Numbered from the whole stretch's first letter, positions 1 to 63,409 are shown. The stretch is 63,409 nucleotides of DNA, filler included, from 7 parts of 7 records of this genome joined end to end with filler, not necessarily neighbours in it, one strand, 5' to 3'. Notes: generated by a model from the letters alone, not told the origin. Made by a program: numbers and translations.

Positions 1-1
1 C

Positions 2-3000
2 GGCTGGGATGGCGGTGACTGCTGCGAGTCCACCTGCCAGTCGACGCTCTACACTTGCGGGGTGGTTGGGTACAATTGCAAGGACCCGAATGCCACAGAC
101 TACGATTCGGCCAATTGCACTGCTGCCAACGAAGCTGTTGGCGACGGCTATTGCGATGTGTATTCGTACAACAACGACCTGCACTTAAACAAAGCTAGCT
201 GCGACTGGGACGGTGGCGATTGCTGCCAGTCAACTTGCGTGGGCGCGTGCGATCACCTCGTTTACTACTGCCTCGACCCGAATGCCACTGATTACAACGA
301 ACGTTCGGAATGCGAAGCCCCGAATCCTGCGTGGCTTGCCGATGGGTTTTGCGACCACAACACTGTCGAGTCTGACATTTACAACACTGAAAAATGCAAT
401 TGGGACGGTGGGGACTGCTGCGAAGACACATGCGTTGACGGAGAGTACAGCTGCAGCGACAGCGAGTGGGTGTGCTTCAACCCCGAGTCGAGCAACTACA
501 CCTTCGCCACCTGTGACGTCGAGTACCCGTCGTACATTGCCGACGCGTACTGTGATGCCAATGCTGACAACTACAATACCATGGCCTGTAATTGGGATGG
601 GGGTGACTGCTGTGAGGATACGTGTGAAGCCGAAACCCTTGCTTACGAATGCGGTGTAATCGGGTACGCCTGCCTGGACCCCTCGTCGTCGAACTACCTC
701 ATTTGCCCGGGGGCCAACAGTTCGCTCCTTGGTGACGGCTACTGCGACCAATATGCCTACAACCTCGAACTGCACCTGAACACGGAGGCGTGTTCGTGGG
801 ACAACGGTGACTGCTGCCCGTCGACATGCATCGGCGACTGCACGAACGTCGTTTACGACTGCTTGAACCCTAACGCCTCAGACTATGGCGATGTTTCCGC
901 GTGTGATGTCGCGTCGCCGTCTTGGATTGGCGATGCCTACTGTGACACCTCGAGCCCAGCGTACAACACGCTGGCCTGTGCGTGGGACGGAGGAGATTGC
1001 TGCGAGATTTCTTGCCTCGCAGAGGATACCACATACGAGTGCGGTTCAAATGGCTACAGTTGCGTTGACCCAGAATTTTCTGACGGATCTTGCCAAGCTG
1101 CCACCCTTTCCTGGCTGCGGGATGGTTTCTGTGACGATGCCTCGTAAGTCCTACCCTTCCCTTCGGCGTGTTTCCTTGAGCATTGCATTCTGGCTGCGAA
1201 CTTTCCTCATTTGCCGTTTGCACTTTATGTATTTTTGTCTTCCAGGTACAACAACGACGCCTGCAACTGGGACGGTGGCGATTGCTGCGAAGGAACCTGC
1301 ATATCGTCACCCGATTATACGTGCGGTGTTGATGGCACCTTCGACTGCAGGGATCCACTCCCCTATTGCAAAGTAGGGCGCAGGGATTTTCTCGGAGATG
1401 GTGCTTGTGATTTCGCAACGGGTCCTTTGTTCAATACAATGAACTGCTCATGGGATGGCGGCGACTGCTGTGAATCCAGCTGCGATGCAAATGCTACCGT
1501 TACTTGTGGCAGTGTTGGCTATCACTGTGTCGATCCTAACAATACTGACTACCTCGAGTGCCCAGGAGGCGATTCGATCTACTTCGGCGACGGTTACTGC
1601 GACCTGTACGTTCTAAGATTGTTGTAGGCAACATTGAACCCTGTTGGTCGCTCCAAGGCGCAGTGCTCTTGATACTCATTGTGGCTTTTGCTCTTGACTC
1701 CGTGCAGGGGCGCACTCCAGGTTGACTCTTACCTTAACACAGAGCTGTGCAGTTGGGACGGTGGCGACTGCTGCCCTAGTACTTGCGTTGGTGATTGCCC
1801 TGGCATCGTGTACCAATGCCGGCAGCCAGGACTTTCGGACTTTGGCTCCAAGAGCGCTTGCCAGGTTGACACGCCCTCGTTCATTGGGGACTCGATTTGT
1901 GATGCCGATGTCACGGGGCTGAACACAATGGAATGCGGCTGGGACGGTGGTGACTGCTGCGAATCGACCTGCGATGGACGCAGCAGCAACCAGTGCGGGG
2001 AAAATGCTTTCTTCTGCCTCGATCCGAACGCGACCGAGACTATTGTAGTGGGTGGCGTGTGTGACGTCGCTTTCACCAGCTACCTCGGGGATGGTGCTTG
2101 CGATATCATGGATACGTACAATACATTGGCCTGCAATTGGGATGGCGGCGATTGCTGCGTATCAAGCTGCACCAGCACCACTGACAACACGTGTGGTGTG
2201 AACGGCTGGCAGTGCCTCGACCCTGACGGCTCAAGCTGCCCTGTGAGCAACCCATCGTACCTTAACGATGGATACTGCGATGCGATGGATCAGTTCTCCA
2301 ATTACAACACTGCTGGTTGCAACTGGGATGGGGGTGATTGCTGCCACGCCACCTGTGGAGACAATGGCCCCACGGAAGTTGAGTGCGGGTCTTACGGTTT
2401 GTTTCTTTGCTTCCACCAATCTTTGTTGTTGTTGAAATTGTTGTTGTCGGGGCGGCGGCCACTTTCCAAGCCGACGCATACATAGTGCGCATCTAATGCG
2501 GTGTCCTTCATTCCGACCCTACATGCCTTCCAGGGTACAACTGCATCGACCCAAACGCCGCCGACTATCAGAATTGCCCAGGCAAGGACGACTCGCACTT
2601 CGCTGATGGCTACTGTGACATGTGGCATTTCGATCTCAATCTCCACCTCAACACCGCCATTTGTGGCTGGGACGGTGGCGACTGCTGCATGTCGACTTGT
2701 GACGCCGGCAACAACACAAACGCCTGCCAATTGTACGTCTACGACTGCCTTGATCCGGCTGCCACTGACTTTGGGAGCAGCTCAGCCTGCAACGTCAGCG
2801 CGCCGTCGTGGATTGGGGATGCGTATTGTGACGCAGGCAGTGTTGGGTACAACACCGAGGTTTGCGCCTGGGATGGTGGCGATTGCTGCGAGTCCACTTG
2901 TCTGGAAGAGGTCACCTTTTATGACTGTGGCCACGTCGCGTACGCTTGTGCTGACCCCGATGCCATCGAAAACAACCGAACTATCCCTGAAGGGTGTGAA

Positions 3001-5413
3001 ATCGCGTTCATGTCCTGGCTGATGGACGGCTACTGTGATGAAGCCGGCGAGAACTACAATACCATGGCATGTGGTTGGGACATGGGCGATTGCTGCGAAT
3101 CCACATGTGCAGATGGATCGATTCACTCATGTGGCACGAGCCAGTACTTCTGCCGCGATCCGAGTGCCGTGGATTACGAGAACCTCTTCTGTTCCGCGGA
3201 TTACCCGTCGTACATCTCTGATGGGTACTGTGACTCTGAAGGGGGCTACAACACAAAAGAGTGTGACTGGGATGGAGGTGATTGCTGTGCTGCAACATGT
3301 GGCAACAACCTGACAACCTCCTTTGCTTGTGGCACCATCGGCTACCGCTGCCTTGACCCTGATGTTGACGAGGGAGCCTGCCCTGGCAACGAAACGGTTT
3401 ACTATGGCGATGGTTTCTGCGATATGTGGAACTTCAATTTGCACTTGCATCTGAATGTCGCAGTGTGCAACTGGGATGGTGGCGATTGCTGCCCTTCAAC
3501 TTGCGCAACATCCTCGGGCGAGGATTGCAGTAACGTCGTGTACGAGTGCCTTGATGAGTCAGCTGACGATTACAACACAACCTCGGAGTGCATCGTCGAC
3601 TCTCCATCATGGATTGCTGATGCTTATTGCGACAGCAGCTCGACGTCGATGTACAACACGGCAGTGTGCAACTGGGACGGCGGTGATTGCTGCGAAGACA
3701 CTTGCTTGGACGAGGCCCAGAGCTACGAGTGCGGACAGGTGGTGTACGTGTGCAGGGACCCCAGTTCGTCTGGCTACATGGACATGGGTGACTGCGAAGT
3801 TGATAATCAGGATTGGATCGCTGATGGCTATTGCGATATTGGCGAGGGCTACGATGGTTACAACACAGAAGCTTGCATGTGGGATGGCGGTGACTGCTGC
3901 AGTTCGACGTGTGAGGATGGTGCTTATGCGTGTGGAACCAACGGATATGACTGCTTGGACCCTGATAGTGGAGATGTTCTTTGCCCAGCAGAGCACCAAA
4001 GCTACATTGCTGATGGATATTGTGACGGTAACGAAATCGCGTATAACACGCGGGATTGCAATTGGGATGGTGGCGACTGCTGTGAGGTGACGTGTCAAAG
4101 CAGCATTTACGCATGTGGTTCCAGCCCCGTCCGCTACGACTGCCAAGATCCCGACGCAAACAGCTGCCAGGCGGATGTGCTGTCATATGTTGGCGATGGT
4201 TATTGTGATGCCATCGATGGTGGCTACAATGTGGCGTCATGCAACTGGGATGGTGGAGACTGCTGTTATGCAACCTGCGAGGATTCCCTCTTTTCATGCG
4301 GCACAATTGGGTTCCAATGCAACGATCCAGACGCCACTGACTACCGGGTGTGCTACGGCCTCAACAGTACGCATTCGTGCCTGTGTTTTTCTTGTAACTG
4401 TGCCGTGATTGCGCCAGCATCTCCAGCCGGAAGTCTTTGTGGTGCTCATTTAGTGCGTGTGTCCCTGTTTGCGAACTGCCGATGTAAATCGCTATGTAGC
4501 TCCCAGTTGGGGCAATGGCGAATGTGACATGTTCCACTACGATCTCGAGGCGCACCTCAACACTGACATGTGCGGCTGGGATGGCGGTGACTGCTGTCCC
4601 TCGACGTGCAGGATGCCTGATGAGAGTGATTGCGACAACGTTGTGTACGACTGTCTTGACCCTGACGCGGACGACTCGGGCGTTGTTTCCGATTGCACGG
4701 CAAGTGTGCCTTCATGGATTGGCGATGGCTACTGCGACAACAACATGAATGACGCGTCCAGCGCCTACGAGTACGTGTCGCACGCTCCCCGCTGTGTATC
4801 GAGTGTCGTTGCCATGCACCACATTCTGTCCACGAACAAGTTTTTTCACCTTAATCTCGCTGTCCCACAGGTACAATAACCCCGCTTGCAATTGGGATGG
4901 GGGAGACTGCTGCACTGATACGTGTGAAGCTGGGCTTTATGACTGCTCTCAAGGCGATTTCTATTGTAATGACCCAAGCAATGTTGACTTTGGCACGGTG
5001 AACGGACAAGCTGTTGATAATGGAGGCGATGACGTTTTCGGTGGGGACAACAACTCCGTACTCATTGGCGCCATTGTTGGTGGAGTTGTGGTGCTGGTCA
5101 TCATCATCGTTGTCGTTGTAGTGGTTGTATCGCGCCAAAAGACGCGCTCCACGGAGAATCGTAGCTCAACCTACGCGACTCATACAAGTCGTCCAACGAC
5201 CATGATTAGAGCTGTGGAAGTTGATGTGGATGACACCAAGGTTCGAACTGCCAACCGTGCCGCGCTTTGGCGTGCTCTTCATTTATGTTGCTTCTTCTCG
5301 TGTTGTTATGAGTTTCAATTGCCTGATTCACTATTGTTTCTCCCCCGCTTTGCTACGTTGACCCATACATTTGCTTTGTTTTGTCTTTCGTTTAGCCCGG
5401 CTTCAGTCAATAA
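2..5413 (+). CDS. Spliced eukaryotic gene, 5'-partial: type I membrane protein with >=23 tandem Cys-rich LNR/Notch-like (PAPP-A LNR3-type) repeats. Exons 2-1143, 1246-1605, 1708-2396, 2534-4366, 4500-4770, 4871-5240, 5396-5413 (1560 aa visible)
   Basis: Repeated motif C-x8-(G/A)DG(Y/F)CD-xn-N-x3-C-x-WDGGDCC-x2-TC...CxDP; 23 WD(G/N/M)GDCC copies counted. ORF breaks coincide with GT..AG introns whose removal restores frame and repeat spacing. Hydrophobic TM segment VLIGAIVGGVVVLVIIIVVVVVVV at 5058-5129 is followed by basic SRQK. The last exon is least certain. Confidence 0.88.
1144..1245 (+). other. Spliceosomal intron 1 (102 nt, phase 2)
   Basis: Donor GTAAGT at 1144, pyrimidine tract and CAG ending at 1245; splicing gives DGFCDDAS|YNNDACNWDGGDCC. 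Confidence 0.93.
1606..1707 (+). other. Spliceosomal intron 2 (102 nt, phase 2)
   Basis: Donor GTACGT, acceptor TGCAG; splicing gives CD-LGALQVDSY-LN, the same 9-residue spacing as in sister repeats. Confidence 0.85.
2397..2533 (+). other. Spliceosomal intron 3 (137 nt, phase 1)
   Basis: Donor GTTTGT, acceptor CCTTCCAG; splicing gives ECGSYG|YNCIDP in frame with the next exon. Confidence 0.88.
4367..4499 (+). other. Spliceosomal intron 4 (133 nt, phase 1)
   Basis: Donor GTACGC, acceptor TGTAG; splicing gives CYGLNTPSWGNGECD, matching the C-x8-GDG spacing. Confidence 0.82.
4771..4870 (+). other. Spliceosomal intron 5 (100 nt, phase 2)
   Basis: Donor GTACGT, acceptor CCCACAG; splicing gives SSAYE|YNNPACNWDGGDCC. 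Confidence 0.9.
5241..5395 (+). other. Probable spliceosomal intron 6 (155 nt, phase 0)
   Basis: AAG|GTTCGA donor, long T-rich tract ending TTTAG; the following exon reads PGFSQ-stop. No repeat is available to confirm the junction. Confidence 0.6.
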
Positions 5414-6080
5414 ATGTGCTGGCGTGAAACCAAGTTGTGTGCACTGCTCTCGCTCCCGTACGATGGTTGGCCTGGTGCTGCACTCAGGATTAGTAATTTG
5501 ACGCAAAATGCCGAGATTGTGGAAGCGGTTGCATGCACTTTTCAACATCGTGGGCGCGGGCTTCTCAACGGCAGCAAGGCGGCGTTTTTTGATAATCAAA
5601 AAAAAAGTTTATTAAGTTAGACGATTTGGGCAAATCATCAGAATGATTTAAGCTTTCACGTAACCCTCGTGCACAACGTGATGAAATTATGACTTTATCG
5701 TGAAGTAAGGACTTTGGTCATAGCACAAGGTACCGATCGAAATTCCACCACCTTCCAATAATGTCAACGAGGTCGAAACTGTTGAACGTGTGAACGTGTC
5801 GCTGACTCGTTTGACTGCAACCTTTGCAGTGGTTCTCCCTCGCATCCGACGGGCTCCTTTAAGTCTTCTGTTCAGAGGACTCAAAGGAGCCCCTCGGAAT
5901 GCGTCCGGGAAGGTTCCTTTTAGTCCTCCGTAATCGATCGGTTCATGTTCTAGTCAAGTCAAGGAACCGATCGATCGATCACATCTGAGATCGGAGTGAG
6001 TGAGCGTTGCAAGGCTTTCGCATTGCTTTGGATTGTACGAGCTATGGTTGTTGTCTACCGGTCGATAAATGGATTCGCAT

Positions 6081-6100
6081 TGTATTGTATTGTATTGTAT
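6081..6100 (+). repeat. (TGTAT)4 microsatellite at the contig end
   Basis: tgtattgtattgtattgtat read directly. Confidence 0.8.
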
Positions 6101-6104
6101 AATT

Positions 6105-6204
6105 NNNNNNNNNNNNNNNNNNNNNNNNNNNNNNNNNNNNNNNNNNNNTTAATTAATTAANNNNNNNNNNNNNNNNNNNNNNNNNNNNNNNNNNNNNNNN
6201 NNNN
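6105..6204. other. Artificial contig spacer N44-TTAATTAATTAA-N44
   Basis: Identical 100-bp spacer with stops in all six frames, occurring six times in the window. Confidence 0.98.
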
Positions 6205-6855
6205 GCCGCGCTGCAGGAAGTGTTCCTGATCCGGGGCGCGTTCATAGGCATAGCCCGGGGAAATGGTAATCCCTTCAACCTGCAGTTCGTTGGTGCAGAA
6301 ATCAAAGAACTCTGCGCATTCCTCAGCTGTCATCTGGTTGAACAGCGTGCAGTTGACGTTGACGCGGAAACCACGGGCCTTGGCGGCCTTGATGGCAGAA
6401 ACGGCACGCTTGAAGGTGCCTTTCTGCGCCACGGCGTGATCATGGTGCTCTTCAAGACCGTCCAGATGCACCGAGAAGGTCAGGTACGGTGACGGCGTAA
6501 AGTCATCAAGCCGCTTTTCGAGCAGGAGGGCGTTCGTGCAGAGGTAGACAAACTTCTTCCGGGCCACGATGCCTTCGACGATCTGCTTGATTTCCTTATG
6601 GATCAGCGGCTCACCACCTGGGATCGAGACGATGGGGGCGCCGCAATCATCGACGGCTTCCATGCATTCCTCGAAACTCAGGCGTTTGTTGAGGATGTCG
6701 TCCTCGTAATCGATCTTGCCGCAACCGGGGCAGGCGAGATTGCAGCGGAACAGAGGCTCCAGCATGAGGACCAGCGGGTATTTTTCAACGCCCTTCAGGC
6801 GCTGCTTCATGATGTAAGCACCGACACGCGCTTGCTGAATCAATGGAACGGTCAT
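6205..6855 (-). CDS. hpnH: Adenosyl-hopene transferase HpnH (radical SAM), 3'-truncated by contig end
   Basis: KYPLVLMLEPLFRCNLACPGCGKIDY N-terminus with CxxxCxxC, and ISPGYAYERAPDQEHFL, both typical of HpnH; directly downstream of ispH. Confidence 0.93.
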
Positions 6856-6856
6856 A

Positions 6857-7819
6857 TCAGTCTCCGGCCGCGCTGGCGGGTGAGGCATCCGTCAGTTCAC
6901 GCGGCAGTTTGAATACGACGTTTTCTTCGACGCCTTCGTGGTTGCGGACGACGGCATCGCAGATTTCCTTGATACGGTCGACCACGCCCTGAACAAGTTC
7001 TTCTGGAGCTGAAGCCCCGGCTGTCAGACCAACTTTCCTGACGCCCTGGAACCAGTTCTCGTCGATCATGGTGGCGTCGTCGATCAGATAAGAAGGCGTG
7101 CCGTTCTCACCGCCAAGTTCCGCCAGGCGGTTGGAATTCGAGCTGTTCTTGGCACCGACGACCAGCAATAGATCAACGACCTGGGATAATTCCCGGACGG
7201 CCTGCTGACGGTTCTGCGTTGCATAGCAGATGTCTTTGACGTCAGGCCCGACAATGCTTGGGAAGCGTTTTTTGAGGGCATTGATGGTGGCCCGGGTTTC
7301 GTCAACCGAGAGCGTGGTCTGTGTGACATAGGAGAGCTTTTCCGGGTCATCAACGACAAGATCATCAACTTCGGAAGGATCGCTGACGATCAATACGCCG
7401 CCGGGGATACGTCCTTCGGTGCCTTCGACCTCCGGATGGCCGCGGTGGCCGATCAAGATAACCTGACGGCCCTTGCTGGCCTGATTCTGGCCTTCCTTGT
7501 GTACTTTCGAAACAAGAGGGCATGTGGCGTCAATAACGGGCAGTTCACGTGCCCGGGCAGCGATTTCGACTTTTTCGGCAACACCATGCGCACTGAAGAT
7601 GGTGACGGCCCCTTCGGGGATTTCGTCGATCTCGTCGACAAAGATTGCTCCCTTGGCACGCAAGGATTCAACGACATGTTTGTTGTGGACGATCTCATGG
7701 CGCACATAGATCGGCGGGCCATACTTGGTTATCGCCCGTTCGACGATTTCGATGGCACGTTCGACGCCCGCACAAAATCCGCGCGGATTGGCAAGGATGA
7801 TTTCGACTGGTTCGCTCAT
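6857..7819 (-). CDS. ispH: 4-hydroxy-3-methylbut-2-enyl diphosphate reductase
   Basis: [46 protein letters not shown] and TAGASAP motifs. Confidence 0.97.
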
Positions 7820-7997
7820 AAAATCAATAATCCCGGGGTGTACAGAAATGCCGGAAATGCCTGTGCAGTCCGGTCTTTCCTTAAAGGTGGCCTTAAAACC
7901 ACATCTATCAATGGCTGTTTAACGTCTTTACCCCGGTTTTTCCATGGAAAACTCTGAAAATCAGTGCTTGTTTGTCGATCCAGGACAGGAATGAAGC

Positions 7998-9008
7998 GTG
8001 CAGATTAATCAAGGCCCCTATCTCGTAACCGGTGCGACAGGCTTCGTCGGCTCTGCCGTCGTGCGTGAATTGCTGGAAAAAGGCGCGGATGTCCGGGTGT
8101 TGGCACGGCCAGGCAGTGACCGGCGGAACCTCGCGGGACTGAAAGTCACCGTCTGTGAGGGGGATCTGCTGCAGCCCGAAAGTCTACGCAGGATGCTGGA
8201 TGGCTGTGCCGGTCTTTTTCACGTTGCAGCGGATTACAGGATCTGGACTCGCGATCCGGACGCCATGTTCCGGGCAAATGTCGAGGGTACGCGAACGATT
8301 CTCAAACTGGCCCACGATGCAGGGATTAAAAGGTCCGTCTATACCTCAAGCGTGGCGGTGCTTGGTATTGACCCGACAGGAAGGCCTGCCGACGAGGAAA
8401 CCCACGTTTCTTACAGGGATATGATTGGCGTTTATAAACAGTCCAAATACCGTGCTGAGCAAGCCTGCATGGAGGTCATTGCGGAAACCGGACATGACTG
8501 TGTGATCGTCAACCCGTCAACGCCGATCGGCCCGCGCGATATCAAACCCACCCCAACCGGCCGGCTCGTGGTTGAAGCGGCTTCGGGGCGCATGCCGGCC
8601 TATGTGGATACCGGCCTGAACGTCGCACATGTCGATGATGTTGCTGCGGGTCACTTGCTGGCTTTTGAGAAGGGGCAGCAGGGACGGCGCTATATCCTGG
8701 GCGGTGAGGACATGACGTTGCGTGACATCCTCACCACGGTTGCAGGGTATGCAGGGGTGAAGCCTCCCCGCATGCAAATCCCCCGAGCCCCGATCTATCC
8801 GATGGCATGGCTGGCGGAGCGCTGGTGCGCCCTGACCGGTAGCGGCGAGCCGTTTGCCACCGTTGACGGACTCAGGATGTCAAAAAAGAAGATGTTCTTT
8901 TCATCAGCACGTGCCGAAGCCGAGCTTGGTTACCGCCACAGAGCCGGTGTGGACGCCTTGGCAGATGCAGTCGACTGGTTCCGTGAGAACGGTTATCTCG
9001 GGCACTGA
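7998..9008 (+). CDS. hpnA: Hopanoid-associated NAD-dependent epimerase/dehydratase HpnA
   Basis: TGATGFVG Rossmann motif, FHVAADYRIW, YKQSK (YxxxK), NPSTPIGPRDIKPTPTG; hpn gene context. Confidence 0.9.
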   Translation: MQINQGPYLVTGATGFVGSAVVRELLEKGADVRVLARPGSDRRNLAGLKVTVCEGDLLQPESLRRMLDGCAGLFHVAADYRIWTRDPDAMFRANVEGTRTILKLAHDAGIKRSVYTSSVAVLGIDPTGRPADEETHVSYRDMIGVYKQSKYRAEQACMEVIAETGHDCVIVNPSTPIGPRDIKPTPTGRLVVEAASGRMPAYVDTGLNVAHVDDVAAGHLLAFEKGQQGRRYILGGEDMTLRDILTTVAGYAGVKPPRMQIPRAPIYPMAWLAERWCALTGSGEPFATVDGLRMSKKKMFFSSARAEAELGYRHRAGVDALADAVDWFRENGYLGH

Positions 9009-9073
9009 TCCGCCGGTTCTTGACTTGGCGTCCCATACGATAAAGATACGCGCGTCAGAACAAGGACAGACAA

Positions 9074-9820
9074 ATGCATGCCATCATTCTCGCCGCCGGG
9101 GTCGGCAGCCGGCTCTTCGGCGACAGCCGGACACAGCCGCCCAAAAGCCTGATCGAATTTGACGGGAAGACCCTTTTGGCCCGCCACATCGAATACCTGC
9201 AGGGGTTCGGGGTCAAAAAACTGACCCTCGTCGTCGGCTATCGCAAGGACCTCGTTGTGGCAGAAGCCGAGCGTTGTGCGCCACCGGGATTTCTGGAGGT
9301 CATCGAAAACCCGATGTATCGCGGCGGAAGTATCATTTCGATGTGGTATGCACGTGAAACCTATCGGCGTGGCGAAAAGGTCCTCTTCATGGATGCCGAT
9401 GTTCTCTATGACACCGCTATTCTGGAGCGCTTGATCGGCAGCGCCGAAGCAAGTGCTTTCGTCTACGATGATGATCTGGATGAGGGGGATGACCCTGTCC
9501 GAATCTGTTTGCGTGATGCGCATGTCGTCGATTTCGGAAAGCGGATCGTCGGCCAGTTCGAAGCAATGGGTGAATGGCCGGGTTTCATGACCGTTTCTGC
9601 GGAAACCGGGCCGCTGCTGGCAGCCTCGCTCGAAAATTATATCGAAGGCGGGCAGTTGATGGCGACGTACGAAGAAGCGATCCGTGACGTCATTATCGGG
9701 GGACCGGTCGGTGTGTTCGGCATTGTGGATGTTTCCGATCTCGACTGGATCGAAATCGATTTTCCGGAAGACCTGGAGCGGGCCCGGGAGGTTATCCTGC
9801 CGAAATTGCTCGGCAGCTAG
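9074..9820 (+). CDS. LicC/PntC-like phosphocholine/phosphonate cytidylyltransferase (NTP transferase)
   Basis: AIILAAGVGSRL...PKSL, MDADVLYD and WIEIDFPEDLERA signatures of the LicC-type nucleotidyltransferase family. Confidence 0.85.
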   Translation: MHAIILAAGVGSRLFGDSRTQPPKSLIEFDGKTLLARHIEYLQGFGVKKLTLVVGYRKDLVVAEAERCAPPGFLEVIENPMYRGGSIISMWYARETYRRGEKVLFMDADVLYDTAILERLIGSAEASAFVYDDDLDEGDDPVRICLRDAHVVDFGKRIVGQFEAMGEWPGFMTVSAETGPLLAASLENYIEGGQLMATYEEAIRDVIIGGPVGVFGIVDVSDLDWIEIDFPEDLERAREVILPKLLGS

Positions 9821-9823
9821 TCC

Positions 9824-10579
9824 TTACACCCGGAATACATAATCCTTGTTCGGATCACGGTCGATGTCGGGCGGGAAGTTCTTATGCTTATCCGCATAGT
9901 ACTGTGCCATATGATCGCCCGCGGATTGACGGTTGTAGGTAGCGTAGTAGATCCGGCGAACGTCATCGCTCATGTTGGCTTCGGACGCGTGCGGCGCATA
10001 GCAGTCAAAAAACACGATATCACCCGGTTCGGTCGGCACCGGCTCGAAGCTCATGCCTTTCATTTCTTCTTCGTTCAGCGGTTCCCAGGATTTCACCAGA
10101 CCTGATTTATGGTGACCTGCAACCAACTGCAGACAGCCGTTCTCAAGTGTCGCCCGGTCGATGCTGATAAGGGCGGAAATGAAGAAATCGGCATACGTAT
10201 CCCACCCGGCCTGGCTGTCCTGATGCGGGGCAAAGCCGCCGCCGCCGGGCATCTTGAAATTGATCTTTTCCTTGAACAGGACGGCCGGCTCACCAAGCAA
10301 TTGCGCGACAGGCGCTTTCAGCGCATTCGTCATGGCCTCAAAGCCACTGTGGAAAGGGGCAATGTTTTCGATCCGGTTGACCAGATCGGCGCCGTCCTTG
10401 CGGCTTTTTTCATGGTATACCCAATGCCGCCCGGATACTTCCGGCATCTTCAGAACTTCGTCGGTCCAAGTCGAAATCAGCGTCATGTCTTCTGCGCTGA
10501 AACCGCCGCGTTTGACAAGATAGCCGTCGCGCTCGAAGGCTGCGAGATCGTCATCGGTTAAAATGGGTGTCTGGAGCAT
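9824..10579 (-). CDS. PhyH-family Fe(II)/2-oxoglutarate dioxygenase, PhnY-like (2-aminoethylphosphonate 1-hydroxylase-like)
   Basis: HQD...H facial triad (FAPHQD, YAPHASEAN), LFKEKINFKMPGG, ENGCL and C-terminal YYADKHKNFPP. These segments resemble the AEP dioxygenase PhnY as I recall it. Confidence 0.82.
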   Translation of the reverse strand: MLQTPILTDDDLAAFERDGYLVKRGGFSAEDMTLISTWTDEVLKMPEVSGRHWVYHEKSRKDGADLVNRIENIAPFHSGFEAMTNALKAPVAQLLGEPAVLFKEKINFKMPGGGGFAPHQDSQAGWDTYADFFISALISIDRATLENGCLQLVAGHHKSGLVKSWEPLNEEEMKGMSFEPVPTEPGDIVFFDCYAPHASEANMSDDVRRIYYATYNRQSAGDHMAQYYADKHKNFPPDIDRDPNKDYVFRV

Positions 10580-10740
10580 TTTTTATCTCTCTGGGCCGGT
10601 CAGTTCGGGCATCGTATAACGCTAGACGGTTAGGCTGTCACGGAGAGTGTTCAATGAAAACAGGACAAAGACCTTGTTTGAATTCCCTCCCTCCTTCAGA
10701 AGATATGCCACAGACAAATGGTTTTCATAAGAGGTAACAC

Positions 10741-11886
10741 ATGATCGAAGCGGATACCTTCCTTCGAGAGGCAAAATTCAAGGGCTTCGACTTTTTTACC
10801 GGGGTGCCCTGTTCGTTTCTGACGCCGCTGATAAACGGTGTGCTGAATGACAGCAAAACACCCTACGTGGCCGCTGCCAGTGAAGGGGAAGCTGTGGCGA
10901 TCGCCGCCGGTGCGTGGCTCTGTGGCCGGAAAACGGTGGTCATGTTCCAGAATTCGGGATTGGGGAATGCCGTCAATCCGCTGACGTCCCTGAACTATCC
11001 ATTTCAGATTCCAACCCTGGTCATTTGCACGTGGCGGGCCGGGCCAGGGCTCAAAGATGAACCGCAGCACGAACTGATGGGTGAAATCACACCCGACCTG
11101 TTTGAGACAATGCGCATTCCCTACAGTCTTTTCCCGTCGGAAGATGACCGGGTCGGCTCGGTGCTGGATGATACCCTGGCGCAGATGGAAGAAAGCCAGT
11201 TGCCAGCAGCATTTATCATGCAAAAAGGTGACGTGGCCGATCAGGAACTTTCAGGTGATGTGGTGACGCCGGTTGCCGAAGCCGGCGGTCCTGTATCCGA
11301 CCGCAGCGTATACGGCCCGGTGCCAAGCCGTTACGAGACGCTGGAAGCGATGCTTGGCATTGCGCCGGACAATGCCGGTATCATCGTCACCACCGGCAAG
11401 GCGGGGCGGGAACTGTTCACGATTTCCGACCGCAAACAGCATCTGTATCAGGTCGGTTCCATGGGCTGCGCTGCCGGCATGGGGCTGGGTGTCGCCCTGA
11501 ATACGGAAAAGCCGGTGATCGTTGTCGACGGCGACGGCGCGCTGATGATGAAGATGGGGACCCTGGCAACCATCGGTGCATACCGGCCGAAGAACATGGT
11601 GCATCTGGTTTTGGATAACGGGACGTATGACTCGACGGGCGGACAGCCGACGGTTTCCGGCGGGGTCGACTTTGCCGCTGCGGCTTCTGCCTGCGGTTAC
11701 AGCCATGCTGTTCGCGTCGATGATATTGGCGGATTTGAACAGGCTTTGGACCAAGCTCTGAAGTCTGACGGACCGACGCTGATCCATATGAAGATCGCGC
11801 CGGGTTCGCTGGAAACGCTTGGCCGCCCGACCGTGAAGCCACCGGAAGTCGCCCGCCGCTTCAGGGCGTTTATGATGGAAGATTAG
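10741..11886 (+). CDS. aepY: Phosphonopyruvate decarboxylase (ThDP-dependent)
   Basis: FFTGVPCSFL, ASEGEAVAIAAG, QNSGLGNAVNPLTSL, DEPQHELMG, GSMG and the ThDP motif DGDGA...LDNGTYDSTGGQPT in one 381-aa chain. Confidence 0.92.
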   Translation: MIEADTFLREAKFKGFDFFTGVPCSFLTPLINGVLNDSKTPYVAAASEGEAVAIAAGAWLCGRKTVVMFQNSGLGNAVNPLTSLNYPFQIPTLVICTWRAGPGLKDEPQHELMGEITPDLFETMRIPYSLFPSEDDRVGSVLDDTLAQMEESQLPAAFIMQKGDVADQELSGDVVTPVAEAGGPVSDRSVYGPVPSRYETLEAMLGIAPDNAGIIVTTGKAGRELFTISDRKQHLYQVGSMGCAAGMGLGVALNTEKPVIVVDGDGALMMKMGTLATIGAYRPKNMVHLVLDNGTYDSTGGQPTVSGGVDFAAAASACGYSHAVRVDDIGGFEQALDQALKSDGPTLIHMKIAPGSLETLGRPTVKPPEVARRFRAFMMED

Positions 11887-11890
11887 TGGC

Positions 11891-12502
11891 ATGTCTCACG
11901 ATACATGGATCCACAAGATCGCCCGGGCGACCATCGTCAGACCACTTGCCAAAACGGCCGTCACACCCAATCAGGTGACAACGGTCCGGATTATTGCCGG
12001 GGTTGCAGCGGCCATCTCGCTGGCTTATGGGGCAAGGGAAACGGCGGTCTATGGCGCTGTGCTGTTCATGCTGTCGATGCTGCTGGACCGTGCAGACGGC
12101 GATCTGGCGCGATTGACGGGGCGAACGAGTCCGGGGGGGCATACCTATGACCTGTTTGCCGATGCGTTCTGCAACACCTTGATATTTGTCGGTCTCGGCA
12201 TCGGGTTGCGCAGTAGTGAATTCGGCCTGTGGGCAATCCCGATGGGCATGCTGGCGGGCGGGGCCGTGGCAACCATCCTCATGCTGGTGATCCGGATCGA
12301 GAAACTGCAAGGGGCCCGCGCCGCCGAAATCGGAAGCTTCTTCGGCTTTGATCCGGACGATGCGATGCTGGCAATTCCTGTTGCCGTCCTGCTCGGCTGG
12401 TCACAGGGACTGCTGGTGGCTGCATGTATCGGCGCCCCAGCGTTTGCCCTGCTGTTTATTTTCCTTTTCAGGAAAGCCCTCAGGGACGCGCGCGCATCCT
12501 GA
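11891..12502 (+). CDS. CDP-alcohol phosphotransferase family protein (complete motif)
   Basis: TPNQVT and DRADGDLAR-x6-GGHTYDLFAD match DxxDGxxAR..GxxxDxxxD; multiple hydrophobic helices; starts 4 nt after aepY. Confidence 0.9.
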   Translation: MSHDTWIHKIARATIVRPLAKTAVTPNQVTTVRIIAGVAAAISLAYGARETAVYGAVLFMLSMLLDRADGDLARLTGRTSPGGHTYDLFADAFCNTLIFVGLGIGLRSSEFGLWAIPMGMLAGGAVATILMLVIRIEKLQGARAAEIGSFFGFDPDDAMLAIPVAVLLGWSQGLLVAACIGAPAFALLFIFLFRKALRDARAS

Positions 12503-13097
12503 GCAGCGTGACACAGGTATATAGACAATAGATCGTCGCACCAATCCCGGCGGCAATGAAGAAGGGATACAGATAACCGAGCCACGTCACCGGCCAGATC
12601 AGATAGATTCCGTCTTCAAGCTCAAAGCCGCCAAAACCAGGATATCCGACGGAGTCGCCTGTTTCGTCGCCGCCGGTCTGACGATCAATGCCAAGATTGG
12701 TAAACATGGAAATCAGTGCTGCCGCCGCGCCGCCTGAACCGAGTATGATCGCCCAGTTTCCGAGGTCGCTTTCCCTGAACCCCCAGCCCATGCAGAAAAA
12801 AAGTGCCGCATAGCTGATCGATCCGACGATGTAATCAAGGTAATAGCCGAGTTTCGAGGTTTTGCCGGACTGGCGCGCCAACTCGCCGTCAAAATGATCA
12901 AGAAACCTTGCCAGAACAAACAGTCCGGCACCCAATGTGGCATCGGCGGCTTCGCCGGTCGCCAATTGTGCAGCACCACCAAGGGCCAGAATTAAAGTGA
13001 AAATCGACACATGGTTCGGCGTGATCGGCGTGTTGACGAGGGGCCGCACCATTACGGCAGCGATCCGTTGATCGTATGGTGGTTTTTTCATGGCCAT
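12480..13097 (-). CDS. CDP-alcohol phosphotransferase family protein (fourth Asp replaced by Gly); start could be 13091
   Basis: TPNHVS and DHFDGELAR..GYYLDYIVG; multiple TM helices. Confidence 0.87.
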   Translation of the reverse strand: MAMKKPPYDQRIAAVMVRPLVNTPITPNHVSIFTLILALGGAAQLATGEAADATLGAGLFVLARFLDHFDGELARQSGKTSKLGYYLDYIVGSISYAALFFCMGWGFRESDLGNWAIILGSGGAAAALISMFTNLGIDRQTGGDETGDSVGYPGFGGFELEDGIYLIWPVTWLGYLYPFFIAAGIGATIYCLYTCVTLLRMRARP

Positions 13098-13261
13098 TTG
13101 GGTGCTCCTGACGATTGGCGGAAAGTGTGCGGCAGGGGCTGCACTGTCAAGAACGGTTGTTCGGAGCGGACTTGCTTCGTATAAGCCCTAAAGGTTCGAC
13201 AACGACCCGGATCAGCCGGGCCGAACGGGAGGGCCGGGTGCAGCCAACAGCGGAAAATCAT

Positions 13262-15566
13262 ATGAGGCAGAGGATCGCCAACTTGATCGGCAGCTGGGTC
13301 GATGCCTGTCAGCGCCGCGCCGCCTTTGTTGTGTGTATCGCACTGTTGATCAGTATTGCCGCCGGGATTTATCTGGCAGGAAACCTGCGTATCGACACGA
13401 ATAACGAGGATATGCTCTCGGCTGAATTGCCGTTCCGCCAAAATGCCATTGCACTGGATGCGGCATTCCCGGTGCTCGATGATAATCTTCTGGTGGTGCT
13501 GGAAGCGCCTAATGCGGATGCTGCGGATGACGGCGTACGCCGCTTGGCCGATGCAATGCGGAACCGTTCGGACGTTTTTGAGAGTGTTTTCAGCGCAGAA
13601 GATAGCCCTTATCTGAGAAAGAACGGGCTGCTTTACCTTGAAACAGCCGAACTCGAAGACCTTTCAACTCGCCTTGCCGCAGCCCAGCCGTTTCTGGGGA
13701 CGCTTTGGCAGCAGCCCAATCTTGCAGGCCTGGCAGACATGCTGGAACTGATGGCCGGAGAGGGTACGGATGCGAAGACTTCCGAACAGGCCGGGAATGT
13801 TATCGGTAAAATGGCCGACGTCGCGGAGCGGATTCGGACCGGGCATAATGCAAATCTAATTTGGTCCGAGGTCATTCTGGGAGGCAAGCCGGCAACACCC
13901 CCCGTTCGCCGTCTGATCCAGACCAAGCCCAAACTTGATTACGGCTCGCTGCATCCGGCGGCGCATGCTGCGGATACCTTGCAGGCCATTGCGGCTGCAG
14001 AAGGCCTGAACGAGAATGGATACAAACTACGCCTGACAGGCTCAGCTGCGCTCGAAAGCGATGAGCTCAAAAGCGTTGAAGTTGGAATGGGCACAGCTGG
14101 CCTGATCTCATTGACCATCGTCGTTGTTGTTTTGCTGGCCGGACTGCGCTCAATCGGCGTCATGGCGGCGCTGTTTGCGACATTGATCATCGGACTGCTC
14201 TGGACTGGGGCATTTGCCATTCTTGCTTTGGGGTCGCTCAACCTTATATCTGTGGCTTTTGCAGTCCTTTTTGTCGGCCTCAGTGTGGACTTCGGTATTC
14301 ATTACGCACTTCGGGCGGCTGAATATGCCGGACGTGCCGAGAGTTGGGCTATCGCCCTGTGGCATGGCGGACGGAGTGTCGGCACTTCGCTGGTGATCTG
14401 CGCCCTGACCACGTCGATTGCTTTCTTTTCATTCTTTCCGACGACCTATGTGGGGCTGGCCGAGCTTGGTCTGATCGCCGGTGTCGGGATGTTCGTGGCG
14501 TTGATTTGCAACCTCACGGTTTTGCCGGCTCTGTTGCGGTTGCTGGTCAGAAAACCACCGGTATTTGAAGTAATGCATGCCCCGGCGGGGAGCGGACGAA
14601 TACTGTCCCGCTTCGCCCCGTTCATCGTCGGGGTGGGCGTGATCAGTGCGATCGCTTCTGGTTGGCTGGCGACAGGGGCACGGTTCGATTTCGATCCCAT
14701 GAATCTCAAGGACCCTGCAGCACCGTCGATGGTGACACTTTTCGACCTGATGGACGACGGGATTGTACATCCGTATTCGGCTGAAATCCTTGCAGACAAT
14801 CCGGAGGCCGCCAGGAAACTCTCGGACACGCTGGAACTGCTGGATACGGTGGAAGGCGTTGACGGTATATTTTCCCTGATCCCGGAAAACCAACAGGACA
14901 AGCTTGCGATCATTGACCGGATGGCCCTGTTTCTGGGGCCGGCTTTCTTTGCGCCGCCGGGTGATATCGCCTTGCCGGTTGAAGAATTGAATAAATCCAG
15001 AAACAGCATCCTTCAAAGCCTGGGACATCTGACATCGAAAAAAGAGCTCGCCGCACCAGCAGCCCGTCTGATGGCGGCCCTAAAGGATGCATCTCCGGAT
15101 CAACTCGTGATGATCAACGAAGGACTGTTCCGCTTTTTGCCGGGGCGCCTGAACGATTTGATGACGGCGATGGAGGCAGACGAAATTCGTCTCGAAACGC
15201 TGCCCGATACGCTGAAAAACAGATATTTGGCGGCGGATGGTACGGTTCGGCTGGAGGTCTTGCCGAAAGCCGATTTGCGTGACCCTGGTGCATTGCGCGC
15301 GTTTGTGACTGATGTGCAGGCTGTGGCACCTCATGTGACGGGCGGACCGGTTATTATCGTTGAAGCCGGGCAGGCGGTGCTGGATGCCTTTGGTAAAGCG
15401 CTGGCAATCTCCCTGATCGGGATCGGTGCCGTGCTTTGGCTGGTCCTGCGAAGAATAGGCGATGTGTTGCTCGTCTTCGCGCCTGTCTGTGTGGCGGCAT
15501 TGTGGACATTGGCGGCGTCAGCCGTTGTCGATGTGCCGTTCAATTTTGCCAATGTGATCGTATTGC
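13262..15566 (+). CDS. hpnN: Hopanoid transporter HpnN (MMPL/RND family), 3'-truncated
   Basis: MLSAELPFRQN, NGLLYL, AQPFLGTL, LNLISVAFAVLFVGLSVDFGIH, FDFDPMNLKDP and PFNFANVIVL; hpn gene context. Confidence 0.88.
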
Positions 15567-15666
15567 NNNNNNNNNNNNNNNNNNNNNNNNNNNNNNNNNN
15601 NNNNNNNNNNTTAATTAATTAANNNNNNNNNNNNNNNNNNNNNNNNNNNNNNNNNNNNNNNNNNNN
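15567..15666. other. Artificial contig spacer
   Basis: N44-TTAATTAATTAA-N44. Confidence 0.98.
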
Positions 15667-16581
15667 GAAGATCGGATCGATATAGAACCCGCCGCCAAAG
15701 CAATAAGCCTTACCACCTGAAAGATGGGAAACTTCGGACAGATACAATACAGCAGGCAGTTCCGGCAGGTCTTCAACCACGTGCAAGGCCGTTGTGCCGT
15801 GAAGACCATTGCCCGGTTCGCACTGGGTGGCACCGGCTTCTGCCAGACCGGCAAGAAGGACCGACGATGTGGTGCCAGGTGCATTAATTTCGATATCAGA
15901 ACGACCATGCTTTGCCAACAGATCGGCCGCCTTGGCAAGGGTGGTCAAATTCTGGGTCGGCAGGACTTTTCGGCTGTCATGGTCAAACAGAAGGGCCGGG
16001 AAAGTCGTGATCCCGGCAAAACGACCACCATCCAGACCATCAAGGAAATCAGCCACTTCGGCAATGTCGCTTGCCGCAAAACCACCCTCATGACCGCGAT
16101 AGAATGTATCGCCCTCGGCATGGATGCGGGCCAGGATATCCTGAATGTAACCGGCTTTCCTGGCGGCTGATGCGGCCTCACGCGCCTTGATGTCGTTAAA
16201 GACAGTCCAGTAATCCGGGCGGAAGCGTTTGGCAGCGGCATTGGCCTCAAACCGGGCGATTTGCTGTAAATGACCCAGATGCCCAACGCGCAGACCGGCA
16301 TTATGGGTGGCCCGCGCACAGGCCATATCAACTGCGACTGACCGAACAATCCCGCCGCGCATCACAGCGTGGGAGAACGAGCTTGCCCGTCCGACCTGCT
16401 TGGTCATGGCGAAAATCTTAAGCCCGTGTTTGTCGGCTTCGGATTTCAGGACGCGCGCATTGGCTTCGACCGCATCAAGATCAAGGATATAGGCATTTGC
16501 CGGAACCTTGCCTTGGCGGTGAAGCGCCATGGCGGCTTCGATGAATTTCGGGTTGCGGCGACGCAAGACATCAAGAAACAT
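15667..16581 (-). CDS. yhfX: YhfX-like PLP-dependent enzyme (alanine racemase fold), 3'-truncated
   Basis: MFLDVLRRRNPKFIEAA, AMTKQVGR (PLP lysine), GHLGHLQQI, NAPGTTS and EPGNGLHGTT resemble E. coli YhfX. Confidence 0.8.
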
Positions 16582-16604
16582 GGTTTTGCTCCTGCTTTTT
16601 GGGC

Positions 16605-17606
16605 TTAGCGCGCTTTTTCGCGCAACGAGACAGCAACGGCGGCCAGAATGATCAGACCCCGGACAATCATTTGATCAGACACCGAAAGCCCCATCAGGAT
16701 CAGGCCGTTATTCAGCATCCCCATCATCAGTGATCCGATCAGCGCACCAATGATCGTGCCCTTACCGCCATGCAAAAGCGTTCCGCCAACAATCACCGCG
16801 GCAATCACGGTCATCAGATCGGATTCACCAAGGGTGTATTTCGCCGCCTGCAAACGCCCGGCATATAAAAGACCGGCAAGTCCCGCAAGCGCACCTGACA
16901 GGGTCAAAACGTAAAGGCGAATACGGGCAACCTTGATCCCCGAAACGCTGGCCGCACGCGGGTTATCGCCGGTGGCCAGAACATGTGCGCCAAATTTTGT
17001 TTCACGGTAAATGAAATGCCCGACAGCAACGGCCAGAACCGTCCACCAGATCAGCGACGGAATCCCTAAGAAACTGCCCGAGCCAAAGAAACCGGCAAAA
17101 TCCAGATCCAGAACCGGGATCGACCGCAGATTGGTCATGGACCGTGCAATACCGGCAAATAATCCCATGGTTGCAAGGGTGACCAGAAATGATGGCAACC
17201 GGACAAAGGCAACAACCGCGCCATTTAGCGCACCGGCAACAATGCCCGCCCCCATCCCGGCAATGATACCAGCGGTCATGCCATATTCATTCATCACAAC
17301 AGCAGCCGACAGGGCCGATATGGCAACGATCGAGCCAAATGAAAGATCAATCTCGCCCGCAGAAAGAACAAACACCAACCCGATGGCAAGGATGGTTGCA
17401 GGGGCGGTTTGCAACACGATGTTTGAAAGGTTTCTGACCGACAGGAACCCGTTATCACCAAGGGTGATGGCAAAGAACAGGAAGATCGCCAGAAAGCCGA
17501 AATAAACGACATATTGCTGCAGATTGATCCTGCTCATGATCTGGCGAAATGAGCTGCCAGACGGTGTTGTAGCAGATGTCTGGCGACCGTTTTTTGATTG
17601 GGACAT
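16605..17606 (-). CDS. Sugar ABC transporter permease (RbsC/BPD_transp_2 family)
   Basis: GEIDLSFGS, PSFLVTLAT, ATGDNPRAASVSGI and IAAVIVGGT motifs; ATG at 17606 preceded by AAGGAAG. Confidence 0.92.
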   Translation of the reverse strand: MSQSKNGRQTSATTPSGSSFRQIMSRINLQQYVVYFGFLAIFLFFAITLGDNGFLSVRNLSNIVLQTAPATILAIGLVFVLSAGEIDLSFGSIVAISALSAAVVMNEYGMTAGIIAGMGAGIVAGALNGAVVAFVRLPSFLVTLATMGLFAGIARSMTNLRSIPVLDLDFAGFFGSGSFLGIPSLIWWTVLAVAVGHFIYRETKFGAHVLATGDNPRAASVSGIKVARIRLYVLTLSGALAGLAGLLYAGRLQAAKYTLGESDLMTVIAAVIVGGTLLHGGKGTIIGALIGSLMMGMLNNGLILMGLSVSDQMIVRGLIILAAVAVSLREKAR

Positions 17607-17682
17607 GTCAGTCACTTCCTTGGGCGGAACGGCAAAGTAAAGTGCCGGGCAATATGGGTATCTATCGCCCGGCAATCTTGTC

Positions 17683-18744
17683 TTAGTTCAACGTCTTGAT
17701 AACGGAATCCGGTGCATCGCGGTTCAGCGATTCTTTCCAGCCATCAAGCACATTGGACTTCTGCACCGTCAGAGCTGGGGCAACGATAAAGGCCGGGGTT
17801 TCTTGACCGAGAAGGGCCTTAAGACCGGTTGCCGCCATCGCACGGCCAAGCTCATAAGCCTTATCGGCAACAATCGCAGTGACATTGCCATCACGGACCA
17901 TGTCGAGTGCGACCGGTTCGGACAGATCAAGGGTTACGATCTTGGTGTGTTTGTTGCCACTTGCACGAAGGGCCGCCAAAACGCCATCGGCCGGTTCCGC
18001 CCAGGTGACATAAATCCCGTCAAGATCCGGGTTCTGAAGCAGCATGGCCGATGCCAGTTCTTCTGCGCGGGCCGGGTCGGTAATGCCCTGTTCGGCAACG
18101 ATTTCAATGCCGGGATAGTCTTTTTCAATCGTGGTTTTAAACGCATTGTCACGCTGATTGGTGACGTAATAGGTCGCGTCATGGAAAATCCAGCCGACCT
18201 TGCCTTTGCCACCGATATCAGCGGCAAGTGCATCTGCTGCCTGCTTGCCCATTTCAAACAGATCGTCGGTAACAATCGCGGCATAGTCGGTGCCATGTTT
18301 GTAATCCGACGGAAGGTTCGAGAGGAAAACCAGCTTGGTATCGTTGGCAACCGCTTCGCGGAAGGCCGCAGCTGAGGTCACCGGATCAAGCGGCAGCGCC
18401 AGGATAACGTCGGGTTCGGCAGTCAGCGCGGTTTCAATGTCGCTGCGCTGACGTGCGGCGTCGAAACCGGCATCGGTGGTAACTGCGATTGAAACGCCTG
18501 CCTTGGCAAATTCATCCGTGGCACCGGCAGATACCGCATTGATGAAGTCAGACGAGGTATGCCAAAGAAGTGCGGCCTTAAGCCCCTTTTCCTTAAGCGA
18601 AGCAAATTCTGCGTCCGTCAGGGTGATTTCCGCACTTGGTGTTGCGGTTTCACCGTTTGGGCCGACCGTTTGGGCGTGGGCAAGGCCACTTGCCATAACG
18701 ATGCCGGCAATCACACTGGTTTTAAGCAATCCCTTGATCAACAT
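17683..18744 (-). CDS. Sugar ABC transporter substrate-binding protein (RbsB-like)
   Basis: Signal peptide ending AHA-Q, periplasmic binding protein type I pattern, adjacent to the permease. Confidence 0.88.
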   Translation of the reverse strand: MLIKGLLKTSVIAGIVMASGLAHAQTVGPNGETATPSAEITLTDAEFASLKEKGLKAALLWHTSSDFINAVSAGATDEFAKAGVSIAVTTDAGFDAARQRSDIETALTAEPDVILALPLDPVTSAAAFREAVANDTKLVFLSNLPSDYKHGTDYAAIVTDDLFEMGKQAADALAADIGGKGKVGWIFHDATYYVTNQRDNAFKTTIEKDYPGIEIVAEQGITDPARAEELASAMLLQNPDLDGIYVTWAEPADGVLAALRASGNKHTKIVTLDLSEPVALDMVRDGNVTAIVADKAYELGRAMAATGLKALLGQETPAFIVAPALTVQKSNVLDGWKESLNRDAPDSVIKTLN

Positions 18745-18825
18745 GAGCCATTCCTCTGATAGATGATGTGTTTTTTGTTGTGTCGTTTGGTCTTGTTCTG
18801 GTGGTCTTGAACTGTCGCTATGTGG

Positions 18826-20100
18826 TTAGTCTGCGATCCCGCAATAGCGGGCCATAAAGCAGGCAAAGGCGACAATGCCTGCAAAATATTCTTCGATATC
18901 AACGCGTTCTTCGAATGTGTGGCAGTTGCGAATATCGCCCGGTGCGCAATAGACCGCAGGTGTGCCAAGCTCGTTGACGAAGAACGGTGTTTCCGACCAG
19001 AAAGGTGCGCCTTCGATCAAGCCACGTCCGGCCATCGCACCGGCAACCGCATCGGACAGATCGCGCACTTCAGGAAGGTTCGGATCAATTTCAGCCGCCG
19101 ACCCGCCCAACGCATGGTCGCGTCCTGCCGGATAGCTGATCGAAACTGCGATTTCAGGGTCGGTGATTGCGCCCTTGATGACGGCTTCCATTTCGCGGGC
19201 CGCATCATCAAGACTTTCGCCCGGCAATAATTTGCGGATCAGCGAAAGTTTGCATTCTTCCGGTACCGCAATGAAGCCGCCGCCGGTCAATCCGGTGATC
19301 AGAAGGAACCCCTCGCCAATCAAATCATGATGGCCCCGGGTTTTCAGATCATCGGAATGCGCCCAAAGTGCTGACATGACGGAATGTGTGGCTTTGAGCG
19401 CATCTTTGCCAAGTTCAGGAACCCCGAAATAGGCCGATTTTCCGGTGATTTTAATGTCCGCAATATAAAAGCCGATCTGGGCGGGATAGACCGCCAGACG
19501 GGTCGGTTCGACATAAACGGTAAAGTCGGGCTTGGCGATATCGCCGGTCTTAATCAGATTGGTGTAATGCTTCACCCCGGCTGATATGCCCGACCCGGGC
19601 TGACCGCTTTCTTCGTCGCCGACATAGGCAAAGGCAAGGTCGCCCTTAAGGCGAATGCCCGCCGCGTCAAGAAGGCTGACTGCGGCAAGGGATGCGCAGA
19701 TACCGGCTTTAAGATCGCCTGATCCCCGGCCCCAGATTTCCCCGTCAATCAACGGTGCGCCAAACGGATCTTCGCGTTCGGTACCTTGCCAATGTTCGCG
19801 CCAGCCATCGACATGCACTGTGTCGGTGTGGCCGATAAATAAAAGTCGTTTCGAATTGGTATCGTTGTCGGATGCCGCACCCTTGCGTTCGCCCCAGATG
19901 TTTGGCCGGCCGGGTTCAAATTCGGCGGTATTGATCGCCTCTACACCGCGTTTTGCCATCTGTTCGGACAGATAGGTGACGAAATTGGCTTCATTCCCGG
20001 TGATGCTGTGTGCGCCAATCGCACCGCGAAACAGCGCAAGGGCATCATCACGATCCAGAAGTGCGGCAAGTTTGGCGTGAAGATCGTTTGGCTGGGTCAT
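18826..20100 (-). CDS. M20-family metallopeptidase/deacylase (ArgE/DapE-like)
   Basis: GHTDTV, GRGSGDLK, GDEE, VEPT and CHTFEE metal-ligand motifs. Confidence 0.9.
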   Translation of the reverse strand: MTQPNDLHAKLAALLDRDDALALFRGAIGAHSITGNEANFVTYLSEQMAKRGVEAINTAEFEPGRPNIWGERKGAASDNDTNSKRLLFIGHTDTVHVDGWREHWQGTEREDPFGAPLIDGEIWGRGSGDLKAGICASLAAVSLLDAAGIRLKGDLAFAYVGDEESGQPGSGISAGVKHYTNLIKTGDIAKPDFTVYVEPTRLAVYPAQIGFYIADIKITGKSAYFGVPELGKDALKATHSVMSALWAHSDDLKTRGHHDLIGEGFLLITGLTGGGFIAVPEECKLSLIRKLLPGESLDDAAREMEAVIKGAITDPEIAVSISYPAGRDHALGGSAAEIDPNLPEVRDLSDAVAGAMAGRGLIEGAPFWSETPFFVNELGTPAVYCAPGDIRNCHTFEERVDIEEYFAGIVAFACFMARYCGIAD

Positions 20101-21311
20101 TTTGTTGCTCCCTGAAGGGAGACGCTGCTGGCAGGGGGCAGCGAAATGCGACCATCGGGGGCATCGGCACCAAAGAACGTATTATGCAGATGACCAAGTC
20201 CGATGGCAGCTGCCCCGATGATTGCGGCGCGCTGATGCAAGCTGCTTGGCACGATTTCTATCGGTTGCGGGCAGATCTGCGTCATGAAGTTTTGCGTGCG
20301 GGCGAGCATTTCCGGTCGGTCACCAATGGATCCGCCGATAATGATCTTTTCCGGGTTGGCGATGGCGGCAATTGCCCCGACGCCAAAGGCAAGATAGCGC
20401 GCGGTTTCATCAAGAACCTGATTTGCGGCCTCTTCGCCGGCATTGGCGGCATCAAAGATTTCCGGGACAATGACGTCGCGCCCGGTCAGCGCCTTATAAC
20501 GTTGTGCCATCCCGACCGAGGCCACGACACGTTCATAAGCCCCGGCGCGAATAGACTCGCTGTCAAACGGATCGGCGCCAAACGGAAGGAAACCCAGTTC
20601 GCCTGCGGCATTTCCCGCCCCGCGCACCAGTTCGCCATTGACCATCAGGCCGCTGCCGATCCCGGTGCCAAGGGCGATAAAGGCAAGATTATCGATGCCC
20701 TGACCTTCTCCCAGCCAGTTTTCGCCGAGAACCGCCAGATTGACATCGTTTTCAAGCATGACATCAAAGCCAAATGCCTTTTCGAACCCAGCAAAGACAT
20801 TCATCTCGTCAAACCCGGAAATGTTCGGGGCGAGCAAGACCTTGCCACTTTTCGGGTCGGGCGCGCCAGGCACACCGATCACGGCAAGACGGATGCGGGT
20901 GCGATCAATTTTCTGAGAGTCCGCAGCCTGCCAGCAAAGATTGGCGATCTGATCAATCAGATGCTGTCCACCACGCGGATCGGTCGGTGCGACCTGTTCG
21001 GCAAACACCTGACAGGCAAGATCGGCAATCGCCACCCGCACCTTGGTCCCGCCAAGATCGACGGCGGCAATAAAGGCGGCATCGGGGATCAGTTCATATG
21101 TTACCGCAGTGCGGCCAACATGGCCTGCTGTGCGACCGGTTTCCTGCACCCAGCCTGCTTCTTCAAGCTGGCGGACAATTTCGGAAATCGTTTGTTTGGA
21201 CAGTCCGGTTTGCTTGGCAATCGATGCACGCGATATCGGGCCATTCTGGACGATGGCCTCCATCACTGCACGTTGGGAAAACTTCCGGGAAATGCGCAAA
21301 GTTTCGCTCAC
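20097..21311 (-). CDS. ROK-family transcriptional regulator
   Basis: N-terminal HTH (ISRASIAKQTGLSKQTIS), VDLGGTK, ENDVNLAVLGE, GTGIGSG and AGELG. Confidence 0.93.
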   Translation of the reverse strand: MSETLRISRKFSQRAVMEAIVQNGPISRASIAKQTGLSKQTISEIVRQLEEAGWVQETGRTAGHVGRTAVTYELIPDAAFIAAVDLGGTKVRVAIADLACQVFAEQVAPTDPRGGQHLIDQIANLCWQAADSQKIDRTRIRLAVIGVPGAPDPKSGKVLLAPNISGFDEMNVFAGFEKAFGFDVMLENDVNLAVLGENWLGEGQGIDNLAFIALGTGIGSGLMVNGELVRGAGNAAGELGFLPFGADPFDSESIRAGAYERVVASVGMAQRYKALTGRDVIVPEIFDAANAGEEAANQVLDETARYLAFGVGAIAAIANPEKIIIGGSIGDRPEMLARTQNFMTQICPQPIEIVPSSLHQRAAIIGAAAIGLGHLHNTFFGADAPDGRISLPPASSVSLQGATK

Positions 21312-21350
21312 CGGCCTCTCCTGATGATCTGATTATTATTCGGTTTATTT

Positions 21351-21397
21351 AATTCGTTCAGTTACCGAACTATCTATATCAGAAGAAACTCTGTCAA
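21351..21397 (-). promoter_or_regulatory. Sigma70-type promoter (TTGACA-N17-GATAGT) with an overlapping imperfect palindrome, likely the ROK operator
   Basis: TTGACA on the minus strand at 21397-21392. AATTCGTTCAGTTACCGAACT (21351-21371) is an imperfect inverted repeat of the XylR/ROK type, just upstream of the ROK gene. Confidence 0.55.
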
Positions 21398-21497
21398 GCG
21401 TGATATGCGCGTAATTTGCACGTTGTGAGTTTTTACCAAGGGTAAATATGGGGGGAGGTGGGTATTGAATGCCGGTTAGTGAATTGAAAACAAGCAA

Positions 21498-22085
21498 TTA
21501 TGCGGTCTGTCGATCGCAGCCGCGATTTTGTCGTTCAATCTTGTAAACCGAAGATGGCGGCATGTTGCGCACCGTGGTTCCGATGCGGGTAGCGCGTAAA
21601 TCAAGACGGGCCAGAATGGCCGATGGCACCGGGCAACGCGGGCCGTAGGTGAATTGATAAAACGCCCCGTCTTCGCGCAAATAGCCAAACGTACCGCCAA
21701 GGATGCCCATGATCTGGCGCGGTGACATTGACAGCAATGGTAGGCCGCTGATCGCGCTTGAAAGTTCGCCGCGCCCGAACAGGTTTTTGCCGCCCAACCG
21801 TGCGGCATCCATCTGAAGGATGCGGGCCTTTGGATAACGGTCGGCCAGCAAGCTTGAAAAATAGGGGCCGGTTTCGATCAGGGTCAGATCATCTTGACGT
21901 AAACCACGATCAAGTAGCGCACGGGTAAACACCCCGGTTCCCGGACCAAGTTCAAGGATTGGGGTGCTGGTTTCAGTGACTTCTGATGTGATCAGGCGGG
22001 CCAAAGCCGGGCTGGAGGGCGAGATGGCCGAAACCTTTCTCGGATCAGTGACCCAAGCGCGAAAAAACGGCAAAAGATCCGACAT
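21498..22085 (-). CDS. pmtA: Phospholipid N-methyltransferase (PmtA-type class I SAM methyltransferase)
   Basis: AISPSSPALA, ILELGPGTGVFT, ISGLPLL, FYQFTY and RNMPPSSVY motifs. Confidence 0.8.
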   Translation of the reverse strand: MSDLLPFFRAWVTDPRKVSAISPSSPALARLITSEVTETSTPILELGPGTGVFTRALLDRGLRQDDLTLIETGPYFSSLLADRYPKARILQMDAARLGGKNLFGRGELSSAISGLPLLSMSPRQIMGILGGTFGYLREDGAFYQFTYGPRCPVPSAILARLDLRATRIGTTVRNMPPSSVYKIERQNRGCDRQTA

Positions 22086-22264
22086 ATGCGTGTCTGCCCC
22101 AATTCAAGATGTATATGCTTCCAAGCAAGAAGCTATCGATCCTTTATGTCGTGACAGGCGCTTATTTGTGTTCATTTTGCGAAATTGGTTCTGATCACGC
22201 ACATATCATCGTCAGATGATTGCACCCAAGCCCCTGCCAATTTCCGGGATTCGTCAAAGCGCGC

Positions 22265-22408
22265 TCAGCCGTGCTGGTTCTGGCGCAGGGTATCAATCAG
22301 ACTCGCTTCTTGCGGGTCTGCATGGAAGCTGTTGGGAATGATCATCACACCTTTGGTGCCGTCTTTGGCCTCGATCATATAAAGGGTGGCGTCATCGCCG
22401 GGATCGGT
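22265..22408 (-). CDS. C-terminal fragment of a small hypothetical protein
   Basis: Open frame from the contig edge, TDPGDDATLYMIEAKDGTKGVMIIPNSFHADPQEASLIDTLRQNQHG-stop, with coding-like codon use. Confidence 0.5.
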   Translation of the reverse strand, partial: TDPGDDATLYMIEAKDGTKGVMIIPNSFHADPQEASLIDTLRQNQHG

Positions 22409-22409
22409 G

Positions 22410-22509
22410 NNNNNNNNNNNNNNNNNNNNNNNNNNNNNNNNNNNNNNNNNNNNTTAATTAATTAANNNNNNNNNNNNNNNNNNNNNNNNNNNNNNNNNNN
22501 NNNNNNNNN
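22410..22509. other. Artificial contig spacer
   Basis: N44-TTAATTAATTAA-N44. Confidence 0.98.
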
Positions 22510-22995
22510 TTCAACGAACTGCGCGACCAGCTCGACAAGATCGCCGACGACGCTTCGTTCAACGGTATCAACCTTCTGCGTGGCGACAACCTGCAGATCA
22601 CGTTCAACGAAACCGGCACTTCGGAAATCAACATTCAGACCGAAGGTGGGGCAACGATCAACTCCCAGAACCTGGGTGTTCCGACCACGCTCGAAGCGTC
22701 TGATCTCGACAGCGACACCAACATCGACAGCGTTCTGGCCGATGTGAAGTCCGCAATCAACGAAGTCCGGGCCCAGTCCTCGTCCTTCGGTTCGAACCTG
22801 TCGGTCGTCGAAAACCGTCAGGATTTCACCAAGAACATGATCAACACGCTGGAAACCGGCGCGTCCAACCTCACCCTGGCCGATGCCAATGAGGAAGCCG
22901 CCAACCTTCTGGCCCTGCAGACCCGTCAGCAGCTGTCCTCGACCGCTCTGTCCATGGCTTCGCAGGCCGATCAGGCCGTCCTGCGTCTGTTCTAA
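22510..22995 (+). CDS. Flagellin, C-terminal part (5'-truncated)
   Basis: DASFNGINLL and the C-terminal flagellin signature LADANEEAANLLALQTRQQLS...QAVLRLF. Confidence 0.95.
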   Translation, partial: FNELRDQLDKIADDASFNGINLLRGDNLQITFNETGTSEINIQTEGGATINSQNLGVPTTLEASDLDSDTNIDSVLADVKSAINEVRAQSSSFGSNLSVVENRQDFTKNMINTLETGASNLTLADANEEAANLLALQTRQQLSSTALSMASQADQAVLRLF

Positions 22996-23032
22996 AAATC
23001 GAACGCTCCCAGAACGGGAGTACGTCTTGCGG

Positions 23033-23067
23033 AAAGGGCGGGCCAGAACGGCCCGCCCTTTTCTTTT
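23033..23067 (+). terminator. Rho-independent terminator after flagellin
   Basis: AAAGGGCGGGCC-AGAAC-GGCCCGCCCTTT followed by TCTTTT. Confidence 0.85.
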
Positions 23068-23114
23068 GGCCCACCGGTCGCCATAATCCACTCAAATTGA
23101 ACGGGGTACGAATC

Positions 23115-23558
23115 ATGGCGCTTAAGGTCGAGTTGAAACCTGGCGAAAAACTGATCGTTGGCAGTTGTGTAATCACCAATTCCGACCAGCGCACCCGCCT
23201 GTTTATCGAGGGCAAGGCCCCTATCCTCCGCGAAAAGGACATCCTCTCCGCGGCGACAGCCGATACGCCCGCCAAGGCAATCTATCTGGCCATCCAGATC
23301 ATGTATGTGGAAGGCAATGTGGACAAACTGACCAAGAGCTATTTCGAGCTGATCAATGAAATGGTCCGCGCCGCACCGTCCACTTTGCCGTATGTGGACG
23401 GTATAAATAATGAGATATTAACCGGCGATCTCTACAAAGCTCTCAGGGCCGCTAAAAAGCTTATCGAATACGAAGGGGAGTTGCTGGCAAATGCAACATC
23501 AGGGGGCACTCGCATATCAGAGGACCGCACAACAGACGGCGAGTCCCAGAGATCTTGA
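23115..23558 (+). CDS. flbT: Flagellar biosynthesis post-transcriptional regulator FlbT
   Basis: MALKVELKPGEK, ILREKDIL, ADTPAKAIYLAIQIMY and YKALRAAKKLIEYE. Confidence 0.95.
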   Translation: MALKVELKPGEKLIVGSCVITNSDQRTRLFIEGKAPILREKDILSAATADTPAKAIYLAIQIMYVEGNVDKLTKSYFELINEMVRAAPSTLPYVDGINNEILTGDLYKALRAAKKLIEYEGELLANATSGGTRISEDRTTDGESQRS

Positions 23559-23859
23559 GGCCAACCTGCTTGCCCGCCTCGCTTCCCGACTGCAAAATAT
23601 TCGCGACACCTGGCCCGAGCATTACGATCAGCTCGAGGAAACGCTGAACAAGAACCGCAAGGTCTGGTCCATCTTCGTTCAGGCCGTGACCAAGGACGAC
23701 AGCCCCCTCCCTGACCCCATCCGTCAGAACATCGCCAATCTGGGGATTTTCGTCATGGGTCAGACCTACGAGTTGCTCGCTGGCGCCGAACCGGCCAAGC
23801 TCGATGCGCTCATCAACATCAATCGCCAGATTTCGGCCGGCCTGCGCAGCAAAGGCTGA
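23491..23859 (+). CDS. flaF: Flagellar biosynthesis regulator FlaF
   Basis: PRDLEA, NRKVWSIF, PLPDPIRQNIANLGIFV and LININRQISAGL. Confidence 0.95.
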   Translation: MQHQGALAYQRTAQQTASPRDLEANLLARLASRLQNIRDTWPEHYDQLEETLNKNRKVWSIFVQAVTKDDSPLPDPIRQNIANLGIFVMGQTYELLAGAEPAKLDALININRQISAGLRSKG

Positions 23860-23881
23860 CCCAGCCGCCACCGCCAATACG

Positions 23882-23915
23882 AAAAAGCCCCGGTCGATGC
23901 CGGGGCTTTGCTTTT
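23882..23915. terminator. Bidirectional terminator between convergent flaF and flgL
   Basis: AAAAAGCCCCGG-TCGATG-CCGGGGCTTT-GCTTTT. Confidence 0.85.
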
Positions 23916-23936
23916 GCGGCGTTCGGGATGGTGCGC

Positions 23937-25403
23937 TTACAGGTAGTTCACCAGCGAGAGCTGGCTGGCCATCGCAGTTGCCTGATAGCTGGCCTGAAGC
24001 TGGGTCTGCAGCGTCAGCAGCATCATGGCCACTTCCTCGCGCGGTGCCGAGGAGATTTCAGCCAGCATCGTTTCAAGCTGCGCCCCATATTGGGAGTGGC
24101 GCTCCTTGACTGTGTTGACCGTGGAAGCGGCGATACCCAGTTCCATCGTGATGACCTCGATGGCCCCCGTCTGGGCATTGTTGTCTTCCGACAATCGCGA
24201 GCGCTGGATGGCCACCATGGCGTCGTAACGCCCGGCATTTTCGTCGTCGAGCGGCGAGAGGTCGGACACCGAAAACACCGCCAGCCCCTTGATGAGTTCG
24301 ACAAACCCTTTCTCATTGGCCTGTACGCCATACTGGGTCTTGGTGTTCTCATCGATATTGGCCGAAACGGTCTGGCGCGGATTGGCGCTGTCCTGCCCGC
24401 GATACCACGCGGTCGCTGCCGGGTCCTGCGCCTCGCCCATGCCGTTAAAGAAGTCATCGGCCGCCGCATAGGTCGAGGACGAGCGCAGATCGGTCTTGGT
24501 CAGCGTTTCGAGCTTGCTGGCAATGGCGGCATCGAGATTGGCGGCAGTTTCATCGGCATCGGCGCCTATGGCAAACCCGCCCTCGGGCACCGGATCGGTG
24601 TCGGTGGCCGTGAAGGTGAAATATTGGACCGTATCGCGGTCATGAGGGAAGGTGATGCCTATGGTCACCGTGTCTCCCCCTGCCGGCACGCCGCCCGCGG
24701 TGATCGACGCCGTTTGCTCGGCGTCGGGAAACAGCGGATCGACCGGCCCTGACGTCGCGGTAATCGCCGCTCCCGTCGTGGTGACCGAAGCAATCTTGAA
24801 GCCGTATTCGTGGTCGCCATCCTCGGTCAGGGTGATCGTATCGGTGGCCAGCGCCTGATCGATACGGCCCGAATTGCCCGCCACGGTGCCCATATCTTCT
24901 TCGTTGCGGTTCTGGGTGAAGCGCACAAATCCATTCGGCCCGTTCATCATCTCGTCAAAGCTCGCCACCGGCTTGGTGTCGGATTTGTTGCCCCCGAAAA
25001 TGAACTGCCCGGTGATATCGGTGTTGAGGACGTCAATGACTTCCTTGAGCAGATTGGTGGCCTGGTTGCGGGCATTGGTGAGGTTGATGCCATCGGTGCC
25101 ATAGGCGTTGGGCACGGCCAGTGCCCGGGCGGACCCTTCGATCTCGTCGAGTCGTTCAAGGCCGTTGGTGTAAAAGCTCAGCCGGTTTTCGACGGTCAGG
25201 ATATTGGCCTGATAGCCCTCGATACGCGACAGCCGGTTACGCAGATTGATATCGTGCACCCGGTCGCTGCCCATCTCGGCCAGCGTGTTGTACTTATTGC
25301 CTGTCGCCAGCTGCATCTCGAGGTTTTCGAACTGCTTGGTCATCCTAGAGATGGCCGTAAGCGTCGACGACACGGGATAGAGCGATTTGTTGATGATCGT
25401 CAT
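23937..25403 (-). CDS. flgL: Flagellar hook-associated protein 3 (FlgL-like)
   Basis: QLATGNK N-terminus, FIFGGN, C-terminal QTQLQASYQATAMASQLSLVNYL; follows flgK. Confidence 0.85.
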   Translation of the reverse strand: MTIINKSLYPVSSTLTAISRMTKQFENLEMQLATGNKYNTLAEMGSDRVHDINLRNRLSRIEGYQANILTVENRLSFYTNGLERLDEIEGSARALAVPNAYGTDGINLTNARNQATNLLKEVIDVLNTDITGQFIFGGNKSDTKPVASFDEMMNGPNGFVRFTQNRNEEDMGTVAGNSGRIDQALATDTITLTEDGDHEYGFKIASVTTTGAAITATSGPVDPLFPDAEQTASITAGGVPAGGDTVTIGITFPHDRDTVQYFTFTATDTDPVPEGGFAIGADADETAANLDAAIASKLETLTKTDLRSSSTYAAADDFFNGMGEAQDPAATAWYRGQDSANPRQTVSANIDENTKTQYGVQANEKGFVELIKGLAVFSVSDLSPLDDENAGRYDAMVAIQRSRLSEDNNAQTGAIEVITMELGIAASTVNTVKERHSQYGAQLETMLAEISSAPREEVAMMLLTLQTQLQASYQATAMASQLSLVNYL

Positions 25404-25409
25404 GAGACC

Positions 25410-27239
25410 TCACATAGCCAGCAGAGCATCGATCAGCTCCTGGACCGTCGAAACCACGCGCGCACTTGCCGAATAGGCGTTCTGTAGCTGCATCAGACGC
25501 GCCATTTCCTCGTCCACCGTCACGCCGTATTCGGCCCCCATGCGGGTGGTGATCGATTGCAGCGTGTAGCTGACGGCTGAACTTTCCGACTGGGCCTTGG
25601 AAACCACATTGCCCTGATGATTGATCATCTGGCCGATAAGGTCGGTAACCTTGCCCGAGAGCCGCACGCCGCCATCGGTCAGCGCTGTCATCTTGTCGGA
25701 GACAAATTCCATCGATTTGAGATTATCGAGCAGGAACTGCGGCCGCGTCGCATCGCCCAGCGACACGCCGCTCGCATATTGCACGAGTTGAGCCGGATCG
25801 GAGATCAGCGCGGTGTTGATGGAAATGCGCCCTGCAAAACCCAGCTTCTGGCCACTGCCGTCCAGCGAATTGGTGAAGGACTGGTCGCGGCTGTCGACGA
25901 ACAGATTGAGCGCCCCTGTACCGTCCTGCGTGCCCGTCACGCTGATCTGCGAGGACATGGCGCGCATGTCGGCGCTGTCGATGGACAAAACGCCCCCGGC
26001 GCTGCCGATAACCGCTGTTCCCGGTAGCTCGGCCGCCAGCGCCGCAGCAATCGCCCCCGCCGGATCGCCACCCGAAATGTCGACCCCGATGACCCGTTCA
26101 CCCTTGGCGTTGGGCGAGGCCAGCGGCAGATTGGCCGCATCGCCCATCGCAACGACGCGGATCGAACGGTCGGTCGTGCCGTCATTATAGGTCAGGGCAA
26201 GCGAATTGCCCGCCTGCATGCCCGAAAGGTCGAGCTCGTAGAGATCGGGCGTCAGCTCGTCGGGTTCGGCCGTCGTATTGACCGTGTTCATCGCCTGGGC
26301 GAGACCGGCAGCGACCTCGTCGAGCTGGTCCTGCATGTTGACCAGCGTCGTGTCGCGCAGCTCCAGAAGCCCCGCTATGCGGCCCGAGGACAGCAGCTCC
26401 TGGCCGGCCAGATCGACTTCCAGCCCCGATGGGGTGCGCAGGGTCAACTGCCCCACCCCGTTCTTGGCCGGATCGGAATCGAACAGTGAGCTCGAATTGA
26501 GCCCGCCACCCGAGCGGAACCCGAACTGGGACGCCTCGACGTCGAGAATACCGACACCGCTCTCGGTCATCAGCGCCACTGTGCCGTCCGTACGGTAAGT
26601 CGCCCGCACGTCGACAAGTTCGGAAATCGAAGCGACCAGCCGGTCGCGCTCGTCCATCAGCGAGAGCCGCGCCTGCTGGTCCTGCGAAATGTCGAGGATG
26701 CGCACGTTGATGTCGGCCAGCGCCGTCAGTTGCCGGTTGAGCTCGGACACCCCGTTGGAAATCTGCTGCTCGGCCTCGACGCGCATCTGCTGCACGGCGC
26801 CGGTCAGGGTATTGAGCTGTTCGACAAGCTGCTGGGCCGTATTGAGCACCCCGGCCCGTGTCGTCACGTCATTGGGGTTGGTAACCAGCGCCTGCAGCGC
26901 GTTCTCGAACCCCGCATAAAGCGTATCGAGCGAGTTCGAATCGCCCGGCTTACCCAGATGCATCTGCAGGCGATCGAGGAAATTGGTGCGCACATCGTGA
27001 TAGCTGGCCGACGAGACCGCCACCAGGTGCTGCTTTTCCAGCGCCTCGTTGAAGGCCCGGCTCAGGGTCGAGGCGCGAACCTGCGCGCTCGTCCCGTAGG
27101 CGGTTTCCTCGATGACGATGGACTGCCGGTGATAGCCCGGCGTGCCCTGATTGGCGATATTGCGCGAAACGACATCGATCCCGCGCTGGCTGGCATTCAT
27201 GCCGCCCAGTGCATTCGATAGCGTCGAACTCAATCCCAT
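25410..27239 (-). CDS. flgK: Flagellar hook-associated protein 1 FlgK
   Basis: VSRNIANQGTPGYHRQ, LMDERDRLV and GVTVDEEMARLMQLQNAYSASARV. Confidence 0.95.
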   Translation of the reverse strand: MGLSSTLSNALGGMNASQRGIDVVSRNIANQGTPGYHRQSIVIEETAYGTSAQVRASTLSRAFNEALEKQHLVAVSSASYHDVRTNFLDRLQMHLGKPGDSNSLDTLYAGFENALQALVTNPNDVTTRAGVLNTAQQLVEQLNTLTGAVQQMRVEAEQQISNGVSELNRQLTALADINVRILDISQDQQARLSLMDERDRLVASISELVDVRATYRTDGTVALMTESGVGILDVEASQFGFRSGGGLNSSSLFDSDPAKNGVGQLTLRTPSGLEVDLAGQELLSSGRIAGLLELRDTTLVNMQDQLDEVAAGLAQAMNTVNTTAEPDELTPDLYELDLSGMQAGNSLALTYNDGTTDRSIRVVAMGDAANLPLASPNAKGERVIGVDISGGDPAGAIAAALAAELPGTAVIGSAGGVLSIDSADMRAMSSQISVTGTQDGTGALNLFVDSRDQSFTNSLDGSGQKLGFAGRISINTALISDPAQLVQYASGVSLGDATRPQFLLDNLKSMEFVSDKMTALTDGGVRLSGKVTDLIGQMINHQGNVVSKAQSESSAVSYTLQSITTRMGAEYGVTVDEEMARLMQLQNAYSASARVVSTVQELIDALLAM

Positions 27240-27279
27240 CGCCTAAACTCCCGTTTCTCTTCGAACCCGCAGTGAAAAA

Positions 27280-27396
27280 GGCCGGTTAAGGTGGAGCGAG
27301 AAAGGTGGCTTTCGAGAACCGGAGCGGAGCGTACATTGAGGTACGTGAGCACCGGAAGCGCAGAAAGCCGCCATTCGCAGCCCGCCTTCACCGGCC
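27280..27396. repeat. 117-bp palindromic intergenic element (RPE1/MITE-like)
   Basis: Imperfect 34-bp terminal inverted repeats (GGCCGGTTAAGG...GGCTTTC / GAAAGCC...CCTTCACCGGCC) around a core GGAGCGTAC-N6-GTACGTGAG. Confidence 0.75.
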
Positions 27397-27405
27397 GGGC
27401 AATGA

Positions 27406-29025
27406 CTAGCGGATCATATTCAATGCTTCCTGCAGCATCTCATCCGCCGTCGAAACGATGCGGGTGCCCGCCGAATAAGCCTGCTGGGTCACGATCAGCT
27501 TGGTGAACTCTTCCGAGATATCGGTGTTCGACGATTCCAGCGCGCCGCCGGTGATGCCGCCATCGGTGGAAAGGATCGCCTCGCCCGAAGCTGCCGTCGC
27601 CGAGTAGATGCCGCCATCGAGCCGCTTCAATTGGTTCTCGGCGTTAAAATTGGCCGTCACCAGCTGGAAGATTTCGATCTGCTCGCCATTCGAATAGGTA
27701 GCGACCACGCGGCCATTGTCATTGATGGCGACCGACATGAACGAACCGGCGGGATAGCCGTTCTGGTTCAGCGTCGAGACCGCTGCGCGACCGTTGGCAT
27801 TATCGAACTGGGTCAGCCCGCCAGCGCCGAGATCGATTTCGACATCGCCAACCACGGTGCCGTTGATCGTCAGGTTCGGAAGGTTCAGCCGCAACGGCTC
27901 GGACAGCGAAACCGAAGCCCCGCCCTGTGTCTGGAGCACGCCGTCCTCGAAGGTGAATTCAGCGTCGGGAACCTCGGACCAGGCCTGGGGCTCGCTGTTG
28001 CTCATGTAGTAGAGCTGCCAGGTGTCGGGCTCGTTGGAAAGCTTGCCCCAGCGCATCTGCACGTTCACCGACGCGCCATTGGGCGCATAGACGGTGATCG
28101 CGCCACCCTCGACCGAGCGCCCGACAAAGTCGGCACCCACTTCAGGCGCGTCGGGAACCGGCTGCGAGGCGACGCCCGCGATAACGCCGGCACCGCCGAT
28201 GACCATGTCATGATTGGTGTTTTCTGCAGTGATCTGCAGCCGCCCCTCGGAATCCAGCGACGCCGTTGCGCCGGGAACCGATCCGTTCACCCAGTCGATG
28301 AGGTCCTGAACCGTGGTTCCGTCCACGCCCTCGACGAACGTCTCGGTGGCCCCGCCGCCGACCGTGATCGTGAAATCGTCGCCAGCAGTCCAGCCCAGGC
28401 CGGGTGCGGCGCCCTGAAGCGTCTCGGTGCCGTCCATATCGTCGGCCGTCGACAGCGTCGTGGCAAAATCTGCAGCAAGACCGACCGCCGGAGTATCGGG
28501 AAGGTTGACTTCGTAAACGATACGCTGGGTCGACTTGGCCGGGATCAGACCGTTGGAAACCCTCACCATCTCGGGCACCGAACCCGCCACGTTGCCGGTC
28601 GTCGCATCGATAGGCACGCCCTTGAGGAAATAGCCCGCGCCGTTGCGCAGATAGCCCTCGCGATCCATCTCGAAATCGCCGCGACGGGTATAATAGCTCG
28701 CATCGCCGAAGACCGAACTGCCGTCCGAGGTGCCGGTCTTTTCGGCCACGACGAAAAAGCCCGAACCGTTCAGCGCAACATGGGTGCCGGTCGAGGAGGT
28801 GATGATGTCGCCGCGCACATCGTTGGTCGAGCGCGAATAGCCGAGCACAGCGCCGGGCTTCTGCCGCCCCACTGCCGCGTCGGGGATCAGGTCGATAAAG
28901 CCCGTCTCCATGCGCTTGTAGCCAGTGGTCTGCGAGTTGGCGATGTTGCCCGAAATGTTCTCGAGCGCGAACGACTGCGCCGCCATGCCCGTAACGGCTG
29001 TCGACAATGCCCCATAGATACCCAT
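27406..29025 (-). CDS. flgE: Flagellar hook protein FlgE
   Basis: ISGNIANSQTTGYK, YYTRRGDF and LESSNTDISEEFTKLIVTQQAYSAG. Confidence 0.95.
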   Translation of the reverse strand: MGIYGALSTAVTGMAAQSFALENISGNIANSQTTGYKRMETGFIDLIPDAAVGRQKPGAVLGYSRSTNDVRGDIITSSTGTHVALNGSGFFVVAEKTGTSDGSSVFGDASYYTRRGDFEMDREGYLRNGAGYFLKGVPIDATTGNVAGSVPEMVRVSNGLIPAKSTQRIVYEVNLPDTPAVGLAADFATTLSTADDMDGTETLQGAAPGLGWTAGDDFTITVGGGATETFVEGVDGTTVQDLIDWVNGSVPGATASLDSEGRLQITAENTNHDMVIGGAGVIAGVASQPVPDAPEVGADFVGRSVEGGAITVYAPNGASVNVQMRWGKLSNEPDTWQLYYMSNSEPQAWSEVPDAEFTFEDGVLQTQGGASVSLSEPLRLNLPNLTINGTVVGDVEIDLGAGGLTQFDNANGRAAVSTLNQNGYPAGSFMSVAINDNGRVVATYSNGEQIEIFQLVTANFNAENQLKRLDGGIYSATAASGEAILSTDGGITGGALESSNTDISEEFTKLIVTQQAYSAGTRIVSTADEMLQEALNMIR

Positions 29026-29111
29026 TTTACTCTCCGTCGTACCAGCAACCCAATCGGGATCGCGACAGCCCAAACATCTGCACGCCGAGCACGCGCATTC
29101 GGGAGAGGTGA

Positions 29112-29128
29112 TGCAAGGGCAATGCCAG
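29112..29128 (-). promoter_or_regulatory. Sigma54 (-24/-12) promoter of flgE-flgK-flgL
   Basis: Minus strand reads CTGGCATTGCCCTTGCA (GG-N10-GC), about 90 nt upstream of flgE. Confidence 0.85.
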
Positions 29129-29191
29129 ACTCTATATCCCTTGTTTTTATTGACTTTTATCCGATCATGGCCTCCGAAAAAGGCGCATCAT

Positions 29192-29228
29192 CAGGAAATT
29201 TCAGCCGCCCACCCGGCAAATTTTTCCC
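29192..29228. promoter_or_regulatory. Two ftr-like (FlbD enhancer) sites
   Basis: CAGGAAATTTCAGCCG (29192-29207) and CCCGGCAAATTTTTCCC (29212-29228), 65-100 bp upstream of the sigma54 site, with an AT-rich IHF-like tract between. Confidence 0.6.
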
Positions 29229-29307
29229 TCTCCGTCCGTTGGCTCCCCTCCCGCGCTCCTGCCATCTTCGCTTCCTCCCCACCGCCGTCATCCCGGGCGA
29301 AGACCCG

Positions 29308-29407
29308 NNNNNNNNNNNNNNNNNNNNNNNNNNNNNNNNNNNNNNNNNNNNTTAATTAATTAANNNNNNNNNNNNNNNNNNNNNNNNNNNNNNNNNNNNN
29401 NNNNNNN
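29308..29407. other. Artificial contig spacer
   Basis: N44-TTAATTAATTAA-N44. Confidence 0.98.
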
Positions 29408-30535
29408 GAAGCTGTCGTCCAGCACCATGGCGTTGTCCTGGTCGGTAACCACCAGCTGTTCATCCCGAGCCATGGAGCCGAGAGCCATAAAGCAATACGG
29501 GATGGGTGGCGGGCCGAGTTTTTCCTCGCCCAGCTCCAACAGGCGCTGACTGAAGCTTCGGCCGATGCCAGCCATGGCGCTGCCGATCATGTGGGAGTTG
29601 GCGTCTTCATTCACCATGCGCACGAAGCTGTCGCGCACTTCGCGGCTGATTTTCTTCAGGCCTTTGACGTCGTTCTGGTGGTAGATGTTGCTCACCAGGT
29701 ACAGGCTGCTCTGGCTCTCGTATTTGACGATGTCGGACAGCGCGATTACGCCACGCACTTCATGGTCTTCCATCACTGGCAGATGGTGCACGTTATTGTG
29801 CAGCATGGTAAGCATGGCTTCGAAGATGTAGCTGCGGGCGCTGATGGTAATCAGCCCTTCGGACATGATCTCGCTGATGGGGGTTTCTGATGGCAGTGCG
29901 TTGGTGACCGCCCGGGTGCGCAGATCCCGGTCGGTGATGATGCCCTTGAGCCGGGGCGAATCCCCACTTTCGTCCATCAGCAGCAGTGCCGACACGCCGT
30001 TGTCGGTCATGATCCGGGCGGCTTCCTGAAGGCGCACGGTGGTCGGGGCAGAGACTGGCTCGCGGGCAATTAGCCGGGTGACTTTGGCGGACATCAGTTC
30101 GTTGGATTTGTGCCGGCGCGAGACCGCCGAACGCAGACGGCTGTGGTCTTCAATCTCGACAAAATCCGCGAAGTTCTCGTCGTTTTCCCACAGATGCTGG
30201 AAGGTCTCGTAGGGGATTTTGTAGATCAGGCAGTCTTCGATGGCTTTGGCCGGAAAGCGCACTTTCTGATTGCGCAGCAGGCCAAACTGGCCAAAGATTT
30301 CGCCCTCACCGATGCGGTTGTAAAGCTCGCCCGAACGCCGGAAGATTTCCACCGCACCGCTGCGGATGTAGTGCAACCAGTAGTTCTGCTGGCCCAGCTC
30401 AAGGATCTGGGTGCCGGCCCGGTAATAGGCCACTTCGATGCCAGTGACGATGCGGTCGAGCAGTTCTTCGGGCATTTCGTCGAAGGGAGCGTGTTGGGCG
30501 ATGTGGTTGCGGATGTCGAGCAGCTCGGCCTGCAT
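29408..30535 (-). CDS. cNMP-binding/CBS/DUF294 putative nucleotidyltransferase signalling protein, 3'-truncated
   Basis: IRSGAVE...GEGEIFG cNMP domain, GIITDRDLR and HHLPV CBS pair, LGSMARDEQLVVTDQDNA nucleotidyltransferase-like motif. Confidence 0.9.
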
Positions 30536-30675
30536 GGGCTCTCCAGGGTTAATCGGTCTTGTTCTGAAGCCGGCGATTGCGGTGCCGCCGTTTCCGGAGT
30601 CTGGCCAAACTATAGCAGTTGTCTGTCCGGTTGGTGTACCTTGGCACCGGAATGGGGCGGGCTGGAGAAAGGTTT

Positions 30676-31206
30676 ATGGTCAACAAGTTACTGGTAACCG
30701 GCGGGATTCGCTCCGGTAAGACCGGGCTGGCTGAGCAGAGGGCCAAAGCGACCGGTAACGACGTGGTTTATGTGGCGACCGCGACGGCAGGCGATGATGA
30801 AATGGCACTGCGTATCCAGCGTCACCAGGAACTGCGGCCGGACCACTGGCAGCTTGCTGAAGAGCCGCTGCGCCTGGGTCAGGTATTATCAGAGTATGCC
30901 AGCGGCCCGGGAGAACCGCCGTTGCTGTTGGTGGACTGTATGAGCCTGTGGCTGAGCAATCTGCTGTTTGCCGACGGCGCCTTGTTCCAGCCCGAACGGG
31001 CGGCCTTTCTTGAGGCGGTTGAGGTCTATCCTGGCTCCCTGGTCATTGTGACCAACGAAGTGGGGCTCGGGACCATCGGCATGGATCCGCTGACCCGTCG
31101 CTTTGCGGATGAGCTGGGCTGGCTCAATCAGGCCCTGGCCCAGCGTTGTGATGAGGTGGTGATGGCCGTGGCGGGTTTGCCACTTACCCTCAAGGCTGGT
31201 GGCTGA
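30676..31206 (+). CDS. cobU: Adenosylcobinamide kinase/adenosylcobinamide-phosphate guanylyltransferase
   Basis: VTGGIRSGKT, YVATA, RIQRHQ, VDCMSLWLSN, TNEVGLG and VAGLP. Confidence 0.95.
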   Translation: MVNKLLVTGGIRSGKTGLAEQRAKATGNDVVYVATATAGDDEMALRIQRHQELRPDHWQLAEEPLRLGQVLSEYASGPGEPPLLLVDCMSLWLSNLLFADGALFQPERAAFLEAVEVYPGSLVIVTNEVGLGTIGMDPLTRRFADELGWLNQALAQRCDEVVMAVAGLPLTLKAGG

Positions 31207-31789
31207 TCAGGCTGCGAAACACACCGAATTCGGACTGGTCCACCTGTATCCGGCTGCGGCAGGCGTAAGGCACGGCAAAGCCGGTGAATGATCTCTCCAG
31301 CGGAATGCCCAATACATTGGCCAGCACCATGCGGATCACGCCTCCGTGGCAGACCACCAAGACCCGTTTGCCGGCAAGTGTTTGCTGCCATCGATCAAAA
31401 CCATCGATGGTGCGCTGGTAGAAATCCGTCACTGCTTCACCGCCGGGGGGGCGGAAGGCGATGGGGTCCTGCCAGAAGCGGTTGAGGTGATCCCCATAGC
31501 GCTCCTGGATCCGCCCAGCGGTCAACCCTTCCCACTCACCGAAGCCAATCTCCCGGAGATCTTTTTCGATATGCAGTGGAATTCTGTGTTCGTCGGCCAG
31601 TTGCTGGGCAAAATGCTGGCATCGTTGCATGGGTGAACTGACGATGGCATCCCACTGATCACCCTCGGCGATGGCAGCTATCATCTGTTGCCACCCGGTG
31701 TCGCTCAAGGGGTCGTCTTTACTGCCCCGGAACATCTGGCCGCCTTCCGGTTCGCCGTGGCGTATCAGGTCGATTACTGTGGTGGTCAT
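31190..31789 (-). CDS. cobC: Histidine phosphatase, probable alpha-ribazole-5'-phosphate phosphatase
   Basis: LIRHGE, SSPMQRC, LREIGFGEWEG and VCHGGVIR; directly downstream of cobT. Confidence 0.8.
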   Translation of the reverse strand: MTTTVIDLIRHGEPEGGQMFRGSKDDPLSDTGWQQMIAAIAEGDQWDAIVSSPMQRCQHFAQQLADEHRIPLHIEKDLREIGFGEWEGLTAGRIQERYGDHLNRFWQDPIAFRPPGGEAVTDFYQRTIDGFDRWQQTLAGKRVLVVCHGGVIRMVLANVLGIPLERSFTGFAVPYACRSRIQVDQSEFGVFRSLISHQP

Positions 31790-31793
31790 AGGG

Positions 31794-32852
31794 CTATTCT
31801 TCCGCTTTGCCACTGACGCCAGCGTCGGTAAAACTGGCCATCCGGTTATGCAGCGCGCAGGCGGCGCGTAACAGGGGAACGGCAACGGCGGCGCCACTGC
31901 CTTCGCCCAGGCGCATGCCAAGATCCAGCAGGGGCGAGGCATCAAGTGCCTCCAGCACGGCGCTATGGCCGGGTTCGGCTGACCGATGCGCAAACAGAAG
32001 CCACTCGCGCGCAGCCGGTTGTTGATGCACGGCCACCAGTGCAGCGACTGAGACAATAAAACCGTCCACCAGAACCGGGATCCGGCGCGCGGCGCAGCCC
32101 AAGATGGCGCCGGTCAGTGCGGCTATTTCGAAGCCTCCCAGAGAGGCCAGTACCATCAGCGGATCACGGTCGGGACCATGCCGTTGCAAGGCCTTTTCAA
32201 CCACCCTCGCCTTGCGGGCAACGCCCTCGGAGTTCAGCCCTGTGCCCGGGCCAACGAGGGTGGTGGGCTGCTGCCCCAGCAGGGCGCAGGCCAGTGCTGC
32301 AGCACTGGTTGTGTTGCCTATGCCCATGTCGCCACCAATAAACAGGCGGCAGCCAGCGTTTGCGGCACGCCTGGCGGCTTCGTCGCCACTGGATAGCGCG
32401 GATTCAAGCTGGCGCGAGGACATGGCCGGTGATTCTGCCATGTTGGCCGTGGAAGGGGCGATAATCTGATCTATGACGCCCGGTAATTCCGGTACTTCGC
32501 CAACGGTACCCAGGTTGACCACTTCCAGACTGGCACCGAGTTCCTCGGCCATCACGCTGATGGCGGCGCCGCCGCTGGCAAAATTGGCGATCATCTGGGC
32601 GGTGACAGCTTGAGGAAATGCGGAAACGCCTTCAGCGCAAACGCCGTGATCGCCGGCAAACACCACCATTCGCACCGGATCAACGCTGGGTCTGTCGGTG
32701 CCGTGCAGGCCCGCTAGACTGATGGCGAGCTGTTCCAGCTGCCCGAGAGAGCCGGGTGGCTTTGTGAGCACCTGCTGACGCTCGGCGGCAAGCGCTGTGT
32801 GCTGAACCGAGGGCCGTGGGGGAGACGTGAGCCAGCTGTCGGGCAGTGCCAT
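31794..32852 (-). CDS. cobT: Nicotinate-nucleotide-dimethylbenzimidazole phosphoribosyltransferase
   Basis: [34 protein letters not shown] and MRLGEGSGA. Confidence 0.96.
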
Positions 32853-32966
32853 GGCGATGGGTCCTTGTGGGCGGAAAACCGAGGATGGTCTAACCGGGAG
32901 GCAAGGCTGTCAAGTTTCGTGACTGGTCGGTTAGACTTGCCGGCAATTGAATCAGGGAGACCGGCT

Positions 32967-33926
32967 TTGGATACGTTTGTGGTTGCAGTGCTGGTGTGCG
33001 GAGCGGCGGTTTTGTTGGACTGGTTGATGGGTGAGCCCCGCCGGTGGCACCCGCTGGTGGGCTTCGGTCGGTGGGCATCCCTGTTGGAGCAACGCCTGAA
33101 TGATCAGCAGACTTTCCCGGCGCACAGCCTCTTGCTGGGGGTGCTGGCGACCCTGGTAGCGGTCATGCCAGCCGTCGTACTGGCAATTTTTCTGCAATTC
33201 CTCCTGGAGGGCTGGCTGTGGCTGCTCACTCAGGTGGCCGGTGTCTGGCTTGCCATTTCATTAAGGGGGCTGGCGGAACATGGCCGGGCGGTGTCGACTG
33301 CGTTGGCGTGCGGGGATGGTGCCAGGGCCCGGCTTGCGGTTGGCCGAATTGTCAGTCGGGATGCTGCAGCGTTGAGTGACGAAGGCGTTGCCGCCGCGGC
33401 CTCGGAATCCATGCTGGAAAACGGTGCCGATGCGGTGTTTTCAAGCGTGTTCTGGTATCTGGTCGCTGGCTTGCCCGGACTGGTTCTGCACCGGCTGGTG
33501 AACACGCTGGATGCCATGTGGGGCTACCGGACGCCACGATATCTGTATTTCGGGCGCTGTGCCGCCAGGCTTGATGACGTTATGAACTGGGTCCCTGCCC
33601 GGTTAACTGCCTTGACCTATGCGTTGCTGGGCAATACCCGGCTGGCGGTGAAATGCTGGCGTGAACAGTCCGGGGCCTGGGACAGTCCGAACGCCGGCCC
33701 GGTGATGGCAGCCGGAGCGGGCGCGCTCGGTGTCACTCTGGGCGGCCCGGCGCCGTATTCCGATGGCGTGAAGCAGCGACCGCTGCTGGGCCGTGGGCAA
33801 GGCGCCACGGCGCAAACCGTGGAGGGCGCGATTTCCCTGGTGCAGCGTGGCGTGATGTTGTGGCTGTTGGTGTTGTTGGCCTTGGCCGCAAGTCTGAATG
33901 CGTTCTGGTCAGGAGGTATCGGGTGA
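32967..33926 (+). CDS. cbiB: Adenosylcobinamide-phosphate synthase
   Basis: GEPRRWHPLVGFG, IVSRD, LENGAD, VNTLDAMWGY, ARLDDVMNWVPARL and SPNAG; TTG start after GGGAGA. Confidence 0.94.
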   Translation: MDTFVVAVLVCGAAVLLDWLMGEPRRWHPLVGFGRWASLLEQRLNDQQTFPAHSLLLGVLATLVAVMPAVVLAIFLQFLLEGWLWLLTQVAGVWLAISLRGLAEHGRAVSTALACGDGARARLAVGRIVSRDAAALSDEGVAAAASESMLENGADAVFSSVFWYLVAGLPGLVLHRLVNTLDAMWGYRTPRYLYFGRCAARLDDVMNWVPARLTALTYALLGNTRLAVKCWREQSGAWDSPNAGPVMAAGAGALGVTLGGPAPYSDGVKQRPLLGRGQGATAQTVEGAISLVQRGVMLWLLVLLALAASLNAFWSGGIG

Positions 33927-34987
33927 CAGCGTTCGATGGTGCTGATTTGCCGGAGCATGGAGGTCGCCTGAGGGCAGCGGCTCAGCACTGGGGCATTCCT
34001 CCGGAACAATGGCTGGATCTCTCCACCGGTATTAATCCTGTGCCCTGGCCGGTTCCGGCAATTCCGGCAGAGGTATGGCAACGGCTGCCGGAGCCGGAAG
34101 ATGGGCTGGAAGAGATTATCCGTATCTGGGCCGGGGCATCGGAGCGTGCCTGCTGCCTACCCGTAGCGGGTTCCCAGACGGCGATCATGGCCCTGCCAGC
34201 GGTTCGTGCCCGTAAGCATGGTTTCGGTCGGGTGGCCGTGCCCATGCCCGGTTATCGTGAGCATGGTCATGCCTGGCGGCGAGCGGGTTTCGACGTGGTG
34301 GCGATTCCTGAACAGGCGACAATGCAAGCGGAGCTGGCATGGCTGGATTCTGTGGATGTGGTGGTCTGGATACAGCCGAATAATCCGACCGGGCAGCTGA
34401 TGGATCCTGCCCGTTTACGGTTTTGGCACGAGCGGCTGCGCGAGCGTGATGGCTGGCTGGTGCTGGATCAGGCGTTTATTGAGGGCGAACCGGGCTTCGG
34501 CCTGGACCCGTGGGCGGGCGCTCCGGGGCTGATCGTGTTGCGCTCGCTGGGCAAGTTTTTCGGGCTGGCCGGTCTCCGTGCCGGTGCGGTCCTGGCCGAC
34601 CCTGGTCTGGCGCGCGAGATGTCGAACGAACTTGGTCCCTGGACGGTCAGCGGTCCGGCCCGGTACCTGATGGCCAGGGCACTGCAAGACCGGGCCTGGC
34701 AGGTGGAGGCTCGTGCCAGCCTGCAAACGGCCAGACTGCGCATGGATGGCCTGCTCAGACAATATGGGATGTCGTCCCCCACCGGCACCCTGCTCTTCAG
34801 AACGGTTCAACATCCCCGCGCAGAGGACATTGCGGACCAACTGGCTTGCCGCGGCATTCTGGTCAGGCGTTTTGACGCACCCGTAGCCCTGCGTTTCGGT
34901 TTGCCACCGGATGAAACCGGTTGGCAACGGCTGGAGGGTGCGTTGTCTGAATTAACATATCTCATTGACCACCCCCACCCTGGTTGA
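33923..34987 (+). CDS. cobD: L-threonine-O-3-phosphate decarboxylase
   Basis: EHGG, LDLSTGINP, PNNPTG and LRSLGKFFGLAGLRAG; GTG start overlapping the cbiB stop, after AGGAGG. Confidence 0.92.
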   Translation: MTAFDGADLPEHGGRLRAAAQHWGIPPEQWLDLSTGINPVPWPVPAIPAEVWQRLPEPEDGLEEIIRIWAGASERACCLPVAGSQTAIMALPAVRARKHGFGRVAVPMPGYREHGHAWRRAGFDVVAIPEQATMQAELAWLDSVDVVVWIQPNNPTGQLMDPARLRFWHERLRERDGWLVLDQAFIEGEPGFGLDPWAGAPGLIVLRSLGKFFGLAGLRAGAVLADPGLAREMSNELGPWTVSGPARYLMARALQDRAWQVEARASLQTARLRMDGLLRQYGMSSPTGTLLFRTVQHPRAEDIADQLACRGILVRRFDAPVALRFGLPPDETGWQRLEGALSELTYLIDHPHPG

Positions 34988-34993
34988 TAGTCT
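34965..34993 (+). promoter_or_regulatory. Sigma70 promoter for the riboswitch-btuB transcript
   Basis: TTGACC-N17-TAGTCT ending 10 nt before the riboswitch P1. Confidence 0.65.
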
Positions 34994-35002
34994 TGCCCGC
35001 GA

Positions 35003-35208
35003 TTTCAGGTGCTGTATGCATTTTGTCCAGGCTGGCGATAGTCCGGAGGAGTGCCTGCAGTGAAACGGGAAGCCGGTGACATTCCGGCGCTGCCCCCGCA
35101 ACGGTAATCAGGTGAAAGGCAATCCAGTACGCCACTGTGCCAATGGCATGGGAAGGTGGTTGCCCCGGAGCACAGGCTCCGCCTGTAAGCCCGGAGACCG
35201 GCCTGAAA
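35003..35208 (+). ncRNA. Cobalamin (AdoCbl) riboswitch
   Basis: Hallmark segments CAGGTGC, AAACGGGAAGCCGGTG, CCGGCGCTGCCCCCGCAACGGT, GCCACTG, GGGAAGG and B12 box AGCCCGGAGACCGGCC. P1 TTTCAGG pairs with CCTGAAA. Lies upstream of btuB. Confidence 0.96.
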
Positions 35209-35363
35209 GGCGGAACCTTGGGTTCCGGACACCAGACGTTGCGGAGGGCGACGGCGGTGGGTGAACCTGGCTCGCATTTACTGACACGCCCTCCACCCCC
35301 GTCTGAGCAGTCTGTCTTCCTCCGCAGTTAATTGATCGACCGTACGGGTGCGTGCGGTGAACC

Positions 35364-37184
35364 GTGAGTGAAGCTATGAGTACTGCCAAAGCCCTTCCCG
35401 TCCTGATGTTGTTGCCACTGGCGTTGCCTGCTGTTGCCGCCGATGAAGCGTCGGATGAACGCAAGCTGGAACCGATTGTCGTTACCGCCACCCTTGGGCC
35501 TCTGACCGCGGGTGAAAGCCTGTCATCGGTCACGGTTATTGACGAAGAAACCATCCGTGAGCAAAGCCCCTCAGAGTTCAGCCAGCTTCTGCGAGGACAA
35601 CCCGGCATCAACGTGACCGGCAACGGTTCCTTCGGAAAAACCACCAGTGTCTACACCCGAGGCACGGCCAACGACTCCACGCTGCTGCTGGTTGATGGTG
35701 TGCGCCTGCGTTCGGCCACATCCGGTGGTCCCTCCTGGCAGTACTTTCCCGTTGAACTGATTGAGCGGGTGGAAATTGTCCGTGGCGCCCGGAGCTCACT
35801 TTACGGTTCCGATGCTGTCGGTGGCGTTGTGCAGGCTTTTACGCTGGACCCGGAAGACACGCCGGCAGGTTGGGTAGAAGTCGGTGCAGGCAATTTCAAC
35901 ACGCAGAAAGGCAGCGCTGGTGTTGCTGCCCGCGCCGGAAATACCCGTTTCAGCCTGAGTGGTTTGCATAAAGAAACCGATGGTACGGCGGTGATCACCG
36001 ATGGTGACGACCGGGGCTTCCGCAACACCGCCGGTATCGGACGTGTCGTCCATGAGCTGGACTCCGGCGGAGAAGCCAGCCTGGTGATGGTGCAAAGCGA
36101 AGGCAACACCGAATACGAAGGCGGCGAAATTGATTTCATGATTCGCACCATCGGCTTCGGGCTGGAAACCCCGGTGAGTGACTACTGGCGGCATTCACTT
36201 CAGTTCTCTGAATCCCGGGACGAAACCGACAATGTTACGCCCACATTCAATAGCACCTTCAATACCCGCTCACGGGCAGCGCGTTGGGACAATACCTTTA
36301 CCTGGAATGTCCATGAGCTGGTGGTTGGGGCAGAGTTAATGACCGACGAAGTCAGCGGTACTACCGATTACGCCGAGACCAGCCGCACCAACACCGCCCT
36401 GTACAGCCAGTTGCGCCTGAACTTCGGCCCAACCGACCTTCAACTGAGTGTGCGCGGTGACGACAACGAAGCCTACGGCAAAAATGAAACCGGTGGCATT
36501 GCCCTTGGCCATGCTCTGGATCGGTCCCACCGAGTACGGATCAGTTATGGTACGTCTTTCCGGGCACCCACCTTCAACGATCTGTATTTCCCCGGAGCTA
36601 ACCCGGACCTGGAGGCAGAAGAGTCCGGAACGGTGGAGTTGGGTGCCAGTGGCCACTATCAGACCTGGTTCTGGGATGCAGCGCTGTTCCAACTGGATGT
36701 GGACAACCTGATTGCCTGGAGCCCGACCCCCAGTGGCTTGTGGACGCCAATGAACGTCAATGAGGCCCGAATCCGTGGTGCCGAGTTCAGCGCGGGTTTT
36801 GAGCGGGATGGTTGGCGCGGTGATGCGGCGCTGACGCTGCTGGACCCGGAAGACCGGGAAACCGGAAACCGACTCCAGCGCCGGAGTGGCAAAACACTGC
36901 GTCTTGACCTGAGTAAGCGCGTTGGTACCTGGGACTTCGGTGGCACAGTGGTGGCCGAAGGTTATCGTTACGATGACCGTGCCAACGACGACAGACTGCC
37001 CGGTTTTGCTACTCTGGACTTGCGGGCGGGCTGGCGCTTTGCCCCTGACTGGTCAACCCGGCTGACGCTGGCTAACGTGCTGGACAAGGAATACAGCACC
37101 GCTCGTTATGATCGGCAGAATGACCTGGACTACATTGCAGCCGGCCGCACTGCCATGCTGACCGTGCGTTACGATATCCGATAA
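35364..37184 (+). CDS. btuB: TonB-dependent cobalamin receptor (start may be ATG 35376)
   Basis: Signal peptide, TonB-box-like EPIVVTAT, LLLVDGVR, IERVEIVRGARSSLYGSDAVGGVV and FRAPTFNDLY; downstream of the B12 riboswitch. Confidence 0.92.
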   Translation: MSEAMSTAKALPVLMLLPLALPAVAADEASDERKLEPIVVTATLGPLTAGESLSSVTVIDEETIREQSPSEFSQLLRGQPGINVTGNGSFGKTTSVYTRGTANDSTLLLVDGVRLRSATSGGPSWQYFPVELIERVEIVRGARSSLYGSDAVGGVVQAFTLDPEDTPAGWVEVGAGNFNTQKGSAGVAARAGNTRFSLSGLHKETDGTAVITDGDDRGFRNTAGIGRVVHELDSGGEASLVMVQSEGNTEYEGGEIDFMIRTIGFGLETPVSDYWRHSLQFSESRDETDNVTPTFNSTFNTRSRAARWDNTFTWNVHELVVGAELMTDEVSGTTDYAETSRTNTALYSQLRLNFGPTDLQLSVRGDDNEAYGKNETGGIALGHALDRSHRVRISYGTSFRAPTFNDLYFPGANPDLEAEESGTVELGASGHYQTWFWDAALFQLDVDNLIAWSPTPSGLWTPMNVNEARIRGAEFSAGFERDGWRGDAALTLLDPEDRETGNRLQRRSGKTLRLDLSKRVGTWDFGGTVVAEGYRYDDRANDDRLPGFATLDLRAGWRFAPDWSTRLTLANVLDKEYSTARYDRQNDLDYIAAGRTAMLTVRYDIR

Positions 37185-37210
37185 TAACTGTTAAACCGGG
37201 GGAGGCCTCT

Positions 37211-38101
37211 GTGGCAGATCTGAAGGCAATGGCTTTGATTCTGGGCGGGATGCTGCTGGCATTCCCCGCCCTGGCATCGCCGGTCTGTGCCACGGATGAT
37301 CTGGGTAAAGAGATTTGCCTTGAGCAACCGGCACAACGGATTGCCGCGCTTTCCCCCGGGGCTACCGAGCTGGCCTGGGCTGCAGGAGCCGGCGATCAGG
37401 TGGTCGCAGTGGTCGCCTACAGTGACTACCCCCCGGCCGCCAAAGAAGTGACTTCCGTTGGCAGCCACACCCGCATGGACATGGAACGCCTGTTGGAACT
37501 GCAGCCGGATCTGGTGATTGGCTGGGTAACCGGCAACCCGACCGAGCAGTTGGCGACACTCAGAGAAATGGGGGTGCCTGTGTTCTCCATCGAGCCCCGC
37601 AGTTTTGAGGCTGTGTCTGACACCATTGAGCGTCTTTCTACCCTGGCCGGTACTGAAGCCGCGGGTTTTGCCGAGGCGGAGCGATTCCGCAAAGGCATTA
37701 CAGACCTGCGAGCCAGGTTTTCGGGTGCCGATGCAGTACCGGTGTTCTATCAGGTGTGGGATGAGCCTTTGATGACGGTCAACCGTGACCATCTGATTGG
37801 TGAAATGATTGAGTTGTGTGGCGGTGACAACGTGTTTGGCCACCTGGAGAGGTTGGTGCCCAGAATCAGTGCCGAAGCCGTTATTGCGGCCAATCCCGAA
37901 GCTATCCTGGCTGGCGGGATGGGGGAAGAAAACCGCCACTGGCTGACTCGCTGGCAGTCATTCCCGAGCCTGACCGCCACAGAGCGGGACAACCTGTTTT
38001 TTATCCCGCCATCTCTGGTACAGCGACCAACACCGAGAATGCTCGAAGGTACGCGCCTGTTTTGTGAGAAACTGGAGGTGGCCCGTGACCGGCGACCGTA
38101 A
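37211..38101 (+). CDS. btuF: Cobalamin-binding periplasmic protein
   Basis: AQRIAALSPGATE, YSDYP, ERLLELQPDLVI and RPTPR. Confidence 0.9.
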   Translation: MADLKAMALILGGMLLAFPALASPVCATDDLGKEICLEQPAQRIAALSPGATELAWAAGAGDQVVAVVAYSDYPPAAKEVTSVGSHTRMDMERLLELQPDLVIGWVTGNPTEQLATLREMGVPVFSIEPRSFEAVSDTIERLSTLAGTEAAGFAEAERFRKGITDLRARFSGADAVPVFYQVWDEPLMTVNRDHLIGEMIELCGGDNVFGHLERLVPRISAEAVIAANPEAILAGGMGEENRHWLTRWQSFPSLTATERDNLFFIPPSLVQRPTPRMLEGTRLFCEKLEVARDRRP

Positions 38102-38113
38102 CGGAGCCCTTGC

Positions 38114-39085
38114 GTGATCCGGCCGATCACTTTGCCACTGTTGGTGCTGGCTTTGGCCGGCGTGCTGGCCATGGTGATCTCGGTCGGTGTTGGCAGCGTG
38201 GCGATATCACCTGCTGATGTGCTGTCGGTGTTTCTGGGTGAAGGCTCGAATCTCCAGCGCACGCTGATCCTTGAACTCCGGCTACCCAGAACCTTGTCGG
38301 CCTTTGCCACCGGAGGTTTGCTGGCCGTGGCCGGGGCCCTGATGCAGGTATTGCTGCGTAACCCGCTTGCCGATCCCTATGTTCTGGGCCTGTCCGGCGG
38401 CGCCGCTGTTGGTGCGTTGCTGGCGATGCTGGCGGGACTTGGCGGCGCGGTTATTTCCGGTTCTGCCTTTGCCGGTGCCCTGCTCGCGACCTTGATGGTG
38501 TTTGGGCTGGCCCATGGCACTGGCAGCTGGACGCCCTCCCGCCTGTTGCTGACCGGGGTGGTGGTGGCCGCTGGCTGGGGTGCGGTGATTACCCTGATGT
38601 TGGCGATCAGCCCGGCCCGGGAGTTGCCGGGCATGCTGTACTGGCTGATGGGCGATGTTTCTTACGCCCGGATACCATGGCCCGGACTGGGATTGTTGAC
38701 TGTTGTTTGTGTTCTGGTGGTGCCACTGGGTCGGAGCCTGAATGTGTTGGCTCGGGGACCGATGCAGGCGGCGGCATTGGGTATTTCGGTGCGCCCGCTG
38801 GAATGGCTGATTTACATTCTCGCCAGCTTGCTCACCGCCACGGCGGTCACCATGGCGGGCAGCATAGGCTTTGTCGGCCTTGTGGTTCCACATATGCTCC
38901 GGCTGGTGTTGGGCAATGATCAGCGACTGATTCTGCCAGCCTGTGCCTTGGCTGGCGGCACCCTTCTGGTGCTGGCGGATACCCTGGCGCGGGTGGTGAT
39001 CGCGCCGGAACAGCTACCGGTGGGTGTGATCACCGCGTTGCTGGGTGTACCTACGTTCCTGTACCTGCTGTACCGGAGTCGGTGA
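38114..39085 (+). CDS. btuC: Cobalamin ABC transporter permease (FecCD family)
   Basis: LRLPR, LLRNPLADPYVLGLSGGA, GSIGFVGLVVPH and LPVGVITALLG. Confidence 0.9.
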   Translation: MIRPITLPLLVLALAGVLAMVISVGVGSVAISPADVLSVFLGEGSNLQRTLILELRLPRTLSAFATGGLLAVAGALMQVLLRNPLADPYVLGLSGGAAVGALLAMLAGLGGAVISGSAFAGALLATLMVFGLAHGTGSWTPSRLLLTGVVVAAGWGAVITLMLAISPARELPGMLYWLMGDVSYARIPWPGLGLLTVVCVLVVPLGRSLNVLARGPMQAAALGISVRPLEWLIYILASLLTATAVTMAGSIGFVGLVVPHMLRLVLGNDQRLILPACALAGGTLLVLADTLARVVIAPEQLPVGVITALLGVPTFLYLLYRSR

Positions 39086-39879
39086 TGGGCGCCATGCAGA
39101 GCCGCCACATGCAGACCCTGAGTACCCGGAACCTGGTGATTGATATTCCCGGCCGCGCCGATGGCTACCCGCTGGATTTAACCATCGGCTCCGGTCAGAT
39201 CTGGGGCGTGCTCGGACCCAACGGTGCCGGCAAGACCACTTTGCTGCATACGCTCGCAGGCCTTCGGCCGCCTCGCGCTGGTGCCCTGTATCTTGATGAT
39301 GTTTCGGTATCCGGAATAAAACCCCGTGTGTTCTCTCAACAGCTGGGACTGGTTTTCCAGGACCGGCAGGATGGCTTCCCGGCAACGGTAATGGAAACCG
39401 CGCTGATCGGTCGCCATCCCTGGCTGTCTCCGTGGCAGATGGAGGGGGCAGCCGATCTCGCTATGGCGGAAAGGGCACTTGAAGCACTGGATGTCCTGCA
39501 CCTGAAAGACCGCCTGGTCAGCACCCTTTCTGGCGGCGAACGCCAGCGAGTCGCGATTGCCACCCTGATGACCCAGTCGCCTCATACCTGGTTGCTGGAC
39601 GAACCGACAAATCACCTGGATCTGCATCACCAGGTGGCCGTCATGAAACTGCTCACCGACCGTGCGGCAGCAGGGAACGCGATTTTCATGTGCCTGCACG
39701 ATCTGAATCTGGCTGCCCGCTGGTGTGATCATATTCTGCTGATGTACCCCAATGGCGAAGCTTGCTGGGGCCCGGCAGAAAGGATGCTGGTGCCGAACGC
39801 TCTGGAACGTTTGTACAACCAGCAACTGGCAACGGTGGAAGTGGATGGCGCGCCTTTTTTTGTGCCGAGACGAACCTGA
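39082..39879 (+). CDS. btuD: Cobalamin ABC transporter ATP-binding protein
   Basis: GPNGAGKT, LSGGERQR and LLDEPTNHLD. Confidence 0.9.
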   Translation: MMGAMQSRHMQTLSTRNLVIDIPGRADGYPLDLTIGSGQIWGVLGPNGAGKTTLLHTLAGLRPPRAGALYLDDVSVSGIKPRVFSQQLGLVFQDRQDGFPATVMETALIGRHPWLSPWQMEGAADLAMAERALEALDVLHLKDRLVSTLSGGERQRVAIATLMTQSPHTWLLDEPTNHLDLHHQVAVMKLLTDRAAAGNAIFMCLHDLNLAARWCDHILLMYPNGEACWGPAERMLVPNALERLYNQQLATVEVDGAPFFVPRRT

Positions 39880-39949
39880 CCTCGAGCCTTGTGCAGCAAC
39901 CGGTGGCGGGGTGTGCCTCCCGGGACACGCTGTAAATACGTCCCTGTAC

Positions 39950-40049
39950 NNNNNNNNNNNNNNNNNNNNNNNNNNNNNNNNNNNNNNNNNNNNTTAATTA
40001 ATTAANNNNNNNNNNNNNNNNNNNNNNNNNNNNNNNNNNNNNNNNNNNN
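39950..40049. other. Artificial contig spacer
   Basis: N44-TTAATTAATTAA-N44. Confidence 0.98.
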
Positions 40050-42371
40050 GGGCCGGTCCGACCAGCGCAGCCCGCCGCGCGCAATCGCTCCAAAGCGCAT
40101 ATGGATGCCTTCCACCCGCGGCGAATAGACCGAGATCTCGCGGTAGGGACGGGGCGCGACCATGCCCTCGACCATGCTGCTGTCGAACTTGATCGCCAGC
40201 GCCGGCATGCGATTGCCTTCCGGGTCGCGCTGAAACGCATTGGTGCGGATCGCCGCTTCCATCAGATTGAGGAAGCGCCGGATGATGGTGTCTTCGTCCA
40301 GTGAGGCCATTGCATCGAGTGCGGCCGCAATCTGTTTGCGCGCCCCATCCGCCTTGGCGTCCCGATTGGTTTCGTCAGGGTCGTGCAGCGCGTTGAACAG
40401 CCCCACCAGCGCTTCGGCAGCGCCCGACTGGTTTACCAGCACCTGCGCGATATAGCGCTGCGAATAGGAAATCCCGATCTGCCGCAGATAGCGCGACAAT
40501 GCCCGCAGCAGGGCTGCATCGTTCCAGCCCAGCGCCGTGCGGGTCACCAGCGTATTGAGCTGATCACTCTCCCCCAGCCCGTCCCACACAGCCAGCAGCC
40601 CGGCCTCGACGGCTGGTCCGCGCGTATCAAGGTCCAGCACAACGCCATCACTGGGCGCCAGCACCATGTCATGGATATAGCGCTCTACACCGTCCCGTGG
40701 CGTCACCGTATAGGTGCGCTCGTCGATCACCCGGAACCCGAAGGCTTCGATCATCGGCACGCGGTCACTAAGTGGAATGGCGTGCTCGCGGTGGTAGAAT
40801 TTCAGCCCGAGAGCGCCATCGGCGCCGTCTCGGCTGCGCAGCCGGATGGCCACCCGGGCGCTCTCGCCCAGTTCATGCAGAACCCCGACATCGACATGCG
40901 CATCCTCGGCGGAATTGCGCGATTGATAGGCTGCGGAGAACGCCGTGCGATAATCACTCATCACCGCCGGATCGGTCGCCGTGGCCATCAGAATGTCGCC
41001 GAAATTGCTCGTCAATGCGTCAACATTGGCTTCAAGTTCTGCACGGCTCGGTTGCGGGGTTTTTCCCGCAATTCGGCCGATGATCACATGCACCCGTACC
41101 AGTTCGCCTTCGGGGAAATGCGGATAGAATGCTGACACCCGGCCATCATAGACTTCGGCCAGATACTGGGTGATCCGCGCCCGAGCCGCGCCGTCATAGC
41201 GGTCGCGTGGCACATAAACGAGCACCGAGACAAAATTGTCGAACCGGTCGATACGCGGCAGTACCCGCACCCGGGGGCGGTCATATAGGCCGGCAATCGC
41301 GGTGGAGAATTCAAATAGCTGCTCGCCGCCGATCTGGAAAAGCTCGTCGCGCGGATAGCTGTCCAGCGCGCTCAGCAGCGCCCGGCCGTCATGCCCGATC
41401 GGATCAACGCCCGACTTGCGCATCACCTCGGCAATCTTGCGCCGGATGATCGGCACTTCGGTGTGCGGCGTGGCCTGCGCCTGCGATGTGAACAGCCCCA
41501 CAATGCGCAACTCGCCAACGGCCTTGCCGCCGCCGTCATAGATCTTGATGCCCACATAATCCATGTGCTGGCGGCGATGCACCCGCGCGCGCACATTGGC
41601 CTTGGTCACCAGCAGCGGTTCGTTCGAGGCAATGAAGGCGGCGTGCTGTGGCGTGGATTCAACAAAAGTCGGGCCACTGCGCAGCACCTTGACCTCACCG
41701 TCGGTCAGAATGCCCAGCCCGCTCTTGGCGACCGGCGCCAGCGTCTCGCCATCGATGCGGTAGTCGCGCATCCCCAAAAAAGTGAAGTTGTGCTCGATCA
41801 GCCAGTCGAGAAACCGCAGGGGTTCATCGGCCAGACTCGACTTCTGTTCGCTCAGCGCGCTGATCGCCTTGCGCAGGCGCTCCAGCATGGGCTGCCAGTC
41901 CCGCACTGCCTGGCCCACCTCGGCCATGGTGGAGTCGATCTCGCTCACCATGGCGTCCAGATCACTGACGGGATCGCTGTGAATATGCAGCACGCTGAGC
42001 GCCCGCCCACTGGGTTCACGAACCACCGGGTGCGCAAACAGCCGCACCGTGCCGCCTGCGGCGCGCAGTGCGGCCAGCGCGCTGTCGACGATGAAGGGCA
42101 TGTCGGGCGATACGATATCAAGCACCAGCGGTTCGCCCGGCTGGGTCGGCGCGGTCACGCTCAGCTTGCTGCCCGTACAGCTATAGGCTTTCAGATGCGC
42201 ATAGGATTGGCGCAGGATCGCTTCGAACCGATCAGGAGCCTGTCGCGCCAGATCCTCGGTATCGGTCGCCAGAACGGCCGAACGCAGGAATTCGGCGAAC
42301 CCCGCGTCTTCGCTTGCCAGGGCTGCCGCACGCTCCAGCAGGGCAGGACGGTTCGCTTGTACCAAATTCAT
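40050..42371 (-). CDS. gdhB: Large NAD-specific glutamate dehydrogenase, 3'-truncated
   Basis: DMPFIVDS, NFTFLGMR, YPRDELFQ and VYSPRVEGIHMRFGAIARGGLRWSDR. Confidence 0.93.
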
Positions 42372-42616
42372 CTTCGACTCCTCAGCTCGCCTTGCCAGTC
42401 TAAGGATCACATGCGGCTCTGTCTGCCATCCCTTTTGCCAATATCAGCCCACGAAGATGCGCAGATGACGCGGCGCCAAAATTAGGACATCGGTAAGGTT
42501 CTGGAATGGCATTGCGCAGCGTCGCGTTTTGGCGGACGTCCGGTGAGCTTTTTCCCGATTTGGCGGCGTTCGAGGCAAAGCATTTCTATTGCGGCGTTTC
42601 GGTGGCGGCGCTTTAC

Positions 42617-42647
42617 CTTGTAATACCCCACCAATGTGGTAGTCTTT
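42617..42647 (+). promoter_or_regulatory. Putative sulfur-regulon promoter/operator box upstream of sbp
   Basis: 19/31 ungapped identity to the box upstream of cysT (47162-47192). Confidence 0.5.
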
Positions 42648-42675
42648 TATCAGGCGATCTCCTGGGAGACCACAA

Positions 42676-43689
42676 ATGACCTACATGTCCAGAATTCTTG
42701 CTTATGCTGCTCTGATTGCCTCGCTTGTGCTGGTCTTTTCAGTCACCAGCCACGCTCAGGATCGCACCCTGACCAATGTCAGTTATGATCCCACACGTGA
42801 GTTCTATGCCGATTTCGACGCGGCCTTCGTCGACCACTGGCAGCAGGCCACCGGTGAGACCGTCGCCGTTCAGGTCACACATGGTGGCTCGGGCGCACAG
42901 GCCCGCTCGGTCATCGATGGTCTCAATGCAGACGTGGTCACCCTGGCGCTCGATAGCGACATCAACGCCATTGCCGATGCTGGCCTGATCAATGCCGACT
43001 GGCGTGGCCGCTTCGCCAAAAACAGTGCGCCCTATACTTCGACCATCGTCTTTCTCGTCCGCAAGGGTAACCCCAAGGCCATCGCCGACTGGGCTGATCT
43101 GATTGCTGAAGGCGTTGAAGTGATTACCCCCAATCCCAAGACATCGGGCGGGGCACGGTGGAACCTGCTGGCTGCTTGGGCATGGGCCAAGGCGCAGCCA
43201 GATGGTAGCGACGCCACGGCGCAGGAATTCGTCAGTCAGCTCTATCGCCACGTTCCTGTGCTCGATACTGGCGCGCGGGGGGCAACCACCACATTCGTGC
43301 AGCGCGGGATTGGCGATGTGCTGTTGGCCTGGGAAAACGAAGCCTGGCTTGCCCTTGAAGAACTGGGACCCGATGCCTTCGATATCGTGACCCCTTCGGT
43401 CTCGATCCTGGCCGAACCGCCTATTGCTTTGGTTGACGTCAATGTTGATACGAACGGCACCCGGGATTTGGCACAGGGTTATCTCGACTATCTCTACTCA
43501 GACGTCGGTCAATCCATTGCTGCAAAACACTATTTCCGTCCGTCGCAACCCGAGTTTGCAGCCCCCGAAGATCTCGCGCGCTTCGCTGAACTCGACCTTG
43601 TGACCATCGAAGAATTTGACGGCTGGCGCGATGCGCAGGCCCGCTTCTTCGGCGATGGCGGTATCTTTGATCAGATCTACGCCAACTGA
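42676..43689 (+). CDS. sbp: Sulfate ABC transporter substrate-binding protein
   Basis: NVSYDPTRE, HGGSGAQARSVIDG, PYTSTIVFLVRKGNPK, TPNPKTSGGARW and DTGARGATTTF. Confidence 0.96.
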   Translation: MTYMSRILAYAALIASLVLVFSVTSHAQDRTLTNVSYDPTREFYADFDAAFVDHWQQATGETVAVQVTHGGSGAQARSVIDGLNADVVTLALDSDINAIADAGLINADWRGRFAKNSAPYTSTIVFLVRKGNPKAIADWADLIAEGVEVITPNPKTSGGARWNLLAAWAWAKAQPDGSDATAQEFVSQLYRHVPVLDTGARGATTTFVQRGIGDVLLAWENEAWLALEELGPDAFDIVTPSVSILAEPPIALVDVNVDTNGTRDLAQGYLDYLYSDVGQSIAAKHYFRPSQPEFAAPEDLARFAELDLVTIEEFDGWRDAQARFFGDGGIFDQIYAN

Positions 43690-43743
43690 CTTTTGGCCGC
43701 CGGCATTCCCACCACGACGTCTTCCTCAACCATTGCCTGGGGA

Positions 43744-44037
43744 CTAGTGGACCGTACTGCTTGGCGGCGCCGGTGCGTCCTCGTCTGGATCATCGTCTGA
43801 GCCTAACTTGGGGCCGGCCCAAAACACCAGATAAAGCAGCTCTTCACCTTCTGCGTCAGTGATCTCGATAGATCGCGGTACGCGGGTATCGCCCCCGGTG
43901 CTGGCAGCCTGTTCGACAATCGCCTTGGCCAGTGCCGCTGCATTGTGTTCCGCCGCTTCCAGATCTGGCAGCTCACTGCCATCATCGTCGCGGATCAACT
44001 CGTCATCGGTGCGGTAGTGGAAGTAGTATCTGGGCAA
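43744..44037 (-). CDS. Small hypothetical protein (DUF6894-like)
   Basis: MPRYYFH...DDDGSELPDLEAA...IEITDAEG pattern, common in small alphaproteobacterial proteins; GGGAGA RBS. Confidence 0.75.
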   Translation of the reverse strand: MPRYYFHYRTDDELIRDDDGSELPDLEAAEHNAAALAKAIVEQAASTGGDTRVPRSIEITDAEGEELLYLVFWAGPKLGSDDDPDEDAPAPPSSTVH

Positions 44038-44139
44038 GCGCGTCTCCCTTTGGGGAGTGGTTTGAGTTCAAAGCAGGGCAAGAAATAATAACCGCCACTT
44101 CGCCAAATCGTTGCGCCCAGCTTGCCATCATGCCGGCGC

Positions 44140-44691
44140 TCAGTCGAGCCCGCCCAGCGTGTGGTAGTGGTGCCGTTGCCAGATCAGGGGGGAACGACTG
44201 GTCGTTGTTTCCACTTCGATAATTGCTCCGGCAAACAGCACATGGGTGCCCGTCTCGATGGCGCCAACCACATCGCAATCCACCGCCGTGACCGCCCCGA
44301 GCAGCATTGGGTGCCCTGATGGCCAGCGTGACCATTCGCCCACACCGAAGCGATGCTCCGGCTCCATTCCGCCGGCAAAGGCATTACCGACCTCTTGCTG
44401 GTCATCGGCCAGCATCGCCAGGGAAAACCCGTTGGTCTTGGCAATGATGTCAGCCAGCCGGCTCATAATATCGATGGAAATCAGAATGGTCGGCGGATTT
44501 ATCGCCAGCGACATCATTGAAGTCACGGTGCGGCCGATCTGCTCATCGCCGCGCCGTGCCGTCACCACGCTGACGGTGGAGGCCATTGCGGCCATTGCCG
44601 AGCGGAATTCGGCATTGCCGACCACCGGATTGCGGGGCGGGCGCAGCTTTATGGTATCGGGGAGTTCAAAATCGGCCATCAGTGTCGTCAT
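44140..44691 (-). CDS. Flavin reductase family protein
   Basis: [30 protein letters not shown] and GTHVLFAG. Confidence 0.9.
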
Positions 44692-45026
44692 GATCCTTCT
44701 CCGGGCTGTTCCGAGAACAGGTCGCGGAGTTTGTTGGGCTGGCCCGCCATGGCCTCGGCATTTGCCGGCGGCACGCCCACTTCAGTGATGTTCGGCCAAA
44801 GCCGCGCATATTGCCTGTTATGTTCAATCCACGGTGCCAGGCCCGGTTCCACATCCGGCTTGATGGCCTCGATCGGACATTCGGGCTCACATACTCCACA
44901 ATCTATGCATTCGTCCGGGTTGATGACCAGCATGTTTTCGCCTTCGTAAAAGCAATCAACCGGGCACACAGCCACGCAATCCATATGCTTGCAGGCTATG
45001 CAGTCTTCCGTCACCACATAGGTCAT
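44688..45026 (-). CDS. fdxA: FdxA-type ferredoxin
   Basis: [29 protein letters not shown]...[13 protein letters not shown]. Confidence 0.95.
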
Positions 45027-45142
45027 GGCCGGCACCGTCCCGCCAACGCGGTGTCATCCCGCCCGGCAGCCTGGGCCCGCTCCGCGATGTGCCGAAGAGC
45101 CTCGCCAACCAGTATGACACCGCAAAAGTTACGCATCAGGCC

Positions 45143-45745
45143 TTAGCCCAGATTGGCTTCGGCAAATTCATAATTGGCCAGCGTGTCGAGGAAGTTGCTG
45201 ACATAGTCCGGTCGGCGGTTGCGGAAGTCGAGGTAGTAGCTGTGTTCCCACACATCGAGCCCCAGCAGTGGCTTGCCTTCGCCCGTCGCCAGCGGATTGC
45301 TGCCATTGGCGGTCTTGGTGGCTTTCAGCTTGCCGTCCGTACCCAGCACCAGCCAGGCCCAGCCCGATCCGAACTGTGTCGTCGCAGCAGACTTGAAGGC
45401 GTCCTTGAACGCGGCGACCGAACCGAAATCGTCGATTATCTTGGCTTCAAGCCGGCCACCAGGCTGGCCACCCTTGGGTGACAGCGCATTCCAGAAATGG
45501 ATGTGGTTCCAGTGCTGTCCGGCATTGTTGAACACCGGCGCCAGCTCGGCTTTGTCCTTGGTGAGGGTGATGATCTCTTCGAGCGATTTTCCCTGCAGAT
45601 CGGCGTTCTTGTCCACCAGGCCGTTCAGCGCCGTCACATAGGCTTGGTGATGCTTGTCGTGGTGCAGTTCCAGCGTTTCCTGACTCATGCCGCGGTCGGC
45701 GAGAGCGGAATGGGTATAGGGCAGGGCGGGGAGTTCAAAGGCCAT
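45143..45745 (-). CDS. sodB: Superoxide dismutase, Fe-type
   Basis: HHDKHH, NNAGQHWNH, FGSGWAWL and DVWEHSYY. Confidence 0.95.
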   Translation of the reverse strand: MAFELPALPYTHSALADRGMSQETLELHHDKHHQAYVTALNGLVDKNADLQGKSLEEIITLTKDKAELAPVFNNAGQHWNHIHFWNALSPKGGQPGGRLEAKIIDDFGSVAAFKDAFKSAATTQFGSGWAWLVLGTDGKLKATKTANGSNPLATGEGKPLLGLDVWEHSYYLDFRNRRPDYVSNFLDTLANYEFAEANLG

Positions 45746-45800
45746 GACAGTCTCCTGGTGTTGGCGGGACGCACTTGCGTTTCAGCGTCATGCGGTTTAA

Positions 45801-45860
45801 TTTCCAAGTCATGACTTTGAAAACCTTTGAGCCAGATATGTCAAGTCAGTCCTTGGAAAA
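45801..45860. promoter_or_regulatory. Two tandem palindromic operator sites, CAAG-N6-CTT(G/T), between divergent sodB and the SufR-like regulator
   Basis: TTTCCAAGTCATGACTTTGAAA (45801-45822, 20/22 self-complementary) and ATGTCAAGTCAGTCCTTGGAAA (45838-45859, over the start codon). Confidence 0.7.
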
Positions 45861-46512
45861 CCCAGCGCCGGACAATCTTGGCTGGTCGCCGCGCACTCCG
45901 GCCGAACGTGTGCTGATGGCGCTCAAGATGCATGGCGCCATGTCGGCTGCCGCGATTGGCAAGATTTTGGGCACGACCGGCGAAGCCGCCCGCCAGCAAT
46001 TGGCGCGGCTTGCCGACGAGGGGCTGGTGGCAGCCACCAGCCAGGCCAGTGGCGTCGGTCGCCCTACCCAGCGTTGGGCGTTGACCTCTGCTGCTCAGGC
46101 CCGCTTCCCCGATACGCACGCGGCCCTGACCGTGCAATTGCTCGATATCGTCCGCAGTTCGCTGGGGGAGGGAGCTCTGGATACCATTATTGCCACGCGT
46201 GAGGCCGAAACCCACGCAGCCTACCAGGCCGCTATGGCTGACCGCACCGGCCTACGCGACAAGGTCGCGACCTTGACCGAGTTGCGCTCGCAGGAAGGCT
46301 ATATGGCCGAGTGGCGCGAAGAGCCGGATGGCTCACTTCTGCTGCTTGAAAACCATTGTCCCATCTGCGCCGCTGCCACCGCCTGTCAGGGTTTTTGTCG
46401 CGCCGAGCTCGATATCTTCCGCGCCGTACTGGGCCCCGAGGTCGAAGTCACTCGCCATGAGCACATTGTTTCAGGCGGCCGCCGCTGCAGCTACGCCATT
46501 CGGGAGGTCTGA
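45838..46512 (+). CDS. SufR-like winged-HTH regulator with C-terminal Cys cluster
   Basis: HTH (AARQQLARLADEGLV, GVGRP), RSQEGYMAE and ENHCPICAAATACQGFCRAEL...RRCSY. Confidence 0.85.
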   Translation: MSSQSLENPAPDNLGWSPRTPAERVLMALKMHGAMSAAAIGKILGTTGEAARQQLARLADEGLVAATSQASGVGRPTQRWALTSAAQARFPDTHAALTVQLLDIVRSSLGEGALDTIIATREAETHAAYQAAMADRTGLRDKVATLTELRSQEGYMAEWREEPDGSLLLLENHCPICAAATACQGFCRAELDIFRAVLGPEVEVTRHEHIVSGGRRCSYAIREV

Positions 46513-47004
46513 GTGACCGACAATCCACGACCACCCATCGGCACCCAGCATCAGCGCGTTGGCTGGGACACCCCTGATGGTCTCGATGAAGCCATGATCC
46601 GCGCCGTGGTGGACCGTTTCTACGCCGATGCTCGCCGCGACCCCGTCATCGGGCCGGTGTTCAATCGCATTATTGCGCCCGAGGCCTGGCCGGGCCATCT
46701 GGCCACCATTGCCGATTTCTGGAGTTCCATGCTGTTGGGCACCGGCCGCTATGCCGGCCGGCCCATGCCCAAGCATATGGCCATTCCCGAACTCTCCGAT
46801 GCCCATTTCATGCGCTGGCTTGCCCTGTTCCGGCGCACGGCCGAAGAACTCTGTCCGCCCGATATTGCCCAACTCTTCATCGAGCGCTCCGAGCGCATCG
46901 GCAACAGCTTCCGCATGAACATCGCCATGCGGCGCGGCAATGACATTACCGCCATGGCGCCGCTGGAACGCGAGTCCCCACTCTGGACTCCGCCCCAGGA
47001 CTAG
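46513..47004 (+). CDS. Group III truncated hemoglobin (trHbP)
   Basis: VDRFYADARRDPVIGPVF, WPGHLATIADFWSS, YAGRPMPKH and HFMRWLALF. Confidence 0.92.
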   Translation: MTDNPRPPIGTQHQRVGWDTPDGLDEAMIRAVVDRFYADARRDPVIGPVFNRIIAPEAWPGHLATIADFWSSMLLGTGRYAGRPMPKHMAIPELSDAHFMRWLALFRRTAEELCPPDIAQLFIERSERIGNSFRMNIAMRRGNDITAMAPLERESPLWTPPQD

Positions 47005-47161
47005 ACCCAGGCCAGGTCACTGGCCCCGTCCATCAAACGGGCCGTTACCCCCTCAAGAGGAGGTTCCGAAGGGCATCGCCACCAAAAACACCGCCATTCC
47101 CAAAACACCCACCCGCTGAGCACAATATTTCTCGGTGCGCCACGCAAACGCCATGGCGCTG

Positions 47162-47192
47162 CTTGTTAATGCCTACTGATCTTATAGAGTTT
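47162..47192 (+). promoter_or_regulatory. Putative sulfur-regulon promoter/operator box upstream of cysT
   Basis: CTTGTTAATGCCTACTGATCTTATAGAGTTT, similar to the box upstream of sbp, with an imperfect CTAC-N8-TAG core. Confidence 0.5.
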
Positions 47193-47220
47193 AGCTGTCC
47201 TTTGGGATGGGAGGCTCCCC

Positions 47221-48090
47221 ATGTCTGTCGTCGCTGCGACTGCCCTACGCCCGAAATGGCGCTTTCGACAGCCTAGTGTCATCCCCGGTTTTGGGCTGAC
47301 CTTCGGCTTCACCATCACTTGGTTTTCCCTGATCATCCTTATCCCCTTGCTGGGTCTGGCCATTCGTTCAGCTGGCTTGGGTCCCAGCGGTTTCTGGCAG
47401 GCGGCCACCGATCCGCGCGTGTTGGGCGCGCTACGCGTCAGCTTCGTCACGGCCATCCTCGCCGCGTTGATCAACACGGTCTTCGGCACGCTGATCGCCT
47501 GGGTGCTGGTGCGCTACCGTTTCCCCGGTCGCCGCATCTTTGACGCCGTCATTGATCTGCCCTTTGCGCTGCCTACCGCCGTCGCCGGTATCGCGCTGAC
47601 TGCCATCTACGCGCCCAATGGCACCATTGGCGCGCTGCTGGCCCCGCTCGGTTGGCGCATTGCCTATACGCCCGCTGGCATTGTCATCGCCATGATCTTC
47701 ATCGGGCTCCCTTTTGTCGTGCGCACCATCCAGCCCATTCTTGAAGAGGTCAGCCACGAGGTCGAAGAGGCCAGCGCGACCCTCGGTGCCAACCGTTTCC
47801 AGACAGTCACCCGCGTTGTCCTGCCCAGTCTCACTCCAGCCATTTTGACCGGCTTCGCGCTGGCCTTTGCCCGGGGCGTCGGTGAGTTTGGATCAGTCAT
47901 CTTCATTGCCGGCAATATTCCCTATGTTTCGGAAATCGCCCCGCTGCTGATCTTTATCCGCCTGCAGGAATACAACTATGTCGGCGCCACCGTGATCGCC
48001 ACGGTCATGCTGCTGATCTCGTTTGCCCTGCTGTTTGCGATCAACCTCATTCAGGCCTGGAGCCGGCGGAGATATGGCTATGGCCACTAG
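47221..48090 (+). CDS. cysT: Sulfate ABC transporter permease CysT
   Basis: SVIPGFGL, DLPFALPTAVAGIAL, EEASATLGA and GEFGSVIFIAGN. Confidence 0.95.
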   Translation: MSVVAATALRPKWRFRQPSVIPGFGLTFGFTITWFSLIILIPLLGLAIRSAGLGPSGFWQAATDPRVLGALRVSFVTAILAALINTVFGTLIAWVLVRYRFPGRRIFDAVIDLPFALPTAVAGIALTAIYAPNGTIGALLAPLGWRIAYTPAGIVIAMIFIGLPFVVRTIQPILEEVSHEVEEASATLGANRFQTVTRVVLPSLTPAILTGFALAFARGVGEFGSVIFIAGNIPYVSEIAPLLIFIRLQEYNYVGATVIATVMLLISFALLFAINLIQAWSRRRYGYGH

Positions 48091-48949
48091 GCTTTCTGCG
48101 CGTTCCTCGCGCGCCAACCCCACCAGCGAAAGCCGCGCGGTGCGCTGGCTGCTCATCGCCATCGCCATGGCCTTCATGGCGCTGGTCCTGCTGCTGCCCC
48201 TTTATGCCGTCTTTCACGAAGCCTTTTCCAAAGGCGTCGGCACCTTCCTGGCGGCGCTCTCAAGCAAGGATGCCCAGGCCGCCATTCGCCTAACGGCGCT
48301 GGTTTCGCTCATTGCCGTGCCGCTCAATCTGGTGTTTGGCCTTGCCGCATCCTGGGCCATCGCCAAGTTTGAGTTCCGCGGCAAGGCCTTTCTGATCACT
48401 CTGATCGATCTGCCATTCTCGATATCGCCGGTCATTTCCGGTCTGGTATTCGTCCTGCTGTTCGGGGCGGGGAGCGTGCTCGGCCCTTTTCTCAAGAGCT
48501 ATGGCATCGAAGTGCTGTTCGCGCTGCCCGGCATTGTGCTTGCCACCATTTTCGTCACCTTTCCCTTTGTGGCCCGCGAACTGATCCCGCTCATGCAGGA
48601 TCAGGGTACCGGTGACGAGGAAGCCGCGCTGTCACTGGGCGCCAATGGTTGGCAGACTTTCTTCCGCGTCACCCTGCCCAATATCAAATGGGGCCTGCTG
48701 TATGGCGTGCTGCTGTGCAATGCCCGCGCCATGGGCGAATTTGGTGCTGTTGCGGTGGTGTCAGGCAAGATCCGCGGCCAGACCACCACCATCCCGCTGC
48801 AGGTCGAAATGCTCTACAACGAATATAACGCCACCGCCGCTTTCGCTCTGGCCTCTCTGCTGGCCTTGCTGGCACTGGTCACTCTGGTGCTCAAATCGGC
48901 CCTTGAATGGCGCTTCAGCGCCGAAATCGCCGCTGGCGGCCATCGATAG
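48074..48949 (+). CDS. cysW: Sulfate ABC transporter permease CysW (start 48074 or 48080)
   Basis: DLPFSISPVISG, TFPFVARELIP and CNARAMGEFGAV. Confidence 0.95.
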   Translation: MAMATRLSARSSRANPTSESRAVRWLLIAIAMAFMALVLLLPLYAVFHEAFSKGVGTFLAALSSKDAQAAIRLTALVSLIAVPLNLVFGLAASWAIAKFEFRGKAFLITLIDLPFSISPVISGLVFVLLFGAGSVLGPFLKSYGIEVLFALPGIVLATIFVTFPFVARELIPLMQDQGTGDEEAALSLGANGWQTFFRVTLPNIKWGLLYGVLLCNARAMGEFGAVAVVSGKIRGQTTTIPLQVEMLYNEYNATAAFALASLLALLALVTLVLKSALEWRFSAEIAAGGHR

Positions 48950-48960
48950 GAAGTCTGGAC

Positions 48961-49995
48961 ATGGATGTTCGCGTCACCAATGTGCGCAAGGAATTCGATC
49001 GCTTCCCGGCGCTGCACGATGTCTCGCTCGATATCGTCTCGGGCGAGTTGATTGCGCTGCTCGGTCCTTCCGGTTCGGGCAAGACCACGCTGTTGCGCCT
49101 GATCGCCGGCCTCGAAGTGCCCACCAGCGGCCGCGTCTTCTTCGGCGATACCGATGCCTCCGAATGGAGCGTTCAGCAGCGCAATATCGGCTTTGTGTTT
49201 CAGCACTATGCGTTGTTCCGCCATATGAGCATTCTCGAAAATGTCTCCTTCGGCCTCAAGGTGCGGCCGCGCTCAACCCGGCCACCAGCCGGTGAAATCC
49301 GCCGCCGCGCCCTCGAACTGCTTGATCTGGTGCAGCTCTCGGGTCTTGAAAAGCGCTACCCCAACCAGCTTTCGGGCGGCCAGCGTCAGCGCGTCGCTCT
49401 GGCCCGCGCACTGGCCATTGAGCCAGCCGTGTTGCTGCTCGACGAACCCTTTGGGGCGCTCGATGCCCAGGTCCGTCGCGAGCTGCGCAAATGGCTGCGT
49501 GAAATGCATGATCGCACCGGTCACACCACGGTCTTTGTCACCCATGATCAGGAAGAAGCCCTCGAACTCTCGGACCGCCTCTGCGTCATGAGCCAGGGCA
49601 AGATCGAACAGGTTGGCGACCCCGACACCATTTACGACACGCCGGGTTCGCCCTTCGTCTTTGGTTTCATCGGGGAGTCCAGCCAACTGCCTGTCACCAC
49701 GGCAGGTGGCGAACTGCGTTTTGACGGCCAGTCCATCGGTCTGCCGGCCGACACCAGCGCTCCGGCCAATGCGCGTCTGTTCTTCCGTCCCCATGATGTT
49801 GATCTGGTCGATAGCGGGCCGTCCTTGTTGGGCACGGTCACCGCCAGTCGTCGGGTGGGAGGCACCCGTCGTGTCGAACTGGCGCTCGATGGCGGTCATC
49901 AAGCCGAGATCGATTTGCCCTTTGATCACGCCGCAATCGAGAGCAGCCGCATTGCCTTCAGGCCCCGTCGTTGGCAGCTCTTTGCGGCGTCCTGA
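48961..49995 (+). CDS. cysA: Sulfate ABC transporter ATP-binding protein CysA
   Basis: GPSGSGKTT, FVFQHYALF, LSGGQRQR and LLLDEPFGALD. Confidence 0.95.
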   Translation: MDVRVTNVRKEFDRFPALHDVSLDIVSGELIALLGPSGSGKTTLLRLIAGLEVPTSGRVFFGDTDASEWSVQQRNIGFVFQHYALFRHMSILENVSFGLKVRPRSTRPPAGEIRRRALELLDLVQLSGLEKRYPNQLSGGQRQRVALARALAIEPAVLLLDEPFGALDAQVRRELRKWLREMHDRTGHTTVFVTHDQEEALELSDRLCVMSQGKIEQVGDPDTIYDTPGSPFVFGFIGESSQLPVTTAGGELRFDGQSIGLPADTSAPANARLFFRPHDVDLVDSGPSLLGTVTASRRVGGTRRVELALDGGHQAEIDLPFDHAAIESSRIAFRPRRWQLFAAS

Positions 49996-50094
49996 CCGAA
50001 ATTTCTCAGATAAACAGAGATTTTTGCTGCAGGCATTAGGAGTTTCGCCAGAGAATCTGGTTAAGCTACAGACGGTTACCACGTCGAGCGCCCC

Positions 50095-51690
50095 ATGACT
50101 GATCCTGGAGCTGCCATCGCTGACGAGTTTATCCGGGGCACGCGCCTGTTGCGAGCCGGGCGGGGCGAGCAGGCTTTGGCGGCGTTTCGAACGGTTTATG
50201 CTCAGGCCGAGGCTGCTGGCGACAGCGATTTCATGGCCGCCGCTTTGTGCGAAATGGCCTGGAGCTGCTACCGCATCGGTGATGCCGAACAGGGTCTGGA
50301 ATGCGCCATGGGGGCCAAATGGCTCTGGGAGCGTCTGGGCAACCGGCTTGAAATGGCCCGCGCCATGGCCGTTGAATCCATCCTCTTCCTCGATCTTGGC
50401 TTCAGCGATGAAGCCTATGATCTTGCCACCATGGCCGTGGAAATTGCCCAGGCCAGCGACGACGCGCCCATGCAGGCCTTTGCGCTCAATGCCAAGGGCA
50501 TCGTGCTCACGGTCTGCCGAGAGAGCGAGTTGGGCGCCAATCTGGTCGAACAGGCCGTCGCTATCGCCACCCAGCAGAAAAATGGCGGCGCTGCCGGCTA
50601 CTACCTGCTCAATCTGGGCTTCTGCCACGCCAAGATGGCCGAGGAGGCAGGGTCTCTGGGGCAACCTGATCGCGCCATGGGCGAACGCGAGGCGGCCATC
50701 GAATTCACCAATGAGTCAATTGAGCAGGCCCGTCATAGCGGCGACGCCTGGACCCTGCGCGCAGCCTTGGGTAACAAGGCGGAATTGCTGGCGCTGCAGG
50801 GTAGCTTCGATCTGGCGCTGGACGTTCTGGCGCAGTGCGTTGAGCTCAACGACGCGCCCGGCACCGGCCTGCGCATCCACTATCTCTATACGCTGGGCGA
50901 TGTTCTGTTCCGTGCCGGTCGGCTCGATGAGGCATTGGTCAGTGCCACTGAGGCAGTAGAGCTGGCCGACACTACCAGGCTTATCGATCACCAGACCAAC
51001 GCCGTGGCCAAGCTCGCCGAAATCCTTGAGGCCAGGGGCGACACCTCAGCAGCGTTGGTACAGTTCAAGCGCTTCCACAATCTCTATGTGCGCCAGTCCG
51101 GCGAGACCGCCCAGCGGCGCGCCCGGGTGGCGTCCATTCGCTCCGAGACAGATCTGTGGCGCGACCGCGCCGCCGTGCTGGCCGATCAGGCCCTCAGCGA
51201 TCCGCTCACCTGCATTGCCAATCGCCGCAGCTTTGATCAGATCCTCAACCGGCTTGCCGGCACCGCCTTTTCGACGGCCATCGTCGATCTTGATAACTTC
51301 AAGACCATCAATGATCGCTACTCCCACATCGTGGGCGATGCAGTGCTGCAGCGCGTGGCGCGGACACTGGTTGATCAGCTGGGCCCGCATGGTCATGCGG
51401 CCCGTTTGGGCGGCGAAGAATTTGCTCTGGTCTTCCCCAATGTGCCCGAGCAGTCCGCAGTGGCCTTCTGCGAGGGCATTCGCATCGCCATCAGTTCGAT
51501 TGACTGGTCCGACCTTGGCGCGGGGCTCGGCGTTACCGTCAGCATTGGTCTGGCCACCGGGCAGGGCGAAGAACCCTCCGGTCTGCTGATGCAGATTGCC
51601 GATAATCGCCTCTATGCGGCCAAGGCAAACGGGCGCGATTGCGTGATCTGGGCTGACACCATTCCCGCCGATGAACGTCTGCGCGCATGA
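50095..51690 (+). CDS. TPR-repeat diguanylate cyclase (GGDEF domain)
   Basis: Helical TPR-like N-terminal repeats; DPLTCIANRR, DLDNFKTINDRYSH, RLGGEEF and ADNRLYAAK. Confidence 0.9.
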   Translation: MTDPGAAIADEFIRGTRLLRAGRGEQALAAFRTVYAQAEAAGDSDFMAAALCEMAWSCYRIGDAEQGLECAMGAKWLWERLGNRLEMARAMAVESILFLDLGFSDEAYDLATMAVEIAQASDDAPMQAFALNAKGIVLTVCRESELGANLVEQAVAIATQQKNGGAAGYYLLNLGFCHAKMAEEAGSLGQPDRAMGEREAAIEFTNESIEQARHSGDAWTLRAALGNKAELLALQGSFDLALDVLAQCVELNDAPGTGLRIHYLYTLGDVLFRAGRLDEALVSATEAVELADTTRLIDHQTNAVAKLAEILEARGDTSAALVQFKRFHNLYVRQSGETAQRRARVASIRSETDLWRDRAAVLADQALSDPLTCIANRRSFDQILNRLAGTAFSTAIVDLDNFKTINDRYSHIVGDAVLQRVARTLVDQLGPHGHAARLGGEEFALVFPNVPEQSAVAFCEGIRIAISSIDWSDLGAGLGVTVSIGLATGQGEEPSGLLMQIADNRLYAAKANGRDCVIWADTIPADERLRA

Positions 51691-52178
51691 GCCAGCATTT
51701 CCGTGATTTCGAAGAGCGCCTCGCGCGCTATGACGATCCCGCCGAAACCGGCGCGGCCCTGCACCAGCTCGCCCGGGCGGTGATCGGCGTGCGCCTGTTC
51801 ACGCTCACGGCGATCAATATGGATGCCGGTCACGTCCGTCGCGTCTATTCCAGCCATCCAGATGTCTTTGCCCTTTTGGGCACCAAGCCCATTGTCATGG
51901 ATGACTGGTTCCGCGCCATGCAGACCGAACGCCGGATCACGGCGATCAACTCCGCAGCCGAGATGGAAGGCAATTTCCCGGATCTCCAACTGATCCGCAC
52001 CTTGGGCTGCGATGCCTCGATCAGCATTCCGGTCATGGCGGGCAATCAATTGCTCGGTACAATCAACGCGCTCGATGCCGAGGGCAGCTATGGCCCCGAT
52101 GCGGTCGCCAGGGCCGCAGACCTGATCGTCCCGGCAACGGCAGTCTTTCTGATTTTGCGTAATCATTTTCAGCTTTAG
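51687..52178 (+). CDS. Stand-alone GAF domain protein
   Basis: RRVYSSHP, GTKP, FPDLQLIRTLGC and IPVMAGNQLLGTINALD; ATGA overlap with the cyclase gene. Confidence 0.8.
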   Translation: MSQHFRDFEERLARYDDPAETGAALHQLARAVIGVRLFTLTAINMDAGHVRRVYSSHPDVFALLGTKPIVMDDWFRAMQTERRITAINSAAEMEGNFPDLQLIRTLGCDASISIPVMAGNQLLGTINALDAEGSYGPDAVARAADLIVPATAVFLILRNHFQL

Positions 52179-52325
52179 GGGCGTTTTCTGAAAACGCACA
52201 TTAAGGACTGAAATTGCCGCGAAGGCGCTTGCAGTAAAATTTTTTTGGTGCTGCAATACAAATTATGTTGAGCCCATTGCGTATCGCCGGTCTGCCGTCT
52301 TCAGCACCCCTTGGGTGTGTCTGAT

Positions 52326-53255
52326 ATGCCGGGCTTTCTCCTTCAACGTTTGGGCATGATGCTGGTCACCCTGTGGGCCATCGTCACGCTGACCTTTTTC
52401 CTGATGCATGCCGTGCCCGGTGGGCCATTCGTTTCCGAGCGTATGCTGGCGCCCGAAATAGCCGCCGCGCTCAACGCCAAATATGGCCTCGATCAACCTA
52501 TCTGGGTGCAATACCTGAACTATCTTCAGGGCGTGCTCAGCTTTGATCTGGGGCCCTCGTTCAAATACCCGGGCGTCTCGGTCAACACCATGATCGCCAA
52601 TGGCCTGCCGGTTACGATGCAGACGGGCCTGCTGGCCATCATCTGCGTCATCGCCCTGGGCTTTCCGCTGGGCATCATCGCCGCGCTTAACCGCAATAAG
52701 TGGCCCGATACCGTTGTGATGATGATCGCCACCATTGGCGTGGCCATCCCCAGCTATGTCATCGCCACCGTCACTCTCTACATCTTCGCCTTGCGTCTGG
52801 GCTGGGTGCCCACCTTCGGGCTTGATGACTGGCGCGGCTATTTCCTGCCGGTCTTTGCCCTGTCGGGGTTCTGGATCTCGTTTGTTGCTCGCCTGACGCG
52901 CTCCTCGCTGCTCGAAACCTTCGAGCAGGATTACATGACCACCGCGCGTGCCAAGGGCCTGCGTCCCGGCCAGGTGCTGTTCAAGCACGGCCTGCGCAAT
53001 TCGCTGGTGCCGGTCGTCACCGTGCTGGGCCCGGTGGTCGCCAATCTGATCACCGGCAGTTTCGTCATCGAGCAGATTTTTGCGTTGCCCGGCATCGGCC
53101 GGCAGTTCGTGCTCTCGATCACCAATCGCGATTACACCGCCATTATGGGCATCACCATCTTCTACGCCGCCGCGCTTATGGTGATGATCCTGATCGTTGA
53201 CCTGCTCTATGCCGTGCTCGACCCGCGCATCAAACTGTCCAAGGCCGCAGCATGA
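52326..53255 (+). CDS. oppB: Oligopeptide ABC transporter permease
   Basis: HAVPGGPF, KYGLDQP, DYMTTARAKGL and DLLYAVLDPRI. Confidence 0.92.
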   Translation: MPGFLLQRLGMMLVTLWAIVTLTFFLMHAVPGGPFVSERMLAPEIAAALNAKYGLDQPIWVQYLNYLQGVLSFDLGPSFKYPGVSVNTMIANGLPVTMQTGLLAIICVIALGFPLGIIAALNRNKWPDTVVMMIATIGVAIPSYVIATVTLYIFALRLGWVPTFGLDDWRGYFLPVFALSGFWISFVARLTRSSLLETFEQDYMTTARAKGLRPGQVLFKHGLRNSLVPVVTVLGPVVANLITGSFVIEQIFALPGIGRQFVLSITNRDYTAIMGITIFYAAALMVMILIVDLLYAVLDPRIKLSKAAA

Positions 53256-54436
53256 CCGATCAGCCACACATCATTGCCCCGCACATGTGGGAAAAGCTGG
53301 GGCCGGGCGATGCCGAAGCCGCCATTTCTGCGCCCAGCCTGACCTATTGGCAGGATGCCCGCCGCCGCCTCTGGGCCAACAAGCCCGCGGTTGTCGCGCT
53401 TGGCTTCATCATCGCTCTGATCCTTGGCGCCATTTTCGGCCCCCTGTTCAGTCCCTTCAGCTATTTCGAGCAGAACCTCAAGCTGGCCAATATCCCGCCA
53501 GCCTTTGAAACCTACGCCATTGATGACGGGCAGGGGGGCGCAACCCGCTTCTTCCTCAACGCCTCCAATTTCAACCTCTATGAAGTCGACGCTGAAGGCC
53601 ATGTTCTCGGCCTCATTCGGGGTGGCCGCAAGGACATGATGAAGAAGGCCCAGCCCTTCACCTTCGGCGATACCGATATCAGTCTCGACTATTCCAGCCT
53701 GCCGCCCAGGATCGTCAGTGTCGATGGCGACACCATAACGCCATCGGGCTGGTCTTGGAACCGCACCTATCTGTTTGGCACCGACCAATTGGGCCGCGAT
53801 GTGCTGGTGCGTCAGCTTTATGGTGCCCGCATTTCTCTGACCGTCGCCTTTGTCGCGACGCTGGTGAACTTCTTCATCGGCATCTTCTATGGCGGTCTGT
53901 CCGGCTATATCGGTGGCAAGACCGATGCGGTGATGATGCGCATTGTCGAAATCATCTCCACCATTCCGCTGACCCTCTATGTCGTGTTGCTCATGGTGGT
54001 TTTCGACTCTGGGCTCTATTCCATCATCATCGCCATTGGATCGGTGTTCTGGGTGGATATGGCCCGCATCGTGCGCGGCCAGATACTCAGCCTCAAGAGC
54101 CAGGACTACGTCGCTGCCGCCCGCACCATGGGCGCCGGCACATCGCGCATCCTGACCAAGCACCTGCTGCCCAACTCCATCGGGCCCATCATCGTCACCC
54201 TGACCATGCTGATCCCCTCGGCCATCTTTATCGAAAGCTTCATGAGCTTCATCGGCCTGGGCGTTACCCCGCCATTGGCCAGCTGGGGTACGCTGACTTC
54301 CGAGGCCGTCGAAACCATGCGCGCCTATCCGCATCAGCTCTTCTTCCCTGCCGCCGCTATCTCCCTGACCATGTTTGCCTTCAATTTCCTGGGCGATGGT
54401 CTGCGCGACGCGCTTGATCCAAGATTCCGCAAATGA
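53252..54436 (+). CDS. oppC: Oligopeptide ABC transporter permease
   Basis: SLTYWQDARRR, FGTDQLGRD, ARIVRGQ and FNFLGDGLRDALDPR. Confidence 0.92.
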   Translation: MTDQPHIIAPHMWEKLGPGDAEAAISAPSLTYWQDARRRLWANKPAVVALGFIIALILGAIFGPLFSPFSYFEQNLKLANIPPAFETYAIDDGQGGATRFFLNASNFNLYEVDAEGHVLGLIRGGRKDMMKKAQPFTFGDTDISLDYSSLPPRIVSVDGDTITPSGWSWNRTYLFGTDQLGRDVLVRQLYGARISLTVAFVATLVNFFIGIFYGGLSGYIGGKTDAVMMRIVEIISTIPLTLYVVLLMVVFDSGLYSIIIAIGSVFWVDMARIVRGQILSLKSQDYVAAARTMGAGTSRILTKHLLPNSIGPIIVTLTMLIPSAIFIESFMSFIGLGVTPPLASWGTLTSEAVETMRAYPHQLFFPAAAISLTMFAFNFLGDGLRDALDPRFRK

Positions 54437-55452
54437 GTGTTCCGCAAACGGGTGAACCCGTCCTCTCCGTCCGCGATCTGAAAACCTCCTTCTTTTCCCA
54501 GCGCGGCGAAGTGCAGGCCGTGCGCGGTGTCAGCTTCGATGTCTATCCCGGCGAAATCCTCGGTATTGTCGGTGAATCCGGCTCGGGCAAATCCATCACC
54601 TGCATGTCCGTTCTCCGCCTGCTCAAGGCATCGGGACGTGTCATCGGTGGTGCCGTCGATTTTGACGGCAAGGATCTGATGCAGCTCGATGAAGCCGATC
54701 TGCGCGACATTCGCGGCAATCGCATCGGCATGATCTTTCAGGATCCCATGACCAGCCTCAATCCCACCCTTAGCGTGGGCGAGCAGGTCATCGAAACTAT
54801 TCTGCGCCATCGTCAGGCCAGCCGCGCCGAGGCCCGCGCCCGCGCCATTGAACTGTTCGAACTGGTCCGCATCCCCTCGGCCGCCGAACGCCTCAAATCC
54901 TACCCGCACGAATTTTCCGGCGGCATGCGCCAGCGTGTCATGATTGCCATCGCCCTGGCTTGCGACCCAAAGCTCCTGATTGCCGACGAACCCACCACCG
55001 CCCTCGATGTCACTATCCAGCGCCAGATCCTGGGTCTGCTCCGCGATCTGCAACAGCGGCTGGGCATGGCTGTCATCTTGATCACCCATGATCTGGGTGT
55101 CATCGCCGAAGTCACCGATCGTATCGTGGTCATGTATGGCGGTCTGGTGATGGAAACCGGCCCGGTCCGGCCCATCTTTGCCACCCCGCGCCATCCGTAC
55201 ACTCAAGGCCTGCTGGCGTCGGTCCCCGATCTGCGCGACGACAGCCACCAGCGCCTCACGCCCATTCCGGGGGCACCGCCCGATATGGCCCATCCTCCCG
55301 CCGGTTGCCCTTTCACCGCCCGCTGCCCACACGCCATGGCCCAGTGCCAGGCGGCGCTGCCGCCGCTGTTTGGCGACACCCAGGCCGTCCGCTGCTGGCT
55401 CCACCACCCCGACGCCCCCCGCGTCCCCGGCGTCAACGAGGTGGCCGCATGA
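54433..55452 (+). CDS. oppD: Oligopeptide ABC transporter ATP-binding protein
   Basis: [26 protein letters not shown] and C-terminal GCPF..RC. Confidence 0.93.
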
Positions 55453-56441
55453 CCGACACCCCACTGGTCTCAATCCGGAATCTCAAAAAGCACTTCTCTG
55501 TCGGTGGCAGACTGTTCGGCCCCAAACCGGTCCTACGCGCCGTCGATGGCGTCGATCTCGACATCCGGCGTGGTGAAACCCTGGGCCTCGTCGGCGAGTC
55601 CGGTTGTGGCAAGTCCACGCTCGCCCGCACCCTGATCCGGCTGTATGAGCCGACCTCGGGCGCCATGCTGTTCGATGGCCAGGACGTCGCCAGACTCTCT
55701 GAGCGCGATCTCACCCCGTTTCGGCGTCGCGTGCAGATGATCTTTCAGGATCCCTACGCCTCGCTCAATGGCCGCATGACCGTGCGTGATCTGATCGCCG
55801 AGCCCTTGGAAATTGCCAGGATCGGTACGCCCGAAAGCCGCACGGCAAGGATTATGGATCTGCTTGCGCGCGTCGGCCTGCATCCCGATCATGCCAATCG
55901 CTTTGCCCATGAGTTCTCCGGTGGACAGCGCCAGCGCATCGGCATCGCCCGCGCCATCGCGCTTGAGCCCGAACTGGTCATCTGCGACGAACCCATTTCG
56001 GCACTCGACGTCTCGGTGCAGGCCCAGGTCGTCAACATGCTTGAAGACCTGCAGGACCAACTCGGCCTGACCTATCTGTTCATCACCCATGATCTGAGCA
56101 TGGTGCGCCACATCTCGGACCGCATCGGCGTGATGTATCTGGGCAAGATCGTTGAGCTGGCCTCCAATACCGATCTCTATGCGCGCCCCAGCCACCCCTA
56201 TACCCAGGCGCTGCTGGCCTCCATTCCCGTGCCCGATCCGACGGCGACCCGCCCGGCCGATCCGGTGCGTGGCGAAATTCCCAGCCCCATGGCCATTCCC
56301 AGTGGCTGCCGTTTCCGTACCCGTTGCCCGCTCGCCACAGAGCTGTGCGCCGGTCAGGAACCCGAACTCAGAGACATTGGCGGGGGGCATCTTGCCGCCT
56401 GCCACTACGCCGGTGATGCGGCCACGCCAAAGGCAGCCTAA
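55449..56441 (+). CDS. oppF: Oligopeptide ABC transporter ATP-binding protein
   Basis: GESGCGKST, FQDPYASLN, FSGGQRQRIGIARA and SGCRFRTRC. Confidence 0.93.
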   Translation: MTDTPLVSIRNLKKHFSVGGRLFGPKPVLRAVDGVDLDIRRGETLGLVGESGCGKSTLARTLIRLYEPTSGAMLFDGQDVARLSERDLTPFRRRVQMIFQDPYASLNGRMTVRDLIAEPLEIARIGTPESRTARIMDLLARVGLHPDHANRFAHEFSGGQRQRIGIARAIALEPELVICDEPISALDVSVQAQVVNMLEDLQDQLGLTYLFITHDLSMVRHISDRIGVMYLGKIVELASNTDLYARPSHPYTQALLASIPVPDPTATRPADPVRGEIPSPMAIPSGCRFRTRCPLATELCAGQEPELRDIGGGHLAACHYAGDAATPKAA

Positions 56442-56501
56442 GCTGCCCTCAAGATAACCAAGGGACAGGGAGGAGACCCTGCCCGAAAAAGGAGAGAAAG
56501 C

Positions 56502-57674
56502 ATGACCAAGCACTTTCTGCCACTGCTCACAGCGGCATTCCTTGCTTCCACTGCCGGCGCCTTCGCCGCTGGTGAACTGACCTATGTGGTCAACAATGAA
56601 TCCGCCAAATACGATCCCGGCACCACGGCCGAAACCTTTGCCGCGCCCATCATCGGCAATACCTTTGAAGGCCTGGTCCGCTTCGATGCCGATAGCAATA
56701 TCGTGCCCGCTCTTGCCGAGAGCTGGGACGTCTCCGAAGACGGCCTCACCTACACCTTCAACCTGCGCGACGCCAACTGGTCCGACGGCAAGCCCGTCAC
56801 CGCGGGTGACTTCGTCTACGCCTGGAACCGCGTGCTCAACCCTGCGACCGGCGCGATGAACGCAGCCATGCTCTATTCCATCGTTGGCGCCGAAGAGGCC
56901 TACAATGCTGATGGCGTCGGCGACATTGCCATCTCGGCTCCCGACGACAAGACGCTGACTTTCACCCTCAAGGCCCGCGTCCCCTACATGATGCAGCTTT
57001 TGACCTACACCACCTTCTTTCCCGTTCGTCAGGACGTTGTTGAAGCCGATCCAGAAGGCTGGACGCGTGATCCAGCGACTTTCATCGGCACCGGTCCTTT
57101 CCGCGTCACCGAGTTCAATCAGGGCGAGTCAGTCGTGTTTGAAAAGAACCCCGAATATTACGACGCTGATGCCGTCAGCCTCGACAAGCTGACCTTCCGT
57201 CTCATCCCAGATCCCGCAACGGCTCTGGCTGCCATGGAAGCTGGTGATGTCGATGGCATCGAATCTGTTCCGGCTCCGGAAATTCCCCGCCTCTCGGTTG
57301 AATCTGACGCCTTCATGGTCGTTCCGGCCCTCGGCACCACCTACGCCTTCTTCAACACCCATCAGGCCCCACTTGATAATCTCAAGGTTCGCGAAGCCCT
57401 CTCAATGGCGATCGATCGCGAAGAGATCGTTGAGTTCGTGCTCCAGTCTGCTGACATTCCCGCCCTTGGCCTGGTGCCTCCCGGCATGACCGTTGCCGGC
57501 GAAGAATTCACCGATGGCCGCGATACCTTCGGTCTGGGCGAAGCCGCCGAGATCGAAGCAGCCCAGGCCATGCTGGCCGAAGCGGGCTACCCCGATGGCG
57601 AAGGTTTTCCCGAAACCCTATTCGTGACCTATTCTTCCCCGCCAATCGAAAAGCTGCTCGAAGCCATCCAGCAG
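56502..57674 (+). CDS. oppA: Peptide ABC transporter substrate-binding protein, 3'-truncated
   Basis: Signal peptide, FEGLV, PALAESW, WSDGKPVTAGDF, GTGPF and VREALSMAIDRE. Confidence 0.92.
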
Positions 57675-57774
57675 NNNNNNNNNNNNNNNNNNNNNNNNNN
57701 NNNNNNNNNNNNNNNNNNTTAATTAATTAANNNNNNNNNNNNNNNNNNNNNNNNNNNNNNNNNNNNNNNNNNNN
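57675..57774. other. Artificial contig spacer
   Basis: N44-TTAATTAATTAA-N44. Confidence 0.98.
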
Positions 57775-57847
57775 CGAGCTCCTTGCAGGCGCGCAGGATG
57801 CGCAATGCGATTTCGCCGCGATTGGCGATCAGGACCTTTTGGAACAT
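57775..57847 (-). CDS. accC: Biotin carboxylase, first ~24 codons only
   Basis: Minus strand reads [24 protein letters not shown] immediately after accB. Confidence 0.93.
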
Positions 57848-57857
57848 GGGGTTCCCC

Positions 57858-58346
57858 TTACTCGATGACGACGAGTGGCTCGCCGTATTCCACCGGCTGG
57901 GCGTCCTCGAACAGGATGCGCGTGACGGTGCCCGAGCGATGTGCGGGGATCTGGTTCATGGTCTTCATGGCTTCAATGATGAGCAGCGTCTGGCCCTCGG
58001 TCACCTTGGCGCCAACCGAAACAAAAGCCGCCTTGCCTGGCTCTGGTGCGGTGTAGGCGGTGCCAACCATCGGCGAGGTCAGTGTGCCGGGGTTGGATGC
58101 GAGATCTTCAGCGGCAGCAGGCGCTGCAGCAGGAACCGAGCCAGCTGGTGCCATCGAGGCGGCAGGCGCTGCCGCGGGTGCATAATGCTGCGGCGCTGCG
58201 TAGGTTACGCCTTCATTGGGGTATGAGCGGGTGACACGGACCCGGAAGTCCTCCTGCTCGATTTCGATCTCGGCGAGATCTTCCTTGTTCAGCAGCTCGG
58301 CGATGGCTCGGATCAGATCCTGATCCACTTGCGATGACTTGGTCAT
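57858..58346 (-). CDS. accB: Biotin carboxyl carrier protein
   Basis: [16 protein letters not shown] biotinylation motif and Ala/Pro linker. Confidence 0.96.
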
Positions 58347-58380
58347 TCTTGTCGGTCTCCCGCGCGTTACGCGTTGATCG

Positions 58381-58818
58381 TTACTTGAGTTTTTCGGCGA
58401 GCGCCATGAGCGCCATTGTATACCCGGTGACACCAAAGCCGCAAATGACACCGAACGCCACAGCCGACACATAGGAATGGTGCCGGAAGGCTTCGCGCTG
58501 ATGGATGTTGCTCAGATGCACTTCTGCAACAGGCAGCCCGACGGCCTTGAGCGCGTCGTGGATGGCTACGGACGTATGGGAATAGGCCGCCGGATTGATG
58601 ATAATCGCGTCGGCGGTCTTGCGGGCATCCTGAATCCAGGTGACCAGCTCGCCTTCGTGATTGGATTGGCGGAAGTCGATTGTCAGGCCCTGTTCAGTGC
58701 CTGTCTGCTTGCACAGAGCCTCGATATCCTTGAGCGTTTGCGCGCCATAGATATCCGGCTCGCGCGTGCCGAGCAGATTGAGGTTCGGGCCGTTGAGGAC
58801 GAGAACGCGCTTTGCCAT
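58381..58818 (-). CDS. aroQ: Type II 3-dehydroquinate dehydratase
   Basis: [33 protein letters not shown] and [15 protein letters not shown]. Confidence 0.97.
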
Positions 58819-58912
58819 AATTTTTGCCTTGTGCACCGGGTCTTCGTGCTGAAGCAAGCGCGGTTACACGAAATGCACCGAAAACGCAAAGAACCCGGTA
58901 GATTATGACCGA

Positions 58913-59785
58913 TCAGCTATCGCACTGGGTTTCGCCGCATTCGCGCATATTGGCGATACGCTGGCGCAGTTCATCCACGCCGATGGCGCCCGGAATGACC
59001 TCATTGCCGATGATATAGGTCGGGGTGCCGGTGATGTTGAGCGCCTTGGCGATCTCATAGGACGTCTGGATCGTCCTGGAGACGCTGTCAGTGCCCATAT
59101 CGAGCTCAAGGCTGACCGGGCTCAGGCCCAGGTCGGCTGCGGCCGCCAGGGCCACATCCTTGTCGACCTTGCCGCGACTGGTGAACAGCGCTTCGTGGAA
59201 GCTCCAGTAGTCGACGTCAGAATCACCAACCAGCACGGCGATGCGGGCGGCATCGATGGATTCGTTGGAAAGAATGGGGAATTCCTTGAAGATCACGCGC
59301 AGATTGGGATCTTCGGCCAGCAGGGTGGCCAGGTCGGGCAGGGCCGAGCGGCAGTAGCCGCAATTGTAATCAAAGAACTCGACCAGGGTCACATCACCAT
59401 CGGGATTGCCGACCACAACCTGACCGGGGTCATTGAAGATCGCTTCCTGCATGGTGGCAATGGCGGCGGTGGCCTGACTGCGTTCTTCGGCGCGCAGTGT
59501 CGAATCAAGCGCCACCGAGACGCGCTGCAGGATTTTTGGATCGCTCATCAGGAAGGATTCGATCATCGGGTTGATGATGTCGGCGTCGAGCGTGGCGACT
59601 TCCTGAGCAGGCGCGGCAGCCATGGTGGCGCTGCGCTGGGCGTCATAGGCGGTGATTGCGTCATCAATCATGGCCTGCACAGCCACGCTGTCCGTCTGCG
59701 GGCCGGGCTGGTTGATTGTGGCATAGCCCAGGGCGCCAGCAAGGATACCCGCAAGGGCGACGAGAGCGATGGTGACGCGTGACAT
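58913..59785 (-). CDS. DsbA/Com1-like thiol-disulfide oxidoreductase
   Basis: VEFFDYNCGYC, KEFPIL, ITGTPTY and N-terminal membrane anchor. Confidence 0.92.
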   Translation of the reverse strand: MSRVTIALVALAGILAGALGYATINQPGPQTDSVAVQAMIDDAITAYDAQRSATMAAAPAQEVATLDADIINPMIESFLMSDPKILQRVSVALDSTLRAEERSQATAAIATMQEAIFNDPGQVVVGNPDGDVTLVEFFDYNCGYCRSALPDLATLLAEDPNLRVIFKEFPILSNESIDAARIAVLVGDSDVDYWSFHEALFTSRGKVDKDVALAAAADLGLSPVSLELDMGTDSVSRTIQTSYEIAKALNITGTPTYIIGNEVIPGAIGVDELRQRIANMRECGETQCDS

Positions 59786-59940
59786 GGCTGGTTGGAACTC
59801 CGGTCCTGATGAAACGCCTGCCTTCTAGCAGAGCTGAAGCCAGATTAGCAGGGGGGAGTGAACAGGTGCTTGGTGTGCCCATCAATTGTTGTTGAGGGGC
59901 GGGGCAGTTCGCGATAGGCGAATGGAGTCAAGGAGTGTGC

Positions 59941-61086
59941 ATGACCGACCTTCCCGCCGACGGGCTGATGCCCTTTCACGCCATGGAAATTCTCAAGCGC
60001 GCCAAGGTGCTTGAGGCAAGCGGGCGCAGCATCTGCCATCTCGAGGTGGGCGAACCCGGCTCGCCGCCGGCGCCCAAGGTGCTCGAAGCAGTGCGTCAGG
60101 CGTTGCCGCAGGCACAGGGCTATACCAATGCCAAGGGCCTGGGCGAGCTGCGCGAGGGCCTTGTCGCCTACTACCAGAACCAGCATGACGTGGTTGTGGA
60201 TGCCGACGCCATTGTGTGCACCATGGGGTCATCGGCCGGTTTTATCCTGGCCTTCCACACGGCGTTTCGGCCTGGCGCGCGGATCGCCATCACCCGGCCG
60301 GGCTATCCGGCCTATGTGAACACGCTGCTCGGGCTGGGCTTCGGTATCACCGAAATCCCGCTGTCCGTCAGCAATGGCTGGCGCCTGACCGGCGCTGATA
60401 TTGCAGCCGCTCATGCGGAGCAGCCATTTGAAGGGCTGCTGTTCGCCAGTCCGGCCAATCCCACCGGTGCCGCGATTGATCGGGCAGGGCTGGCTGACAT
60501 TATCGCCACTTGCGAGCGTCTGGGGATAACTTTGATCTCCGACGAGATCTATCACGGTCTCGATTATCGCGGTCCCTCCGTCAGCGCGCTGGAGCTGACA
60601 AAAAACGCTATCATTATCAATAGCTTCTCAAAGTACTATTGCATGACCGGCTGGCGCATTGGCTGGATGGTGTTGCCTGAAAAGCTGGTGCGGCGGGCCG
60701 AAATCCTGCAGCAGAACCTGTTTATCTCAGCGCCGACACTGAGCCAGATTGCGGCGACTGTGGCGCTGGGGGAGCGCGATTATGCCGAAGGGCAGAAAGC
60801 GGGCTACGCAAACAACAGGTTGGCGCTCGACGACGGGCTGCGCGCCTTGGGATTTGATGTCGGCGGGGCGTCCGACGGGGCGTTCTATGCCTATGTCGGT
60901 ATCTCCAAATTCTCCAATGATTCCATGGCCTTCTGCGAGGCCATGCTGGAGGAAGCGGGCGTGGCGATGACGCCTGGCATCGACTTCGATCGGGTCAATG
61001 GGCAGGGCTATGTGCGGCTGTCCTATGCGGGAAAAAGCGAGACAATTGCGCTGGCGCTTGAGCGCATGAGCGGGTTTTTACGCTAA
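59941..61086 (+). CDS. Class I/II PLP-dependent aminotransferase
   Basis: HLEVGEP, SPANPTG, ISDEIYHG and NSFSKYYCMTGWRIGW. Confidence 0.93.
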   Translation: MTDLPADGLMPFHAMEILKRAKVLEASGRSICHLEVGEPGSPPAPKVLEAVRQALPQAQGYTNAKGLGELREGLVAYYQNQHDVVVDADAIVCTMGSSAGFILAFHTAFRPGARIAITRPGYPAYVNTLLGLGFGITEIPLSVSNGWRLTGADIAAAHAEQPFEGLLFASPANPTGAAIDRAGLADIIATCERLGITLISDEIYHGLDYRGPSVSALELTKNAIIINSFSKYYCMTGWRIGWMVLPEKLVRRAEILQQNLFISAPTLSQIAATVALGERDYAEGQKAGYANNRLALDDGLRALGFDVGGASDGAFYAYVGISKFSNDSMAFCEAMLEEAGVAMTPGIDFDRVNGQGYVRLSYAGKSETIALALERMSGFLR

Positions 61087-61187
61087 CAGACTGTTAGCAC
61101 TGAACCTATGAAGTGCACCGCAACACTGACATTGACGAAACTTTGCGGTGCTAGAGTGCATTGGCGGGAGGACGAGGAGGTCCGGCC

Positions 61188-61769
61188 ATGCATGCACAAC
61201 CGGTTGATCCGAGTGTTCTGGCGCATTGCGTTGCCATTGTTGTGTCCCAGAACAAGGAAGATGGCGAGGCGCTGATGCGACTTGCCGAACGGCTTCGCTT
61301 CGGCGCGGTGATAGCCCATTCACCCAAGCTCAAGCCGGAGCCTTTCAATCACCGCCTGGTATTCTTTCTGGTCCATTTCGACTTCGCCAATACCGCCCGC
61401 ATGCAATTGCTGCGCGATCTGCGCCACTTTCCCTCAGTCAGCCTTGCCTATGCGCCGGTGGTGATGTTTTTGCGCGATGCGTCGGCAGCGCAAATCAGAG
61501 CCGGCATCGAGATGGGCTTTGACGATGTGATCAATGTGCCGGGCGAGGGGCCCGATATTGCGCATCGGCTGGCAAGCCAGATCGGGCGCGAACATCTCTA
61601 TGTCGAAACCCGCACCTATCTGGGGCCTGACCGTCACCGCATGGACAGGTTCGGGCCTGGTCCGGCGCAACGTCAGGCGGAAGAACCCCATGCCCGTCTG
61701 TTCATTATGCGCACGGTCGAGGAAGGGGTCCATATCGTGCGGCGCGAGGATGTCCACAAAGCCCATTGA
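61188..61769 (+). CDS. Hypothetical protein; degenerate receiver-like domain with YLGPDRHR tail
   Basis: Strong RBS GAGGAGG; LLRDLR...APVVMF...IRAGIEMGFDDVINVP resembles the C-terminal half of a receiver fold. Confidence 0.7.
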   Translation: MHAQPVDPSVLAHCVAIVVSQNKEDGEALMRLAERLRFGAVIAHSPKLKPEPFNHRLVFFLVHFDFANTARMQLLRDLRHFPSVSLAYAPVVMFLRDASAAQIRAGIEMGFDDVINVPGEGPDIAHRLASQIGREHLYVETRTYLGPDRHRMDRFGPGPAQRQAEEPHARLFIMRTVEEGVHIVRREDVHKAH

Positions 61770-61804
61770 GGCCGGTTGGCGCGGTCGCAGCCCCCCAAAA
61801 CAAT

Positions 61805-61828
61805 GAAGGCGGCCCGAGGGCCGCCTTC
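61805..61828 (-). terminator. Terminator hairpin downstream of rne (between convergent genes)
   Basis: GAAGGCGGCC-CGAG-GGCCGCCTTC, followed by ATTGTTTT on the minus strand. Confidence 0.8.
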
Positions 61829-61836
61829 TGTGTGTC

Positions 61837-63408
61837 TTAGCCCAGGCCAAGGCGGCGTTGCCACCAGCCGGCCTTCTTCTTGGGTGCCGGTTCGTCAGTC
61901 GCTTCGGCTTCGCTCGGTGCGGCGCTGGATGAAACCACAACGCCCTCTTCAGGCAGTTCCTTCTTGGCGCGGCGTGGCTTGGCTGGCGCCTCGGGTGCGG
62001 CTTCAACGGCTGCGGCAGCTTCTGGCGCTGGTGCAGGCTCGGCTGTGGGTGCAGCTTCAGCGACGCTGACCTCTGGCGCTGCCTCAGCGGCTGCTTCAGT
62101 GGCCTTTGGCTTGCGCGCCCGTGGCTTACGCTTGGGCTTTTCGGCCGGCGCTTCCTCGGCCGCAGCGTCTGGCGCCGCAGCAGCGGCTTCAGCGGCAACA
62201 GCGGCCACTTCGGCTGGCGAGGTTGGCTTGCCCGCTGCCGGCTTGCGACGGCGGGTCCGCTTGGGCTTTTCAGCCGGTGCGTCTTCTGCCGCAACTTCAA
62301 CAGCTTCAGCGGGTGCCGCTTCTGCGGGAGCAGCTTCGGCGGGTGCTGCCAGTTCTTCCTGGACCAGCAGCTTGTCGGCCACTGCATCGACAGTTTCAGG
62401 TGTCAGCGCGGTTTCACCGGTGGCTGGGGTCTGTTCGGTTCCCTCTTCGCCATCGCGACGGTTGCGGCGGCCACCACGACGACCGCGGCGGCGGCGCTTG
62501 CGCGGCTCGCCATCGGCGCCTTCAGCATCTTCAGCTGTGGGACGAGCGCTGTTTTCCTCGCCGTCTTCGGCCTCGGCCTCGGCATCAGCATCGGCTTCAG
62601 CGCCTTCGGCAGGAGCCTGTGCGGCGCGCTGCTGGGGTGGACGCTGGCCATTCTCTTCGCCGCGCTCGGCACCGCCACGACGGCGACGGCGACGACGGCG
62701 TGTCCGGCCTTCACCTTCGCCAGCGTCGGCGTTGGATGCGGCCTTTTCCTCGGCTTCTTCGTCCTCGACCTCGTCGACGATATCATCGTCAGCATCGTCT
62801 TCGATGATGGCGCTATCGACGCGGACATGCTCGGCAGCGCGCTGCTCGGCATAGGCGATGACGCGGGCGTCGCCCTTCTCGATGGCGAACTGGTGACCGG
62901 TCATCTTGCCATCAGCGGTGATGGTGATGGATAGCTGGTTGCGGATTTCCAGCGTGGTCAGGGTCTCGCGCTTGAAGTTGAGGATATAGAGGGCGACCTC
63001 GACGGGCACCCGCACATTGATCGACTGGCCCTGACGGCGCAGCACGTGTTCCTCGATATTGCGCATGATCATCAGCGCCAGCGACTCGACTGAGCGCACC
63101 AGACCGGTGCCATCGCACATCGGGCACTTGTGGGTGGAGCTTTCAACGACGCCAAAGCGGATACGCTGACGGCTCATTTCCATCAGGCCGAAATGGCTGA
63201 TGCGGCCAACCTGAATGCGGGCGCGATCGTCCTTGAGGCAATCCTTGAGCTTGCGTTCGACAGCCCGGTTGGAGCGGTTTTCCATCATGTCGATGAAATC
63301 GATCACGATCAGACCGGCCAGATCCCGCAGACGGAGCTGGCGAGCGACTTCATCGGCAGCTTCCAGATTGGTCTGGAGCGCGGTGTCCTCGATATTGTGC
63401 TCCTTGGT
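61837..63408 (-). CDS. rne: Ribonuclease E, 5'-truncated by window end
   Basis: TALQTNLEAADEVARQLRLRDLAGLIVIDFIDM, DRARIQVGRISHFGLMEMSRQR, CPMC Zn link, Arg-rich and acidic disordered C-terminus ending GWWQR. Confidence 0.97.
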   Translation of the reverse strand, partial: TKEHNIEDTALQTNLEAADEVARQLRLRDLAGLIVIDFIDMMENRSNRAVERKLKDCLKDDRARIQVGRISHFGLMEMSRQRIRFGVVESSTHKCPMCDGTGLVRSVESLALMIMRNIEEHVLRRQGQSINVRVPVEVALYILNFKRETLTTLEIRNQLSITITADGKMTGHQFAIEKGDARVIAYAEQRAAEHVRVDSAIIEDDADDDIVDEVEDEEAEEKAASNADAGEGEGRTRRRRRRRRGGAERGEENGQRPPQQRAAQAPAEGAEADADAEAEAEDGEENSARPTAEDAEGADGEPRKRRRRGRRGGRRNRRDGEEGTEQTPATGETALTPETVDAVADKLLVQEELAAPAEAAPAEAAPAEAVEVAAEDAPAEKPKRTRRRKPAAGKPTSPAEVAAVAAEAAAAAPDAAAEEAPAEKPKRKPRARKPKATEAAAEAAPEVSVAEAAPTAEPAPAPEAAAAVEAAPEAPAKPRRAKKELPEEGVVVSSSAAPSEAEATDEPAPKKKAGWWQRRLGLG

Positions 63409-63409
63409 G

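Follow-up and report, generated by a model that had tools for sequence, protein, structure and literature searches.

A 9362-base contig of a marine alphaproteobacterium probably carries a reduced version of a cassette already known as "Group 1 phosphonolipid," set inside a supercluster of hopanoid biosynthesis and export genes. The contig occupies positions 6205 to 15566 of the window, the whole 63,409-nucleotide stretch of DNA analyzed, in which contigs are chained with N spacers. It encodes nine genes (Table 1). All ORFs in a preliminary description of this DNA were recovered, and their coordinates place hpnA 65 nt before NT, Ppd 4 nt before CAP1, and CAP2 divergent from hpnN, as had been described; CAP1 and CAP2 are convergent and overlap by 23 nt. 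HpnH, HpnA, and HpnN score above their curated family cut-offs, which identifies an hpn cluster. The hpnH sequence is 95-97% identical to the copies of L011, L023, and L032. Translation of hpnN might instead start from a TTG farther upstream, at 13115; the protein also matches NF052374 at 581 bits (under the cut-off of 1100). Using TBLASTN, we found no match to pepM, an AEP transaminase, or shc anywhere in the window, in agreement with an earlier caveat about this fragment, and the contig contains no hpnI, hpnJ, or hpnK.

Table 1. Genes of the contig, with positions counted from the first letter of the window.
Gene and product	Position	Strand	Profile match and remarks
hpnH, first 228 codons (adenosyl-hopene transferase, radical SAM)	6205..6888	-	TIGR03470 366.2 bits, cut-off 225; C-terminal part lost at contig end
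ispH (HMBPP reductase), hopanoid-cluster copy	6857..7819	-	NF002188 484 bits, cut-off 420; PF02401
hpnA, hopanoid-associated SDR ("sugar epimerase")	7998..9008	+	TIGR03466 486.5 bits, cut-off 367.65
NT, stand-alone PntC/LicC-like cytidylyltransferase	9074..9820	+	PF12804 55 bits
PhyH-family Fe(II)/2-oxoglutarate dioxygenase (PhnY*-like)	9824..10579	-	PF05721 99 bits; NF052437 170 bits, cut-off 500
Ppd, phosphonopyruvate decarboxylase (TPP enzyme)	10741..11886	+	TIGR03297 427.6 bits, cut-off 312.5
CAP1, CDP-alcohol phosphotransferase	11891..12502	+	PF01066 48.9 bits
CAP2, paralogous CDP-alcohol phosphotransferase	12480..13097	-	PF01066 42.1 bits
hpnN, RND hopanoid transporter	13262..15566	+	TIGR03480 755.5 bits, cut-off 751.85; C-terminal part lost at contig end

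By homology, the inner five genes are five of the seven core genes of a cassette named "Group 1 phosphonolipid" by Yu et al. 2013 and "Burkholderiales_CDP-OH" by Li & Horsman 2022 (PMC8942020). The core as given there consists of PEP mutase, usually fused to a PntC-type domain (Ppm~PntC), together with Ppd, AEPT, a 2OG/Fe oxygenase, another PntC that stands alone, and a pair of genes for phospholipid synthesis. Of these, the contig has Ppd, the oxygenase, the PntC-type cytidylyltransferase in its stand-alone form, and the phospholipid-synthesis pair as two CDP-alcohol phosphotransferases; the PepM~NT fusion and AEPT are absent, and the set is flanked by hpnA and hpnN. The legend to Fig. 7 of PMC5987646 describes the Nostoc and Burkholderia cassette as drawn with hpnL as a member, and hpnL adjoins the cassette in relatives. 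Fuller islands carry PepM~NT (L013, L018, L022, L025, L031, L046, L070, and L074), and AepZ occurs in L035, L036, L051, L058, L063, and L070. The preliminary description had proposed a 2-aminoethylphosphonate (AEP) head-group pathway linked to hopanoids. That pathway is supported by this gene-for-gene match with the published core and by the relatives that add PepM~NT and an AEP transaminase; the tie to hopanoids is also borne out, whereas a phosphonate source within the lineage's own PepM is not. The cassette family is described in PMC8942020 as abundant, with a product that has never been characterized and is predicted to be a phosphonolipid, as it is in PMC5987646; because of this, the functional parallel is a prediction only. 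The dioxygenase and the rest of the cassette are predicted to yield a lipid with hydroxylated AEP as its head group, and such chemistry is known from the 1-hydroxy-2-aminoethylphosphonate lipid of Bacteriovorax stolpii; however, that lipid is a sphingolipid, and PMC8942020, which cites it, assigns its gene cluster to a more distant family, GCF 761.

The embedding of the cassette among hpn genes is conserved and close. The same nine genes recur in the same order in 11 of the best 80 Ppd loci in public genomes, an arrangement that is not due to chance. L032, a close relative, has in order hpnD-hpnE-shc-hpnG, then hpnH-ispH, then hpnA-(NT, PhyH, Ppd, CAP1, CAP2)-hpnN-hpnL-hpnM-hpnM-mlaA-like, and shc lies ~2 kb past hpnH in L032, L023, and L011. 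NT directly follows hpnA in every hpn-embedded island seen. Within a sample of 301 genomes of the order, 106 have CAP1 orthologues, and shc is present in 105 of these (103 above the cut-off and two as fragments at contig ends) vs. 66 of the 195 genomes that lack CAP1, as raw counts that ignore kinship. Both CAP1 and shc are listed for 89 genomes; in 43 of them the two share a contig, and the distance is ≤11.5 kb in all 43. In four genomes (G384, L068, L090, and L076), the cassette lies away from hpn biosynthesis genes. The enzymes HpnI, HpnJ, and HpnK tailor the hopanoid side chain to give BHT glucosamine and BHT cyclitol ether; they likewise are hpn-cluster enzymes that place a polar head group on the terminal hydroxyl of bacteriohopanetetrol, albeit by glycosyltransferase chemistry without phosphorus. 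The link between phosphonates and terpenes is itself already in print, as the preliminary description had suggested it might be: a possible phosphonate-terpene product is mentioned in passing in PMC8942020, PMC7285500, and PMC8776678. Our literature searches returned no report of a phosphonate-bearing hopanoid.

NT is predicted to produce the CMP-activated head group. Among solved structures, its best relative is the Treponema denticola PntC-AEPT Tde1415 (6pd1; E 4e-7; residues 2-245), a LicC-like cytidylyltransferase that yields CMP-AEP; NT aligns over the full PntC domain, although identity is low. According to PMC6697681, Tde E104 and E196 contact the AEP amine. In the alignment these residues correspond to NT D107 and E200, and Asp at the first of these sites is what LicC has, the smaller residue being linked there to room for phosphocholine (PMC6697681). 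Residues G9, G11, R13, K24, D107, D109, E200, E227, and D229 are invariant in 39/39 NT orthologues. The downstream transferases in bacteria with this phosphonyl-tailoring (Pnt) pathway also differ, being LicD-type enzymes or glycosyltransferases that act on glycans rather than CDP-alcohol phosphotransferases.

The PhyH dioxygenase is, by sequence, a homologue of the PhnY*-type methylphosphonate hydroxylase (NF052437, matched over 7-236 of 251 residues) and not an equivalog. It had been called PhnY-like; the assignment to the Fe/2OG hydroxylases stands, and the name does not, PhnY being an aldehyde dehydrogenase. H119-x-D121, H197, and R208/R209 are invariant in 30/30 sequences, and PhyH is predicted to hydroxylate C1 of the AEP moiety. 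CDP-alcohol phosphotransferases share the signature DxxDGxxARx8GxxxDxxxD, whose fourth Asp presumably acts as the catalytic base (PMC6506517). The signature is intact in 29/29 CAP1 orthologues, whereas CAP2, still recognizable as a PF01066 homologue, has Gly at the fourth Asp in 23/23 orthologues, together with invariant C-terminal residues Y152, P153, G157, E159, L160, E161, D162, and G163. The predicted CAP1 model (pLDDT 83) has the standard six-helix fold, and its top structural matches are AF2299 (4q7c; TM 0.81) and IPCT-DIPPS.

The lineage is probably unable to make the C-P bond itself. The preliminary description had named a genome without pepM as an outcome that would refute it, and the nearest relatives searched show this outcome: PepM (TIGR02320) gave nothing above the cut-off in G002, G003, G004, G012, and G013, and this, along with its absence from the contig, makes endogenous phosphonate synthesis unlikely. 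G002, a 4.26-Mb chromosome at 91-98% protein identity, has PepM paralogues that score best as PrpB-like. PepM is missing from 27 of the 106 genomes with CAP1, 16 of which also lack Ppd, and from 11 of the 95 genomes with Ppd in the order sample, including the nearest relatives G002, G003, G004, G012, and G227; the losses occurred repeatedly inside one clade. Nevertheless, NT, PhyH, Ppd, CAP1, and CAP2 are under strong purifying selection and have retained function: dN/dS is 0.02-0.12 for the five genes (0.05-0.10 for Ppd) in the pair L023-L032, both without PepM and with dS of 0.3-0.5, and in deeper pairs. Of the Ppd columns that are ≥95% conserved in 48 PepM-adjacent Ppds, all 131 are kept, bar one shared L269M.

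From gene content, conservation, co-occurrence, and selection, all of them observed, we infer each chemical step of the following pathway. NT would couple CTP and AEP to form CMP-AEP, and PhyH would hydroxylate the AEP moiety at C1, either prior to transfer or once it has taken place. CAP1, with its full catalytic motif, would then move the phosphonyl head group to a hydroxyl of a membrane lipid, and CAP2 may work jointly with it. The lipid so formed would be flipped by HpnL and carried outward alongside hopanoids by HpnN, HpnM, and the MlaA-like protein. For the acceptor, we tentatively and slightly favor the terminal hydroxyl of the bacteriohopanepolyol side chain over diacylglycerol. Three points count against a hopanoid acceptor, namely that CDP-alcohol phosphotransferases acting on lipid alcohols normally use diacylglycerol, that the cassette is not next to hpn biosynthesis genes in the four genomes named above, and that no phosphonate-bearing hopanoid turned up in our literature searches.

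Because PepM has been lost and the only PhnW of G002 sits ~1 Mb from the cassette in a separate operon (phnS2-phnT2-phnU2-phnW-phnA-PnAA dehydrogenase), we propose that the AEP comes mainly from seawater. Salvage of external AEP is the preferred reading since this operon encodes both import and catabolism. PhnW is present in 100/106 genomes with CAP1 vs. 35/195 without it (raw counts, kinship ignored). Genes for AEP catabolism are widespread among marine bacteria, however, so their presence in carriers is no proof of salvage into lipid. A further point against salvage is that Ppd, despite its conservation, would be left without a known substrate.

An ordinary glycerophosphonolipid is a real possibility, short of probable. 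CAP1 would then move (hydroxy-)AEP from CMP-AEP to diacylglycerol, and the location among hpn genes would reflect co-regulation and co-export with hopanoids (through HpnL, HpnN, and HpnM) for building the outer membrane. The standard fold and motif of CAP1, the published phosphonolipid prediction, and the four cassettes apart from hpn biosynthesis genes are consistent with this. However, a diacylglycerol acceptor would need no hopanoids, and the co-occurrence of CAP1 with shc argues against it, as does the lack of any characterized glycerophosphonolipid from a family that PMC8942020 describes as abundant. The same strict co-occurrence, and the position of the genes among those for lipid synthesis, flippase-like proteins, and lipid export, make a soluble phosph(on)odiester such as an osmolyte very improbable. 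That product would be formed by analogy with IPCT/DIPPS of Archaeoglobus and Thermococcales (NF041135; PDB 4mnd), in which CTP activation is followed by transfer by a six-helix enzyme with the same folds, joining two soluble molecules. NT matches the IPCT half (57 bits), and CAP1 (31), CAP2 (34), and CAP3 (54) match the DIPPS half, and the modeled CAP1 structure points the same way; yet all of these scores are far under the family cut-off of 580, and the archaeal enzyme is bifunctional and uses inositol phosphates, whereas the contig has separate genes.

The head group of the PepM-less lineages might instead be no phosphonate at all, NT and CAP1 forming a Kennedy-type pair that handles a phosphate ester such as phosphoethanolamine or phosphocholine while Ppd has another role. 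The genomes lacking PepM, the 16 that also lack Ppd, and the existence of islands cut to hpnA-NT-(PhyH)-CAP1 suggest that the core may use such a head group; the reduced islands of L117 and L118 retain NT and CAP1 only, and Asp107 of NT is the smaller residue tied to phosphocholine in LicC. We nevertheless consider it unlikely. No change in NT substrate is visible, because its key residues are identical (39/39) whether or not an island has PepM or Ppd; the conserved columns of Ppd show no shift; PhnW tracks CAP1 even where PepM is absent (23/27); and L116 and L117, although without Ppd, keep the PhnY*-like dioxygenase. Repeated PepM loss within one clade and further-reduced islands (L116 lacks Ppd; L117 and L118 lack both Ppd and CAP2) could also mark a decaying remnant, a functionless cassette heading for loss. 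This is highly improbable given that all five genes are intact, the low dN/dS values, and the invariant catalytic residues of NT, PhyH, and CAP.

The contig thus probably holds a reduced variant of a known cassette that lies amid hopanoid genes and has no C-P bond-forming enzyme. In its broadest form, our reading would be that a hopanoid with a (1-hydroxy-)2-aminoethylphosphonate head group is what the most common family of bacterial phosphonate gene clusters makes, and that PepM-less marine lineages, including this one, still make it from seawater AEP; as a whole, this is a doubtful proposal. If true, phosphonates in the sea would feed into the building of membranes, beyond phosphorus nutrition alone.

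Open reading frames and family matches show that the contig of interest, which coincides exactly with one contig of the window, carries truncated hpnH, ispH, hpnA, a PntC/LicC-like nucleotidyltransferase (NT; PF12804), a PhnY*-like Fe/2OG dioxygenase (PhyH), phosphonopyruvate decarboxylase (Ppd; TIGR03297, 427.6 bits vs a cut-off of 312.5), two CDP-alcohol phosphotransferases (CAP1 and CAP2; both PF01066) and truncated hpnN. Every gene named in the preliminary description was thereby confirmed, as were the intergenic gaps of 65 nt and 4 nt and the divergent orientation of CAP2 and hpnN. Across the whole window, there was no match to pepM, AEP (2-aminoethylphosphonate) transaminase or squalene-hopene cyclase (shc). 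No RNA family reached its gathering score, and promoter- and terminator-like sites were not in excess of those in shuffled sequences. Among 23 runs, none is listed as an RNA holder; two runs guessed to be RNA carry near-identical pieces of the contig and may represent the source sample.

The window, positions 1-63409, comprises seven contigs from at least three organisms. One contig is 99% identical to genome G001, and the contig of interest belongs to a different lineage; only two short pieces of ispH match G001 (71-72% identity), and we therefore rejected this genome as kin, so that its lack of Ppd and PepM (PEP mutase) has no bearing here. A further contig matches neither G001 nor genomes G002 or G003. 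Because the contigs match different lineages or none, the other contigs provide no context and were set aside. Relatives were instead obtained by a Ppd search of public genomes: of 600 candidate stretches, 528 code for a relative, and we retained the 80 best loci. The closest Ppd is that of locus L023 (95% identity), followed by that of L032 (93%), which lies on the 4.26-Mb chromosome of G002, and by those of L011, L012, L013 and L015 (77-84%); all six loci are from Rhodospirillales or Thalassospiraceae MAGs.

Features of the window and of related loci, with pairwise dN/dS (NG86) within the PepM-less clade
Feature	Position	dN/dS
Contig of interest	6205-15566	
NT		0.03-0.15
PhyH		0.02-0.07
Ppd		0.05-0.10
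CAP1		0.02-0.12
CAP2	12480-13097	0.04-0.09
Contig 99% identical to G001	40050-57674	
Contig matching none of G001, G002, G003	15667-22409	
N spacers	6105-6204, 15567-15666, 22410-22509, 29308-29407, 39950-40049, 57675-57774	
hpnM-hpnM-mlaA-like region	L032:16141-18550	
PepM-NT fusion	L013:8256-10004	
Stand-alone PepM locus (L091)	G005:C9:165678-169490	
AEP import and catabolism locus (L115)	G002:C1:3578000-3597900	
GST-like insert	L012:8405-9076, L013:6782-7441, L014:4378-5049	
EamA/DMT insert	L020:8023-8871, L022:6561-7409, L025:6583-7422	

The five inner genes of the contig correspond to five of the seven core genes of the "Burkholderiales_CDP-OH" group, which passages of Li & Horsman 2022 (PMC8942020) describe as equivalent to the Group 1 phosphonolipids of Yu et al. 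2013. According to the same passages, this group accounts for 318 of 882 PepM neighbourhoods in RefSeq; its core consists of Ppm fused to PntC, Ppd, AEP transaminase, a 2OG/Fe oxygenase, a second PntC and two phospholipid-synthesis genes; and its authors state that the cassette has yielded no characterised phosphonolipid. The Fig. 7 legend of PMC5987646 describes this same cassette in Nostoc and Burkholderia, drawn with hpnL inside. A possible phosphonate-terpene product is mentioned in passing for Nitrosococcus (a passage of PMC8942020), as an antiSMASH call (PMC7285500) and for Acetobacteraceae (PMC8776678); the phosphonate-hopanoid gene linkage is thus already in print, as the preliminary description had allowed. 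Literature searches, whose reach did not extend to Yu et al. 2013, found no characterised phosphonate-bearing hopanoid.

The hpn/Ppd/CAP neighbourhood is conserved: the same nine genes recur in the same order in 11 of the best 80 of 528 Ppd loci. At least 8 kb was available on either side of Ppd in 35 of the 80; among these 35, 17 have hpn context, 17 have a CAP gene and 15 have both, and the other 18 of the 35 represent different phosphonate neighbourhoods. In L032, the genes lie in three blocks: hpnD-hpnE-shc-hpnG, hpnH-ispH, and hpnA-NT-PhyH-Ppd-CAP1-CAP2-hpnN-hpnL-hpnM-hpnM-mlaA-like. Past hpnN in this locus and in the same region of relatives, hpnL, two tandem hpnM (MlaC-like) genes and a gene for an MlaA-like lipoprotein are followed by rpoH; the hpnM-hpnM-mlaA-like stretch is a lipid-trafficking module joined to the hpn cluster. 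Fuller islands carry a PepM-NT fusion immediately 5' of Ppd (L013, L018, L022, L025, L031, L046, L070 and L074), an AEP transaminase (L035, L036, L051, L058, L063 and L070; NF010006, 498-535 bits) or, in some cases, a third CDP-alcohol phosphotransferase (CAP3) after hpnN. Two lineage-specific inserts were also observed inside the island: a GST-like gene that separates NT from PhyH, and an EamA/DMT membrane protein that resembles the "phosphonate utilization associated" model TIGR03340 (151 bits, under its cut-off).

Using TIGR02320 (cut-off 319.55), we found no PepM over the cut-off in G002, G003, G004, G012 or G013. The possibility of a PepM hidden among isocitrate-lyase-family paralogues of G002 was rejected, as all four further paralogues matched best as PrpB-like and fell under every cut-off. 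PepM lies inside the island in G006 and elsewhere in the genome in G005, G014, G015 and G016. The stand-alone, 331-aa PepM of G005 is flanked by two proteins with no NCBIfam match, and the site (L091) may represent an additional phosphonate locus of another kind. Among 106 genomes with CAP1 in a sample of the order around G002, 79 have PepM, 11 have Ppd without PepM and 16 have neither; as these genomes come without completeness figures, an isolated absence in a MAG counts for little, and G002 is the strong case. On the Ppd tree, the contig of interest groups with L023, L032 and L011, all of which lack PepM. Their sister group contains L013 (PepM in the island), L012 (PepM elsewhere) and L120 (no PepM), and because all three states mix there, PepM has been gained and lost repeatedly. 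Most likely, the lineage of the contig is unable to make the C-P bond itself.

The islands shrink further in other genomes. L116 (genome G248) has hpnA-NT-PhyH-CAP1-CAP2-hpnN-hpnL and no Ppd, L117 (G273) has hpnA-NT-PhyH-CAP1-hpnN, and L118 (G035) has hpnA-NT-CAP1; together with L119 (G059), these loci share hpnA-NT-CAP1, accompanied in some by PhyH, CAP2 or CAP3, in genomes that have neither Ppd nor PepM at any locus. The result is a minimal pair of cytidylyltransferase and CDP-alcohol phosphotransferase within hopanoid clusters. Because the islands shrink thus far, the invariable core is NT and CAP1 by hpnA and hpnN, and the phosphonate-making genes are dispensable. PepM-less G002 carries a complete operon for AEP import and catabolism by the phosphonoacetate route (L115), in which a DeoR-type regulator precedes the AEP ABC importer genes phnS2-phnT2-phnU2, phnW, phnA and a phosphonoacetaldehyde dehydrogenase gene. 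PhnW/AepZ scored over the cut-off in 100 of 106 genomes with CAP1 and in 35 of 195 without it, including 23 of the 27 CAP1-bearing genomes that lack PepM. The operon and these counts fit a supply of the head group by imported AEP and are not proof of it.

The remaining cassette genes are not decaying, as their dN/dS values indicate. Within the pair L023-L032, both from genomes without PepM, Ppd has a dN/dS of 0.06 at a dS of 0.45. A switch of substrate in Ppd was considered and rejected: Ppd retains the 131 columns with conservation of 95% or more among 48 PepM-adjacent Ppds, with sporadic changes and a single shared, clade-wide change, L269M. As for why Ppd is kept, one can guess at a second substrate or at phosphonoalanine or phosphonopyruvate being taken up.

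Among solved structures, NT is best matched by the PntC domain of Tde1415 (6pd1, E 4e-7, residues 2-245), in which two Glu residues contact the AEP amine (PMC6697681, section 8). NT residues Asp107 and Glu200 align with this pair. All 39 stand-alone NTs keep both of them, as well as G9, G11, R13 and K24, even where the island lacks PepM or Ppd. The PepM-fused NT domain, only 25% identical to NT, lacks Arg13; its position 107 is Tyr in 37 of 40 sequences, and its position 200 is Leu or Met. The stand-alone NT thus looks like the working CMP-AEP synthase. The fusions, among them that of L013, lack the Arg of G-x-G-x-R and both acidic residues common to stand-alone NT, PntC and LicC; judged from these residues, their activity may differ from what the label "PntC fusion" implies. 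PhyH retains H119-x-D121, H197 and R208/R209 in 30 of 30 sequences and aligns over its length with the model of PhnY*-type methylphosphonate hydroxylase (170 bits, under that cut-off).

The full DxxDGxxARx8GxxxDxxxD signature is present in 29 of 29 CAP1 and 8 of 8 CAP3 sequences. In CAP2, Gly replaces the fourth Asp in every one of 23 orthologues; this Asp is the presumed catalytic base of M. tuberculosis PgsA1, according to a passage of PMC6506517. CAP2 is otherwise highly conserved, and its acidic C-terminal motif (Y152, P153, G157, E159, L160, E161, D162 and G163) does not vary; we suspect a partner subunit or a non-canonical variant. The CAP1 model (pLDDT 83.4) gave Foldseek matches to AF2299, IPCT-DIPPS and PIP synthases; its predicted fold is that of an ordinary CDP-alcohol phosphotransferase and does not name the acceptor. 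A search of longer proteins for a fused CAP1 that would name it returned one protein, with PF01066 only.

The cassette is closely tied to hopanoid genes. Among 301 genomes of the order sample, in which CAP1 orthologues were called at E <= 1e-20 and shc was counted over its cut-off, 169 have shc: 103 of the 106 with CAP1 and 66 of the 195 without it (p about 1e-30 by Fisher's test, which ignores shared ancestry). Two of the three exceptions have shc fragments at contig ends, and the third has the weakest CAP1 match in the sample. Where both coordinates are listed (89 genomes), CAP1 and shc share a contig in 43, always at most 11.5 kb apart, and are on different contigs in 46. The cassette lies away from hpn biosynthesis genes in L068, L090, L076, L069, L089 and G384; shc is still present in all of these genomes (5 of 5, and G384). 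A phylum-wide sample was too sparse for statistics, with CAP1 in one of 220 genomes besides G002.

The interpretation given in the preliminary description stands in part: the contig carries a reduced member, closely tied to hpn genes, of a known AEP-lipid cassette of yet-uncharacterised chemistry, and PepM is not found in its nearest relatives. A hopanoid is a plausible, if tentative, candidate for the acceptor of the head group, one that we hold somewhat short of probable. What this analysis adds is a conserved variant without PepM, a stepwise reduction down to NT and CAP1, co-occurrence figures across the order, an orphan Ppd, and the finding that CAP2 has consistently lost the fourth Asp. 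The near-absolute co-occurrence of CAP1 and shc narrows the hunt for the product to hopanoid fractions and hopanoid mutants, and Ppd, under purifying selection with no known source of phosphonopyruvate, is a puzzle. Some marine bacteria may build phosphonate lipids from imported AEP; if they do, gene surveys based only on pepM would miss them.
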